Source: Chloroflexota bacterium
Lineage (GTDB): Bacteria > Chloroflexota > Anaerolineae > Anaerolineales > UBA4823
Assembly: GCA_030611505.1 (NCBI GenBank)
Contig: JAUWPO010000002.1
Span: forward strand, 1 to 45,532
Direction: 5' to 3'
DNA: 45,532 bases
Shown: positions 1 through 45,532 of the stretch, piece after piece
Layout: each line of letters opens with the position of its first letter
How positions within the stretch are numbered: position 1 is the first letter of the stretch
The notes under the pieces: model-generated
Database searches by the model: none
Told to the model about the DNA's origin: nothing
What the model saw: the letters and a program-made list of their open reading frames with translations, nothing else
Translations under genes and position numbers: made by a program

Positions 1-150
1 ATAGCATTTCTCTTTCCTGGTGAGCCTGTACATCCTGGCTTTGTTTCTGTCGATGAATTGGTTGAGAAACCAGTAGACCCTCAGTTCCTTCTGGAAAGGG
101 TCAGTGCCTTGATACAAGCTTCCGAAGAGAGAAAGGCGCAATCAAGCTAA
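1..150 (+). CDS. C-terminal fragment of a response-regulator-like protein (5' end outside window)
   Basis: Frame 1 is open from base 1 to TAA at 148-150. The translation ...VDELVEKPVDPQFLLERVSALIQ resembles the KP-x-D...LL-x-RV end of receiver domains. Confidence 0.35.
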   Translation: MAFLFPGEPVHPGFVSVDELVEKPVDPQFLLERVSALIQASEERKAQSS

Positions 151-288
151 TTGAGAGTCAAGGTTAAATTGACTGGTCCGCCGTGACGATCTTTGTCATG
201 ACAGTTTGTATAGTTGAGGCTTAGCTCATCTGACTTCTCGAGACCAGGAAATGTTACAATAACATGACAGACCATAGGAGATAACTAT

Positions 289-852
289 ATGGCAGCTAAA
301 CTAACTTTTAGCAAAGAGATTGCCAACCTGTTGTATGCGATGCATGGGAATCCGATCAAAGACTGCATCCAGTGTGGAACGTGCTCTGGCACCTGCCCAG
401 CGGTTGAGTTCATGGATCATTCGCCACGTGAGCTTATAGCCATGATTGGCGCAAATTTAAAGGATGAGGTGCTACATAGCAATACTTATTGGTCATGCGC
501 TTCCTGCTATTACTGTAACGTAAGATGTCCTGCCGGAATCGACATTGCCGATCTAATGTACGCTTTGAAACGCTATTCCATGTGGAAGGATCAATACAAA
601 AAGGACTTGATTGGACCTAAGTTCTCCGAAAGCTTCGTTAAGATGATCATGAGAACAGGTAGATCCTTTGAACCCGTTCTGGCTCCCTCCTATATCTTTA
701 AGTATGGTACTCGCGGCATTATCCAGGAAGCTCAAACTGCTTCAGCCCTGGTGCTGAAAGGAAGGTTGCCCTTGCTTCCAAAGAAGATCAAGAGGCTCGA
801 AAACTTAAAACGGATGGTGAGAAGAATCATCCCGATAGGAGAACCCTCATGA
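289..852 (+). CDS. hdrC: Heterodisulfide reductase subunit C-like 2x[4Fe-4S] protein
   Basis: 187 aa. Two ferredoxin-type motifs (CIQCGTCSGTCP, CASCYYCNVRCP). AGGAG RBS upstream. The stop overlaps the next start (ATGA). Confidence 0.85.
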   Translation: MAAKLTFSKEIANLLYAMHGNPIKDCIQCGTCSGTCPAVEFMDHSPRELIAMIGANLKDEVLHSNTYWSCASCYYCNVRCPAGIDIADLMYALKRYSMWKDQYKKDLIGPKFSESFVKMIMRTGRSFEPVLAPSYIFKYGTRGIIQEAQTASALVLKGRLPLLPKKIKRLENLKRMVRRIIPIGEPS

Positions 853-1733
853 AACAATATGCATATTATCCAGGTTGCTCTCTTGAGAGCCTCGCGAAGA
901 GCTACCACCTCTCTTCCATCGAGGCCGCACGTGAGTTGGGATTGGAACTTAAGGAAATCGAAGATTGGAACTGTTGTGGCGCTACTGCATACTTCCACGT
1001 AGACGAACTATTAGCATATACGTTGGTAGCTCGGAACTTAGCCTTAGCCGAAAAGGAGAACCTCGACTTCGTTGCACCATGCAGTGGATGCTATAAAAAT
1101 GCGTACTTCACTAACGACTACCTTCAACAAGATCCGGGCCTGGCAGAACACATAAACTTTGCCCTTGAAGAGGACAACTTACATATCAGTGGTCCTATCA
1201 ATGTAAGACATCTTATCGAGGTTTTCGTTGAGGACGTGGGATTTGAGGAGATCAAGAAACATGTTTCTCGACCATTGAAAGACCTTCGTGTTGCCCCTTA
1301 CTACGGATGCCAACTCTTAAGACCGAAAAAAGATAGCGAGGACGTAGAGAATCCTCAGTTCTTCGAAGACCTCTTATCGGCAATTGGTTCGGATCCGGTT
1401 GAATATGGTTCCAAAACTCATTGCTGCGGCAGTTCTTTGATCATCACGAATCGGGAAGCTGCTTTGGATATGGTGTACAAGCTTTTACAGGATGCCGCCA
1501 ATCGTGAGGCGGATGTGATAGCGACCATATGCCCACTATGCAACGTAAATTTAGAACTTTATCAGAAACAGGTAAATCGAGAATTCGGTACAGATTTCTC
1601 AATGCCTGTAATGTACTTCACACAATTACTGGGATTAGCCTTAGGCGTCGAACCAGGACGCCTGGGGATAGGGAAAGATTTTGTTTCCACGGATTCAATG
1701 CAGTTTATTATGCAGAATCCACAATCTAGTTGA
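849..1733 (+). CDS. hdrB: Heterodisulfide reductase subunit B-like protein (two CCG domains)
   Basis: 294 aa with two CCG-type cysteine motifs (NCCGA...PCSGCY and HCCGS...CPLCN). Translationally coupled to hdrC. Confidence 0.85.
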   Translation: MKQYAYYPGCSLESLAKSYHLSSIEAARELGLELKEIEDWNCCGATAYFHVDELLAYTLVARNLALAEKENLDFVAPCSGCYKNAYFTNDYLQQDPGLAEHINFALEEDNLHISGPINVRHLIEVFVEDVGFEEIKKHVSRPLKDLRVAPYYGCQLLRPKKDSEDVENPQFFEDLLSAIGSDPVEYGSKTHCCGSSLIITNREAALDMVYKLLQDAANREADVIATICPLCNVNLELYQKQVNREFGTDFSMPVMYFTQLLGLALGVEPGRLGIGKDFVSTDSMQFIMQNPQSS

Positions 1734-1805
1734 GGCACACTAATAAAAGCATAAAATAGTTATGGTACCCAATGGGGGTGCCGTACCCGGAAAGGAGAAA
1801 ATTTT

Positions 1806-3815
1806 ATGAGTGAAAAAGTTGGAGTCTACATTTGCCATTGCGGCACAAACATCGCTAAGACAGTGGATGTAGAAGAGGTGGCTCTTTGGGCTGGCGAACA
1901 GGACCATGTAGATGTCGCCCGGGAATATAAATTCATGTGTTCCAGCCTCGGTCAGGAACTCATTGAAGAGGATATTAAGGAAAAGGGTTTAACGAAGATA
2001 GTTGTCGCTTCCTGCTCACCCCATATGCACGAAAAAACCTTCCGCACGGCTTGTGTACGGGGTGGATTAAATCCCTTCATGTTTGAAATGGCTAATATTC
2101 GTGAGCACGATTCATGGACAACGGATGATCGTGAAGCTGCAACTTTGAAGGCTAAAGCTCTCACAAAAGCAGCTATAGAACGCGTCATACACAACCAGCC
2201 ATTAGAACCATTACCTGTGGAGATTAATCCAAATACTCTTGTAGTGGGAGGTGGCATTGCCGGGATTTCCGCTGCTTTAGAACTAGCCGAAGCTGGGAAC
2301 CATGTCTACTTGGTAGAGCGGGAGCCATCCATTGGCGGACACATGGCCCAATTAGATAAAACATTCCCTACATTGGACTGCTCAGCCTGTATACTCACAC
2401 CGAAAATGGTTGATGTTGGACAGCATCCCAATATTACACTCCTCACTTACAGCGAAGTAGAGGCTGTAGGAGGATATCTAGGCAATTTCGACGTGACAGT
2501 GCGCAAAAAAGCCCGTTATGTTGATGAGGAGCATTGCACAGGTTGCGGCATCTGCATTGAGAAATGCCCCTATAAGGTTGTAGACAACGTCTTTGAAGCC
2601 GGGCTTGGGGCACGCAAAGTGATCTACCGTCCTTTCCCGCAGGCGGTACCCAAGTACCCGGTCATAGACACGGAGAATTGTGTCTATTTCCAACGGGGTA
2701 AATGCAAAGCCTGCCAGATTTTCTGTCCAACTGACCCCAACTCAATAGATTTCGAACAACAAGACGAAATTCTTCAAATAGTGGTGGGCAACATTATCTT
2801 AGCCACGGGTTTTGACCTTTTCGATGTCAGTCAAATACCTCAATACGGCTATGGCCGGTTGGCTAATGTGTTCACCAGCCTCGAATTCGAACGCATGGTA
2901 AACGCATCTGGACCTACAGATGGGAAAATCGTTCTACGAGACTTGGAAACACCGCCCGAATCCGTAGTCATCATACATTGCGTCGGATCCCGGGACGAAA
3001 ACTACCATAAGTACTGCTCGAAAGTTTGCTGCATGTACTCTTTGAAATTTGCGCATTTAATTCACGAACGTCTCCCCGAGGCGGAGGTGTACAACTGTTA
3101 TATTGACATGCGTACACCCGGCAAGGGGTACGAGGAGTTCTACAACCGTCTCCTAGAAGAAGGCACACATTTCATACGCGGTAAGGTGGCAGAGGTAAGC
3201 GACGTAGCCCGAATAGAGGAAGAAGAAGGGAAACTTATCGTCCAGGTAGCGGATACTCTTATCAGTAAACAGCGCCGTATCCCTGTGGACATGGTCATCC
3301 TCAGTCCTGCAATGGAAGCTCGCAACGACTCTCAAGAAGTATCCCAACTATTCAGGATGGGCTGTGACTTCGACGGCTTTTTCGTCGAACGCCATCCCAA
3401 GTTAGATCCGGTTGCAACCATGACCGAAGGCATCTACATTGCCGGGGCTTGCCAGGGTCCCAAGGATGTTCCCGACACAGTATCACAAGGCGCTGCTGCT
3501 GCGGCTCGTGTAGCCAGTTTTATCAGCCGGGGTACTGTAATGATGGAACCGATACGTGCAAGTATAAATCAAGAACTATGCTCCGGATGCCGTATATGCA
3601 ATACGATGTGTCCCTATAATGCTATCGTATTCCATGAAGACAGTAATGTCTCTGAAGTCATCACGGCACTTTGCCAGGGATGCGGTACATGTGTAGCAGC
3701 ATGCCCAAGTGGCATTATTACAGGTGCCCATTTCACTAATGATCAACTTTTGGCTCAGATAGAAGGAATTCTATGGGACGTTCGGTCAAATCTTGACTTG
3801 GTTCCGGTCGAGTAG
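1806..3815 (+). CDS. hdrA: Heterodisulfide reductase subunit A-like FAD/Fe-S flavoprotein
   Basis: 669 aa. N-terminal VYICHCGTNI, GGGIAGISAALELAEAG dinucleotide fold, four CX2CX2CX3CP motifs. AAGGAG RBS upstream. Confidence 0.9.
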   Translation: MSEKVGVYICHCGTNIAKTVDVEEVALWAGEQDHVDVAREYKFMCSSLGQELIEEDIKEKGLTKIVVASCSPHMHEKTFRTACVRGGLNPFMFEMANIREHDSWTTDDREAATLKAKALTKAAIERVIHNQPLEPLPVEINPNTLVVGGGIAGISAALELAEAGNHVYLVEREPSIGGHMAQLDKTFPTLDCSACILTPKMVDVGQHPNITLLTYSEVEAVGGYLGNFDVTVRKKARYVDEEHCTGCGICIEKCPYKVVDNVFEAGLGARKVIYRPFPQAVPKYPVIDTENCVYFQRGKCKACQIFCPTDPNSIDFEQQDEILQIVVGNIILATGFDLFDVSQIPQYGYGRLANVFTSLEFERMVNASGPTDGKIVLRDLETPPESVVIIHCVGSRDENYHKYCSKVCCMYSLKFAHLIHERLPEAEVYNCYIDMRTPGKGYEEFYNRLLEEGTHFIRGKVAEVSDVARIEEEEGKLIVQVADTLISKQRRIPVDMVILSPAMEARNDSQEVSQLFRMGCDFDGFFVERHPKLDPVATMTEGIYIAGACQGPKDVPDTVSQGAAAAARVASFISRGTVMMEPIRASINQELCSGCRICNTMCPYNAIVFHEDSNVSEVITALCQGCGTCVAACPSGIITGAHFTNDQLLAQIEGILWDVRSNLDLVPVE

Positions 3816-3825
3816 GAGGAAAATA

Positions 3826-4320
3826 ATGAATAAACAATTCGAACCCGTAATCGTTGGATTTTTGTGCAACTGGTGCTCTTATCGAGCTGCGGATCTGGCA
3901 GGTACAGCCCGCATCCATTACGCGCCAAACATGCGACCTATCCGGGTCATGTGCAGTGGGCGAGTGGATCCTCAATTTGTATTAAAAGCTCTACGAGAAG
4001 GAGCAGATGGCGTAATGATCGCAGGCTGTCATCCGGGTGAATGCCACTATGTAGAAGGGAATATAAAAACCTTACGCAGGTTTATTCTCCTCAAGAAGAT
4101 GCTGGCACAACTCGGCATCGAAGATGAACGTGTTCAATTAATCTGGGCATCCGCATCGGAAGGCATTATTTTAGCCGAAGCGGTTAACCGCATGACTGAA
4201 CAAATCCGAGCTCTGGGACCTCTAAATTGGCAAGAAAAAGTGCTGGGAGGAGGAAATGGTCACGGTCACCCAGCGGTTATCGAACCCGCCCAGGAAGCGG
4301 AGGAGGTGTTATATGACTGA
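3826..4320 (+). CDS. mvhD: MvhD/FlpD-like hydrogenase delta subunit
   Basis: ATG at 3826 follows GGAGGA. Contains GFLCNWCSYRAADLAG and AGCHPGECHY motifs. The longer ORF from 3793 overlaps the hdrA end. Confidence 0.8.
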   Translation: MNKQFEPVIVGFLCNWCSYRAADLAGTARIHYAPNMRPIRVMCSGRVDPQFVLKALREGADGVMIAGCHPGECHYVEGNIKTLRRFILLKKMLAQLGIEDERVQLIWASASEGIILAEAVNRMTEQIRALGPLNWQEKVLGGGNGHGHPAVIEPAQEAEEVLYD

Positions 4321-5347
4321 AAATGCAAAACCAAAGTTAGCAATGTATTGGGCATCATCATGCGGTGGTTGCGAAATTTCAATTCTGAATATTCATGAAA
4401 AAATCCTGATTGTTGATGAGGTATTCGATATAGCCTTTTTCCCTTGCATTGCAGATTTTAAGACCAAGGATGTGAAGGGCTATCCAGATGGTTACATCGA
4501 TGTGTGCCTTTTCAACGGTGCTATTCGCAACTCAGAAAATGAGGAGATGGCTCACCTGCTGCGACAGAAATCGAAGGTTCTTGTTGCATACGGTTCCTGT
4601 TCGTATGAAGGCTGCATTCCTGCGTTGTCTAACCTGACAACAAAGCAAGCAACCCTGGACACAGTATTTCTGGACAATCCCACGATTGATAATCCGGAAG
4701 GTATACTCCCACAACCAAGATATGAAGTACCAGAAGGCGAGCTCGAGCTTCCTGTTTTTTACAACACAGTGAAATCTCTCGATCAGGTTGTTGATGTGGA
4801 TTATTATCTTCCAGGGTGTCCACCAGAGCCGCCTCAAATCTGGGCGGTTTTAGAAATCGTTGTTGCTGCTCTTCTAGAAGGAGCACCACTTCCTCCAAAA
4901 GGAGCCATCGTCGGCGCAAGGGATGTCGCTGTTTGCGAAGAATGTCCACTTGAGAAGCATGAGAAAACCATCAATCGTTTCTATCGACCTTACGAAATTA
5001 TTCCAGAACCAGGGTTATGCTTGTTAGAGCAAGGCTTGGTTTGCGTAGGTCCAGCTACCCGTGCAGGCTGTGGAGCCTTATGTCCTCAAGTTGGTATGAG
5101 TTGTCGTGGATGTTATGGTCCACTCGATGACGTCGAGGATCAAGGCGCTAAGATGCTTTCCGCAATTGCGTCTGTAATTGGCGTGGGTGATCCGAGTATG
5201 GAAGAAGATGAATTGGAGCGTGAAATCCAAGCCGTAGTGGACACGATACCAGATCCTGCTGGCACATTTTATCGATTCAGCATGGCTCACTCTCTACTCC
5301 GCCGTGCTAATTTGAATGGCGGCAATGGGAAAGGAGAAGCAAAATGA
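4313..5347 (+). CDS. mvhG: [NiFe] hydrogenase small subunit (group 3, MvhG-like)
   Basis: ATG at 4313 follows GGAGG. Contains N-terminal WASSCGGCEIS and several distal Cys clusters (YLPGCPP, CEECP, CGALCP, CRGCYGP). Overlaps mvhD at the start and mvhA at the stop. Confidence 0.8.
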   Translation: MTENAKPKLAMYWASSCGGCEISILNIHEKILIVDEVFDIAFFPCIADFKTKDVKGYPDGYIDVCLFNGAIRNSENEEMAHLLRQKSKVLVAYGSCSYEGCIPALSNLTTKQATLDTVFLDNPTIDNPEGILPQPRYEVPEGELELPVFYNTVKSLDQVVDVDYYLPGCPPEPPQIWAVLEIVVAALLEGAPLPPKGAIVGARDVAVCEECPLEKHEKTINRFYRPYEIIPEPGLCLLEQGLVCVGPATRAGCGALCPQVGMSCRGCYGPLDDVEDQGAKMLSAIASVIGVGDPSMEEDELEREIQAVVDTIPDPAGTFYRFSMAHSLLRRANLNGGNGKGEAK

Positions 5348-6834
5348 AAAGAGTAACAATCGATCCCATCACGCGGCTGGAAGGTCATGGAAAAATCGAG
5401 ATTTTCTTAACCGATGAGGGCGACGTTGACAATGTATACCTCCAAATTCCTGAGTTGCGCGGCTTCGAACAATTTTCTGTCGGTCGTCCCGCTGAGGAAA
5501 TGCCTCGTATCACAAACCGCATCTGTGGTGTATGTCCAGAAGCGCACCACATGGCAGCCACAAAAGCTTTGGATGCTCTCTACCATGTAGAACCTCCTTC
5601 TGTAGCCAAGAAAATCCGCGAGCTGTTCTATATGGCTTTCTACTGCACTGACCATACAGTGCATTTCTACGCTTTGGGTGGACCCGATTTTGTTGTCGGA
5701 CCACAAGCACCACCAGCCGAACGCAACATCCTCGGTGTGATCCATAAGGTCGGGGTTGAAATCGGCATGCAAGTGATCAACTGCCGCAAACGCAACCACC
5801 ATGCCATCAAAATGTTAGGCGGTCGCGGCATACATCCAGTAGCAGGTTTACCAGGAGGCTGGAGTAAAGCCGTCACTGAAGAAGAACGCCAAGAACTCGA
5901 GCAAATCGCCCGTGAAAACGTGGAATTCGCTCTCTTCAGCCTACAACTGTTCGCCGACGTTGTGTTAGGAAACCAGGAATACGTTGATCTCATCTTATCA
6001 GACGCCTTTACACACAATACTTACTATATGGGTACCGTTGATGAAAACAACAAAGTCAATTTTTATGATGGCATGATCCGAGTTACTAGTCCTGTAGGAA
6101 AAGAGTTTGTAAAATACGAAGCCAAGGATTATGCACAGCACATCGCCGAACGCGTGGAACCATGGACCTATCTAAAATACCCCTACTTGAAGGATGTTGG
6201 ATGGAAAGGTTTCGTTGACGGCGTCGATAGTGGTGTTTACTGCGCAACACCTTTATCCCGCCTGAATGCTTCGGATGGCATGGCAACACCGAAAGCGCAA
6301 GAAGCATTTGAGAAGTTCTACGAGACTTTAGGCAGCGAGAACATCAACGGTCGATACCAGCCAGTTCATCACAGGCTGGCAACCCACTGGGCTCGGTTGG
6401 TAGAACTCCTCTATTCAGCTGAACGGATGTTGGAATTGGCAGAAGATCCTGAGATAACTGATCCTAACGTCCGGTCGCCTGTAACTGAAAAACCGGACCA
6501 AGGAATCGGCAGTGTTGAAGCGCCGCGCGGTACCTTGACACATCATTACCAAACAGACGAAAACGGGATATTAACGAAAGTCAACCTGATTGTAGGTACT
6601 ACCAATAATTATGCCCCCATTACCATGTCAGTCAAGAAAGCTGCTGAGAATCTTATCACAGCGGGAACAGAGATCACGGAAGGCTTGTTAAACATGGTGG
6701 AAATGGCTTTCCGTAACTACGATCCATGCATGTCTTGTGCGACTCACTCGTTGCCTGGTCAAATGCCGCTTGAAATTGTGATCCGCGACAGTGAAGGGAA
6801 CGAAGTCAAACGATTGAGCCAGTATATCGATTAA
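5344..6834 (+). CDS. mvhA: [NiFe] hydrogenase large subunit (group 3, MvhA-like)
   Basis: 496 aa. Contains RLEGHG, RICGVCPEAHH and C-terminal DPCMSCATH Ni-Fe ligand motifs. A 28-aa extension after the His is a candidate for protease cleavage. Confidence 0.9.
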   Translation: MKRVTIDPITRLEGHGKIEIFLTDEGDVDNVYLQIPELRGFEQFSVGRPAEEMPRITNRICGVCPEAHHMAATKALDALYHVEPPSVAKKIRELFYMAFYCTDHTVHFYALGGPDFVVGPQAPPAERNILGVIHKVGVEIGMQVINCRKRNHHAIKMLGGRGIHPVAGLPGGWSKAVTEEERQELEQIARENVEFALFSLQLFADVVLGNQEYVDLILSDAFTHNTYYMGTVDENNKVNFYDGMIRVTSPVGKEFVKYEAKDYAQHIAERVEPWTYLKYPYLKDVGWKGFVDGVDSGVYCATPLSRLNASDGMATPKAQEAFEKFYETLGSENINGRYQPVHHRLATHWARLVELLYSAERMLELAEDPEITDPNVRSPVTEKPDQGIGSVEAPRGTLTHHYQTDENGILTKVNLIVGTTNNYAPITMSVKKAAENLITAGTEITEGLLNMVEMAFRNYDPCMSCATHSLPGQMPLEIVIRDSEGNEVKRLSQYID

Positions 6835-6899
6835 AGGATTATTCAGCCTTGCGAAGGAAAATCAAATTATAGAAGACCAGCCTCCGCGAGGCTGAAATT

Positions 6900-7391
6900 A
6901 TGTTAATGAAAACGATTGTAATCGGATTAGGCAACCCGATACTCACCGATGATGGTGTGGGCGTTCTGGTTGCCTATGAAGTATCGAAGATTCTTGCTCT
7001 TCAGAAACGAAATGATATTGAAGTAACTGAAGCAAATGTTGGAGGTATTCGATTAATGGAGCTTATGGTCGGCTTCAATCGGGCTATTCTCGTAGATGCC
7101 ATCATTAGTAACAATGGAAGTTCACCAGGCAGAATCCATAAAATGTCGCTTGATGATCTTAGTGAAATCAGTCCGACTCAACACAGCACTTCATCACACG
7201 ATACATCGATAACCACAGCGTTGGAAATGGGAAGAAAACTTGGTTTAAAATTGCCAGATGAGATTGTGATTTATGCAATAGAGGTAGAGAACATTATTGA
7301 TTTCAATGAGAACCCGACCTCTGGTGTTGCCAAAGCGATTCCGCGTGCAATGAAATATGTCTTGGACGAAATAGGAAAGTATCCAAATTGA
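6900..7391 (+). CDS. Hydrogenase maturation endopeptidase (HycI/HoxW family)
   Basis: 163 aa with the VIGLGNPILTDDGVG motif. Lies directly downstream of the large subunit. The start could also be ATG 6906. Confidence 0.8.
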   Translation: MLMKTIVIGLGNPILTDDGVGVLVAYEVSKILALQKRNDIEVTEANVGGIRLMELMVGFNRAILVDAIISNNGSSPGRIHKMSLDDLSEISPTQHSTSSHDTSITTALEMGRKLGLKLPDEIVIYAIEVENIIDFNENPTSGVAKAIPRAMKYVLDEIGKYPN

Positions 7392-7452
7392 AACGATGCC
7401 AGAAAATAACTCTGTTCTGGCGATTATTAATCATTTTTAGGAGGCAATAAAT

Positions 7453-7950
7453 ATGATCTCACCCGAGATAATCCGGCGATATCCGTTTTTCGCAGGTTTG
7501 ACCTATGAACAAATTGTCATATTAGCAAAATTGGCTGATGAGAGCAGATTCGAAAAAGATCACGTTTTCTTCAAAGAGAATGATGTATTGAAAAGCATTT
7601 ATCTCGTCCTCGAAGGTGCTGCAGCAATCATCATCGAAGTGCCTGACCGAGATGTGAACCAGACAGTAGCTGATCAACTAACCGGCGAGATGAAAATGAA
7701 AGATATTACGCTCAGCACAGTAGGTAGTGGTGATATTTTCGGATTTCCTGCTTTAATCCCACCTTATAATGCCAACGCAAGTGCTAAAGCAATTACACAG
7801 TGCCGGGTTATTGAATTTGACTGCACGGAGCTGCTAAAAGAATTTGATAAAGACTGCGGTTTTGGATACGTAATGACGCAAAGAGTTGCACAGTTGGTCG
7901 TTGAAAGACTTCGCGATATGAGAGTCGAAACCCTTGCTTGTATCACCTAG
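7453..7950 (+). CDS. Stand-alone cyclic-nucleotide-binding (Crp-effector-like) domain protein
   Basis: 165 aa. FFAGLTYEQIVILAK...VFFKENDVLKSIYLVLEG...GDIFG pattern of cNMP-binding beta-barrels. No HTH or other output domain. AGGAGG RBS. Confidence 0.7.
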   Translation: MISPEIIRRYPFFAGLTYEQIVILAKLADESRFEKDHVFFKENDVLKSIYLVLEGAAAIIIEVPDRDVNQTVADQLTGEMKMKDITLSTVGSGDIFGFPALIPPYNANASAKAITQCRVIEFDCTELLKEFDKDCGFGYVMTQRVAQLVVERLRDMRVETLACIT

Positions 7951-7978
7951 CAAGCTGCTGCCTATACGAAAGCTACAC

Positions 7979-8012
7979 ACTTCCCGGACTCAAATACCGG
8001 GAAGGTTTTTTT
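7979..8012. terminator. Rho-independent terminator between convergent genes
   Basis: Stem CTTCCCGG / CCGGGAAG with a 9-nt loop, followed by G and a T7 run. Confidence 0.6.
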
Positions 8013-8238
8013 AATCGGTATTTGATTTTTTAACCACCCATTCGAAGAAAAACAGGACCGCCCAAATTACCAACAGTGGCAATAAACCAGCCAATAGACA
8101 CAGCAGACCCATCACTGCCGCATCTCGCCCATAAAACAAGAGAATCAAACCATCTCCGACGATGACTAATATCCCCATACCTCCGATGATCAACCGGATA
8201 TTCGTTTGTTTAGCATAGCGGCGCAAATCTCGTGTCAT
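8011..8238 (-). CDS. Small two-TM membrane protein, unknown function
   Basis: 75-aa ORF with two hydrophobic segments after a basic N-terminus. No recognisable motif. Confidence 0.45.
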   Translation of the reverse strand: MTRDLRRYAKQTNIRLIIGGMGILVIVGDGLILLFYGRDAAVMGLLCLLAGLLPLLVIWAVLFFFEWVVKKSNTD

Positions 8239-8327
8239 AATTATCTTGTGTAATCTTGTGAATGATTAGGTATCATTTTATGTCAATCAATTATACGGTA
8301 CTATTATATTTACGGTAAAATAAATCC

Positions 8328-8666
8328 ATGAACGACCTGCCTGAATGGCAGCATCTCTTCGAGAATGAAATTCAGCAGGCTCAAGCCGCCCGTACAGCCG
8401 GTAATGAAGGAATGGCTCGTGTATGTGCCCGTAGAGCTGCTGGTTTTGTAATAGGTGAATATTTAAACCGGCAAGGGGATAAATATTCTAACCCAAGCGC
8501 CTATGAGAGACTCAGGTATCTGTTATCACAGCCTGACATATCTCCACAAGTAAGGGACATTGCTGCACATTTTCTTGTTCGTGTGACACCCAACCATACA
8601 CTACCTATTGATGCTGACCTGATCGCTGATGCTCATTGGCTGCAAAAATTACTTATACAAACATGA
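8328..8666 (+). CDS. Hypothetical helical protein with an Rx4H motif
   Basis: 112-aa ORF. Ala/Arg-rich helical sequence with RVTPNH at residues 85-90. Its stop lies within the RBS region of the next gene. Confidence 0.5.
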   Translation: MNDLPEWQHLFENEIQQAQAARTAGNEGMARVCARRAAGFVIGEYLNRQGDKYSNPSAYERLRYLLSQPDISPQVRDIAAHFLVRVTPNHTLPIDADLIADAHWLQKLLIQT

Positions 8667-8677
8667 AGGAGCAATTT

Positions 8678-9019
8678 ATGGATTCAAAATATTATTGGAT
8701 TCCCAATCTAGTTTCAGAAACTCCCCACATTCCTAAAGACAGCATCGTAAGCCGTACTTTGTATTCAGACGATCTAGTTAAGGTCATTCTTTTCACCTTT
8801 GCTGCTGGACAGGAATTATCTGATCACACATCTTCATCAACAGCGATATTACACTTCATTAGCGGTAATGCCAAATTGAAAATTGCTGAGGATGAAATAG
8901 ATTCCAAGGATCAAGCATGGCTGTATTTGCCTCCAAACATGCCTCACACCATTTACGCCATCACCGAAGTCATGATGTTGCTCTATTTAATCACCGAAAA
9001 GAATGTCGGAGAAGTTTAA
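8678..9019 (+). CDS. Cupin domain protein
   Basis: ATG 8678 lies 6 nt after AAGGAG. Contains G-x5-H-x-H-like (AGQELSDHTSS) and PPNMPH motifs typical of small cupins. The ORF track extends to 8636 using an alternative start. Confidence 0.65.
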   Translation: MDSKYYWIPNLVSETPHIPKDSIVSRTLYSDDLVKVILFTFAAGQELSDHTSSSTAILHFISGNAKLKIAEDEIDSKDQAWLYLPPNMPHTIYAITEVMMLLYLITEKNVGEV

Positions 9020-9064
9020 CCATTAAATGCTCATTCCAACCATTAATATTAAGCCGAGGTCAAA

Positions 9065-9826
9065 ATGCGGATTCTCGCGATAATATCAGGCGAATATGGA
9101 GAAAGGCACGTATCAAACATCAAGAAACACTGCCCCAAAAACTGGGTGATTGAAGTCTGGCGTGCGCCGAATACCTTTCCTCTCGTAATTGACTATCCTG
9201 AAGATTTCCTGCCCAAATCACTTCCAGAAACCGACTTAATCCTATCATTCGGTGAACATCGAGGCATCGCCGAAATACTTCCCGATGTAGTTCAAATGAC
9301 TGGTGCCAAGGCAGTTTTAGCGTCAATAGATAACGAAGCCTGGCTGCCTAGAGGTCTAGCGCGACAACTACGTGGTTGGCTTGAAGAAATGAACGTTGCA
9401 TGCGTTACTCCAAAACCTTTATGCTCTCTTACAGAAAAAGATTATCTCACCTCACGCTTCAAAAGAATTGAATACAATAATAACAATATCGCGGAGTTCG
9501 CACACCACTTTGGTCAGCCTGAAATCAAGTTGGAAATAGATCCACAACTAAAAGTGATCAAGTCCGCTCATGTCCAACGTGATGCGGTATGCGGATGTGC
9601 ACGTCATGTTGCAAATGGCTTAGCAGGCATTTCAGTTGAAATGGCAGAAGAAAAAGCCGGATTGCTGCACCACCATTATCCCTGTCTGGCTTCAATGGGT
9701 AAAGATGTCGATTTCGATGACACCTTGATGCACATTTCAGGTAATCTCCTCAAAGACAATATAGGCACACAAGTAAAACCATTCAAAAAAATTGATTATA
9801 TTTCACCTGGAAAGCGCAGCGATTGA
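9065..9826 (+). CDS. DUF166/COG1810-like protein
   Basis: 253 aa. The N-terminus MRILAIISGEYGERHVSNIKKH resembles what I recall of the DUF166 family. Cys pair VCGCARH. Recognition is from memory only. Confidence 0.45.
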   Translation: MRILAIISGEYGERHVSNIKKHCPKNWVIEVWRAPNTFPLVIDYPEDFLPKSLPETDLILSFGEHRGIAEILPDVVQMTGAKAVLASIDNEAWLPRGLARQLRGWLEEMNVACVTPKPLCSLTEKDYLTSRFKRIEYNNNNIAEFAHHFGQPEIKLEIDPQLKVIKSAHVQRDAVCGCARHVANGLAGISVEMAEEKAGLLHHHYPCLASMGKDVDFDDTLMHISGNLLKDNIGTQVKPFKKIDYISPGKRSD

Positions 9827-9828
9827 AA

Positions 9829-9857
9829 CAAAAAAAGCCGCGCTTTTTATACGCGGC
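9829..9857 (-). terminator. Rho-independent terminator of the sigma-factor operon
   Basis: On the minus strand: GCCGCG stem, 9-nt loop, CGCGGC stem, then T7. Lies 34 nt past the stop of the 9891-10235 gene. Confidence 0.55.
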
Positions 9858-9890
9858 CTGCAAAACTCTGATTTGTTATCAAGTTTTGTA

Positions 9891-10235
9891 TCAGATAGAC
9901 AATACGCCTGTTTGTGTCGCTGAGACCTGCTTTTTATTTACTTGAGTATTAATTTGACGTAAGATTTTAAAAGTGCCTAAAATAGTCACTATGGCACGTA
10001 TACTTGTTACCAGTATTAATACTCCGCTAAATAAACCCGCGCTCACTAGCATGCTTGATTTAAGCATACCAGGTAAAGCTATTTTCCATCTCGGATATCT
10101 CAATAAGCGTTTTTTCAAATCAACCACAAAATCCGTAGTTGGAACAACCGGCTGGAGAATTTCTCGCAGATTAGATTCAAGTTCTTGAAAATTGTATTGA
10201 ATGGGAATTACGTTGTACCCTTGTTTAGGTTCCAT
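9891..10235 (-). CDS. Single-pass membrane protein co-transcribed with the ECF sigma factor (possible anti-sigma/accessory)
   Basis: 114 aa. Starts 3 nt after the sigma-factor stop. One TM segment (SSMLVSAGLFSGVLILVTSI). No zf-HC2 motif seen. Confidence 0.45.
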   Translation of the reverse strand: MEPKQGYNVIPIQYNFQELESNLREILQPVVPTTDFVVDLKKRLLRYPRWKIALPGMLKSSMLVSAGLFSGVLILVTSIRAIVTILGTFKILRQINTQVNKKQVSATQTGVLSI

Positions 10236-10238
10236 ATA

Positions 10239-10826
10239 TCAATATTCCTTTTTTCCATCATTATCAGTGATATTGATCGTAGGCTCATTGACCATCTCTT
10301 CTCGCATCACAAGCAATGTCCTGTGATATAAACTTTTTATCGCTCCTTCTGTTCGTCCCATCACTCGACCTATTTCCGCATTTGATAAGTGTTCGACAAA
10401 TTTCAAGATCAATAACTGCTGCCTTTCTGGAGGTAAACGACGGATTTCAAGTAACAACCGTTCTTGTTCCTCAGATTTTAATATTTCATGTTCGGGGTGA
10501 TCATATTGCCGAGGCCTAAATACATCATCATCTAACGGGAATTCTTTCCGCCGGCTGTTGTCTCGATACCAATTTGCCACCAGATTATGCGCAATTCTGT
10601 ATAGCCACGCTGAAAATGGCAGTCCTCTATCGTTGTAATTACCTATATGACGAAGAGCTCGATAAAAAACTCGCTCAGTTAGATCTTCTGCATCCGAAGT
10701 ATTGCCAGTCCGATAGTATATATAGTTATAGATGCGTCCAACGTGGTGCTCATAAAGAGCGCCAAAAGCTTCTCGATCTCCATGAGTTGCGCGCTCAAGT
10801 AGTTTATCTTCGCTGAGCTGCGTCAC
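10239..10826 (-). CDS. ECF-type RNA polymerase sigma-70 family factor
   Basis: 195 aa. Region 2 (GDREAFGALYEHH...IYNYIYYRTGN..DAEDLTERVF) and region 4 (LPPERQQLLILKFVEHLSNAEIGRVMGRTEGAIKSLYHR) signatures. Confidence 0.85.
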   Translation of the reverse strand: MTQLSEDKLLERATHGDREAFGALYEHHVGRIYNYIYYRTGNTSDAEDLTERVFYRALRHIGNYNDRGLPFSAWLYRIAHNLVANWYRDNSRRKEFPLDDDVFRPRQYDHPEHEILKSEEQERLLLEIRRLPPERQQLLILKFVEHLSNAEIGRVMGRTEGAIKSLYHRTLLVMREEMVNEPTINITDNDGKKEY

Positions 10827-11005
10827 AATATTAACCCTTTACCAGCCTGGGTTCTTCCGCCAAGCCACAGCAATTACTGAACCGCGTTTTACGTTGTGAT
10901 AAGTTGATAATATAAACCCCTAACAAATCAAAAAGTTACATGCAGTATATCATGTTTAACCTACTCTAATATTTTAGAAGTAACACGTTTGGTACATAAA
11001 TGAGG

Positions 11006-11011
11006 TATAAT
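11006..11011 (+). promoter_or_regulatory. Candidate -10 element (TATAAT) for ssrA
   Basis: Perfect TATAAT 10 nt upstream of the mature tmRNA 5' end. No good -35 seen. Confidence 0.35.
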
Positions 11012-11021
11012 AATATTCACC

Positions 11022-11424
11022 GGGGATGAAAGGTCTCGACGGGAGAGGCTGGCCCCGAATTGCGAGCCGAGAGGCGCCGATCTCGATAAATCAGCGCACA
11101 AAACAAGTGCCAATCGCACAAACTACGCTGCTCTTCCTCTCGCTGCATAAGCGAAATTTTGAGCGGCGGACCCTCTAAAGAAGGGTCACGTCCACTTTCA
11201 TCCTACTCTGGCTGGGTGAAAGATTGGGCGTCAAAAAAGTCGGAGTGCCGTACGTGTCACACCGCTAAACGTGCGAAAGAGGGACTTTCGGGTCCCAGCG
11301 GTTAGCCAGGAGGTCACCCTTGTTGGTCAGGAACTATCTGGTGAAATAAAAACGATTAACTACGCTCGTAGACATTCGAGGGACGATTCTTTCGGACTCG
11401 GGTTCGAATCCCGACATCTCCACC
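11022..11424 (+). ncRNA. ssrA: tmRNA (transfer-messenger RNA)
   Basis: 5' GGGGATG pairs with 3' CATCTCC, including a G3:U wobble, followed by ACC. T-arm GGGTTCGAATCCC. Internal tag ORF GCC AAT CGC ACA AAC TAC GCT GCT CTT CCT CTC GCT GCA TAA encodes ANRTNYAALPLAA. Confidence 0.9.
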
Positions 11425-11430
11425 TATCCC

Positions 11431-11465
11431 TTCCTGAGACATTTTTTTGTCTCAGGAATTTTTCA
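11431..11465 (+). terminator. Rho-independent terminator after ssrA
   Basis: 11-bp perfect stem TTCCTGAGACA / TGTCTCAGGAA with a T-rich loop, followed by a T-rich tract (AATTTTT). Confidence 0.7.
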
Positions 11466-11511
11466 TTTTAACTCACAAGATCAAACCTTTCAAAGTGGAA
11501 TATTCCATTTA

Positions 11512-12720
11512 CTAAATCACACCTGCAACCTTCCCGGCCAGCTCTATGACTTCCATTGCTCTTTCAATCTCATCTGGTTCATGCGCTGCGGTAATAGTCG
11601 CTCGCAGACGTGCTAATCCCGGAGGCACTGCTGGTGAAACCACCGGTAAGACAAACGTGTCCCGGTGCTGAGCTTCACGTGTCATCACGTATGCACTTTC
11701 ATCACTTCCGCAAATGACAGGAACTATAGCGGTCTCAGTATGAAGGGTATTGAAACCACGCTCCTGTAGCCCACTAATAAATTGTTTTGTATTGGCGTTC
11801 AACTTTTCTATCCGCCAGGGTTCATCCAAAATGACATCGAACGATGTCTTTGCAGCCGCTGCCTGGGCTGGCGGTAGAGCCGCGGAGAAAATGTACGCCC
11901 GGCTGGCATGGCGCAGGTATTCAATGAGCTCCTTACGACCAGCGACATACCCACCTACTGACGGTATGGTTTTACTCAAGGTCCCCATATTGATATCAAT
12001 TGTTCCCTCTAGACCAAAATACTCCTCAATTCCCCTGCCAGTACTGCCCAAAACACCTAACGAATGGGCCTCGTCGATCATCAACCAAGCTTTATAATTC
12101 TGGCATAACTCAACCAATTTTGGAAAATCGATGATATCCCCATCCATGCTGAATACAGAATCTGCGATGACCAATTTGGTGGCATTGACCGGCAATTGCT
12201 GCAAACGTTTTTCCAATGCCTGCATATCATTATGGCGAAATCGCAAGAATTTCGCCCCTGACATCAAACAACCGTCTACGATACTGGCGTGATTCAGCTT
12301 ATCGCATATTACATAATCTCCGCGACCCAATAATGTGGATATCACTGACAGATTTGTAGCGTAGCCTGAGGTATAAGTAATAGCTGCTTCTGTCTTTTTA
12401 AACTCAGCAATTGTTTCCTCAAGCTCCGTATGGATGGTTAAAGTTCCAGCCAACAACCGCACACCGTGTGTACCCGTACCGTATTTTGCGATTGCCTGCT
12501 GTGCTGCTTCATTAATGCGCGGATGTCCTACCAATCCCAAGTAACTATACGAAGCGTACATTCCCATCTCGCGTCCTTTGACCACCACGCGTGCCCCGCC
12601 TCGCAGCTCGGAAATGGGTTGGTTATAGTAATATAGATCAGATTGACGAATCTTGTCGACACGCTTATTCATCGCACAAACCCGCTGTGTAATCGTATCA
12701 TTTTCGTTTGAAAAATCCAT
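11512..12720 (-). CDS. PLP-dependent alpha-oxoamine synthase family acyltransferase (BioF/Kbl/SPT-like)
   Basis: 402 aa. Contains DEAHSLGVLG and a GTLSKTIPSVGGYV PLP-lysine motif. Family-level call only. Confidence 0.8.
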   Translation of the reverse strand: MDFSNENDTITQRVCAMNKRVDKIRQSDLYYYNQPISELRGGARVVVKGREMGMYASYSYLGLVGHPRINEAAQQAIAKYGTGTHGVRLLAGTLTIHTELEETIAEFKKTEAAITYTSGYATNLSVISTLLGRGDYVICDKLNHASIVDGCLMSGAKFLRFRHNDMQALEKRLQQLPVNATKLVIADSVFSMDGDIIDFPKLVELCQNYKAWLMIDEAHSLGVLGSTGRGIEEYFGLEGTIDINMGTLSKTIPSVGGYVAGRKELIEYLRHASRAYIFSAALPPAQAAAAKTSFDVILDEPWRIEKLNANTKQFISGLQERGFNTLHTETAIVPVICGSDESAYVMTREAQHRDTFVLPVVSPAVPPGLARLRATITAAHEPDEIERAMEVIELAGKVAGVI

Positions 12721-12807
12721 TACATTCTCCTAAATATTTCATTATTAGTTTTTACTATTATCGACAATATCTTCTTTGTTTCTATTTTTTTTTCGATATA
12801 AAAATTT

Positions 12808-14847
12808 TCATTCACCTACTAGTCCCAGCAATCCGCCTTCATCCAGGATCGCCACATTTAGAGAATGGGCTTTCTCGAGTTTTGAACCGGGATTTTTACC
12901 CGCCACCAGATAGTTGGTCTTCTTACTAACAGTATTTTTTACTTTACCACCGTGTTCTTGAATAAATTCTTTTGTTTGCTGACGCGATAAATTGGGCAAA
13001 GTTCCTGTAATAACAAATGTGTGCTTTGAAAGCGATCTCTCAACCCCCAGTTCTTGTTTACCTGCTTCACTACGAGGCCAGACACCTGCGGCTTTCAATT
13101 TCCTTAATACCTTTTTATTAGCGGGATTAGCAAACCAATCCGCTATTGCCTGCCCAATATTTGGGCCAATTCCTTCGATTGACTCTAAATTTTCTACTGT
13201 AACTTGTGAAAGCATATCCAGGTCGACGACATATCGCGCTAGATCTGTGGCAACTACTTCTCCTACACCGCGAATCCCTAATGCAGCAATTAATCGTTCC
13301 AACGATCTGCCGCGGGAAACATCAATCGCATCCAGCAGGTTATCAGCTTTTTTCTCAGCAAAACCATCCAATTCGAGAAGGTCAACTCGTTTTAAGGTGT
13401 ACAAATCTGCAACGTCGTTCACCAGATCAGAAGATACCAATTGTTTGGCGATCCTTATCCCCAAACCGATGATGTCCATCGCACCTCTCGACACAAAATG
13501 TTCGAGATTTCGGATCAGTTGCTCAGGGCAAGCTGCATTCACGCAATACCAAGCTACCTCTCCCGGTAAATTTTCCACCGGCTGTCCACAAGCCGGACAC
13601 ACAGATGGTGGTTTGTAAACTAACTCTTCCCCAGTTCTTGTACCTGTAACAGGTCCGATAATATACGGGATCACTTCTCCTGCCCTTTTCAATCTCACCT
13701 GGTCGCCGATGCGGATATCCTTCTCAGCGATAAAATCAAAATTATGTAGGGTAGCTTGTTTTACAATCACACCCCCAATATCTACCGGTTCCAGTATTGC
13801 ATATGGGGTTAGCACTCCTGTACGTCCCACATTTACACCGATACCAAGCAATTGGGTTATTACTTCCTGCGAAGGATATTTGTAGGCGATCGCCCCACGT
13901 GGATCCTTTCCTACAAATCCTAAATCGGTTGCTAACTCTAGATCATTTATCTTTATTACCATACCATCAACTTCATACGGTAATTGGTATCTGCGTTGCG
14001 CCCAGTTCTCACATTCATTGATAACATCATCGAGATTACGCAAATGAACTGCATATTGTGTTACTGGAAATCCAAAATTCCGTAAATATGCCAGCCTCTC
14101 CAATTGTGTGTTTGGAACTTCTCCCTCCGCCGCCACAATTTCATACACTAACAAGTTCAGCGACCGCGATGCTGTCAAGGAGGGGTCTAGTTGGCGTAGT
14201 GATCCAGCAGCCGTGTTGCGAGGGTTGAGATAGGTTTTTTTTTCTGCTTCCTGTAGCCTACTATTCAAATCCTCAAAATCTTTTTTATTGATAAATACTT
14301 CGCCACGTACGACCAAATACTGCGGTGGTACAGGACCTTTCGAATCCACAGGAATACGAAGTGGTAATGTCGGTATTGTTCGCAAGTTTATTGTCACATC
14401 CTCGCCAACTTGACCGTTTCCACGAGTGGCGCCTTGAACAAAGATTCCCTCACGGTAATGTAAAACTACAGAAAGCCCATCAATTTTTGGTTCAATGACA
14501 TAATCTGTTCCAGCAACGCGTTCATCCAGTTTGGCAAGTCGTTCATACCATGTGCGCACATCTTGCGAGCCGAATGCGTTAGCAAGGCTTAATATTGGCG
14601 CTGGATGAGCGACTCTTATAAACCTTTCTGTCGGTTGACTTCCCACCCGCTGGGTCGGCGAATCAGTTGTTATCCATCCCGGATGATCTGTTTCAATCTG
14701 GCGTATTTTGTTGAGCAGCAAATCAAACTCATAATCGCTGATCACTGGATCATCTAACACATGATAACGGTAATTATGAAAATTTACCTCGCGACGTAAT
14801 TCTTCCAAGCGTTCGATTTGTCGTTTCTCATCCATTTCACGAACCAT
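12808..14847 (-). CDS. ligA: NAD-dependent DNA ligase
   Basis: 679 aa. Adenylation motif EPKIDGLS, Zn-finger CPACG...C..AACP, HhH repeats, C-terminal BRCT (FVITGTL). Confidence 0.95.
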   Translation of the reverse strand: MVREMDEKRQIERLEELRREVNFHNYRYHVLDDPVISDYEFDLLLNKIRQIETDHPGWITTDSPTQRVGSQPTERFIRVAHPAPILSLANAFGSQDVRTWYERLAKLDERVAGTDYVIEPKIDGLSVVLHYREGIFVQGATRGNGQVGEDVTINLRTIPTLPLRIPVDSKGPVPPQYLVVRGEVFINKKDFEDLNSRLQEAEKKTYLNPRNTAAGSLRQLDPSLTASRSLNLLVYEIVAAEGEVPNTQLERLAYLRNFGFPVTQYAVHLRNLDDVINECENWAQRRYQLPYEVDGMVIKINDLELATDLGFVGKDPRGAIAYKYPSQEVITQLLGIGVNVGRTGVLTPYAILEPVDIGGVIVKQATLHNFDFIAEKDIRIGDQVRLKRAGEVIPYIIGPVTGTRTGEELVYKPPSVCPACGQPVENLPGEVAWYCVNAACPEQLIRNLEHFVSRGAMDIIGLGIRIAKQLVSSDLVNDVADLYTLKRVDLLELDGFAEKKADNLLDAIDVSRGRSLERLIAALGIRGVGEVVATDLARYVVDLDMLSQVTVENLESIEGIGPNIGQAIADWFANPANKKVLRKLKAAGVWPRSEAGKQELGVERSLSKHTFVITGTLPNLSRQQTKEFIQEHGGKVKNTVSKKTNYLVAGKNPGSKLEKAHSLNVAILDEGGLLGLVGE

Positions 14848-15036
14848 AGGCGGTATTATAGCGCAATTATGGCAATGATTTCATGTTGGAACAATTTCCA
14901 TGTTGTTAAAAAGCGGCTATAATAATTCAATAACATACTGGTATCCAGACCACTCGGGTTGATCACATTATTTTTATCTTTTTAACCATACACCATTGTT
15001 CCAACCTACCAGTTTACTTTATTACGAGGAAAACAC

Positions 15037-15054
15037 ATGGACGATTCAAATATA
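15037..15054 (+). pseudogene. Orphaned start (ATG GAC GAT TCA AAT ATA = MDDSNI) of the glutaredoxin-like gene split by the IS
   Basis: GAGGA RBS then ATG at 15037. The codons continue in frame with the sequence right of the IS (16613 onward). Confidence 0.6.
15039..15054. repeat. Left copy of the 16-bp target-site duplication GGACGATTCAAATATA
   Basis: Identical 16-mer at 16597-16612. Both copies directly abut the IS inverted repeats. Confidence 0.85.
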
Positions 15055-15105
15055 TGTCATTGTTCAGCGATTCTGTCACCCTAATTGTTCAACAGAAATG
15101 TCACC
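15055..15105. repeat. IS left terminal inverted repeat (about 51 bp, imperfect)
   Basis: TGTCATTGTTCAGCGATTCTGTCACCCTAATTGTTCAACAGAAATGTCACC aligns with the reverse complement of 16544-16596 (19 of the first 26 positions match, then a 2-nt indel). Confidence 0.75.
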
Positions 15106-15152
15106 TTGACCACTAACATAACATAAGTATAATCAACATTACCCAAAAGGAA

Positions 15153-15195
15153 GGCGAGCTAGGGATGGTTTTGAGCCACCCTGCTCGTCTTTTTA
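15153..15195. terminator. Imperfect hairpin plus T-run inside the IS left end
   Basis: GGCGAGCTAGGGATGG...CCACCCTGCTCGTC followed by TTTTT on the plus strand. On the minus strand it lies just past the transposase stop. Confidence 0.35.
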
Positions 15196-15218
15196 TTTGG
15201 GAATAACCGATAATCTCA

Positions 15219-16541
15219 TTATTCATGAACACTCAGTCCATATCTTCGCCAAGGGTGTTTAGCTGCTGGTTTACTTGATGTATGCGTTTTAGGCATCTGA
15301 ACCGGCTTTTCCTTGACCATCTCCGGGATGGAGGTATCCTGTCCGGGGGCAGGTGCGAATTTCGTGACACGTAGGGGTTGATCCATGGCTGACTCAAAGG
15401 TAACCAGGCTATCTCCCTGATAGCGCACTTCCAGCTTTCCATCCAGATGCTGCAGAACGTCCACTTTTGCTTTGGCATAGCTTCTGCGCTTTGGACCAGG
15501 CGGGATTTGCAAGCAGTGACCATCAAACGAGATGGTGTTGTCGTTGGTGACCATCCGGGAGTGCTTGCCGCAGAAATAATCTTCCGTCCGATACTCCTTG
15601 GGCCAGGGCACATAAACCGTCCCTTGCTCAGCTGGCTCCACCTGAAAGCGAAAATTGTGTTTTGGCAGAAAATAATCCAGTACCTGATTGGCTTCTTCAC
15701 AGTTACATGCTTCAGCTTCCCGCAATGCTTTTACTAACCGGTCTTGAAATGTATCCCACAACCGTTCAATGCGACCTTTGGCCTGCGCACTACGCGCAGG
15801 GATCAGTTCAATCCCTAGTTCTCCTAATAGCCGCCCAAACTGGCTTCTGGGCTGCTCGCCAACCAGTTCTTGTTCAATCGTCGCCTGCTTCGGGCTCTGG
15901 AATATCGTGTGGCGGTCAGCGTATATCGCTCCTGGAATGCCGTATCTCAAGCAGATCTCCTGCAAGCCCATAAAGTACCCGCACGCATCTTCCTCTTCCC
16001 GGAATGCAGCGCCCATCACTTCGTTCGTTGCATCATCTATGTAGGCGATTAAAGTTACCCAAGGCCCTCGCCCTTCCAGCCAGTCGTGCCGGCTGCCATC
16101 CGTCTGCAACAACATCCCAGCTTTTGGCTTGCGCTCTCTACGACTACGATGTCGTGGCGGTCGGCGTTTACGGGGACTTCCTTGCCCAGCCTGCCTGCGT
16201 ATGCGCCGTACTGTTGAACGTGATACTTTCAGTCCATGCTTTTCAGCTAATACCTCGGTCAAGTGGCTGTCGTTATAGTCTGTATACCGATCTTTGGCTA
16301 ATTTTAGGATCTCGCCTCGAATTTCTTCATCGATGCAGTTGTTGGGTTTCCGTCCACGGTTGCCGTGCACCAGTCCTGGGGCTCCTTGTTCCCGGTACCT
16401 GGCTATCAACCGCCGGATTTGCCGGATCGACAGACCTACTAGTTCACCAGCTTGCCCTGCTGTCATCTGCTGGCTTTCTATTTGCTGCATGATGTGCAGT
16501 CGTTTAATTTCGTCCATGCTGAATGTCACTCTTTCTCTCAT
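15219..16541 (-). CDS. IS transposase (N-terminal HTH plus integrase-core DDE domain)
   Basis: 440 aa. LSIRQIRRLIARYREQGAPGLVHGNRGRKPNN HTH region. DDE-like residues in QTDGSRHDW, IYADRHTIF, AKGRIERLW. Confidence 0.85.
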   Translation of the reverse strand: MRERVTFSMDEIKRLHIMQQIESQQMTAGQAGELVGLSIRQIRRLIARYREQGAPGLVHGNRGRKPNNCIDEEIRGEILKLAKDRYTDYNDSHLTEVLAEKHGLKVSRSTVRRIRRQAGQGSPRKRRPPRHRSRRERKPKAGMLLQTDGSRHDWLEGRGPWVTLIAYIDDATNEVMGAAFREEEDACGYFMGLQEICLRYGIPGAIYADRHTIFQSPKQATIEQELVGEQPRSQFGRLLGELGIELIPARSAQAKGRIERLWDTFQDRLVKALREAEACNCEEANQVLDYFLPKHNFRFQVEPAEQGTVYVPWPKEYRTEDYFCGKHSRMVTNDNTISFDGHCLQIPPGPKRRSYAKAKVDVLQHLDGKLEVRYQGDSLVTFESAMDQPLRVTKFAPAPGQDTSIPEMVKEKPVQMPKTHTSSKPAAKHPWRRYGLSVHE

Positions 16542-16543
16542 AG

Positions 16544-16596
16544 GGTGACATTTTCGCTGAACAGTTAGATGGTGTCAATTTCCCTGAACAATAACA
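16544..16596. repeat. IS right terminal inverted repeat (about 53 bp, imperfect)
   Basis: Its reverse complement TGTTATTGTTCAGGGAAATTGACACCATCTAACTGTTCAGCGAAAATGTCACC matches the left IR. Confidence 0.75.
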
Positions 16597-16612
16597 GGAC
16601 GATTCAAATATA
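16597..16612. repeat. Right copy of the 16-bp target-site duplication
   Basis: GGACGATTCAAATATA, identical to 15039-15054. Confidence 0.85.
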
Positions 16613-16855
16613 ATTATATACGGAGTGAATTGGTGCTGGGATAGTCGTCGTGCGCGCCGGTTCTTTGATAAGAACAAAACACCTTACACATTTATTAATA
16701 TTGACAAAGACAAACAAGGGGAACAATTTGTATTGGATGCAAACGACGGATTGAGGAGTGTACCTACTATCGTATTTAATGATGGATCAATCCTTGTAGA
16801 ACCTACTACCTCCGAACTCATAATTAAAATAAATATTATCCCATCCGACCGGTAA
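16597..16855 (+). pseudogene. Glutaredoxin/NrdH-like small redoxin body, cut off from its ATG, RBS and promoter by the IS
   Basis: In-frame translation (D)DSNIIIYGVNWCWDSRRARRFFDKNKTPYTFINIDKD...SVPTIVFNDGSILVEP is a thioredoxin-fold pattern with a CxxS active site. The only remaining in-frame start is GTG 16625, inside the first beta-strand/active-site region. Confidence 0.65.
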
Positions 16856-17603
16856 TATACCCTTCTGTGAGCTCGTGTGCTGGTAAAGTAAAAAGTCGTT
16901 CTGTTTGAGAAAATTCAATTAATTCACCTAACCAAAATAAGCCTGTAACTTCAGAGACTCGCGCTGCTTGTTCCATATTGTGTGTAACGATCACAATCGT
17001 ATAACTTTCCTTCAATTCACTTACCAATTCCTCAAGCGTCATCGTAGAAATCGGGTCTAAAGCCGATGTTGGCTCATCCATTAATATTACCTCTGGTTTT
17101 ACTGCCACAACCCGTGAGATACATAATCTCTGCTGTTGTTCCAAAGATAAATTGAAGGCACTTTCTTTGAGATGATCCTTGACTTCATCCCAAAGCCCAA
17201 CCTGATTTAGGCAGTGTTCCACTAAATCATTCAATTCTTTCTGCGTTTTAGTCAATCCGAGTCGCCGGGGGCCATAAGCGACATTGTCATAAACGGACTT
17301 TGGAAACGGGTTTGGCTTCTGGAAGACCATCCCGACTTTTTGCCGCAGGTAAGCCAGATCAATACTGTCGCTGTATATATTCTCTCCATCTAACAGAACG
17401 TTTCCTGTCAACCTTGTATTAGGTATCGTATCATTCATGCGATTCAAACACCGCAGGAAAGTCGATTTTCCACATCCAGATGGTCCAATGAGAGCCGTTA
17501 CTTGCTTCGGGTATATATCTATATTTATCTGATATAAGGCTTGTTTACCATCATAGAAAAAATCTAAATTCTCTACAATTATCTTCGGTGTCAAGTCATC
17601 CAT
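16836..17603 (-). CDS. pstB: Phosphate ABC transporter ATP-binding protein paralog 1 (degenerate signature motif LSLEQ)
   Basis: 255 aa. GPSGCGKST, VGMVFQKPNPFP, ILMDEPTSALD, VTHNMEQAAR and a C-terminal YITGRMG. The signature reads LSLEQQQRL instead of LSGGQQQRL. Confidence 0.9.
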   Translation of the reverse strand: MDDLTPKIIVENLDFFYDGKQALYQINIDIYPKQVTALIGPSGCGKSTFLRCLNRMNDTIPNTRLTGNVLLDGENIYSDSIDLAYLRQKVGMVFQKPNPFPKSVYDNVAYGPRRLGLTKTQKELNDLVEHCLNQVGLWDEVKDHLKESAFNLSLEQQQRLCISRVVAVKPEVILMDEPTSALDPISTMTLEELVSELKESYTIVIVTHNMEQAARVSEVTGLFWLGELIEFSQTERLFTLPAHELTEGYITGRMG

Positions 17604-17658
17604 AGCGTTGATTTTACTCTAAATAAGCCGATAAACTGTTTTGATTTTCTTACATTCC

Positions 17659-17687
17659 TTGCCCGACATGGTTATTGTGGATATAAT
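17659..17687 (+). promoter_or_regulatory. Candidate sigma-70 promoter for pstS (TTGCCC-N17-TATAAT)
   Basis: Perfect -10 at 17682-17687. -35 TTGCCC with a 17-nt spacer. The ATG lies only 7 nt after the -10. Confidence 0.4.
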
Positions 17688-17694
17688 CGCTCTA

Positions 17695-18585
17695 ATGAAA
17701 ATCATCCACTTAATAATTATCATTTCAATCACGATTTTGTTGGGGGCTTGTACAAATGATTCTCAAGCTGAGGGCACTGTCCCTTCCTCCAAAGAAAAAA
17801 GTACTATAGAAAATAAAGGCTCAGATACGATGGTCAATTTAGCATTAGCCTGGGCTGAAGAATATCATAAAATCAAACCCGATGTGATTATTTCCGTTAC
17901 GGGAGGCGGATCAGGAACAGGTATTGCGGCGCTCATTAATGGCACCGTCGATATTGCTAATGCCTCTCGCCAAATGAAGGATGTAGAATTCGAAAATGCC
18001 CTCTCAAATGGTAAGAACCCTAACGAAATCATTGTTGCACGTGACGCAATAGCAATAATTGTAAACCCAAATAATCCAATTGAGAGTTTAACTCTCAAAC
18101 AAATCTCAGATATCTATAGTGGCAAGATAAGCAATTGGATTGATATCGGGGGAGAGGACCGACCAATTGTCCGTCTTTCTCGCGAGACAAACTCTGGAAC
18201 TCACGTATATTTTCTAGAAGAAGTCCTTCGTCTTGGCGATAAAGAGGTTAAAACATTATTCTCTCAAGACACATTGCTGCTGCCCTCGTCAGAGGGTATC
18301 AGTTCAGAGATTCGGATTAACCCCAATGCAATTGGATATGATGGATTGGGTTATGTCACACCCGATTTAAAAGTTATTGCGGTTGCTAAAGACGAGGAAG
18401 CTCATTATGTATTACCTTCAGTAGAAACTGTAATTAATAACTCGTACCCCATAGCCCGCGACCTTTATATGTACATAGATGGAGAACCGACCGGTGTTAC
18501 CCAAGAATACTTGGCTTGGATCTTCAGTCCTGAAGCACAACTGATCGTAAAAGACTTAGGTTTTGTTCCTATTCATAATCCATAA
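17695..18585 (+). CDS. pstS: Phosphate-binding lipoprotein PstS (PBP family)
   Basis: ATG 17695 gives the signal peptide MKIIHLIIIISITILLGAC (lipobox LGAC). KGSDTMVNLA..., TGGGSGTG and RETNSGT phosphate-binding motifs. Confidence 0.85.
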   Translation: MKIIHLIIIISITILLGACTNDSQAEGTVPSSKEKSTIENKGSDTMVNLALAWAEEYHKIKPDVIISVTGGGSGTGIAALINGTVDIANASRQMKDVEFENALSNGKNPNEIIVARDAIAIIVNPNNPIESLTLKQISDIYSGKISNWIDIGGEDRPIVRLSRETNSGTHVYFLEEVLRLGDKEVKTLFSQDTLLLPSSEGISSEIRINPNAIGYDGLGYVTPDLKVIAVAKDEEAHYVLPSVETVINNSYPIARDLYMYIDGEPTGVTQEYLAWIFSPEAQLIVKDLGFVPIHNP

Positions 18586-18619
18586 TATTTGCGAAAATTG
18601 AACAAGCAACTCAAAATTA

Positions 18620-19516
18620 ATGCAAGAATCTCAAAATTGGTCTGAATTCATAATCACTCGCCTGATAAAAATTGCTGGCTATTCGGCCATTGTCTTTGTT
18701 GGAGCGATATTCTTCTTTTTATTGAAGGAGGGACTTTACGCCTTAACAGAAGTACAGTTCTCTACGTTTATTAGTGATCGTTGGTATCCCATAGAAGGAT
18801 ACTATGGGCTTTTACCGTTACTAGAAGGTTCACTCATCGTCACAATTGGTGCCACACTGATTGCAGTGCCAATTGGCCTGGGTACAGCCGTTTTCATTGC
18901 AGAAGTTGCACCTCGATGGGCTCGGGATGTACTCAAACCATTGGTAGAAGTATTGGGCGGGATACCATCTGTTGTATTGGGGTTTTTGGGTATTCTGGTA
19001 TTCGCACCATATTTACGTGTTCTCTTTAATTTACCCACGGGGCTTTCTGCCTTCACCGGTTCAGTGCTGTTGGCGGCAATGTCACTGCCTACTATTGTCT
19101 CCATTGCAGAAGACGCTCTTGACACAGTACCGCGTTCTTATAGAAATGCGTCTCTTGCGTTAGGAGCCACCGAATGGCAAACAATCTGGAATGTCACTGT
19201 TCCCGCCGCCCGTTCTGGTATCGTTACAGCAGTTATGCTTGGTATTGGTCGAACAATTGGAGAAACCATGACCGTGATGATGGTCACAGGTAATGCTGGG
19301 GTTCTATTTAAAGGCGTTAAAAGTTTCTTTAACCCGGTTCGTACAATGACAGCCACAATTGCTGCTGAAATGGGAGAAGTGGCAACAGGCAGCATCCATT
19401 ATCACGTCCTTTTCTTTATCGGGATTTTGCTGTTCATGTTTTCGCTGGCAATTAACATTACCGCGTATGCGGTTGTGAATAGAAAACGTAAAAGGTCTGA
19501 ACGGATCCTGTCGTAA
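18620..19516 (+). CDS. pstC: Phosphate ABC transporter permease PstC
   Basis: 298 aa, multi-TM. EAA-loop region SIAEDALDTVPRSYRNASLALGATEWQT. Confidence 0.85.
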   Translation: MQESQNWSEFIITRLIKIAGYSAIVFVGAIFFFLLKEGLYALTEVQFSTFISDRWYPIEGYYGLLPLLEGSLIVTIGATLIAVPIGLGTAVFIAEVAPRWARDVLKPLVEVLGGIPSVVLGFLGILVFAPYLRVLFNLPTGLSAFTGSVLLAAMSLPTIVSIAEDALDTVPRSYRNASLALGATEWQTIWNVTVPAARSGIVTAVMLGIGRTIGETMTVMMVTGNAGVLFKGVKSFFNPVRTMTATIAAEMGEVATGSIHYHVLFFIGILLFMFSLAINITAYAVVNRKRKRSERILS

Positions 19517-19552
19517 TCCTGTATTGTGCTTTTTGATGGTTGGAAAATAAAA

Positions 19553-20425
19553 ATGATTAGGGAATTCCTCTCAAAACCATCTTCACGATATTCAATTCAA
19601 CGACTGGGCTTTGTGATGCTCACCTTGATTGCTGTGATAACCGTTGTACCTATCATAGCCATCATTGTTCACATTTTCATGCAAGGTATGGCAGCAATCT
19701 CGTGGGAATTCTTGACCAGCTTTCCAAGAGATGGCATGCAAGCCGGTGGAATATTTCCTGCTATTGTAGGTACTTTTTTCTTGACATTAGGTACCGCTAT
19801 TCTCTCCATTCCCATAAGTATAGGTGCAGCAATATACCTAGCCGAGTATGCGCCCGATAATCGCTGGACACGCGCGATACGGATCGCAATTATTAATCTG
19901 GCTGGGATTCCTTCAGTTGTCTATGGGTTGTTTGGTTTAGGATTATTTGTAATTTTTTTGAACATTGGGACGAGTATCTTTGCCGGTTGTCTAACGTTGT
20001 CAATAATGACCTTGCCAATTTTCATCAGCACTTCCGAGGGGGCTTTAAAATCTGTTCCTCATTCCTTCAGAGTAGTGAGCATATCTTTGGGAGCTACTCG
20101 GTGGCAGACAATCCGTCGCATCGTCTTACCGCAAGCCCTACCTGGCATCCTTACGGGTGTAATACTTGGATTAGAACGAGCAGTTGGGGAAACAGCACCA
20201 ATATTATTTACAGCCGCGGCATTCTTTTTACCTCAACTACCAAACTCGCCTTTCGATCCCACGATGGCTTTGCCGTATCATTTGTTTGTCATCTCCACCC
20301 AGGTACCGGGTATGCCGATAGATATGCAATACGGAACAGCTCTGGTGCTGCTCACATTTATTATAGGTATGAATATCCTTGCCACGATCATCCGCTCTCG
20401 AGCCCGAGCACGACGACAATGGTAA
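19553..20425 (+). CDS. pstA: Phosphate ABC transporter permease PstA
   Basis: Multi-TM. SEGALKSVPHSFRVVSISLGATRWQT loop. The start could be ATG 19553 or upstream GTG 19526. Confidence 0.85.
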   Translation: MIREFLSKPSSRYSIQRLGFVMLTLIAVITVVPIIAIIVHIFMQGMAAISWEFLTSFPRDGMQAGGIFPAIVGTFFLTLGTAILSIPISIGAAIYLAEYAPDNRWTRAIRIAIINLAGIPSVVYGLFGLGLFVIFLNIGTSIFAGCLTLSIMTLPIFISTSEGALKSVPHSFRVVSISLGATRWQTIRRIVLPQALPGILTGVILGLERAVGETAPILFTAAAFFLPQLPNSPFDPTMALPYHLFVISTQVPGMPIDMQYGTALVLLTFIIGMNILATIIRSRARARRQW

Positions 20426-20443
20426 TTCCAAACCGATGGTAAG

Positions 20444-21214
20444 ATGGATAAAATAATAATCGAAAATCTTAGCTTGATCTACTCCGACGGCGCAGAATCG
20501 CTTAAAAACGTAAGTCTAAACATTCCCGTCAACACAATAACTGTTTTGTTTGGACCTGCTGGAGGAGGTAAATCAACACTGCTGCGCGTGATCAATCGCT
20601 TAAACGATTTGGCGGATGTTACTCATATATCCGGAAACGTTTTACTTGCTGACAATACGAATAAGTTTACAAATGTACTCGATCCTCAATTAGATGTCAT
20701 TGCATTACGCCGGCGCGTCGGAATGGTCTTTGCACGTCCAATCGTGTTACCATTAAGTATTCATGACAATCTCACGTATGGATTGGAAATGGCAGGTGAG
20801 AACGACAAGATGCGATTGAATGAAGCAGTGGAACGCAGCCTTCAGCAGGCTGCATTGTGGGATGAAGTCAAATATAGGCTGGATGATCCCGCAGCAGATC
20901 TATCCGGCGGACAACAACAACGTCTATGCCTGGCACGTAGCCTGGCATTTGAACCTGAAGTTATCCTTTTGGATGAACCGACATCTGGTTTGGATCCTAT
21001 ATCAACAGGAAAAGTAGAATCCTCCTTACAAGAGCTGAAAAAGCTTTACACAATTGTATTGGTGCCCCATTCAGTCCAACAAGCTGCCCGCACTGCAGAT
21101 TTTGCTGCCTTTTTCTTGCAGGGTGAAATGATTGAGTACGGTCCCGGAGAAACAATATTCATTAATCCCCGTGATGAACGCACCACAAGCTATATAGAAG
21201 GTCGTTTCGGTTAA
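20444..21214 (+). CDS. pstB: Phosphate ABC transporter ATP-binding protein paralog 2 (Q-loop Gln replaced by Ala)
   Basis: 256 aa. GPAGGGKST, canonical LSGGQQQRL, ILLDEPTSGLD, VPHSVQQAAR and a C-terminal YIEGRFG. The Q-loop reads VGMVFARP. Confidence 0.9.
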   Translation: MDKIIIENLSLIYSDGAESLKNVSLNIPVNTITVLFGPAGGGKSTLLRVINRLNDLADVTHISGNVLLADNTNKFTNVLDPQLDVIALRRRVGMVFARPIVLPLSIHDNLTYGLEMAGENDKMRLNEAVERSLQQAALWDEVKYRLDDPAADLSGGQQQRLCLARSLAFEPEVILLDEPTSGLDPISTGKVESSLQELKKLYTIVLVPHSVQQAARTADFAAFFLQGEMIEYGPGETIFINPRDERTTSYIEGRFG

Positions 21215-21290
21215 CGATATTAATAGCTTTCAGGAGCCTTTACAGTAAATCATATTCAGACTCATAAGCATATTCTTTGGGAGTCTCCCT

Positions 21291-21989
21291 ATGCCACGAG
21301 AGATCTTAGACAATAAGATAAAAACCTTATTAGGCGAAATCATCATCTTGGATAACATGGTTGAAAAGGCAACCCTTGATGCTGTAAAAGCCCTTAAAAA
21401 TCAAGACCTCGAATCAGCGCGCCGAGTGTACGAAGGTGATAAGCAAATAAATGCAAAGCGATTCGAATTGGAAAATGACTGCATGATCACGATCGCAACC
21501 CAGCAGCCGATCATGGCTGGCGATCTGCGCTTAATCGCATCGATACTGGAAGTGGTCGGAGAACTGGAAAGAATGGGTGACTATGCGAAAGGAATAGCAA
21601 AGGTTTGCTTAAAAATTGGTCACCAACCACATGCCAAGCCTCTGATCGACATACCACGCATGGCAGAAATCGCTGTCAGCATGCTCCATCGCGCTATCGA
21701 TTCTTTCGTTAACTCAGATGCCGAAACAGCGCTCCTCATTCCTGCCGAAGATGACGAAGTTGATTACCTGTACAATCAAATTTATCGCGATCTTGTTACA
21801 GTTATGTTAGCTGACCCATCCATGATTGACAGTGCAAACTACCTGATGTGGGCCGCCCATAACCTTGAACGTATGGCAGACCGGGTGACGAACATTTGTG
21901 AGCGCGCTGTCTATGTCGCTACGGGGGAAATGAAAGAACTGGCACCCTCTGATGACGAGACATTAGCTAAAAACAATTCAGATCTTTAA
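21291..21989 (+). CDS. phoU: Phosphate signalling complex protein PhoU
   Basis: 232 aa. Two PhoU repeats with E(L/R)MGD-type motifs (GELERMGDYA, HNLERMADRV). Confidence 0.85.
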   Translation: MPREILDNKIKTLLGEIIILDNMVEKATLDAVKALKNQDLESARRVYEGDKQINAKRFELENDCMITIATQQPIMAGDLRLIASILEVVGELERMGDYAKGIAKVCLKIGHQPHAKPLIDIPRMAEIAVSMLHRAIDSFVNSDAETALLIPAEDDEVDYLYNQIYRDLVTVMLADPSMIDSANYLMWAAHNLERMADRVTNICERAVYVATGEMKELAPSDDETLAKNNSDL

Positions 21990-22060
21990 CAAACGCAGGA
22001 AAGAATTCATTGCCTAGTTACAAAGTTCACGATACACTATGAATGGGAAGTGAGGTACAA

Positions 22061-22429
22061 ATGACTGCTGTAAAAATAATCGCTTACATAGCTGCAGCTA
22101 TCTTGATTTTCTTTGGTGTGCTGTTTATCTGGGGTGCTTTCAGTCCTCAAGGCTCAACAGGATGGATTCCGATTGGATTAATCAGTGTGGGGATCGGGTT
22201 TGTCTTGATATGGTTCGCAAGCCGTAGAAAACCTGCGGTAGAACAGACTGATTCTAGTGTAACATTGAATATAGATCTGCCAGGTAATGTCGATTTAGAT
22301 GCTTTTAAATGCCAATCATGCGGGGGCGCATTGACAACCGACAATATTAAGATGGTCGCAGGAGCACCGGTCGTAAGCTGCCCCTACTGCAGTACCACTT
22401 ATCAGTTAACTGAAGACCCAAAATGGTGA
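22061..22429 (+). CDS. Two-TM membrane protein with a C-terminal CX2C...CX2C zinc ribbon
   Basis: ATG 22061 lies 6 nt after GTGAGG. Two hydrophobic helices, then SRRK, then CQSCGG...CPYCST. Confidence 0.6.
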   Translation: MTAVKIIAYIAAAILIFFGVLFIWGAFSPQGSTGWIPIGLISVGIGFVLIWFASRRKPAVEQTDSSVTLNIDLPGNVDLDAFKCQSCGGALTTDNIKMVAGAPVVSCPYCSTTYQLTEDPKW

Positions 22430-22503
22430 CGAGTAACAAAGCGCATCGTAGCTAAATGCCTAAATTCACTCTTCTAGTTTATCAATCTCGAATTGGAGGG
22501 CAC

Positions 22504-24177
22504 GTGAAAAAAGTATTTCTCAGTTTATTTTTGTTATTCCTCCTGCTGGTGACTCCAGTTAATACTCTTGCGGTTACCTATTACTTCAGCCTCGACAGTA
22601 TGGATGTCCACGTTTTTATAAACGAAAATGGGACATATTCAATTGATTATTTGTTCTTCTTTTCAAACGATCCATCAGCGTCACCAATCGATTTTGTGGA
22701 TGTCGGGCTTCCTAATTCCAATTTTGACGTAAACAAAATATCAGCCGAAGTAAATGGGAAATCCATTACCGATATTTCTAAAAGCGATTACCAGGGTTCT
22801 GGTGTTGGTGTGGCGTTGGCTCTTAGAGGGGATGCAATCCAACCCGGTGAAACTGGTCAAGTTCACGTTTTTATTGATGGTGTAGATCGTGTAGTTCATC
22901 CAGACAGCCAAGACGACAATTATGCCAGCGCTGTATTTGGTACAACTTTCTTCGGTTCCCAATTTGTTACAGGCACAACCGATATATCGGTAACGTTTCA
23001 CTTACCACCAGGAGTACAACCCGAAGAACCACGCTGGCACTCAGCTCCTGACGGTTTCCCAGTCGAACCCGAAACTGGGATAGATGAACAGGGACGTGTA
23101 ACCTACACATGGAGAAACCCCCAAGCACTCGGATATAAACAATATGAATTCGGCGCTTCTTTTCCAGGGCAGTATATCCCGGCTGAATCAGTGGTGCGTA
23201 CAAGCATCTGGGGGTTTTTGGGCACCTTCACTGAGGCCCTTTGCCCCAATGTTATTTGTTGCGGTGGTATTGCTTTCGCATTGTTAGGGATATTCACGGC
23301 ATATCGCAGCACGCAAAAGCGAAAGCTTCATTACTTGCCGCCAAAAATCGCAATAGAAGGTCATGGCATCAAAAGAGGTCTGACGGCGGTAGAAGCTGCT
23401 ATTCTGCTTGAACAGCCAATGGACAAGATAATGACCATGATCTTGTTCTCCACAATAAAAAAAGGCGCTGCAACGGTAATAGAACGCGAACCACTCGAGA
23501 TTGATGTTACAGACCCACTTCCAGAAGGACTGCATGCTTATGAGACCAAGTTTCTTAACGCCATGCAAGAAAAAAGATCAGCCGCCCGTCGTAAAGATTT
23601 GCAGGAAGCCATGATTGATCTGATCAACAGTGTCTCCAAGAAGATGAAGGGTTTCAGCCGGCCTGAGACAGTGGATTACTACCGCGACATCACCAAGCGA
23701 GCATGGGCTCAAGTCGAGGCCGCCGAAACTCCGGAAGTGAAAAGCGAGAAATTTGATGAAAACATGGATTGGACGATGCTGGATGAAGATTACGAAGACC
23801 GCACTCGAGATGTATTTCGCACTGGACCGGTATTTGTCCCTATGTGGTGGCCTCGCTACGATCCGAATTATCGAGGCAGTGTCACATCAGCAAGCCCAAA
23901 ACCCGTTTCAACAACTTCACATTTACCAACCGGTACAGGAATGTCGCTTCCCCAGCTCCCAGGTTCAGCGTTTGCAGCCTCGGTTGTAACTGGTGTCCAG
24001 AATTTTTCAAGCGATGTGATCGGTAATGTAACCAATTTCACCAACGGCGTTACCCAAAAAACGAATCCCGTCCCAGTATCAAAAAGTGGCCGCGGTGGAG
24101 GTAGTTCTGGGGGTGGATGTGCTTGCGCATGTGCCTGCGCTGGCTGCGCCTGTGCCTGTGCTGGAGGAGGAAGGTAA
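22504..24177 (+). CDS. DUF2207-like single-pass membrane protein with a Gly-rich / Cys-Ala repeat C-terminal tail
   Basis: GTG 22504 lies 5 nt after GGAGGG. Features in order:
- signal peptide KKVFLSLFLLFLLLVTPVNTLA;
- about 220-aa ectodomain;
- TM segment VICCGGIAFALLGIFTAY followed by RSTQKRK;
- GLTAVEAAILL...STIKKGAATVIE segment like the DUF2207 cytoplasmic region;
- C-terminus GRGGGSSGGGCACACACAGCACACAGGGR. Confidence 0.7.
   Translation: MKKVFLSLFLLFLLLVTPVNTLAVTYYFSLDSMDVHVFINENGTYSIDYLFFFSNDPSASPIDFVDVGLPNSNFDVNKISAEVNGKSITDISKSDYQGSGVGVALALRGDAIQPGETGQVHVFIDGVDRVVHPDSQDDNYASAVFGTTFFGSQFVTGTTDISVTFHLPPGVQPEEPRWHSAPDGFPVEPETGIDEQGRVTYTWRNPQALGYKQYEFGASFPGQYIPAESVVRTSIWGFLGTFTEALCPNVICCGGIAFALLGIFTAYRSTQKRKLHYLPPKIAIEGHGIKRGLTAVEAAILLEQPMDKIMTMILFSTIKKGAATVIEREPLEIDVTDPLPEGLHAYETKFLNAMQEKRSAARRKDLQEAMIDLINSVSKKMKGFSRPETVDYYRDITKRAWAQVEAAETPEVKSEKFDENMDWTMLDEDYEDRTRDVFRTGPVFVPMWWPRYDPNYRGSVTSASPKPVSTTSHLPTGTGMSLPQLPGSAFAASVVTGVQNFSSDVIGNVTNFTNGVTQKTNPVPVSKSGRGGGSSGGGCACACACAGCACACAGGGR
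24118..24162 (+). other. Coding Cys-Ala repeat (CACACACAGCACACA, 7 Cys in 15 residues)
   Basis: Reads tgt gct tgc gca tgt gcc tgc gct ggc tgc gcc tgt gcc tgt gct. Codon usage is mixed, so this is not a simple DNA microsatellite. Confidence 0.9.
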
Positions 24178-24258
24178 ATACAGTTTCTATAATCTTGTTG
24201 ATATTTGTTGCTAACTAACGTCAATGATAAACAATATTACCATGTACTGACCGCTAAA

Positions 24259-25614
24259 ATGAGTATAAAGAATTTTCTCAACACTCTAAAAACCACGATT
24301 AACAGTTCTCAGTTCGATAACCCCACCCCTGGTTTATATCACTATGAACGCCAGACGGTCGGCGAGAAAAGCCGCATTCACCTGCGTATCGACGAAGACG
24401 GAAGTGGTTTGTTATTAGTAAATGCAAGTCGGGTAATGCATCTCAATCCGACGGCTGCTTTTATGTCATATTTAACATTAGGTGAATTCCCGACAGAACA
24501 GGCTGTGCGAGCCTTAAACAGCCGTTACAAAATTACTTCTCATCAAGCGAAGTACGACTATACGCATCTTGTTGAGCAGATTAATGAATTGATCCGTCCA
24601 GACAGCGTTTGTCCCATTCATGATCTGGATTTGGTGATAACCCCACCTTTCAGCATAAAACCGTCTGCCCCATACCGCATGGACCTGGCGCTAACTTATC
24701 GCTGCAATAACGATTGTCCCCATTGCTATAACGCCCGTCCAAGAAACTTTCCTGAAATGTCTACCGGAGACTGGGAAGTGGTGCTCGATCATCTCTGGCA
24801 GATCAGTATACCTCACGTTGTCTTCACGGGAGGAGAACCAACACTAAGAAAAGATCTTTGTGAATTAATACGCCACGCCGAAAATAATGGTCAAATTACA
24901 GGAATTAACACCAACGGCAGACGGCTTAGTGACCCTGAATATGTAAACAAATTAGTCCATGCTGGATTGGATCATGTACAGATCACGCTTGAATCACACG
25001 ATGAAAACGTTCACGATAATATGGTTCACTCGCACGGAGCCTGGGCGCAAACTGTATCAGGCATCCGGAACGCTTTGGATAGTCCACTCTTCGTCATGAC
25101 GAACTCAACGATGCTGAAGGAGAACATTCCGTTCTTAGAAGAAACTTTGGAATTCCTGGCTTCGCTCGGTGTCCCTACGGTCGGATTGAACGCTCTAATC
25201 TATTCTGGTCGCGGGGCAACTGTCGGAACAGGGATAGATGAAAAAGAGCTACAGCCATTGTTGGAAATCGCCCGGGAAATAACAGAGAAAAATAACCAGA
25301 GATTGATCTGGTATACACCTACCCAGTATTGCAATTTTGACCCTATGCAGTTGGAATTGGGCGTTAAAGGATGTACAGCAGCCTTGTATAACATGTGCAT
25401 CGAACCCGATGGAGGCGTACTCCCCTGCCAGTCATACTACCAACCTTTAGGTAATATTATCCAGGACTCGTGGGATTCAATTTGGAATCACGAACTTGCA
25501 ATTTCTCTCCGCGAGCGAAGATACATTCCGGATAAGTGCTCTGATTGTATATTATTATCCGAATGTGGTGGCGGCTGTCCGTTATACTCAAAATATGCTG
25601 ACGATGCTCAATGA
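24259..25614 (+). CDS. Radical SAM/SPASM enzyme with an N-terminal PqqD/RRE-like domain
   Basis: CX3CX2C = CNNDCPHC (nt 24703-24726). FTGGEPTL. SPASM CX12GX4C ... CX2CX5CX3C (nt 25372-25578). The N-terminal domain has the LLLVNASRVMHLNPTAAFMSYL pattern. The start is ATG 24259, or TTG 24205 as in the track. Confidence 0.85.
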   Translation: MSIKNFLNTLKTTINSSQFDNPTPGLYHYERQTVGEKSRIHLRIDEDGSGLLLVNASRVMHLNPTAAFMSYLTLGEFPTEQAVRALNSRYKITSHQAKYDYTHLVEQINELIRPDSVCPIHDLDLVITPPFSIKPSAPYRMDLALTYRCNNDCPHCYNARPRNFPEMSTGDWEVVLDHLWQISIPHVVFTGGEPTLRKDLCELIRHAENNGQITGINTNGRRLSDPEYVNKLVHAGLDHVQITLESHDENVHDNMVHSHGAWAQTVSGIRNALDSPLFVMTNSTMLKENIPFLEETLEFLASLGVPTVGLNALIYSGRGATVGTGIDEKELQPLLEIAREITEKNNQRLIWYTPTQYCNFDPMQLELGVKGCTAALYNMCIEPDGGVLPCQSYYQPLGNIIQDSWDSIWNHELAISLRERRYIPDKCSDCILLSECGGGCPLYSKYADDAQ

Positions 25615-25679
25615 ATGAAGTGTTTTTCATCCAAAGGCTATTTCACAATCAATCAATTAATAAGATGATTAAATAGAGT

Positions 25680-26831
25680 ATGTCTATGACTAGTAAAATG
25701 AATTCGCTTCGTCGTTTGTTCACGCCAATAAAACCAATCCCTTCTGGAATCTATCATTATATATCCCCTCCAGATGATCCGCGCAATTACCGCATGCACC
25801 TGCGACTCGAACCGGAAGGAAATGGTGTTCTGATCATCAACGCCAGCACTATACTCCACTTGAATCAGACTGCTGCCGAATATGCTTACTACCTGGTAAA
25901 AAATGAACCCGTCGAACAAGCTGCTCACAAAATGGTTGAACGTTATCATGTCGACCTAGAACAGGCAATTAATGATTACCAGGAGTTTGTAGATCGAATA
26001 CAAACACTTATAAATACTCCAGACCTCGATCCGGTCACTTTCCTGGATTTAGATCGTATCCGTCCTTTCACCGGACATATAACAGCACCTTATCGCCTTG
26101 ATTGCGCACTGACTTACCGTATACCCGAAAGGACAACAGAAACTGCTCTTATTAAACGTGTGGATAGGGAGCTAGACACGATTGAATGGAAATCTGTATT
26201 TGATAAAGCATGGTCAGCCGGCATCCCACATATTATCTTCACCGGTGGAGAACCGACTTTGCGCGATGATTTGCCTGAGCTCATCGCTCACGCCGAATCC
26301 AACGATCAGGTGACTGGTCTGATCAGCGATGGGCTGCGTCTATCTGAACGTGATTACCTGGATTCGCTGCTCCAAACTGGTTTGGATCATTTAATGATCA
26401 TCTTCCAACCAGATAATGAAGCCGCCTGGGATGCTTTGGAAAATTCCCTTGTGGAAGATTTATTTGTAGCAGTCCATCTTACTCTCGATGATAAAAACAA
26501 AGACGAGCTGGCTGGTTTGATTGATCAACTGGCTGAAAGGGGTGTAAAAGCCATATCGCTGAGCGCCCATGATCAAAGCTTGTATGGTGTTTTGGAAAAG
26601 CTTCGTAGTCAGGTTGCCGATTTAACACTTGAACTTGTATGGAACTTACCAGTACCTTATTCTACGTTCAATCCGGTCGATCTAGAAACTGAACTAATAG
26701 AACAGATTGAAGGCGAAGGTAGAGCCTGGTTGTATGTCGAACCTGATGGTGATGTTCTTCCCGCCCAAGGGGTAAACCGTGTCCTGGGCAACATTCTCAG
26801 CGATAATTGGGATCATATCTGGAAAGGGTGA
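25680..26831 (+). CDS. Cysteine-less paralog of the adjacent radical SAM enzyme (predicted unable to bind Fe-S clusters)
   Basis: 383 aa, alignable along its length with 24259-25614 (same N-terminal domain, APYRLD.ALTYR, FTGGEPTLRDDL, GLDH, EPDGDVLP). IPERTTET replaces CNNDCPHC. LPAQ replaces LPCQ. It ends before the CX2CX5CX3C block and has only one Cys in total. Confidence 0.75.
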   Translation: MSMTSKMNSLRRLFTPIKPIPSGIYHYISPPDDPRNYRMHLRLEPEGNGVLIINASTILHLNQTAAEYAYYLVKNEPVEQAAHKMVERYHVDLEQAINDYQEFVDRIQTLINTPDLDPVTFLDLDRIRPFTGHITAPYRLDCALTYRIPERTTETALIKRVDRELDTIEWKSVFDKAWSAGIPHIIFTGGEPTLRDDLPELIAHAESNDQVTGLISDGLRLSERDYLDSLLQTGLDHLMIIFQPDNEAAWDALENSLVEDLFVAVHLTLDDKNKDELAGLIDQLAERGVKAISLSAHDQSLYGVLEKLRSQVADLTLELVWNLPVPYSTFNPVDLETELIEQIEGEGRAWLYVEPDGDVLPAQGVNRVLGNILSDNWDHIWKG

Positions 26832-27633
26832 CCCTGCCTTGCCGCTTTCCCCTCTAGAATGGCACAATCGTTTTGTCCTGCAAGCGCGTTGGACGAGGAA
26901 AATCCGCACCTATATATTTAAACGAGCGAGAGTATTGCACAATAACCGCATACTAGAGATTGGCTGCGGCACAGGTGCAATTATTAATGAAACAATTCCT
27001 ATGATTGGGGGATATAACAATCAAAACATTGGCAAAGATAGCTATGCGCATATCTTTGGTCTTGATTTGAATATTAATTATCTTTTACTGGCTTCGAACC
27101 TTGTCCCCGTGGCTAAACTCACTCAAGGTGATGCTCACACCCTTCCCTATCCTCGTGATTGTTTTGACCTCACCATCTGCCACTTCTTACTGCTTTGGGT
27201 AACGCACCCAGAAGTCGTTGTCACCGAAATGGCGCGCGTTACCGCGCCTGGTGGCGCTGTTTTCATTTTAGCAGAACCGGATTACGGGGGACGGATCGAT
27301 TACCCGCTGGAATTAGGACAGCTCGGAATTTGGCAGCATGAAGCGCTGAAAAGTCAGGGAGCTGAGCCTAATTTGGGTCGCCAATTAGCATCTATCCTAA
27401 ATAAAGCTGGACTAAAAAATATTGAAGTAGGTGTTCTCGGGGGGCAGTGGAAAGGTAAACCAGAAAAAGATGAGTTGGAATCTGAATGGATGGTACTGCT
27501 TTCGGATCTGCAGAATTATGTTCCCCTGGAAAGGCTTGAACAACTGCAAAAAATTGATGCTAACGCTTGGAAAAGAGGTGAGCGCATTTTATACGTCCCC
27601 ACTTTTTACGGGTGGGGGCGTGTTCCTGAGTGA
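26779..27633 (+). CDS. Class I SAM-dependent methyltransferase
   Basis: GTG 26779 lies 6 nt after AAGGGG. Motif I ILEIGCGTGAIINE, motif post-I FGLDLN, CFDLTICHFLL. Overlaps the upstream gene by 53 nt. Confidence 0.8.
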   Translation: MSWATFSAIIGIISGKGDPALPLSPLEWHNRFVLQARWTRKIRTYIFKRARVLHNNRILEIGCGTGAIINETIPMIGGYNNQNIGKDSYAHIFGLDLNINYLLLASNLVPVAKLTQGDAHTLPYPRDCFDLTICHFLLLWVTHPEVVVTEMARVTAPGGAVFILAEPDYGGRIDYPLELGQLGIWQHEALKSQGAEPNLGRQLASILNKAGLKNIEVGVLGGQWKGKPEKDELESEWMVLLSDLQNYVPLERLEQLQKIDANAWKRGERILYVPTFYGWGRVPE

Positions 27634-27635
27634 AA

Positions 27636-27986
27636 TTAATCCCCAATAGGAAAACCTACTTCAACCCGGTTATCCACAACTCGTGTTGGATAAGCTGGAA
27701 TGTCGACAATCGCTGGCAGCGAGAGCGCTTTTCCTGAACTGATTTCAAACCGCGCCCCATGGCGTGGACAGATGATCTTATCACCATCTAACTCACCATC
27801 CCCCAATGGTCCATCATCATGACTGCATAAATCGGCAATCGCAAATAACCTTCCAGCAACGTTAAAAAGGACAATTGCCAACTCATCTACTTCAATATAT
27901 AAACGATCACCTTCAACGATCTCGTCAACGGATGCAACAGGAACAAATTCGCATTCTTTTGGATTGATCTTGGTATAGTCGTACAT
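27636..27986 (-). CDS. Rieske [2Fe-2S] ferredoxin-like protein of the suf operon
   Basis: 116 aa with CSHDDGPL and CPRHGARF Rieske motifs. Confidence 0.85.
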   Translation of the reverse strand: MYDYTKINPKECEFVPVASVDEIVEGDRLYIEVDELAIVLFNVAGRLFAIADLCSHDDGPLGDGELDGDKIICPRHGARFEISSGKALSLPAIVDIPAYPTRVVDNRVEVGFPIGD

Positions 27987-28033
27987 TTCACATCCTTTCG
28001 GAAAAACCCCCTCTTCTGCGGGAGTTCAGCGCC

Positions 28034-28429
28034 TCATTCTACAAGATCATCGCTTGCTTCACCCAGCCCGTATACACCCGCTTTAAGAACCTTAAGCGAA
28101 AGAAGCGCACATTTTAAGCGTACCGGACCTAATTCAATACCTAACATCTCCAGGATATCTTCTTTTGTCAAGGCTTTCACCTCGTCGATTGTTTTCCCTT
28201 GGATTGATTCCATCAAAAGGTCAGCAGAAGCCAGCGAAATTGCACAGCCATGACCATCAAATACAGCTTCGTTTACCCGCCCATCTTCGCCTACACGGAG
28301 ATCAATGCGGATGTGATCCCCGCATAACGGATTATCGTCCTCAAATGATATATCGTGAGGATCTAAAGTGCCTTGATTAAGCGGGTTTTTATAACGATCA
28401 ATTATGATTTCTCTGTAAAAATCGTCCAT
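28034..28429 (-). CDS. sufU: SUF-type Fe-S scaffold / sulfur acceptor (NifU N-terminal family)
   Basis: 131 aa. YREIIIDRYKNPLNQG, NPLCGD and GHGCAIS motifs. Confidence 0.85.
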   Translation of the reverse strand: MDDFYREIIIDRYKNPLNQGTLDPHDISFEDDNPLCGDHIRIDLRVGEDGRVNEAVFDGHGCAISLASADLLMESIQGKTIDEVKALTKEDILEMLGIELGPVRLKCALLSLKVLKAGVYGLGEASDDLVE

Positions 28430-28486
28430 ATTGCTCTGGAATTATCCTTTCAGGTTGATGCATGGCTTGAACTTAATTCTAAACAA

Positions 28487-29740
28487 CTATAGCCCAAATA
28501 TTTCTAAAACCGAATAAAGGGATTTCACTAAATGATCGACTTCTTCACGTGTATTGTAGAGATAGAAACTTGCGCGGGCTGTTGCCGGCAGGTTGAACTT
28601 TTCGTGTAGCGGCATCGCGCAGTGATGACCAGCACGTATGGCAATCCCCTCTCCGTCAAGGATTTGAGATATATCATGTGGATGTATGCCTTTCATTGAG
28701 AAGGAGAATATAGCTCCTTTTCGATCCGCCTCGGGACCAAAAACACTAACGCCGGGAACTTCTTCTAAACGCTCCAACGCATAGGATGCGATCTCATGTT
28801 CGTGATTCAAAATTTTTTCCATCCCAATTGAGTCTAGGTATTTCACAGCTGATCCGAGACCAATAGCCTCGGCTATGGCCGGAGTACCCGCTTCAAATTT
28901 ATAAGGGATTTCGTTCGTTACGAAAGATCGCAATTCCACGCGTTTTATCATATCGCCGCCGCCCAAGAAAGGTGGCATCGATTCCAAAAATTCTTTTCGT
29001 CCGTACAGTACCCCAATCCCGCTTGGTCCACACATCTTGTGACCAGAGAATGCCAGGAAATCCGTATCCAAATCCTGGACGTTGACGGGCAAATGCGGAA
29101 CTGATTGCGCACCATCAACCACCGTTAATGCACCAGCCTGGTGAGCAAGCCGGATGATTCCTTTTGCTGGGTTGATAGTTCCGAGCACGTTTGACATGTG
29201 AGTGAACCCAACCAACCGGGGTTTCAGTTCAAGCAGCTCCTCAAAAACCTCTAGATCCAGCAACCCATCAGGAGTAACGGGGATAAATTCGAGGCGCAAA
29301 TCCCTCTCCGACGCTAGAATTTGCCACGGTACGAGGTTGGAATGGTGCTCCATTTCAGTCAATATAATCAGATCACCCGGATATAAATTTGCTCTACCCC
29401 AGGAAAATGCCACCAGGTTTATTGATTCGGTCGCGTTCCGTGTAAAAATAATTTGTTTCGGGGACGGTGCTCCGATAAATTCGGCAATTCTTCCTCGAGC
29501 TTCCTCATATTTCGCGGTTGCTTCCTCAGCAATAGTATGGATTCCTCGGTGAATATTCGAATTATATTGACGATAGAAATCGTCCATCGCCTCAATAACA
29601 GCAAAAGGTTTCTGACTGGTGGCCGCGTTATCCAAATAGACTAATGGTACGCCGGGCTTCACTTGCCTGCTCAGAATCGGAAAATCAGCCCGGATTCGGG
29701 TCGTATCTAAACTTCCTTGATGGATTGTATTCAATACCAT
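28487..29740 (-). CDS. sufS: Cysteine desulfurase, SufS type
   Basis: 417 aa. PLP lysine in FSGHKMCGPSGIG and catalytic Cys in RAGHHCAMP. Confidence 0.9.
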   Translation of the reverse strand: MVLNTIHQGSLDTTRIRADFPILSRQVKPGVPLVYLDNAATSQKPFAVIEAMDDFYRQYNSNIHRGIHTIAEEATAKYEEARGRIAEFIGAPSPKQIIFTRNATESINLVAFSWGRANLYPGDLIILTEMEHHSNLVPWQILASERDLRLEFIPVTPDGLLDLEVFEELLELKPRLVGFTHMSNVLGTINPAKGIIRLAHQAGALTVVDGAQSVPHLPVNVQDLDTDFLAFSGHKMCGPSGIGVLYGRKEFLESMPPFLGGGDMIKRVELRSFVTNEIPYKFEAGTPAIAEAIGLGSAVKYLDSIGMEKILNHEHEIASYALERLEEVPGVSVFGPEADRKGAIFSFSMKGIHPHDISQILDGEGIAIRAGHHCAMPLHEKFNLPATARASFYLYNTREEVDHLVKSLYSVLEIFGL

Positions 29741-29776
29741 TTCAATACTCAGAATCGAGGAGCCATATTTTTTATA

Positions 29777-30133
29777 TTAGTTGGTCTTTGCTGAACGAGA
29801 TCGAGAACTACGCCGGCGACGTATTGGACGGCGCAATTTCTGTGAGTCCTTAGGACACCACAATACACGATCAGGTATCATCCAACCATCCGTTAGATAT
29901 ACGTTTTCTCGAAATTGGACAGCGATTATTTTTAGATCCACCTGTACGACGGTACCTTCCAGCCAGTCACGCACCCTATCTCCGTTCTTTTCGTGATCAC
30001 AGAACACTTCCACTCGATCACCAACCTTGTACGGTTCATCAAGATTGGGATCGTTTGTAAAATATAATCCTGACAAGATTGTCTCCTTATTATAAATTTC
30101 AAAAAAGCCAAAGGCGAGGAGTTCTCTCACCAC
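29777..30133 (-). CDS. Hypothetical small protein with an Arg/Ser-rich C-terminal tail
   Basis: 118-aa ORF (GTG start, uncertain) between sufD and sufS. The core YKVGDRVEVF...WLEGTVVQV looks SH3/Tudor-like. Tail RRPIRRRRSSRSRSAKTN. Confidence 0.4.
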   Translation of the reverse strand: MVRELLAFGFFEIYNKETILSGLYFTNDPNLDEPYKVGDRVEVFCDHEKNGDRVRDWLEGTVVQVDLKIIAVQFRENVYLTDGWMIPDRVLWCPKDSQKLRRPIRRRRSSRSRSAKTN

Positions 30134-30287
30134 CTCACCGAGATTTCAGGTTAACCCTCCTTTCTCATATGGCCCACAATTTAATATTCTTTTTTGACAA
30201 GACTTCCTTGGGAAATCCTGACGTTTTTCATTATTTATAAATACGGGTATTCTAGAATTCCTCAAACCATAATTTTAACATCTATTA

Positions 30288-31649
30288 TTACCCCATTTTT
30301 TTAAGAATCTCATCTTGAAAACGGGTCCGGACACCCCCAAAAGGAATGCGTTGCATTATGGGGTCAAAAAAGCCTTCGACAATCAGACGCTCGGCATCCT
30401 TATACGGAATTCCGCGGCTTCTCAAGTAGAAGACCTGATCCGGGTCTATTTTACCAATCGTTGCGCCGTGTGTACAGCGTACATCATCAGCCAATATCTC
30501 TAATCCTGGGATTGAATCAGCACGCGCATTTGAATCTAGTATTAGGTTTCGATTTGCCTGATATCCGTCTGTCTTCTGAGCTCCCGGTGCGACATAGATC
30601 ATACCCTGCCAAACTGAACGGCTGTGTTCGCGAAGCGCTCCTTTAAAAAGCAAATCGCTCATCGTGTTAGGAGCTAGATGGTTTTGCTGGGTATCGTGAT
30701 CGAAATGTTGAACGCCGTCTGTAAAATAAAAGCCGGACATACGTCCAGTTGCTCCCTGACCGATGAGATCAATGTTAGAAAAATTTTTGGTAACATGGCT
30801 TCCTATCGCCCCAAAAATCCAATCCAAATTAGCATCTCGATCTATTCGAGCACGTTCATGACTGAAATTCCACACGTGCTCACCCCATGATTGCAGCTCT
30901 ACAAAACGTAAATTTGCGCCTTGACCCACATAGATTTCTACAAGTCCCGCATGCAATGCTTGTCCATCTTGTTCGTTTGGTGAAGCGGCTTCGTGCAAAT
31001 AAGTTACGGAAGATCCCTCTTCCAACCATACCAGGATGTGAGAGAAAAAAGCCAAGTCCTTACCTGGAGCCCATATTACGCTATGTAAAGGGAGTTCTAC
31101 ATGTATACCTTGGGGGACATATAGGAAAACACCTTTTTGTGACATTGCTGCTGCCAGGGCAGCAAATTTCCCTTCATCCGATTTCACAATCTTACCCATG
31201 ATCAGGGAAAGGAGATCTGGGTGCTGGCGCTCTGCAGTGATTAAATCCGTAAAGATCACACCTTTAGCGGAGATAGTAGAGCTCAGCTCAACTTGTACCT
31301 CCTCATTTGTGAAAACAATCTGACCGCCATGAATATCTCCAACAAGAGGTTCTATTAATTCAGCATCAATGGGAAAAAGCGATTCGGTAGTTAAGTTCTC
31401 CATTGATACCGGAAAAAATTCATCAACCGGCAATCTGCGCAGGTTCGTACGCCGCCACGCTTCCTCGCTGGTTGTCGGAATGGGCAACTTTTCAAATTCG
31501 TCCCAAGCTAGTGAGCGGTATTCCTTTATGAATTCTGGGACATTTCCATTACCAGAGATAGCCTCAACCATCTCACGTGAAAATAAAAAACTTTTCTTCT
31601 GGCGTTTATCAACACGCCGGGCACGTTTTGATACAGTTCGGGTGGACAT
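30288..31649 (-). CDS. sufD: Fe-S cluster assembly protein SufD
   Basis: 453 aa. C-terminal beta-helix region and the FYLRSRGI..AERLIVEGF motif shared with SufB. Position after sufB. Confidence 0.85.
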   Translation of the reverse strand: MSTRTVSKRARRVDKRQKKSFLFSREMVEAISGNGNVPEFIKEYRSLAWDEFEKLPIPTTSEEAWRRTNLRRLPVDEFFPVSMENLTTESLFPIDAELIEPLVGDIHGGQIVFTNEEVQVELSSTISAKGVIFTDLITAERQHPDLLSLIMGKIVKSDEGKFAALAAAMSQKGVFLYVPQGIHVELPLHSVIWAPGKDLAFFSHILVWLEEGSSVTYLHEAASPNEQDGQALHAGLVEIYVGQGANLRFVELQSWGEHVWNFSHERARIDRDANLDWIFGAIGSHVTKNFSNIDLIGQGATGRMSGFYFTDGVQHFDHDTQQNHLAPNTMSDLLFKGALREHSRSVWQGMIYVAPGAQKTDGYQANRNLILDSNARADSIPGLEILADDVRCTHGATIGKIDPDQVFYLRSRGIPYKDAERLIVEGFFDPIMQRIPFGGVRTRFQDEILKKMG

Positions 31650-31650
31650 A

Positions 31651-33054
31651 TTATCCTATAGAACCTTCCATCTGTATTTGAATCAAGCGATTCATTTCAA
31701 TTGCATATTCCATTGGTAATTCTTTAACCAGTGGTTCAATAAAACCGGAAACGACCATCGTAGTTGCTTCTTCCTCGCTGAGTCCGCGGCTCATCAAATA
31801 GAAGAGTTGTTCTTCTCCAACTTTAGAGACAGAAGCTTCATGACCTATTGTGACATCATCCTCGTCAATCTCAATATATGGATATGTATCCGAACGAGAT
31901 GTGTCATCCAGAAGCAGTGCATCACAAACAACATTCGAACGCACATCTTTCGCGCCCTTATATACTTTCAATAAACCTCGATAGGATGATCGTCCGGAAC
32001 CTTTGCTAATTGATTTCGACGTAACCTTACTGCTGGTATGTGGAGCTACGTGAATAACCTTTCCTCCGGCATCCTGATGCTGCCCTTCTCCAGCGAATGC
32101 CATAGAAAGAATTTCGCCATGGGCGCCAGGACCAATCAAGTAGCAAGACGGGTATTTCATAGTCAGCTTTGAACCCAGGTTGGCGTCTACCCACTCCATT
32201 GTAGCACCTTCATGTACTAAGGCACGCTGGGTTACAAGGTTGTACACATTTGTAGACCAGTTTTGAATGGTCGTATAGCGAACTCGGGCTCCTTTTTTGA
32301 CGACAATCTCAATGACGCCGCTATGAAGCGAATCGCTTGAATAAGTTGGCGCCGTACATCCTTCGACATAATGCACTTGCGATCCTTCATCGGCGATGAT
32401 CATAGTTCTTTCAAATTGACCGATATTAGCTACATTCAAGCGGAAATACGCCTGAAGCGGTAGATTGACAGTAACACCTTTGGGAATGTATACAAATGAT
32501 CCACCCGACCAGACAGCACTATTAAGGGCTGCAAATTTATTGTCCTCTATGGGGATAACTGTACTGAAATATTCCCGAAACAAATCAGGGTGCTCTCGCA
32601 ATCCATCTTCAATACTCAGGAATATCACTCCTTGTTCTTCGAGGTGTTCCTGAATCTGATGATAGACCATCTCCGATTCATATTGTGCACCTACTCCAGC
32701 GAGAAATTTTTGCTCAGCTTCTGGGATTCCAAGTTTTTCAAATGTATTCTTGATGGTTTCTGGAACATCGTCCCAACTTTTGCTCTCAGCTTCCGCTGGT
32801 TTGACATAATAGTAAATATTATCCAGGTCTAACTCAGATAAGTCCCCCCCCCAGGTGGGCATCGGGCGTTTTTGAAAATGCTCAAAAGCTTTTAAGCGGA
32901 AATCCAACATCCATTCGGGTTCGCCCTTCATCGCAGATATTTGTTCAACAATTTCGCGATCTAATCCTATTCGGGATTTAAACACGTAAGTCTCAGGATC
33001 TTTGAAACCAAACTGATAATCTCCAATATCTTTTAGTATCTGGGTATCACTCAT
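31651..33054 (-). CDS. sufB: Fe-S cluster assembly protein SufB
   Basis: 467 aa. [19 protein letters not shown] and [13 protein letters not shown] motifs. Confidence 0.9.
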
Positions 33055-33111
33055 AAGAACCTCTAAGGCAATCCTTGACTTTGGTGGTAATGTAACGATA
33101 AGATACTCCGG

Positions 33112-33891
33112 TCATGCTGCAGCGGAACGTTTCCTTTTACGAAGCCAATCATAACCATGCTCTTCCAGGTGAAGCGCTAAGTCTGGGCCACCAGTTTCAA
33201 CTATCTGTCCATCCAGCATGATATGTACATAATCAGGTTTGATATAGTTCAATATCCTCTGATAATGAGTGATCACCAATATACCCAGATCAGGACCTCG
33301 CAATGAATTCACGCCTTCAGCAACAATTCGCAAAGCGTCGATGTCTAAACCAGAATCAGTTTCATCCATCAGACCGATTTCTGGTTGAAGAGCCGCCATT
33401 TGTAATACTTCAGCACGTTTCTTCTCCCCTCCCGAGAATCCTTCATTAAGATAGCGTCCGGCGAAAGAGTGATCCATTTGAAAGAAGTCCATGCGTTCCT
33501 TTAGCATACGTCGAAATTCTGGGATTGATATACCCTTATCATCTGGGTCTTTGGCTCTTCTTTGGGCATTAATCGCTGTTCTTAGGAAGTTTGCTACCGA
33601 TACTCCAGGTATGGCTACCGGATATTGAAATGCCAGGAACAACCCTAAGTGTGACCTTTCGTCAGGTTCTAATTCAAGCAAATCTATTCCCTTAAAGCAG
33701 ACCTCTCCTTCAGTAATTTCATATGAAGGATGCCCCATGAGAGCATAAGCAAGGGTTGATTTTCCCGTACCATTTGGTCCCATCAGAGCATGGACTTCGC
33801 CTTGTTTTACAATTAGATTAACCCCCTTGAGAATCTCGTGACCATCAATGCCTACATGCACATTACGAATATCCAGTTCCGACATAAACAA
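33112..33891 (-). CDS. sufC: Fe-S cluster assembly ATPase SufC
   Basis: 259 aa. GPNGTGKST, FSGGEKKR and GLMDETDSGLD motifs. Confidence 0.9.
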   Translation of the reverse strand: MFMSELDIRNVHVGIDGHEILKGVNLIVKQGEVHALMGPNGTGKSTLAYALMGHPSYEITEGEVCFKGIDLLELEPDERSHLGLFLAFQYPVAIPGVSVANFLRTAINAQRRAKDPDDKGISIPEFRRMLKERMDFFQMDHSFAGRYLNEGFSGGEKKRAEVLQMAALQPEIGLMDETDSGLDIDALRIVAEGVNSLRGPDLGILVITHYQRILNYIKPDYVHIMLDGQIVETGGPDLALHLEEHGYDWLRKRKRSAAA

Positions 33892-33943
33892 CTCCTAACA
33901 TAATCTGTTTATTGATTTCAATTCCTTGCATACAAACCCGTGA

Positions 33944-33972
33944 ATTATAGCAATAATTACAATTACTGTCAA
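33944..33972 (-). promoter_or_regulatory. Consensus sigma-70 promoter for sufCBD... (TTGACA-N17-TATAAT on the minus strand)
   Basis: The reverse complement of 33944-33972 reads TTGACAGTAATTGTAATTATTGCTATAAT. It lies about 50 nt upstream of the sufC start. Confidence 0.6.
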
Positions 33973-34059
33973 TATTTAGTATAATTATCTAGTATATTGA
34001 GTTATTATATCAAGATTCTTTGATGAAGTCAATAATTATTAGTATAATATTCTTAAATA

Positions 34060-34088
34060 TTGACAATATATAGCGCGCATAGTATACT
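34060..34088 (+). promoter_or_regulatory. Near-consensus sigma-70 promoter for sufR (TTGACA-N17-TATACT)
   Basis: TTGACA at 34060-34065, a 17-nt spacer, then TATACT at 34083-34088. Confidence 0.55.
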
Positions 34089-34124
34089 CACCATAAATAG
34101 CAAATAAATTTAACATCCAATAGA

Positions 34125-34811
34125 ATGAATTTTAATAAATTTGTTAGATATGCAGGTAATTCAATGATTATTCAAAGAGAAAGTACTCGCGAGCGAGTTT
34201 TAAAGACGCTGCTAACTAAAGAACAATGCACGATTAATGAGCTGGCACAGGCAGTGGATATTAATCCCATATCTGTACGCCATCATATCACTAAGCTTGA
34301 ATCGGAAGGTTTGGTAAATTCCACCGAAGAACGGCACGGTGTTGGAAGGCCGCGCAGGGTTTATTTCCTAACCGAACAAGGTCGCGAACGTTTTCCACAA
34401 CGCTATCTGCGACTAACCCTGCGCCTGTTGGAACAGCTAAAAGAAACCATGCCCCAACAAATGGTGGATGAATTGTTCACCCAGATGGCTCAGGACCTTG
34501 CCAAAGAGTATAAGGACGAGTTAGATGGGCTTGCATTGGAAGAACGCCTTGATCTCGTTGTGGAATTGCTGACTAATGAAGGTTTCACAATCGACTGGGA
34601 ACAACGCGACGATACTTATCAGATACACGAAACAAGCTGCCCCTATTTTCATGTTGGACAAGATCACCCAGAAGTATGCAAAATCGACCAGACCCTGATA
34701 TCCACCATCCTAAATGTCCCGACTCACAAAATAAAATGCAAGCTAAACGGCGATGCACACTGCATTTTTATAGTCCCAAAATTGAATTCAACGGAGAAAC
34801 CAGAAGCATGA
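34125..34811 (+). CDS. sufR: ArsR/DeoR-type wHTH regulator with a C-terminal Cys cluster, SufR-like
   Basis: N-terminal wHTH (CTINELAQAVDINPISVRHHITKLESEGLV). C-terminal cysteines SCPYF...EVCKID...CKLNGDAHC. Divergent from the suf operon, as in cyanobacterial sufR. The start could be ATG 34164. Confidence 0.7.
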   Translation: MNFNKFVRYAGNSMIIQRESTRERVLKTLLTKEQCTINELAQAVDINPISVRHHITKLESEGLVNSTEERHGVGRPRRVYFLTEQGRERFPQRYLRLTLRLLEQLKETMPQQMVDELFTQMAQDLAKEYKDELDGLALEERLDLVVELLTNEGFTIDWEQRDDTYQIHETSCPYFHVGQDHPEVCKIDQTLISTILNVPTHKIKCKLNGDAHCIFIVPKLNSTEKPEA

Positions 34812-35164
34812 CATCGTCAGACGATACTACAAATCGGTATAATCTTACATGGGTTGCAGAGAGTTCTTACCCGGAATTGAGCGAAGCTGTACGTGAAAGT
34901 TTACGCCAGGTAGTTGATCCAGAGATTGGTCTCAATATTATTGAGCTTGGGCTCATTAGAGACCTACAAATTGAAGACGAGAGCGCTGAGATTAAGATGA
35001 TACTCACCACGCCATTCTGTCCATATGCCCCAGCAATGATGGAGATGACGCGCAAAAAAGCAGAGGAAGCACTAGAGCGACCTGTATCAGTTGAAATCGG
35101 TATGGAAATGTGGGATCCAACAATGATGGAAGAGGGAGCCGGGGCAGATTGGGGTTTGTTCTAA
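34808..35164 (+). CDS. DUF59 / SufT-like Fe-S assembly protein
   Basis: ATG 34808 overlaps the sufR stop (ATGA). Contains VVDPEIGLNIIELGLI and TTPFCPYAPAM motifs. Confidence 0.75.
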   Translation: MTSSDDTTNRYNLTWVAESSYPELSEAVRESLRQVVDPEIGLNIIELGLIRDLQIEDESAEIKMILTTPFCPYAPAMMEMTRKKAEEALERPVSVEIGMEMWDPTMMEEGAGADWGLF

Positions 35165-35181
35165 TCCGGATTTCTAAATTG

Positions 35182-35209
35182 ATATCCCTGCGTTTTGCAG
35201 GGATATTTT
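35182..35209 (+). terminator. Rho-independent terminator
   Basis: 10-bp stem ATATCCCTGC / GCAGGGATAT, 5-nt loop, then TTT. Confidence 0.6.
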
Positions 35210-35369
35210 GGTTAAAGAGCAGTTGGTTTATTGGCATATAATTTGCACGTTTAAGAAAAGAGCTTACATCCCAGGACCATATGCATCTGTATCTAATTAT
35301 CGATATCAATTAACCCCATACATTTCTTCACTTGCACTCAAATTACGTTTAAGGTAGCATGACATCAAA

Positions 35370-36179
35370 ATGGAAACCGATCACATCGAATCCTCCAACG
35401 AACCTTCTCACAATGAAGAGGAAAAAGCCCCTTCTAAAAAGGGGGCTATTTATCAATTACAGATTGTTTTTGTTGTCGCATTTGTATTGGCAACACTGTT
35501 CACAGCATGGACTCCTGGTGTGTCTGTTCCGAGCAATGATTGGGAGAACGTCAGCTTCGCCCCTGTACCAACACCCACTCTTGCCGATAATCCAACAAAA
35601 ACACCCAGAACCCGCCCATTAGTGGGAATTGTAGCCGGACATTGGGGCAATGATCCCGGTTCAGTGTGTAATGATGGATTGACTGAAGCAGAAGTTAACT
35701 TGAAAATTGCAACTCTCGTTCAAAAATATCTTTCTGAGCAGGGTTATGATGTCGATCTGCTTAAAGAATTTGACCTACGCTTGAACGGATATGAGGCAAC
35801 GGCTTTAGTATCAATCCACGCCGATTCATGCGATTATATAAATGACCTTGCAACTGGATTTAAAGTTGCTCAGGCTATGGGTAGTAAGCACCCGGAAAGG
35901 GTTGCGCGATTGACCGCCTGCTTGCGTAACAGATACAACCAAATAACTGGAATGCCTCTGCACAGTACCAGCGTTACGGGAGACATGACCAGCTATCACG
36001 CTTTTGGGGAAATAAATGCTAGTACAGCCGCAGTGATAATTGAAACGGGTTTCTTGAATCTAGACCGCCAGTTTTTAACTCAAACTCCAGAATTAGCTGC
36101 TCAGGGTATCGCAGATGGTATTGTGTGTTTCATCAACAACGAAAGCATAACCTCGCCTCTTGAACAACCAACTCCATGA
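35370..36179 (+). CDS. N-acetylmuramoyl-L-alanine amidase (Amidase_3-like) with an N-terminal TM anchor
   Basis: VGIVAGHWGNDPGSVC, AEVNLKIA and ALVSIHADS motifs. One TM segment. Confidence 0.75.
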   Translation: METDHIESSNEPSHNEEEKAPSKKGAIYQLQIVFVVAFVLATLFTAWTPGVSVPSNDWENVSFAPVPTPTLADNPTKTPRTRPLVGIVAGHWGNDPGSVCNDGLTEAEVNLKIATLVQKYLSEQGYDVDLLKEFDLRLNGYEATALVSIHADSCDYINDLATGFKVAQAMGSKHPERVARLTACLRNRYNQITGMPLHSTSVTGDMTSYHAFGEINASTAAVIIETGFLNLDRQFLTQTPELAAQGIADGIVCFINNESITSPLEQPTP

Positions 36180-37267
36180 CCAATCCCTCAGATCCAGTAA
36201 CAAATTCGATTGATCATGCTATCAAAGCGCTGAAGCATGGAGAGCGCCTGGAAGCAAGGCGCTTGGCGGGGAGAGCAGCCCAACTCGCTCCCGAAAGGGA
36301 AGAACCATGGCTTGTGTTGGCTGCAATAGCTCCACCTCGCGCCAGTATAGCCTATCTAAAACGAGCGTTGGAGATAAATCCCGAAAGCCAACATGCTCGT
36401 AAAGGCATGCATTGGGCTATTCAACGGCTGCGTGCCGAAAAACCTAAGCTTCCCCAACATCAGAACGAAGTTATTATTGTTCCATCAACTGCCGCCAAGC
36501 CTGTTAAACACCAAACATCAATTCTCTCTTGGTTGCTGCTAATCTTTATTATCGCTCTTGGCTCCTTCGTTTGGTTTGGTCTTCCCAACATTTCTTTCGC
36601 CATTCCCCAAAAAGAACCTCTAATGGTCGCACAAGTACACATCAAGAAAGCGACCCGCACGCCAACATCCACCTCAACTTTTACACCTACAACCACTTAC
36701 ACCTCAACTCCCACGTCGACACCCACGTTTACCCCTACATCTACGCCCACCTTTACCCCCACACCGACTGCGACAAACACACTCACACCGACTGCAACAA
36801 ACACACCCACAACAACACCTACGAATACTTCAACCCCAACAAATTCTCCGATTGAGGCTCAACAACCAACCAAAGAAGTAAGAACAGTCAAACGCCCAGA
36901 AGGTGTAGGAAAGAATGAGCACTGGATTGATGTGGTTTTATCACGTCAACGTTTGCTTGCTTATCAAGGAAACACGCTTGTCGAAAAATTTGTAGTCTCT
37001 ACAGGCACCTGGCAGTACCCAACTGTTACTGGAAAATTCAACGTTTACGTCAAGTATAAATATGCAAATATGACTGGACCTGGTTATTCCCTGCAAGATG
37101 TCCCCTACGTGATGTATTTCTATAAGGATTACGGGCTGCATGGGACATATTGGCACAACAACTTTGGCACACCCATGAGTCATGGCTGTGTGAATCTACA
37201 GACAAACGATGCAAAATGGTTGTACAACTTCGCATCCGTAGGCACCGTTGTAAGGGTGCGCCGTTAA
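36176..37267 (+). CDS. L,D-transpeptidase (YkuD domain) with a TPR-like N-terminus, a TM segment and a Thr/Pro linker
   Basis: Catalytic motif HGTYWHNNFGTPMSHGCVNL. The start overlaps the amidase stop (ATGA). Confidence 0.8.
   Translation: MTNPSDPVTNSIDHAIKALKHGERLEARRLAGRAAQLAPEREEPWLVLAAIAPPRASIAYLKRALEINPESQHARKGMHWAIQRLRAEKPKLPQHQNEVIIVPSTAAKPVKHQTSILSWLLLIFIIALGSFVWFGLPNISFAIPQKEPLMVAQVHIKKATRTPTSTSTFTPTTTYTSTPTSTPTFTPTSTPTFTPTPTATNTLTPTATNTPTTTPTNTSTPTNSPIEAQQPTKEVRTVKRPEGVGKNEHWIDVVLSRQRLLAYQGNTLVEKFVVSTGTWQYPTVTGKFNVYVKYKYANMTGPGYSLQDVPYVMYFYKDYGLHGTYWHNNFGTPMSHGCVNLQTNDAKWLYNFASVGTVVRVRR
36761..36808 (+). repeat. Tandem 24-bp duplication inside the Thr/Pro-rich linker
   Basis: ACACCGACTGCGACAAACACACTC followed by ACACCGACTGCAACAAACACACCC (22/24 identical), encoding TPTATNTL/TPTATNTP. 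Confidence 0.8.
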
Positions 37268-37354
37268 GTCCTCTCGCAGAATATTTATAAATTTCTAATT
37301 CTACCCTCAAGGTTTTTTGAATATAATCCTAGGTAAATAATTGGATGGTAAACA

Positions 37355-37774
37355 ATGACGTCACAAGCCGTCTTTGCTGGACTGATAATCGACGAATACG
37401 ACCAGGCTGTCGAAGTAGTTAATATTGGGGACGAACCTTGCTATGTGGTTAATGATGCTGGCTTCCGCCGGCATATCTCCTCAGAGCAAGTCGATCGCCA
37501 GGTTTTTGAGTCCATGGTAGAAATGATCGCAGGTCACGAAGAAATCATCAGCGAACAAGCCGCGAAAATGCTCGGGCAAGACGACATTTTCTCTATGGCT
37601 TTGATCGCATCTCAATTAAAGAATATTGACCAGCAATTCGACAATTTACTTCAACGCGGAATTCCCGAAGAAGCGCGCGCTTACATGGGTATGATGGGTT
37701 TCCGTATCAGAATTAATGTTCACGGCGAAGTCTTGGATATTGAACAACCAGGAGCAATCGATCCTGATAGCTAA
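37355..37774 (+). CDS. Hypothetical acidic protein
   Basis: 139-aa ORF with no motif recognised. Confidence 0.45.
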   Translation: MTSQAVFAGLIIDEYDQAVEVVNIGDEPCYVVNDAGFRRHISSEQVDRQVFESMVEMIAGHEEIISEQAAKMLGQDDIFSMALIASQLKNIDQQFDNLLQRGIPEEARAYMGMMGFRIRINVHGEVLDIEQPGAIDPDS

Positions 37775-37796
37775 GGAAAACAATGTATCCATGAAA

Positions 37797-38288
37797 CTAT
37801 CCCGCGTAGCTCCACCCTAAATCCGGTAAAGTTAATGAGTCTTTTGCATCCCCAGGTTTAATTCTGCCCGCTCCAACCACCTCCCCCACAATAATATTAT
37901 GGTCGCCACCAACATCATGGATGGCGGACACCTTGCATTCAAGATAAGCAGCCGCTCCTTCTAAGATCGGACAGCCGGTTATCGGACCTTCCGTAAACAT
38001 CGCATCCTTCATCTTATCAGGGCTCTTTGAATGACCTTTGATGAAAGGTTTTATAGCACCAACTTCCTTTTTGTTGAATACGTTTACGATGAAGACCTTA
38101 CCCAGGCTTATCAGCTTGTATGAATATGATGTTTTTTGAACTGCAATCGCCACTAACTGCGGCTCAAAGGATATTTGTGAAAACCAGTTTAAAACCATTG
38201 CATTGATTTCATCATCCATACGGCTTGTGATACTGTATAAGCCGTATGGTAACCTTCGCAGCACATCTTTTATGGGATCATCAGACAT
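37797..38288 (-). CDS. Flavin reductase-like FMN-binding split-barrel protein
   Basis: 163 aa with the pattern LPYGLYSITS....NAMVLNWFSQISFEPQLVAIAV typical of the flavin reductase domain. Confidence 0.7.
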   Translation of the reverse strand: MSDDPIKDVLRRLPYGLYSITSRMDDEINAMVLNWFSQISFEPQLVAIAVQKTSYSYKLISLGKVFIVNVFNKKEVGAIKPFIKGHSKSPDKMKDAMFTEGPITGCPILEGAAAYLECKVSAIHDVGGDHNIIVGEVVGAGRIKPGDAKDSLTLPDLGWSYAG

Positions 38289-38307
38289 GGTACCTAACCT
38301 CCATTAA

Positions 38308-39216
38308 TTATCGTTTGAAATCGTTTTTACTTAACTTATCCCTTCCCAGGACTGGATAGAAACAAATACCAGCCGTCCCCGGACCGGTATGAACGCCTAA
38401 AGCCGGTGATAATTCAGCAATCACTGTTTCAACACACTCCAGGCGCGCTTCAATTATCGCCTTAAGCTTATTAGCCTCTTCTAAAGCAGCCGCGTGGACA
38501 AAAGCAACATCAATTTTTCTATCTTTACCAACCGTCTTTTCTACTATTTCTGCCATCATTCTGTAAGCCTTTTTGCGGCTTCTTGCCTGTCCCAGCGGGA
38601 CGATAATCCCGTCTTCCATACCAATAAGTGGTTTAATATTTAATATAGAACCCAATAAATGTTTGGCTTTACCAATCCTGCCGCCCATATACAAATATTT
38701 TAGGGTATCTGCGGTTTGGACCATGTGTGTGATCGGAATCATACTTCTCACACGTTGGATGATGTCATCAAGAGACCAATTTGCAAGGGCAGCTTTGGCA
38801 GCTTCAATGACCATCCATCCCTGACACATCGATACGTTTAAGGTATCAATCACTTCAACCCTGACGTTGGGAATATTTTCTAGAAACATCGATTTTGCAA
38901 CTGTCGCCGATCCATAAGCCCCGCTGCCCTTCGAGGTCATGTGAATGCTGATGATTCCATCTGCCCCCTCTTCCTCGACTAATTTCGTGTACATTGTCAG
39001 GTAATCACCCGGACCCGGGTTAGATGTTGTGGGAAGCTTTTTTGCAGTCGTCAGCCATTGGAAGAATGTCTCCCGTTGTACTGTGACGAGGTCAAGAAAG
39101 ACTTCCTCGCCGCAATGTATGTAATAGGGTACCAGATGGATGTTTAATTCCTTGATAATTCTCTCCGGTATGCTAGCAGTACTATCTGTAACAACGGCGA
39201 TACGCGACATTATCAA
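38308..39216 (-). CDS. DegV family fatty-acid-binding protein
   Basis: 302 aa. IAVVTDSTASIP start, TSNPGPGDY and SKGSGAY motifs. Confidence 0.8.
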   Translation of the reverse strand: MIMSRIAVVTDSTASIPERIIKELNIHLVPYYIHCGEEVFLDLVTVQRETFFQWLTTAKKLPTTSNPGPGDYLTMYTKLVEEEGADGIISIHMTSKGSGAYGSATVAKSMFLENIPNVRVEVIDTLNVSMCQGWMVIEAAKAALANWSLDDIIQRVRSMIPITHMVQTADTLKYLYMGGRIGKAKHLLGSILNIKPLIGMEDGIIVPLGQARSRKKAYRMMAEIVEKTVGKDRKIDVAFVHAAALEEANKLKAIIEARLECVETVIAELSPALGVHTGPGTAGICFYPVLGRDKLSKNDFKR

Positions 39217-39373
39217 CTCCGTTCCTATCTCTTACGCGAATTTCTTTTTTTTACCGCACCATGACTTAGTTTACCATTTATAATGTTCAATTATGTCATA
39301 ACCGTGACAAAATCCGTCAAAGAACGAAAAATGTTTTCGTCCTTTCATATTAGAAATTCAAGGATCAACCATC

Positions 39374-40525
39374 ATGACTACTGATATTGACCCGAAAGCA
39401 AGGGAACAAATGATCGCTGGTCTATTGAATCCTTGGCATGAAGCTGTCGATAATCCCGAAAAGGCACAGACTGAAGTATTACACCGCCTGCTAAGAGATT
39501 ATGGGCAAACAAGATATGGAAACCGGCACGGCGCGGACCAAATTAATACTCTAAATGATTACCGGCGGGCATTTCCCATTGCCACTTATGATGTTTTCAA
39601 ACCAATTATCGAGAAGGTTATGGCGGGCGATATCTCCGAATTGCTTTGCGAGCAGCCTGTCGGCTGGGCGATCACTCGGGGAACAACAAAAGGCGAATCC
39701 AAATTCATTCCTATGACTCCCACTGACTTACGCATCAGGATAAGCGCTGGTCGAGCTATGATGAACTACGTTGCAAAAACTGGTCGATACGAATTATTTA
39801 TCGGCGTTAACCTTAATTTAAATTTTCCGTCTAAGGTGGGAAAAGTAAAAGTAGGAAGTCGGGAACTCGAATATGGCTACAGCTCCGGCATTTATACCAA
39901 ATACGTATCAACATTTACTCCAATTCGGTCTGTCCCTGCCCAAGAAGAAATTGATGCATTAGGAGGAGGGAAATCAATCGAGGATTGGGAAAAACGCTTT
40001 GAGTTGGCTTACGAGAAATGCAAAGATGAAAATGTTACGCTGGTTGGTGGTGTATGTCCGACAGCGCTGCGCTTCGCCCGCTTTCTACGAAAAAACCATA
40101 AAGTCTATCCGAAAGACTTATGGAAAACGCAAATCATGACACTGGGAAGTGTGCCAGGTATCAATACTCGCTATCAACCTTCGCTTAATGCTTTATTCGG
40201 TCAAGCGCCAATCCGAGAAATCTACGGCACAACGGAGGGATTGTTTGGACAACAGTGCGATGAAAAAAGGGCATGGGTCCCTAATTACGATTTATTCTTC
40301 TTCGAAGTCGAAACCCGTTCGGGCATCAAGATGCTGCACGAGATGCGCCCTGGTGAAATTGGCTCCCTGATCGTATCCACTCCAATATTGCCGCGCTACA
40401 TGATTGGCGATTTAATCCGGTCATTTCAACAGCCATATTTTCGTTGTATTGGGCGAGAAGAATGGTGGACGCCGTTACGCTATGCCTGGGATGAGCTTTC
40501 AAGCTTTAATCTGGATCGTTTATGA
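39374..40525 (+). CDS. GH3-like (ANL-superfamily) adenylate-forming enzyme, short form
   Basis: The N-terminal pattern Q..VL.RLL......T.YG......I....DYRRAFPIATYDVFKPIIEKV and TRGTTKGESKFIPMT resemble GH3 family motifs. At 383 aa it is shorter than the GH3 proteins I recall. Confidence 0.5.
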   Translation: MTTDIDPKAREQMIAGLLNPWHEAVDNPEKAQTEVLHRLLRDYGQTRYGNRHGADQINTLNDYRRAFPIATYDVFKPIIEKVMAGDISELLCEQPVGWAITRGTTKGESKFIPMTPTDLRIRISAGRAMMNYVAKTGRYELFIGVNLNLNFPSKVGKVKVGSRELEYGYSSGIYTKYVSTFTPIRSVPAQEEIDALGGGKSIEDWEKRFELAYEKCKDENVTLVGGVCPTALRFARFLRKNHKVYPKDLWKTQIMTLGSVPGINTRYQPSLNALFGQAPIREIYGTTEGLFGQQCDEKRAWVPNYDLFFFEVETRSGIKMLHEMRPGEIGSLIVSTPILPRYMIGDLIRSFQQPYFRCIGREEWWTPLRYAWDELSSFNLDRL

Positions 40526-40539
40526 GGCGAGCGCTATTC

Positions 40540-40974
40540 TCACTTGCGACCCAGTCCTCTAAACAATATTGACAACCCAATCGCAATCAGAATTAATGGC
40601 CAGATAATATTCCAACTAAACCCGATCAGACTGTTTAATCCAACTGCAATCAGGATAAAGGCAAAAATTATAGTGCCGGTCACTGGGCGCCGGTATTCGG
40701 GTATCAACAAACGGATAAGCACTTCGAAAAGCATTAGAACACCTGCCCCACTAAGAATGACCGGCCAAGCGCTGATGGCGTTATCGATTTGCTCTATGCC
40801 AGTGATAGTAACTGCGCGGCTTATCAGCTGGTTTAAATATCCCAGATTGCTAGCCAGGAGTACTAATCCGGCCTAAATAAAAATCAATGCCCATATGATC
40901 GCGCTGAGTGGATCACGATGCCACTTCTCTTCGCTTTTCTCTCTTTCTTTTTCGTCAAATTTTTCATCCGCCAT
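40540..40974 (-). pseudogene. Multi-TM membrane-protein gene interrupted by a single in-frame TAG
   Basis: GGGAGG RBS then ATG 40974. MADEKFDEKEREKSEEKWHRDPLSAIIWALIFI, then TAG (40875-40873), then the same frame continues AGLVLLASNLGYL... to the stop at 40540. Confidence 0.6.
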
Positions 40975-41052
40975 TTTTTCCTCCCAACGCAAAATCCAAG
41001 CTACCAATTAGTACTACATACCATACCATTCCATGCAAACAGTATTAATTTA

Positions 41053-43410
41053 TTATAAACTATAAATCAGCGTGTCAGGATCCGCCTTAATGAAAAATGC
41101 CCGAAATGCGGCGGTTTCTTCAAGAAGCGTCTTCAGTTGGTCCGTGATCATGCTAGTCTCCGTTGAAACCCTGCGGTGATCATTTGAAAAAATAATTTCA
41201 TCACCACCAGACGAATATCTACCGATATACCCTTGAACTGAAAGCCAATCAATACCCTTCCTAACAGTGATTTCCTTATGAGCCATTGCCGCGGTTAATT
41301 CTGTTAAATTCACAATTCTGTGTTTATTTTTTAAGCTAAATTTTACTAAACCAATCAATCGTTTTAGAAATCTATCTAATCGATCAGTTAAAGGGCTTAC
41401 CCCAATAAGTATTACTTTTGTTGGCTTTACTTTTTCCAGCACGTAATCTAATTCCGCCCTCCCCGGTGGGGTTGTCCAGATCACTAACACATCGCAAGAG
41501 GTCAACCCAAATCGATCATGTATCTGGTGAACAAATTCGTCAGGTAGATCCTCATCTTTGAGCCGATCTAAGGCATCCCCTTCTGCCCAGATTTGGGTTT
41601 CTCCCACGACCAATTCTCTTTGTATCAATGAAACCGGAGATAACTCCTCCCGGTAGTCAATCACCTCAATTTTCCCCTCTTCTGCCCGAGCCACCTCATA
41701 ATCGTCATGAATTCGGTAATCGACCAACTCTATCTGAATATCGCGCCTCCCGCGATACGTGCTGAAGCGGACTGAATAAGCAAGATCGAATATCCCATCT
41801 ACCATGTGTGATTGCCGGTATTTTTCCGAGCCGTTCCACCACACCACCGTATGTTCTGCTCTGTTCTCATCCTCAAGAGTTAAAATTATATGCTCATCCC
41901 CTCGCCCGACCTCGCTATGATTCTTCACTTTCATATTTTCACTTACAAAAACAAGCGCCGGATTCCCTGCCCCAAACGGTGCCAGCCTTTCCAAATCAGC
42001 TACAAATTCAATCGTCAACTCGGATAACTTGACATACCCATCGATCGAAAGACCAGGCTCAGGCAGTTCGCCAAGCTCTCCAATCGTTTCAGATAAAGCG
42101 CGTCTGAATTCATGCACCCTCTCAGGTTCTATCGTCATACCAGCCGCCATAGGATGACCACCGTAGCTTGCCAATATCTCCTCGTTAGCGGATATAGCAG
42201 CAGAAATATCCACCCCCTCGATAGATCGTGCCGAACCGCGTCCTAGCTCCCCCGCAGGTGCTGATATAAGGATAACCGGCTTATTGTATAACTCAACCAA
42301 CCGGCTGGCGACGATTCCAATAACACCCGCTGGCCAGGTTGGATAAGAAATTACGATTGCTTTGTAATCCAGCAGGTTTGGTTCTTTTTCAATCTGTGCG
42401 AGTGCCCCTCGCAGCACCTGGTCGGTCAGTAATTTCCTCCGGACATTCAAGCCTTCCAACTGAAGAGCTAGCACTCTAGCCCTGGCAGCACTTCCCGTCG
42501 TGAGCAGCTCTACACCAGCTTCTGCATCTCCGAGACGACCGACCGCATTTAATCGTGGTCCTAAAATAAACCCAATATGTTCTTCCGTTAGATACTTGGG
42601 GGCGAGTTCAACCAGTTCCATCATCTGAATTAAACCAAGCCGCTCTGGACTTCTCAATCGTTCTAAGCCGCACTGCAGTAAATAGCGAGTATCACCAGTT
42701 TGTGTGGCTACATCCGATACGATGCCCAAAGCAACGAGATCAAGGTACTGATCGTTTTCATCGATACTCCCCGCTCGGCGATAGAGTTCCTCAACAAGCT
42801 TATAAGCCACTCCCACCCCGGGTAATGTTGAAAGAACGTGTCCATCCGGCAGCATTTTGGGATTTACAATCGCATAAGCCGGCGGCAGCAAATCCGGCAG
42901 GTCATGATGGTCTGTGACGATCACATCAACCCCGCGCTTCTGAGCATATCGGATTTCATCCCTTGATGAAATCCCCGTATCACACGTTATCAGCAATTGG
43001 ACATTAGGAGAATCACCGGGTCCAAGTATTTCATTTAACACAGGTATATTAACACCGTGTGATTCCACTTCTCGGACCGGAACGTGATGAATAACATCTA
43101 ACCCAAAATCACGAAGCGCTGAAGTGAGCAATGCGGTGGACGTCTGACCATCAACATCAAAGTCACCCCATACAAATACAGTTTCGGCGCGTTGTTTTGC
43201 CAAGACTAGGCGGTCGACTGCTTTCTCCAAATCTGGCAGTTCCAGAGACGAGGCTGGTGTGTAGAAGTGGGGGTCCAAAAAAGCCTTCGCAGCAGCAGGA
43301 TCAAGGATACCTCGTCGAACTAAGGTATATGCTATGATCGGATGACCACCAACAACTGACTTCAGATCTTCCGGTACATCCACTTCTTGAGGTTCAATCC
43401 AATCCCTCAT
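41053..43410 (-). CDS. recJ: Single-stranded-DNA-specific exonuclease RecJ (long form with a C-terminal extension)
   Basis: 785 aa. DHH-family motifs (VWGDFDVDGQTS, ITCDTG, VTDHHD) and a DHHA1 GGHPMAAG motif. Confidence 0.9.
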   Translation of the reverse strand: MRDWIEPQEVDVPEDLKSVVGGHPIIAYTLVRRGILDPAAAKAFLDPHFYTPASSLELPDLEKAVDRLVLAKQRAETVFVWGDFDVDGQTSTALLTSALRDFGLDVIHHVPVREVESHGVNIPVLNEILGPGDSPNVQLLITCDTGISSRDEIRYAQKRGVDVIVTDHHDLPDLLPPAYAIVNPKMLPDGHVLSTLPGVGVAYKLVEELYRRAGSIDENDQYLDLVALGIVSDVATQTGDTRYLLQCGLERLRSPERLGLIQMMELVELAPKYLTEEHIGFILGPRLNAVGRLGDAEAGVELLTTGSAARARVLALQLEGLNVRRKLLTDQVLRGALAQIEKEPNLLDYKAIVISYPTWPAGVIGIVASRLVELYNKPVILISAPAGELGRGSARSIEGVDISAAISANEEILASYGGHPMAAGMTIEPERVHEFRRALSETIGELGELPEPGLSIDGYVKLSELTIEFVADLERLAPFGAGNPALVFVSENMKVKNHSEVGRGDEHIILTLEDENRAEHTVVWWNGSEKYRQSHMVDGIFDLAYSVRFSTYRGRRDIQIELVDYRIHDDYEVARAEEGKIEVIDYREELSPVSLIQRELVVGETQIWAEGDALDRLKDEDLPDEFVHQIHDRFGLTSCDVLVIWTTPPGRAELDYVLEKVKPTKVILIGVSPLTDRLDRFLKRLIGLVKFSLKNKHRIVNLTELTAAMAHKEITVRKGIDWLSVQGYIGRYSSGGDEIIFSNDHRRVSTETSMITDQLKTLLEETAAFRAFFIKADPDTLIYSL

Positions 43411-43450
43411 TATTAATTTCCACTATAAAGGTTTTCTTCTTTCTATCCAA

Positions 43451-44287
43451 CTAAAATTCAATCTCGTCAATTTGATCAAAATCAATTCCCACATCACTGG
43501 TGGATTCTGGATCGAATATATCCTCAATATCATCCAATGCACCTGCTTTTACGCCCCGATCGCATAGTGAGCGATACACACAAAACCTGCATCGTGCTGT
43601 ATCTGGAGTGAGAGTAAAACCTGCTTCAGTTAGATTGGTTATCTCTCTAACAAGTTTTGTAAGGAAGGCATGATCGGCATTGAATTGTTTACCGTCATAA
43701 CAAAATTTCTCCGGTTGTCCTGGGAAACCTGGAAACCAGTACACCATTTGGACCATTTCAGGCTCGATTGATTTTCCTTGGTTGAAAGCAATCCCTGACC
43801 TCACAAGCAGATAGGGATATACACGTGTTTGCAAACGTTCAGCCAACCACTTCCGCGTGGGTCGTTTCCGGGATGTTTTCCAGTCAAAAAGAATCCAGTG
43901 ACCACCGGTTTTTGCCTGGAGCAAATCAAGCTTAGCGACCATGCGAGTCTCTTCAATAGGTGCAGAGATTTTTAATTCAGGATATCTGGATTCATCCTCT
44001 TCCAGCATCGAACCTGCATAATCAAGATAACCTTCCCACCAACTTCTAAGTTCCTCGTCATGGATGAGCCCATGTAACTGTACTTCGGGAATCCCAAGCA
44101 AGTGCTGGTGTACCAGATGGTGGAATTCAGCGCCTAATTGGATGATACGCTCATTTTCGAGCACTGGTTCGGTCTCTATTGCAGGCCACGTTATGCACAT
44201 AATATAACGAAGCAGGAAGCGTCGTTTGCAATCCACGTAGTCCTGAAGACTTTTCTGGCTGAATTGGAATTCGGCAGGTAAATCCAT
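43451..44287 (-). CDS. PD-(D/E)XK nuclease with a Cas4/AddB-type 4-Cys cluster
   Basis: 278 aa. N-terminal Cys (YVDCKRRF), GAEFHHLV, AKLDLL, ILFDWKT, QTRVYPYLL and C-terminal CRFCVYRSLC. Confidence 0.75.
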   Translation of the reverse strand: MDLPAEFQFSQKSLQDYVDCKRRFLLRYIMCITWPAIETEPVLENERIIQLGAEFHHLVHQHLLGIPEVQLHGLIHDEELRSWWEGYLDYAGSMLEEDESRYPELKISAPIEETRMVAKLDLLQAKTGGHWILFDWKTSRKRPTRKWLAERLQTRVYPYLLVRSGIAFNQGKSIEPEMVQMVYWFPGFPGQPEKFCYDGKQFNADHAFLTKLVREITNLTEAGFTLTPDTARCRFCVYRSLCDRGVKAGALDDIEDIFDPESTSDVGIDFDQIDEIEF

Positions 44288-44299
44288 GTGATCTGAACC

Positions 44300-45532
44300 C
44301 TAATTATCTTCTGAATAATTAAGATAACGCTCCCAAATTGATCCTAGGGCTGCAAATGAGAGTGCTACCTGCTGATTTTTTCTACGACCCTTATTCCAGG
44401 TAATCACCAATTCTTTTTTAGCACGTGTGATTCCGACATACAACAGGCGCAATCGTTCCCGAACGTAATCAATACGAGCCCTTTTAGTCGCATCCCCTTC
44501 CCGGTACCAGTCATAATCATCTGAGGAAAACGCTGTTTCTAATTGAGCTAGTGTCTCGGCTTGCAGGTTAAGCTTATCCCGGATAAACCATTTTTCAGCA
44601 ATATATCCCTCATCGCCAACTCCGCTGGGAAAGTTGTAATTATTTACGGACATTAAATAGACCCGGTCCCACTCCAAACCTTTAGCCTTATGCATCGTCG
44701 TTATGACGACTTTTCCCTTATATTGTTCGGGGTCGAAACCAGAATCCTGTGCGCTGAAACCTAAAAACCTGCGCTCGTTGCGAGCGATCACGTTCAGCTC
44801 TTCCGTTAATTGCGGTAAGCGCCATGACGGGTTCGAATTACTTGCCTGGCGCAGCAGAATTGCTAGTTTATGAGCCATTGCAAGTTCGTTGGGTTCAGAA
44901 AAGAAATCTTGAGCTAATGTAAGCACAAGCTGATCAATAGGTAAGAGTACCGATGCTTGCCATTTGCGGACCTCCTCTCGAAATTCAATCAATATCTCGA
45001 ATATTTCGGAATCTTTACTTTGCAGGTCAAGCTCTTCAAGCCAATCTTTTCCTGGGTCAGGAGAGATAAAGTCTTCCAGGTGGCTGATCTTTTGTAAGAG
45101 TTCTATTGTTTTTATTGTTCGATCATTATTTTTCTCACCTTGCTCACTAATAAAACTCCAATGCTTAAACACTTTTATTAATTTCTTGTTTGATCCCGGA
45201 TCCGAAAGATAAGCCAAAATATGACCCAATACTCCAGCAGAGTGACGTGTTTTAGAAGTGGTCCGTAAGAGACTGTCGTCATAATCAACCTTACGCCGTT
45301 TTAGTTCCTCTCCCAAATCCTTTCCACGTTTGTTACGAGGTACTAACACAGCCACTGTCCAATCTTCATGATCTGGCAGCCAACGTGTTAATGAATCAGC
45401 GACAGCACTGACCTCATCTTGTGATGTGTAGTTCGTATAAATAAGGTGTATTTGGCTCGGATCATCTTCAGGATTTGATTGTGGATCATCCGGTAAGGTG
45501 GGTTTAATTCTTGGATCGTCTTGCAGAGCATC
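44300..45532 (-). CDS. UvrD/Rep-family helicase, C-terminal part (N-terminus outside window)
   Basis: The frame stays open from 45355 to the window edge. Motifs VITTMHKAKGLEWDRVYL and LLYVGITRAKKELVI (helicase motifs V/VI). Confidence 0.8.
   Translation of the reverse strand, partial: DALQDDPRIKPTLPDDPQSNPEDDPSQIHLIYTNYTSQDEVSAVADSLTRWLPDHEDWTVAVLVPRNKRGKDLGEELKRRKVDYDDSLLRTTSKTRHSAGVLGHILAYLSDPGSNKKLIKVFKHWSFISEQGEKNNDRTIKTIELLQKISHLEDFISPDPGKDWLEELDLQSKDSEIFEILIEFREEVRKWQASVLLPIDQLVLTLAQDFFSEPNELAMAHKLAILLRQASNSNPSWRLPQLTEELNVIARNERRFLGFSAQDSGFDPEQYKGKVVITTMHKAKGLEWDRVYLMSVNNYNFPSGVGDEGYIAEKWFIRDKLNLQAETLAQLETAFSSDDYDWYREGDATKRARIDYVRERLRLLYVGITRAKKELVITWNKGRRKNQQVALSFAALGSIWERYLNYSEDN

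Follow-up and report, generated by a model that had tools for sequence, protein, structure and literature searches.

Gene content of the locus

We examined a 45,532-nt stretch of DNA (the window) in which a sequence-only reading had proposed an undescribed modification cassette of five co-directional genes. All five open reading frames were found on the plus strand, and we refer to them as g1 to g5 (Table 1). They encode a small zinc-ribbon membrane protein (g1), a membrane protein ending in a Cys-Ala tail (g2), a radical SAM/SPASM enzyme (g3), a paralog of that enzyme (g4), and a methyltransferase (g5). The genes are as that reading described them, except that three start codons need small shifts: g1 likely begins at an ATG with GAGG 6 nt upstream, g2 at a GTG with GGAGG upstream (its homologs have 557 aa), and g3 at an ATG, its homolog P0002 beginning MSLKDFF.

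The surrounding layout was also largely as proposed. The upstream gene phoU ends at position 21989, which puts it 53 or 71 nt from the start of the block; g4 and g5 do overlap by 53 nt; and an internal terminator remains unsupported, as terminator-like sites are not above chance (5 vs 7.1 expected). The convergent gene whose stop codon lies 2 nt past g5, previously called a suf gene, is more exactly a Rieske ferredoxin gene closing a suf operon. Because the intergenic gaps within the cassette are 65-81 nt, there is no room for a separate precursor peptide.

Table 1. Coordinates of the cassette genes and their features within the window
Feature	Position	Strand	Remarks
g1 ORF	22043/22061-22429	+	opens 22043; likely start ATG 22061
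g1, likely extent	22061..22429	+	small membrane protein
g1 TM helices, two	22076-22141 and 22163-22219	+	
g1 zinc ribbon, cytoplasmic, CxxC...CxxC	22310-22426	+	ends YQLTEDPKW-stop
g2 ORF	22456-24177	+	opens 22456
g2	22504..24177	+	likely start GTG 22504; 557-aa type I membrane protein
g2 signal peptide	22507-22572	+	
g2 beta-sandwich ectodomain	22573-23181	+	
g2 TM helix	23239-23304	+	RSTQKRK follows
g2 cytoplasmic helical domain, then disordered C-terminal region	after TM helix	+	
g2 leader-like conserved segment	23947..24078	+	LPQLPGSAFAASVVTGVQNFSSDVIGNVTNFTNGVTQKTNPVPV
g2 Ser/Gly linker	24079-24117	+	variable length, after leader-like segment
g2 Cys-Ala tail	24118..24174	+	CACACACAGCACACAGGGR; 7 Cys, last 19 residues; stop codon 24175-24177
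g3 ORF	24205-25614	+	opens TTG 24205
g3	24259..25614	+	likely start ATG 24259; RRE + radical SAM core + SPASM
g3 RRE, PqqD-like	about 24331-24603	+	Pfam PqqD 1.1e-3
g3 CNNDCPHC, radical SAM core	24703-24726	+	Pfam Radical_SAM 9.8e-26
g3 GGE motif	24823-24846	+	
g3 SPASM domain	25327-25581	+	Pfam SPASM 2.2e-10
g4 (ORF and gene)	25680-26831	+	g3 paralog, Cys-free
g4 RRE	25746-26024	+	Pfam PqqD 27.1 bits, above 23.4 cutoff
g4 lost CxxxCxxC	site 26097-26162	+	
g4 radical SAM-like barrel, GGEPTL	26238-26261	+	Pfam Radical_SAM 43 bits
g5 (ORF and gene)	26779-27633	+	class I SAM-dependent methyltransferase; Methyltransf_11 3.7e-14
g5 SAM motif	26950-26979	+	

g3 has the build of a RiPP maturase

The CNNDCPHC motif of g3 is intact and its SPASM signature complete, with eight invariant Cys, as had been claimed. 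An N-terminal recognition domain of about 140 aa had also been proposed; the RRE stands, the domain measuring about 145 aa from the corrected start, and the RRE fold itself is confined to residues 43-130. The AF2 model of this domain has four strands and three helices, and a PqqD match is precomputed for many g3 homologs. The top Foldseek matches of g3 include SkfB (the best), SuiB (second) and CteB (5why, eighth), with alignment over the full length, and SkfB is also the best PDB sequence match (5e-19). Pfam, AF2, Foldseek and the PDB sequence match are thus concordant in assigning g3 to the RiPP-maturase type. Across Anaerolineae g3 is 62-70% identical, a degree of conservation that, judged from sequence, looks more like that of a housekeeping enzyme than of a natural-product maturase.

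The partner gene g4 had been read as a dead radical SAM paralog, and this description fits: CxxxCxxC is missing and the SPASM cysteines are all gone. Among 73 orthologs, g4 contains 0-4 Cys and never CxxxCxxC.

Could g3 and g4 instead make or alter a small-molecule cofactor (a NirJ/AhbD-type tetrapyrrole) or a membrane lipid, with their link to g1 and g2 due solely to use of the product by that membrane complex? In NCBIfam, g3 comes closest to NirJ2, PqqE, AhbD and AhbC, its structural matches also take in GDGT-MAS and BlsE (as well as anSME structures), and its high, housekeeping-like conservation would suit such a role. All of these NCBIfam scores, however, fall far under the family cutoffs (128 vs 500, 121 vs 381), and the conserved neighbours of the cassette include no further gene for a cofactor or lipid pathway. 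Moreover, both g3 and g4 carry a PqqD-like RRE, which to our knowledge is absent from tetrapyrrole and lipid radical SAM enzymes. We consider this explanation very improbable.

g2 ends in a near-invariant Cys-Ala tail

The AF2 model of g2 is confident for the ectodomain, for which Foldseek finds a likeness to the luminal domain of ribophorin I and to the M1 aminopeptidase N-domain, and for the TM helix, whereas residues 414-557 have no confident structure. A single TM segment followed by RSTQKRK had been described; that segment was found as stated, but g2 has an additional N-terminal signal or TM segment. The order of signal peptide, ectodomain, TM helix and RSTQKRK places the tail in the cytoplasm, according to the predicted topology, and the other parts of the proposed system are likewise predicted to face the cytoplasm. 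The DUF2207 label once attached to g2 found no support, as hmmscan of 27 g2 family members returned no DUF2207 match at E <= 10; indeed, no Pfam or NCBIfam family was found to match g2.

The tail GGGCACACACAGCACACAGGGR is present at the C-terminus of g2 as claimed. Each of the 78 g2 orthologs from the species loci described below encodes CACACACAGCACACAGGGR, four of them behind assembly frameshifts. Since the amino acids through to the stop are fixed while synonymous codons vary at every position (TGC/TGT, GCN, GGN and CGN/AGR being mixed freely), the tail is under selection at the protein level. More broadly, the tail or an alternating-Cys variant occurs in 115 of the 150 best representatives (50% clustering), and those without it look like fragments. 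Alternating Cys are kept even in homologs at only 32% identity, and tandem g2 paralogs each keep a tail. The C-terminal tryptic peptide of the g2 studied here is GGGSSGGGCACACACAGCACACAGGGR, with seven thiols.

In 27 sequences, the leader-like segment upstream of the linker never varies at P, L, PG, FAA, V, S, V, G, FT, T and TNP.P, and an LPGxxFA...F motif is discernible in the Bathyarchaeia homologs. We infer that this segment is a recognition sequence.

The genes are linked across Chloroflexota and Bathyarchaeia

Relatives of g3 were found in at least 591 species genomes; all genomes considered here are MAGs or metagenome contigs. From these, the best 80 species loci, picked by g3, were taken as a forward sample. 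The members of the cassette that are present lie in the same order (g4 in 80, g2 in 78, g1 in 77 and g5 in 69), and about all 80 keep the order g1-g2-g3-g4. The flanks vary: pst/phoU and suf are kept in only 21-27 of the loci, with Rieske-SufU-SufS neighbours in 26. Starting instead from the tail, we found that 92 of 93 tail-coding metagenome loci encode a g2 body, and that a g3-like gene lies downstream in 85 of the 87 that were testable, 76 times within 300 nt.

The sequence-only reading had named two genomic observations that would refute it, namely radical SAM homologs beside a different peptide or without g2, and Cys-Ala tails occurring widely without a radical SAM neighbour. Neither holds, given the adjacency of g2 in 78/80 species loci and of a radical SAM gene in 85/87 metagenome loci. 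Two tailed g2 homologs in related loci do lack such a neighbour: in L121 the 5 kb downstream are free of radical SAM genes, and in L187 so are 2.7 kb downstream and 9 kb upstream.

The cassette extends over hundreds of Chloroflexota species and into Bathyarchaeia archaea, with the tail nearly unchanging. Bathyarchaeia have a tight g1-g2-g3 trio, whose linkage holds in four different contexts, with TBP, Alba and tRNA-intron endonuclease genes nearby. In one reordered locus (L201, g1-g3-pseudo-g2-g5) the linkage survives as well. Missing from the Bathyarchaeia loci and from one divergent bacterial lineage is g4, while g5 is non-adjacent in 3 of the 4 Bathyarchaeia contexts and lies downstream in the divergent lineages L180, L188, L146, L201 and L206. 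From the archaeal trio and the L201 order it follows that the core of the cassette is g1+g2+g3, not five genes, with g4 and g5 as accessories. A functional link that had rested on adjacency alone is now backed by conserved linkage that survives reordering and a jump to Archaea.

The conservation of g1 raises the possibility that its own C-terminus is the g3 substrate, for example for a streptide-type cross-link at the terminal Trp, with g2 as partner or scaffold. KCxSCGG...VAGAPVVxCPYCxTxYQLTEEPKW is near-invariant in 75 g1 orthologs, and the terminal W and EEP motif are retained in Bathyarchaeia. As noted, g1 accompanies g3 (77/80 species loci and the Bathyarchaeia loci, where, as in the distant L201 and L206 loci, g1-like genes lie upstream of g2), and SuiB, which ranks second among the structural matches of g3, cross-links Lys to Trp. 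However, Thr replaces Lys before the terminal Trp in the L202 lineage, and the conserved stretch lies within a folded zinc ribbon rather than a free leader-core peptide. Conservation is stronger in the g2 tail, which ends a disordered linker as a RiPP core does. The g1 C-terminus could be the real substrate, but we think this improbable.

A proposed tail-maturation system

A linked radical SAM enzyme and a near-invariant tail point to an undescribed modification of the tail of a whole protein. The modification cassette proposed earlier, with the g2 tail as candidate substrate, thus gains support from the linkage, in reduced form: its core is three genes, and its DUF2207 label does not stand. 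Its lack of a match to named radical SAM systems also held up. No curated family model claims any cassette protein, no family cutoff being met, and we found no paper on the cassette in the published literature.

With slightly better than even confidence, we favor a membrane-associated protein-maturation system with g1, g2 and g3 as its universal core, in which g3 would modify the g2 tail in the cytoplasm; the substrate, the chemistry and the accessory roles are inferred. In this model, g3 would dock on LPGxxFAAxxVxGxQ...FTxxxTxxTNPxP in the cytoplasmic C-terminal region of g2, and 5'-deoxyadenosyl radical chemistry would act on the alternating Cys-Ala tail hung from its flexible Ser/Gly linker. 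The likeliest products would be intramolecular thioethers (sactionine or ranthionine type), joining Cys sulfur to an Ala or Gly carbon. Cross-linking of the (CA)n blocks, with two-residue linkers between them, might then yield a rigid laddered hairpin. In Anaerolineae, g4 would be a non-catalytic partner holding the substrate via its own recognition element, g5 may add a methyl group, and g1 is envisaged as anchoring the complex at the membrane via its cytoplasmic zinc ribbon. Our leading guess for the physiological role is metal or sulfur binding, or redox, at the inner membrane face. No biochemical, proteomic or expression data stand behind this model.

A hairpin with two-residue turns would place Cys opposite Cys, not Ala, an arrangement no less suited to disulfides or metal binding than to sactionines. 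The tail could be an unmodified metal- or Fe-S-binding C-x-C module, with g3 acting elsewhere or only assembling or inserting a cluster, and g2 sensing, storing or carrying metal or sulfur at the membrane. Its alternating C-x-C blocks with small spacers are akin to metallothionein and CopY motifs, and a hairpin would, we infer, put all block thiols on one face. CxCxxxxCxC of CopY binds Cu(I) and Zn(II) (PMC12648655); in bufferins, groups derived from modified Cys residues chelate copper (PMC12452194). The Rieske-SufU-SufS genes adjoining 26/80 loci are also suggestive, but this synteny is convergent and lost in most loci, and the cassette contains no metal transporter, chaperone or regulator. 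Metal-binding tails usually accept substitutions, which the g2 tail does not, and a plain tail needs no RRE-type enzyme, yet one is adjacent in ~98% of testable loci, in both domains. This alternative is possible, though we judge it unlikely.

Comparison with known systems

The sactipeptide/ranthipeptide thioether synthases SkfB, AlbA and CteB share the RRE + radical SAM + SPASM/twitch build of g3, and as in their systems the candidate substrate is Cys-rich and follows a recognition-like conserved segment. Yet g3 scores under the cutoffs of the sactipeptide models (SkfB 73 vs 300, StsB 84 vs 625), and what it would modify is no small exported peptide but the C-terminal tail of a membrane protein of 557 aa. 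Protease, transporter and immunity genes are all missing from the cassette, which is conserved in the manner of a housekeeping system across one bacterial class and in Archaea.

PqqE/PqqD and MftC/MftB likewise combine a radical SAM/SPASM enzyme with a PqqD-type recognition domain, and there too the producer uses the product. PqqE is the second NCBIfam match of g3 (121 bits) and the top match of g4 (74 bits), the cutoff being 381 (MftC, 87 vs 265). Unlike PQQ and mycofactocin loci, however, the cassette has no PqqA/B/C or Mft genes, and the g2 tail lacks the Glu-Tyr or Val-Tyr of those substrates.

QhpD/QhpC and anSME are radical SAM/SPASM enzymes whose substrates are proteins and not free peptides, QhpD making Cys-Asp/Glu thioethers and anSME formylglycine. 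Like the proposed g3, QhpD and anSME target Cys of proteins that go on working in the cell. Neither model features in the top 25 NCBIfam matches of g3, and in contrast to their targets the g2 tail has no Asp/Glu acceptors and no C/S-x-P/A-x-R sulfatase motif, nor is there an amine dehydrogenase or sulfatase gene near the cassette.

In OphMA-type borosins, the core peptide forms the C-terminal end of a large protein, and a modified g2 core would similarly sit at the extreme C-terminus behind a flexible region. The large protein of these borosins doubles as the methyltransferase, and its product is set free, whereas g2 is a membrane carrier with no enzyme domain and no linked protease.

The concept is shared with TIGR04222 membrane proteins, whose Cys-rich C-terminal tails have been proposed as substrates of MNIO (DUF692) enzymes (PMC12452194): in both cases an unstructured Ser/Gly/Cys-rich membrane-protein tail is paired with an adjacently encoded RiPP-type enzyme. 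That enzyme is an MNIO there and a radical SAM/SPASM protein here, and the membrane protein families differ, TIGR04222 being matched by only 1 of 27 g2 family members (E = 0.054). The tails of TIGR04222 proteins have variable sequences and a predicted periplasmic location, whereas the g2 tail is predicted to be cytoplasmic and is near-invariant. Finally, the linkage of TIGR04222 to MNIO is loose, a third of the genomes having no MNIO, while that of g2 to g3 is near-obligate.

The cassette and its surroundings

The window carries five co-directional ORFs downstream of pstA-pstB-phoU (see table), encoding a small zinc-ribbon membrane protein (g1), a membrane protein that ends in a Cys-Ala tail (g2), a radical SAM enzyme (g3), a Cys-free paralog of g3 (g4), and a methyltransferase (g5). 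Later starts are favoured for g1, g2, and g3 because of Shine-Dalgarno-like sequences and the lengths of homologs. Every spacing proposed in the sequence-only reading holds, among them the 53 nt by which g4 and g5 overlap, and so does the claim that the block ends 2 nt from a convergent suf gene; this neighbor encodes the Rieske ferredoxin, and SufU and SufS follow. No internal terminator had been seen, and we found that both promoter-like and terminator-like matches are rarer in the cassette than in shuffled sequence, so internal promoters or terminators were rejected. A hidden small precursor ORF, which the same reading had failed to find, can also be set aside: the gaps measure 74, 81, and 65 nt, and every small ORF overlaps genes in other frames. 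A riboswitch or other RNA element was rejected as well, as the sole Rfam match in the window is a full-length tmRNA gene (RF00023, 165 bits), which is far upstream and unrelated to the cassette.

Coordinates of the features discussed in the text
Feature	Sequence	Position	Length	Description
Cassette	window	22043-27633		five co-directional ORFs
g1	window	favoured start ATG 22061	128 aa (ORF)	two TM helices, C-terminal CxxC...CxxC zinc ribbon
g2	window	favoured start GTG 22504	573 aa (ORF)	C-terminal end GGGCACACACAGCACACAGGGR
g2 leader-like segment	window	23947-24078
g2 tail	window	24118-24174	19 aa	last residues of g2
g3	window	favoured start ATG 24259	469 aa (ORF)	CNNDCPHC, Cys-rich C-terminal domain
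g3 residues 136-139	window	24610-24621		within RPDxxCP[IV]H
g3 cluster motif	window	24703-24726		CNNDCPHC
g4	window		383 aa	g3 paralog without CNNDCPHC-type motif
g5	window		284 aa	methyltransferase
suf operon	window	27636-33891 (-)		SufC, SufB, SufD, SufS, SufU, then Rieske-type ferredoxin converging on g5
tmRNA gene	window	11022-11425 (+)
Second tandem g2	L043	5659-7983		duplicated ectodomain
Second tandem g2	L044	3295-5607		duplicated ectodomain
Second tandem g2	L070	3066-5462		duplicated ectodomain
PAS-like ORF	L066	9362-9742	126-132 aa
Signal peptidase I gene	L066	14504-15139
g2-like gene	L121	1475-3322		exact tail
g2-like gene	L187	9130-10971		exact tail
Lone tail-bearing ORF	L168	1709-1948 (+)	77 aa
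Pseudo-radical SAM gene	L201	2045-3367	440 aa	CxxxCxxC lost

Architecture of g3 and g4

We found that g3 meets three architecture criteria of the RRE-dependent radical SAM/SPASM maturases, namely the cluster motif, SPASM, and a PqqD-like RRE, just as had been read from its motifs. It matches Pfam Radical_SAM (91 bits; cutoff 29.5) and SPASM (41 bits; cutoff 21.5), and it carries FTGGEPTL in addition to CNNDCPHC. C167, C171, and C174 are invariant in 18 sequences, and the SPASM cysteines C376, C390, C398, C408, C445, C448, C454, and C458 are also invariant. The PqqD match of g3 itself (19.7 bits) is slightly below the cutoff of 23.4; the RRE assignment draws on PF05402, which is precomputed on many g3 homologs, on an AF2 model in which the N-terminal domain has four strands and three helices, and on Foldseek. 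The best Foldseek matches are SkfB, SuiB, BlsE, CteB, and PqqE; the alignments with SkfB, SuiB, and CteB span the whole length, N-domain included, and SkfB is also the best PDB sequence match. Between the RRE and the radical SAM core, g3 has an extra invariant Cys in RPDxxCP[IV]H, the His of which is nearly invariant; this Cys is possibly an additional ligand or redox residue.

The description of g4 as a dead radical SAM paralog is borne out by 73 orthologs, none of which has CxxxCxxC; they contain 0-4 Cys, and the SPASM cysteines are lost. The protein still matches Radical_SAM (43 bits) and PqqD (27.1 bits, above the cutoff of 23.4), and retains GGEPTLR and the RRE. The g5 protein matches Methyltransf_11/25/31.

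No NCBIfam model reached its cutoff for any cassette protein, which agrees with the earlier claim that no named radical SAM system matches. The best model for g3 is NirJ2 (128 bits; cutoff 500), and we rejected the heme and heme d1 enzymes (NirJ, NirJ1/2, AhbC, AhbD), which to our knowledge are without an RRE domain; both g3 and g4 carry one. PQQ biosynthesis was rejected because the PqqE cutoff was missed (TIGR02109, cutoff 381; 121 bits for g3 and 74 for g4, its best model) and no pqq genes, including pqqA/B/C, neighbor g3 in the best 80 species loci. The mycofactocin maturase MftC (TIGR03962; 87 bits vs 265) and sactipeptide systems (TIGR04403, 73 vs 300; NF045574, 84 vs 625) fall short as well, and the cassette has no sactipeptide-type neighbors in the form of a small precursor ORF or a transporter. 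Nor is g4 a TIGR04347 pseudo-SAM/SPASM protein (49 bits; cutoff 525), as its SPASM cysteines are gone too. A cofactor or lipid role for g3 would find its nearest models among the heme, heme d1, and PQQ enzymes, at scores far below their cutoffs, and we give it scarcely any credence.

The cassette genes travel together

The functional link between these genes had been inferred from adjacency only. Close g3 homologs number in the thousands (62-73% identical to the window g3), and those that are named come from Anaerolineales or Chloroflexota MAGs. Using one genome per GTDB species, we found a g3 relative in at least 591 species, and searched the best 80 loci with the window proteins by tblastn. 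Matches were found to g4 in all 80 loci, g2 in 78, g1 in 77, and g5 in 69, compared with 21-27 for pstA, pstB, and phoU and 25-26 for Rieske, SufU, and SufS, the only suf genes tested. In 26 of the 80 loci this Rieske, SufU, and SufS part is arranged as in the window. The cassette is therefore conserved, and its flanks are not. The order g1-g2-g3-g4-g5 is constant in these 80 loci, where missing genes correspond to contig ends, and some loci have unrelated genes inserted between g3, g4, and g5. It had been proposed that g3 homologs found consistently beside a different small Cys-rich peptide, or without g2, would refute the idea; with g2 in 78 of the best 80 loci, this is not what we see. Two further genes recur, perhaps as accessories of particular clades or merely through synteny: a PAS-like ORF with a homolog in 19 of the 80 Anaerolineae loci, mostly directly after g3, and, in 15 of the 80 species loci, a signal peptidase I gene immediately downstream of g5.

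The reverse search, in which metagenome contigs were scanned for DNA encoding CACACAGCACACAGGGR, returned at least 120 loci. Among the matches listed, a g2-like body precedes the tail in 92 of the 93 loci with at least 900 nt upstream, and a same-strand g3-like gene follows in 85 of the 87 with at least 1 kb downstream, at a median distance of 67 nt from tail to g3 match. Thus a second refuting outcome, Cys-Ala tails that are common without a radical SAM neighbor, did not materialize among the matches listed. The two exceptions among them (L121 and L187) belong to one lineage. Each encodes a g2-like protein of 33% identity with the exact tail; no radical SAM gene lies in the 5 kb downstream of it in L121, nor in L187 over 9 kb upstream and 2.7 kb downstream. 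The next gene codes for a TM protein that contains CDECGY...CPxCG as well as repeats of 'IAVNITNNHR'.

A core of three genes beyond Anaerolineae

In a divergent bacterial lineage (with L180, L188, L146, and L152 as examples), whose g3 is 44-49% and g2 28-42% identical to those of the window, the cluster reads g1-g2-g3-g5, without g4. Another locus, L201, has the order g1-g3-pseudo-g2-g5 and includes a pseudo-radical SAM protein that has kept some SPASM Cys (CPECPDLPICRADCP), a putative intermediate stage of decay relative to the fully Cys-free g4. On contigs with the archaeal markers TBP, Alba, NreA, and tRNA-intron endonuclease we found g1 (115 aa), g2, and g3 close together, in this order, in four different contexts, one of which has a methyltransferase nearby; NCBI names two of the archaeal-contig homologs Candidatus Bathyarchaeia. 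It follows from this distribution that the universal core is g1, g2, and g3. The five-gene cassette of the sequence-only reading thus holds in part: its first three genes form the core, g4 is missing from the divergent bacterial lineage and from the archaeal loci, and no methyltransferase lies nearby in three of the four archaeal contexts. To judge from the sequences, g5 is a frequent accessory and g4 an accessory specific to some lineages.

Chance adjacency and lineage-limited synteny are rejected by the 80 species loci with varying flanks, the reverse test, and the reordered and archaeal versions, so that the linkage no longer depends on adjacency in one genome. A plasmid-borne or mobile cassette was also rejected, as tblastn of g2 against 72,556 plasmids gave no match.

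The g2 tail is conserved as a peptide

The suggestion that g2 is DUF2207-like did not survive. Neither Pfam nor NCBIfam matches g2; DUF2207 is absent at E <= 0.01 in g2 and at E <= 10 in 27 family members, and TIGR04222 gives only a faint match in one of the 27 (E = 0.054), so membership in either family is without support. No cassette protein has an MNIO (DUF692) domain. Like the scan of these 27 members at E <= 10, a PDB profile search with g2 gave only noise. AF2 models a beta-sandwich ectodomain and a TM helix with confidence, and a helical domain on the cytoplasmic side with moderate confidence. In fold the ectodomain is close to ribophorin I and to the N-domain of M1 aminopeptidase; it is a generic beta-sandwich and gives no lead to function. 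Residues 414-557 are disordered, except for weak helices over the conserved leader-like segment (LPGSxFAASxVxGVQxFSxxVxGNxxxFTxxxTxxTNPxP), and a Ser/Gly linker of variable length separates this segment from the tail. The tail is inferred to be cytoplasmic from the signal peptide and the positive-inside rule, and the same topology reasoning places the g1 zinc ribbon in the cytoplasm.

Homology searches found 78 g2 orthologs, and every one encodes the tail (four are split by frameshifts), with 42-70% identity in the remainder of the protein, or 95% in the near-identical L001. Only the first block varies in length, as (CA)3, (CA)4, or (CA)5. Codon tables of these orthologs reveal free synonymous variation at every tail position: TGC and TGT are near 50:50 at several Cys positions, Ala uses all four GCN, Gly all four GGN, and Arg six codons, and all three stops occur. 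It is therefore the peptide, and not the DNA or an RNA, that is under selection, and a (TGYGCN)n repeat or microsatellite is rejected as the cause of tail conservation, since the amino acids remain constant. The tail is kept in all tandem g2 paralogs, some of which have a duplicated ectodomain; second copies of about 770-800 aa in L043, L044, and L070 have an identical tail. The C-terminal tryptic peptides of g2 are ...CACACACAGCACACAGGGR.

A HMMER scan of 1.84 billion cluster representatives (50% identity) found 842 g2 relatives at E <= 1e-3 and 313 at E <= 1e-30. The best 150 of the 842 include identities as low as 32%: 104 of them terminate in ...CACACAGGGR, 11 carry a variant tail in which Cys still alternates, and the other 35, which look truncated or frameshifted, lack a tail. 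The variants keep the alternation of Cys with small residues and differ in block number or in the two-residue linkers (AG, AS, VS, DS). Bathyarchaeia tails have three blocks and 10 Cys (CVCAC-xx-CACACAC-V[GS]-CACACA-GGG[AG][RH]). The two-residue linkers between (CA)n blocks suggest, by inference only, a hairpin or meander with all thiols on one face and all methyls on the other.

Of the 12 short tail-bearing ORFs in the loci, 11 were discounted, as they derive from g2-like genes that are frameshifted or degraded. The remaining one, in L168, consists of a leader-like segment (FSSGVLGGLTGFTSGVTNVTNPPPPP), a Ser/Gly linker, and CACACACACAGCACACAGGGR, with no g2 body upstream and only 60 nt of sequence downstream; it may represent a free precursor peptide, or else a fragment created by assembly.

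A putative substrate fused to a membrane protein

The C-terminal region of g2 consists of a conserved segment that resembles a recognition sequence, then a flexible linker, and last an invariant Cys-rich core at the C-terminus. RiPP precursors have the same layout, and by analogy g2 resembles one joined to a membrane protein. Because this layout accompanies an adjacent enzyme built like thioether or cross-linking maturases, we favor, with moderate confidence, the hypothesis that g3 would bind and modify the g2 tail. The evidence is comparative throughout, from MAGs or metagenome contigs, with no expression, proteomic, or biochemical data. An alternative is that the tail binds metal without being modified, which we consider unlikely beside a g3-like gene that recurs next to the tail. 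The substrate of g3 could also be g1, a core member whose C-terminus (...CPYCxTxYQLTEEPKW) is nearly invariant; the precursor-like layout is that of g2, and we regard g1 as an improbable substrate. If g3 modifies the g2 tail, thioether cross-links are the most likely chemistry, for which there are no biochemical data. We offer only tentatively, as a possibility short of an expectation, that maturation turns the tail into a prosthetic structure of a new, protein-derived type: a thioether-laddered sheet with one face of sulfur, built by radical SAM chemistry and tethered at the cytoplasmic side of the membrane, acting as a metal or metal-sulfide site or an electron or sulfur relay, and a conserved housekeeping device common to Anaerolineae and Bathyarchaeia.

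RiPP-type radical SAM enzymes have been mined almost exclusively beside small precursor peptides. Precursor-based screens would miss this cassette, because here the candidate substrate sits at the C-terminus of a membrane protein of 557 aa. Its scale is considerable, with g3 in at least 591 bacterial species genomes, the same g1-g2-g3 set in Bathyarchaeia, and g2 in 842 clusters, and the near-absolute constraint on the (Cys-Ala)n tail at the protein level is unusual for a motif. Anaerolineae and Bathyarchaeia are abundant, mostly uncultured anaerobes that dominate anoxic sediments and digesters. If confirmed, the modification would be a new protein post-translational modification, possibly with new cysteine chemistry, and would give a first clue to the function of g2, a conserved 'hypothetical' membrane protein of such anaerobes.

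Our literature search, which did not cover subscription journals, found the tail string in no paper and the cassette undescribed; on DUF2207 or TIGR04222 tails it found only the MNIO precedent. There, MNIO enzymes have been proposed, without demonstration, to act on the Cys-rich tails of TIGR04222 membrane proteins (PMC12452194). That idea differs from the g2-g3 pairing in enzyme superfamily, carrier protein, and cell compartment, and its genetic link is much looser than the one between g2 and g3. If g3 modifies the tail, the cassette is of a known kind, radical SAM/SPASM post-translational modification; what would be new is its substrate class and its distribution.

Follow-up and report, generated by a model that had tools for sequence, protein, structure and literature searches.

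The window analysed here, a 45,532-nucleotide stretch of a contig from a Chloroflexota bacterium, carries on its forward strand a gene (positions 22504-24177) for a 557-amino-acid single-pass membrane protein with more than 4500 homologs, which we call the tail protein. Its C-terminus reads GGG-CACACACAGCACACA-GGGR and is followed by a TAA stop codon at positions 24175-24177. The Cys-Ala run itself spans positions 24118-24162 (forward strand) and is unchanged among homologs, and the complete conserved C-terminal motif, GGG-(CA)4-G-(CA)3-GGGR, occupies positions 24109-24174 up to the stop codon, such that seven of the ten cysteines in the protein fall within its last 19 residues. Directly before this motif (positions 24031-24108, forward strand), alignments and compared tail sequences reveal a conserved segment, FTxxVTxKTNPxPV, and after it a linker that is rich in Gly, Ser and Arg and differs in length among homologs. 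We assign the start of the protein to the GTG codon at position 22504 because a GGAGG Shine-Dalgarno sequence lies 6 nt upstream and because the closest homologs, which are 94-96% identical, are likewise 557 residues long. The 573-residue version of the open reading frame that begins at the ATG at position 22456 is probably too long.

The initial annotation of this DNA had described seven cysteines in strict alternation with alanine at the C-terminal end of a 557-residue protein, and translation of positions 24118-24162 agrees. The mixed codons that it reported are also present in the window sequence, with tgt and tgc used for Cys and gct, gca and gcc used for Ala. Likewise, the open reading frame on the opposite strand (positions 23868-24224, reverse strand) is no gene and was correctly read as a shadow of the repeat, since reading the Cys-Ala codons in reverse complement yields its AQAQAQPAQAH segment.

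Four further forward-strand genes accompany the tail gene. Upstream, positions 22043-22429 encode a 128-residue protein with two transmembrane segments, a cytoplasmic CxxC...CxxC zinc ribbon and the C-terminus YQLTE[ED]PKW, which is a core partner in the module described below. Downstream, positions 24259-25614 encode a radical SAM (rSAM)/SPASM enzyme with an N-terminal PqqD-like domain, which we call rSAM1 and propose to be a maturase. Its start could be either the TTG at position 24205 or the ATG at position 24259. It is followed at positions 25680-26831 by rSAM2, a pseudo-radical-SAM paralog that keeps the PqqD domain and the barrel and is devoid of the CxxxCxxC motif and the SPASM cysteines. 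Finally, positions 26779-27633 encode a class I SAM-dependent methyltransferase (Methyltransf_11/25), a frequent accessory gene of the bacterial loci. Because this last reading frame overlaps the preceding gene, the true start of the methyltransferase probably lies downstream of position 26779.

The Cys-Ala tail is the best-conserved part of a family that numbers thousands of proteins. It is unchanged in all 120 of the closest homologs, and a search with a query from which the tail had been removed recovered it in essentially all full-length relatives, down to approximately 30% identity. When 35 sequences are aligned, seven of the ten invariant columns fall in the tail, and the Ala and Gly residues are as invariant as the Cys residues. 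Given its presence in all of the closest homologs and nearly all distant relatives, and its share of the invariant columns, the tail is far beyond chance. The initial annotation had allowed that homologs might turn out not to conserve the tail, which is clearly not the case among either close or distant homologs. Its proposal that the repeat is held at the protein level rather than by DNA slippage is well founded, in that 77 identical tails are encoded by 77 distinct DNA sequences with only 42% identity at third codon positions, and all six Arg codons are used.

This extreme conservation is restricted to one family. A metagenome scan for CACACAGGGR followed by a stop codon returned 127 matches, of which 117 belong to the tail-protein family, ten are unclassifiable fragments and none belongs to another family; a true stop codon directly follows the motif in all 127. 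The arrangement of the repeats does vary among subfamilies. Anaerolineae tails carry 4+3 Cys, those of a multi-phylum bacterial subfamily carry 3+4 or 2+4, and those of Bathyarchaeia carry 3+4+3. Two to five CA units precede the central Gly and three or four follow it. These variants nevertheless retain the ending (CA)3-4-[GS]GG, although some archaeal members have extra residues beyond the motif. Cultured organisms that carry the tail protein include Levilinea saccharolytica, Bellilinea caldifistulae, Anaerolinea thermophila and Leptolinea sp. HRD-7. Only one tail-less homolog has usable gene context, and in this natural experiment the C-terminus of the partner protein has diverged and no rSAM gene is found within 1.8 kb downstream. 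The tail-less homolog P0265, whose contig measures 1.8 kb and ends suspiciously, was uninformative. The contigs of three distant members (P0214, P0143 and P0260) are too short to display neighbouring genes.

The genes around the tail are conserved as a module, whose order is zinc-ribbon protein, tail protein and PqqD-like/radical-SAM/SPASM enzyme, to which bacteria add the dead paralog and the methyltransferase. The zinc-ribbon gene lies directly upstream of the tail gene in 74 of 75 genome loci, and the rSAM/SPASM gene adjoins it downstream in 62 of 68. An independent metagenome sample gave the same picture for the enzyme (adjacent in 64 of 79 loci), with the remaining loci mostly rearranged or having the gene within 2 kb. 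The methyltransferase gene is present in 52 of 58 genome loci. In subfamily B the gene order differs and the same five homologous components are found; where the subfamily order is rearranged, the methyltransferase gene lies directly 3′ of the tail gene. All three Bathyarchaeia loci combine the zinc ribbon, the tail protein and the rSAM/SPASM enzyme amid archaeal flanking genes, and in all three the genes for the tail protein and the enzyme adjoin each other. We regard the dead paralog and the methyltransferase as accessory, since no archaeal module has the former next to it and a gene for the latter lies nearby in just one of the three. Module content is thus kept through rearrangement and through wholly different flanking genes, archaeal loci included.

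Other neighbours were considered as parts of the system and set aside. Phosphate genes (pst/phoU) are confined to close relatives, with PhoU retained in five of 67 loci, and a Band_7/zinc-ribbon gene near two distant loci is absent from all others. No protease and no exporter or transporter is conserved in the module in either bacterial or archaeal loci. Neither the curated family models nor the publications in the literature that we searched describe a system that combines this tail with this module.

Sequence comparisons place rSAM1 among peptide-modifying enzymes. It matches the Pfam models Radical_SAM (9e-26) and SPASM (2e-10), and it carries the sequence CNNDCPHC (CxxxCxxC) at residues 149-156, eight conserved Cys residues in the SPASM region and a further conserved Cys118 ahead of the rSAM motif. 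Its best match in the PDB is the sactionine synthase SkfB (5e-19), and the closest solved structures (SkfB, PqqE, SuiB and CteB) are all peptide maturases. The PqqD match of rSAM1 (E 0.0012, 19.6 bits) falls short of the Pfam cut-off of 23.4 bits, whereas that of rSAM2 (27.1 bits) exceeds it, and the N-terminal domains of the two proteins align. The enzyme scores below the cut-off of every NCBIfam model, the best being NirJ2 at 128.6 versus 500 bits; the 25 families shown for it, which include PqqE, AhbD, SkfB, MftC, HxsC and ScmE, are all far under their cut-offs. The paralog rSAM2 is 35% identical to rSAM1 over the full length and likewise scores below the curated NCBIfam cut-offs for rSAM/SPASM proteins. 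The CxxxCxxC motif is found in none of its 66 orthologs.

The tail protein begins with a signal peptide, followed by a beta-sandwich (approximately residues 28-221), a transmembrane helix (approximately 245-267), a basic stretch, a helical domain, the Gly/Ser linker and the tail. The hydropathy profile and a positive-inside pattern, with KRK directly after the transmembrane helix, suggest that the beta-sandwich is extracytoplasmic and the C-terminal half cytoplasmic. Relatives appear from the alignment to have either one or approximately three hydrophobic segments at this position, which would leave the C-terminus on the same side. An AF2 model of the protein has a mean pLDDT of 85, yields no structure for the tail and shows it as disordered, and for this reason the tail is likely to be accessible. 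Foldseek recognizes only the N-terminal beta-sandwich, a generic fold that resembles ribophorin I and the N-domain of M1 aminopeptidase, and sequence searches of the PDB found no match to the tail or to the family profile.

The tail protein had initially been called DUF2207-like. This term holds for the predicted topology, in that DUF2207 proteins are described as having a large extracytoplasmic N-domain, one or more transmembrane segments and, inside the cell, a large C-terminal part that includes a stretch rich in Gly and Ser (PMC10457818). It does not hold at the level of family models, where any membership is at best remote. The protein from the window matches no Pfam or NCBIfam model, with DUF2207 absent even at E<=10; among 35 family members, two match DUF2207_C (best E 2e-4) and one matches DUF2207 (E 0.38). 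One archaeal homolog has a precomputed match to PF09972.

The near-constant pairing of the tail gene with an rSAM gene of the peptide-modifying type points to an enzymatic modification of the tail that has not been described. The genetic association is an observation; the enzyme-substrate relationship, its chemistry and the membrane topology of the tail protein are inferences. Specifically, we favour with moderate confidence a RiPP-like maturation system tethered to a protein, with the tail as the core segment on which the rSAM/SPASM enzyme acts, most likely by thioether cross-linking. The membrane would anchor the tail protein such that the N-terminal beta-sandwich lies outside and the C-terminal half extends into the cytoplasm, where the flexible Gly/Ser linker could offer the tail to the adjacent PqqD-like/radical-SAM/SPASM enzyme. 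The conserved FTxxVTxKTNPxPV segment and the linker might act as a recognition sequence and spacer, and the succession of conserved segment, variable G/S linker and invariant core resembles the leader-spacer-core plan of RiPP precursors. The enzyme would then modify the tail by using a 5′-deoxyadenosyl radical and auxiliary Fe-S clusters. In bacteria, the Cys-less paralog with its PqqD domain probably serves as a scaffold or chaperone that lacks catalytic activity, and the methyltransferase might install a further modification. The zinc-ribbon membrane protein with its invariant TEEPKW end (the final PKW is found in 86 of 88 copies) would be an obligate partner, either for docking or as a second substrate. 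This end may be an alternative or additional target of the enzyme, which is a point against the tail as sole substrate. Because the module includes no protease or exporter, the system is not a classical RiPP pathway.

The likeliest products would be intramolecular thioether bridges from Cys sulfur to carbon, of the sactionine or ranthionine type, with Ala or Gly as acceptors, and a floppy thiol-rich tail would thereby be converted to a rigid cross-linked cap that remains on the protein. Thioether formation had been one of several possibilities raised in the initial annotation, and it gains support from the finding that the next gene encodes an rSAM/SPASM enzyme that, among solved structures, is most closely related to SkfB, in a pairing conserved across phyla and domains of life. 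SPASM enzymes that form thioethers take Cys-rich peptides as substrates, and sactionine bridges to Ala have been documented (PMC8172795; PMC10177961). Among such enzymes, CteB, PapB and Tte1186 have seven Cys residues in the SPASM region and an iron site left open to binding by the thiolate of the substrate (PMC10177961). Since rSAM1 has eight rather than seven, chemistry by direct ligation of this kind is not specifically indicated for it. Subfamilies differ in how many CA units flank the central Gly on either side, which argues against a single fixed cross-strand pairing, and we have set aside a fixed beta-hairpin pairing of the two Cys-Ala runs for this reason.

A broader proposal, which we put forward only tentatively, is that these systems represent an unrecognized class of post-translational modification, or ‘tethered RiPP’. 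An rSAM/SPASM enzyme, assisted in bacteria by the dead paralog and the methyltransferase, would turn a (Cys-Ala)n tail into a structure that stays in place, whether a thioether ladder, a segment of alternating D and L residues or a covalent link to the TEEPKW end. Such a system would be shared, probably by horizontal transfer, by anaerobic Chloroflexota, several other bacterial phyla and Bathyarchaeia.

Perhaps the most serious competing explanation, which the initial annotation had also raised and which we consider rather unlikely, is that the tail is a metal or Fe-S site, with a CxCxCxC thiolate surface that acts like a metallothionein or provides cluster ligands. The rSAM enzyme would then have some other link to the module; for example, its substrate could be the TEEPKW end or something other than a protein, or the tail could supply it with clusters or sulfur. 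In an extended strand, seven to ten Cys residues spaced at i, i+2 would all point to the same side. A zinc ribbon is present in the partner protein, which also has an invariant C-terminal motif that could be what the enzyme really modifies. Moreover, SUF, NifU, cysteine desulfurase and Rieske genes adjoin the cassette in the window and in close relatives. However, this setting has been lost from most loci, the archaeal ones included, with NifU retained in five of 58 and only in close relatives, and therefore we do not count SUF, NifU or Rieske genes as part of the module. Metal-storage tails, such as the His- or Cys-rich tails of chaperones, are usually variable in length and sequence, whereas the invariance of Ala and Gly alongside Cys in the present tail is a better fit to recognition by an enzyme or to tight packing than to chelation. 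The relation of rSAM1 to peptide maturases, including its PqqD-like domain, also speaks against this explanation.

It is doubtful, but conceivable, that the tail is an rSAM substrate for a different chemistry: epimerization of alternate residues to give a D/L pattern, conversion of Cys to formylglycine, carbon-carbon cross-linking, or linkage to the TEEPKW end. Radical SAM epimerases of proteusins epimerize residues in alternation, which the strict two-residue periodicity of the tail recalls. The eight conserved SPASM Cys residues suggest two fully ligated auxiliary clusters, as are present in anSME, rather than an open site. Further points in favour are the conserved Cys118 and the possibility that each of the two PqqD-bearing paralogs holds one of the two partner tails. 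Nonetheless, the invariance of the Cys residues suggests thiol chemistry, and no feature favours any one of these alternatives. Formylglycine formation in sulfatases by anSME occurs at a (C/S)-x-(P/A)-x-R motif, yet the tail ends in CACAGGGR with no C-x-A-x-R, and Pfam detects no sulfatase domain in the tail protein.

That the tail serves as a signal for membrane insertion, sorting or lipidation seems to us very unlikely. In principle, a short hydrophobic segment of Gly, Ala and Cys with a terminal Arg could form a sorting domain or an S-acylation site; the mean Kyte-Doolittle hydropathy of CACACACAGCACACA is approximately 2, a basic residue stands at the end, and C-terminal sorting signals that contain Cys do exist. 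However, the tail is a 15-residue invariant segment of Cys, Ala and Gly that lacks the Leu, Val and Ile typical of sorting-signal helices, some archaeal members continue past it, and the preceding domain is predicted to be on the cytoplasmic side, which is the wrong side for such a signal. In these respects, and in having no sortase-like gene in the module, it differs from signals of the PEP-CTERM, GlyGly-CTERM and MYXO-CTERM types. The module loci have no conserved gene for a sortase, exosortase, rhombosortase or acyltransferase. The suggestion in the initial annotation that the tail might be a lipidation site finds no support. One locus (L002) has genes for a CDP-alcohol phosphatidyltransferase, an acyltransferase and PAP2 between its rSAM genes, but a link to lipid biosynthesis was rejected with approximately four of 85 loci having such genes. 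Lastly, we rule out that the tail is peculiar to one strain, arose by sequencing error or is a functionless product of DNA slippage. No observation speaks for such an origin, and the tail is carried by thousands of independently assembled genomes and metagenomes in which its synonymous codons are randomized.

Much new peptide chemistry comes from radical SAM/SPASM enzymes, nearly all of whose known substrates are short secreted precursor peptides. Here, the enzyme appears to act on the terminus of a large membrane protein, where the motif consists only of Cys, Ala and Gly and, in bacterial phyla and one archaeal lineage, shows stricter conservation than any other region of the protein. The obligate zinc-ribbon partner and, in bacteria, the catalytically dead paralog are also distinctive. 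If the tail is modified, it would be a compact source of possibly new cross-link chemistry that is readily testable because there are only two possible types of acceptor residue. It would also be a rare case of RiPP-type maturation that builds a permanent feature of a cellular protein, and would offer a first clue to the function of a large hypothetical membrane-protein family, which abounds in Anaerolineae and Bathyarchaeia of sediments, sludge and the subsurface.

Among known systems, those for sactipeptides and ranthipeptides (SCIFF), exemplified by SkfB, AlbA, CteB and PapB, are similar in that an rSAM enzyme with CxxxCxxC, a SPASM region and, putatively in rSAM1, a PqqD-like recognition domain is encoded beside a Cys-rich target. 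Those targets are short leader-core precursors with a cleavable leader, accompanied by a protease and/or exporter and yielding a released peptide, whereas here the target is the C-terminus of a 557-residue membrane protein and neither protease nor exporter accompanies it. The core is a strict Cys-Ala alternation with Ala and Gly as the only possible acceptors, and the enzyme differs both in its eight SPASM-region cysteines and in scoring far under the cut-offs of NCBIfam maturase models. Curated models exist for Cys-repeat precursors, for example the ACGX-repeat peptide family; however, bacterial and archaeal tail segments give no relevant match to NCBIfam precursor-peptide models even at E<=10. 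Metallothioneins, which are small soluble proteins with variable sequences, have Cys-x-Cys runs in common with the tail, but the spacer residues of the tail are invariant and tied to an rSAM enzyme. DUF2207 proteins (PF09972/PF20990) have the same predicted plan as the tail protein and are weakly matched by a few family members, although a Cys-Ala tail and an rSAM module are not described for them and the protein from the window fits neither Pfam model.

The dead paralog also has counterparts. Pseudo-SAM/SPASM proteins (TIGR04347) similarly keep the fold without the cluster cysteines beside an active enzyme, but rSAM2 scores far below the cut-off of this model (49 versus 525 bits) and is a recent paralog of its active neighbour. 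Its retention of a PqqD domain that passes the Pfam threshold is reminiscent of RRE-only partners such as PqqD and MftB. A precedent for the cross-linking of a protein that is retained is found in quinohemoprotein amine dehydrogenase, where QhpD bridges Cys residues to Asp or Glu in the small soluble subunit QhpC, and the bridges stay in the subunit as part of its structure or cofactor. QhpC has no Cys-Ala repeat, but this rSAM/SPASM thioether system (mentioned in PMC8172795) does provide a precedent for cross-linking within a retained protein, as we propose for the tail.

To judge from sequence conservation, the 557-residue membrane protein (22504..24177, forward strand) belongs to a very large family that is constrained most tightly at its Cys-Ala end. 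In translation of the window the run CACACACAGCACACA occupies 24118-24162 (+) between GGG and GGGR, the latter directly before a TAA stop, and the last 19 residues hold seven of the ten cysteines in the protein. The most likely start of the gene is the GTG at 22504, since it has a GGAGG 6 nt before it and gives a protein of 557 residues, the length of the closest homologs (94-96% identical). The initial annotation regarded the antisense ORF at 23868-24224 as a shadow, and it is indeed the reverse complement of the repeat.

More than 4500 homologs were found among about 5.8 billion proteins. Among the matches listed, mostly about 60% identical to the query, 120 of 120 homologs terminate in CACACACAGCACACAGGGR or the same sequence plus one CA, while the Gly/Ser linker immediately preceding this tail varies freely. 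The tail was then removed from the query so that the search would not be biased towards it, and 803 hits were obtained among 1.84 billion cluster representatives. Virtually all full-length representatives, at identities as low as about 30%, have (CA)n-[G/S/VS/DS]-(CA)n-GGGR as their C-terminus, and those without the tail are truncated or frameshifted fragments. When 35 sequences with 28-53% identity to the query are aligned, seven of the ten invariant columns fall within the last ten residues.

It had been proposed from the varied codons, which inspection of the window confirms, that the repeat is maintained at the protein level rather than by DNA slippage. The wider family argues the same: one identical 19-residue tail, present in 77 copies, is encoded by 77 different DNA sequences with a third-position identity of 42%, in which each of the six Arg codons and each of the three stop codons occurs. 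Selection for the peptide, not DNA slippage, accounts for this. Furthermore, metagenome contigs were scanned with a degenerate DNA pattern for CACACAGGGR and a following stop, which produced 127 matches, every one with a true stop codon. Members of the tail-protein family account demonstrably for 117, ten more come from fragments whose length precludes classification, and no match falls in another protein family.

CxCxCxC-xx-CACACA-[GS]GG is common to three subfamilies and lies at the C-terminus or very close to it. Subfamily A, from the class Anaerolineae and including cultured Leptolinea, Levilinea, Bellilinea and Anaerolinea strains, carries (CA)4-5 G (CA)3 GGGR, with genes ordered zinc ribbon, tail protein, radical SAM/SPASM enzyme, dead, cysteine-poor paralog of that enzyme and methyltransferase. 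Subfamily B, whose taxonomy derives from MAG names (Deltaproteobacteria, Armatimonadota, Pirellulales, Promineifilaceae and Anaerolineales), carries (CA)2-3 G (CA)4 GGGR, and its order is zinc ribbon, enzyme, paralog, tail protein and methyltransferase. Subfamily C, from Bathyarchaeia, has a ten-Cys tail, C[AV]CACA-x-CAC[AV]CAC-VS-CACACA-[SG]GG[VA]G, with a short basic extension in some members, and the order zinc ribbon, tail protein and enzyme. Some genomes encode tandem paralogs (L002 6252-10331, with 554 and 776 residues; also L096, L102, L105, L126 and L157), and both copies bear the tail. The forms of ~770 residues match the query in two separate stretches, which suggests that their N-terminal domain is duplicated.

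In the window, the gene directly 5' of the tail gene (22043-22429, +) encodes a 128-residue zinc-ribbon protein (CxxC...CxxC) with two transmembrane segments. Its C-terminus is PKW in 86 of 88 copies, mostly as ...YQLTEEPKW; this end, ...YQLTE[ED]PKW, hardly varies, whether in bacteria or in Bathyarchaeia. By this comparison it is a second hyper-conserved C-terminal motif of the module, and might possibly be a second substrate or a docking element. Directly 3' of the tail gene (24259-25614) is the PqqD-like/radical SAM/SPASM enzyme, with CNNDCPHC, a conserved Cys118 and eight conserved cysteines in the SPASM region. The paralog that follows (25680-26831, +) is full-length, has the radical-SAM fold, is 35% identical to its active neighbour and scores above Pfam's threshold for the PqqD domain, but it has lost every Fe-S cysteine and retains one cysteine in total; CxxxCxxC occurs in 0/66 of its orthologs versus 69/71 orthologs of the active enzyme. 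A class I methyltransferase gene comes next. Its real start is probably further downstream than the listed GTG, since that ORF shares about 50 nt with the 3' end of the gene before it (26779-26831).

The tail gene and the radical SAM/SPASM gene are genetically associated. Across 80 reference genomes, the zinc-ribbon gene is directly upstream of the tail gene at 74/75 loci and the enzyme gene directly downstream at 62/68, with the paralog there instead at five more; both radical SAM genes are present at 52/58 loci, as is the methyltransferase. The window's flanking genes PhoU and NifU are kept with the tail gene at 5/67 and 5/58 loci, respectively. An independent metagenome sample places the enzyme directly downstream in 64/79 cases, the remainder being mostly rearranged or having the enzyme within 2 kb. 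All five components in subfamily B are true homologs (45%, 26%, 28%, 29% and 35% identity) despite their different order, and at three loci from Bathyarchaeia, with Alba, aEF-1alpha, TBP, S25e and ERCC4 genes on the flanks, the genes for zinc ribbon, tail protein and enzyme all remain together. Because gene content survives both order shuffling and domain-level divergence, there is strong evidence that the module is a functional unit.

Other features of the window are noted here. Rieske ferredoxin, NifU/IscU and cysteine desulfurase genes directly follow the cassette (27636-33891, -; window ORFs scanned to 29740), and in a close relative, L001, the matching region runs on into SufB/D genes. 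This neighbourhood was rejected as part of the module and is probably coincidental, as it is kept only in close relatives (5/58 loci). A gene for an HdrA/MvhD-like flavoprotein containing multiple 4Fe-4S domains precedes those for the small and large NiFe-hydrogenase subunits (1806-6834, +), which is consistent with an anaerobic lifestyle. A 440-residue ORF (15219-16541, -) with several N-terminal helix-turn-helix domains (HTH_28/32/29/23), between a DNA ligase gene and the pst operon, looks like a transposase. A short Cys-rich translation (36770-36817, -; CCCGCVCC...CECVCR) opposite an L,D-transpeptidase gene (36176-37267, +) is probably non-coding.

Hydropathy gives the tail protein a signal-peptide-like N-terminus and a single transmembrane helix (about residues 245-267), after which comes YRSTQKRK. 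At this position the aligned relatives apparently carry either one hydrophobic segment or about three, and the C-terminal half and tail are therefore predicted to be cytoplasmic throughout. In the AF2 model (mean pLDDT 85) a beta-sandwich is predicted confidently for residues 28-221, along with a long transmembrane helix and a helical C-terminal domain, while linker and tail are disordered (pLDDT below 50). Foldseek recognises the N-domain alone, which resembles ribophorin I/OST1 and the M1 aminopeptidase N-domain (TM-score about 0.25). The earlier designation 'DUF2207-like' fits the general architecture of the protein (PMC10457818) but is not borne out by the family models: no Pfam or NCBIfam model recognises the protein, DUF2207_C matches weakly in only 2/35 family members, and a precomputed DUF2207 hit exists for one archaeal member.

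We propose that the tail would be a protein-tethered, RiPP-like core, laid out as a conserved FTxxVTxKTNPxPV segment, a variable Gly/Ser spacer and an invariant core that would be presented to the radical SAM/SPASM enzyme on the cytoplasmic side. From sequence and context, we rate the chance that this enzyme modifies the tail as somewhat better than even. The solved structures nearest to it belong to peptide maturases and relatives, namely SkfB (a sactionine synthase, 5e-19), PqqE, BlsE, SuiB and CteB; all NCBIfam models stay below their cut-offs, with NirJ2 scoring highest (129 bits vs 500). Thioether cross-linking would be the single likeliest chemistry, and we advance it tentatively. Thuricin CD Trn-beta and RumC1 are documented cases in which alanine serves as sactionine acceptor (PMC8172795). 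In thioether-forming SPASM enzymes, auxiliary cluster 1 has three Cys ligands and the substrate cysteine takes the open iron site (PMC10177961), whereas the window enzyme has eight conserved SPASM cysteines, so this feature is not indicated for it. The paralog may be a scaffold or chaperone that retains peptide binding, and the methyltransferase an accessory tailoring enzyme, because neither is conserved in archaeal modules.

Only one homolog without the tail has a usable gene context (P0248, 502 residues, low GC; L089 1059-2958). It lacks the whole C-terminal region, its zinc-ribbon partner ends in a diverged IPKDNVNW rather than TEEPKW, and no radical SAM gene lies within 1.8 kb downstream; this one case, on one short contig, is consistent with the tail as substrate. 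A second candidate, P0265 at L088, was set aside as unreliable, given that its contig end (about 1775-1825) translates as ...HTSELQSPYDLVCR, an element widely repeated at contig ends, which suggests a chimeric or repeat-terminated assembly. Among rival readings, it is rather unlikely that the tail binds a metal or Fe-S cluster while the enzyme acts elsewhere; modification by another radical SAM chemistry, such as alternating epimerisation, seems improbable, a sorting or lipidation signal is very improbable, and a strain artefact is excluded.

The tail protein, its tail and both radical SAM proteins fall outside every curated family model, and full-text literature searches on the motifs and related concept combinations found no description of the system. 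There is a fair, though less than even, chance that product and logic are new enough to constitute a new class. The Cys-Ala tail system would work like known radical SAM/SPASM peptide maturation, but it differs from classical RiPPs in that the short precursor, protease and exporter of those pathways are all missing.
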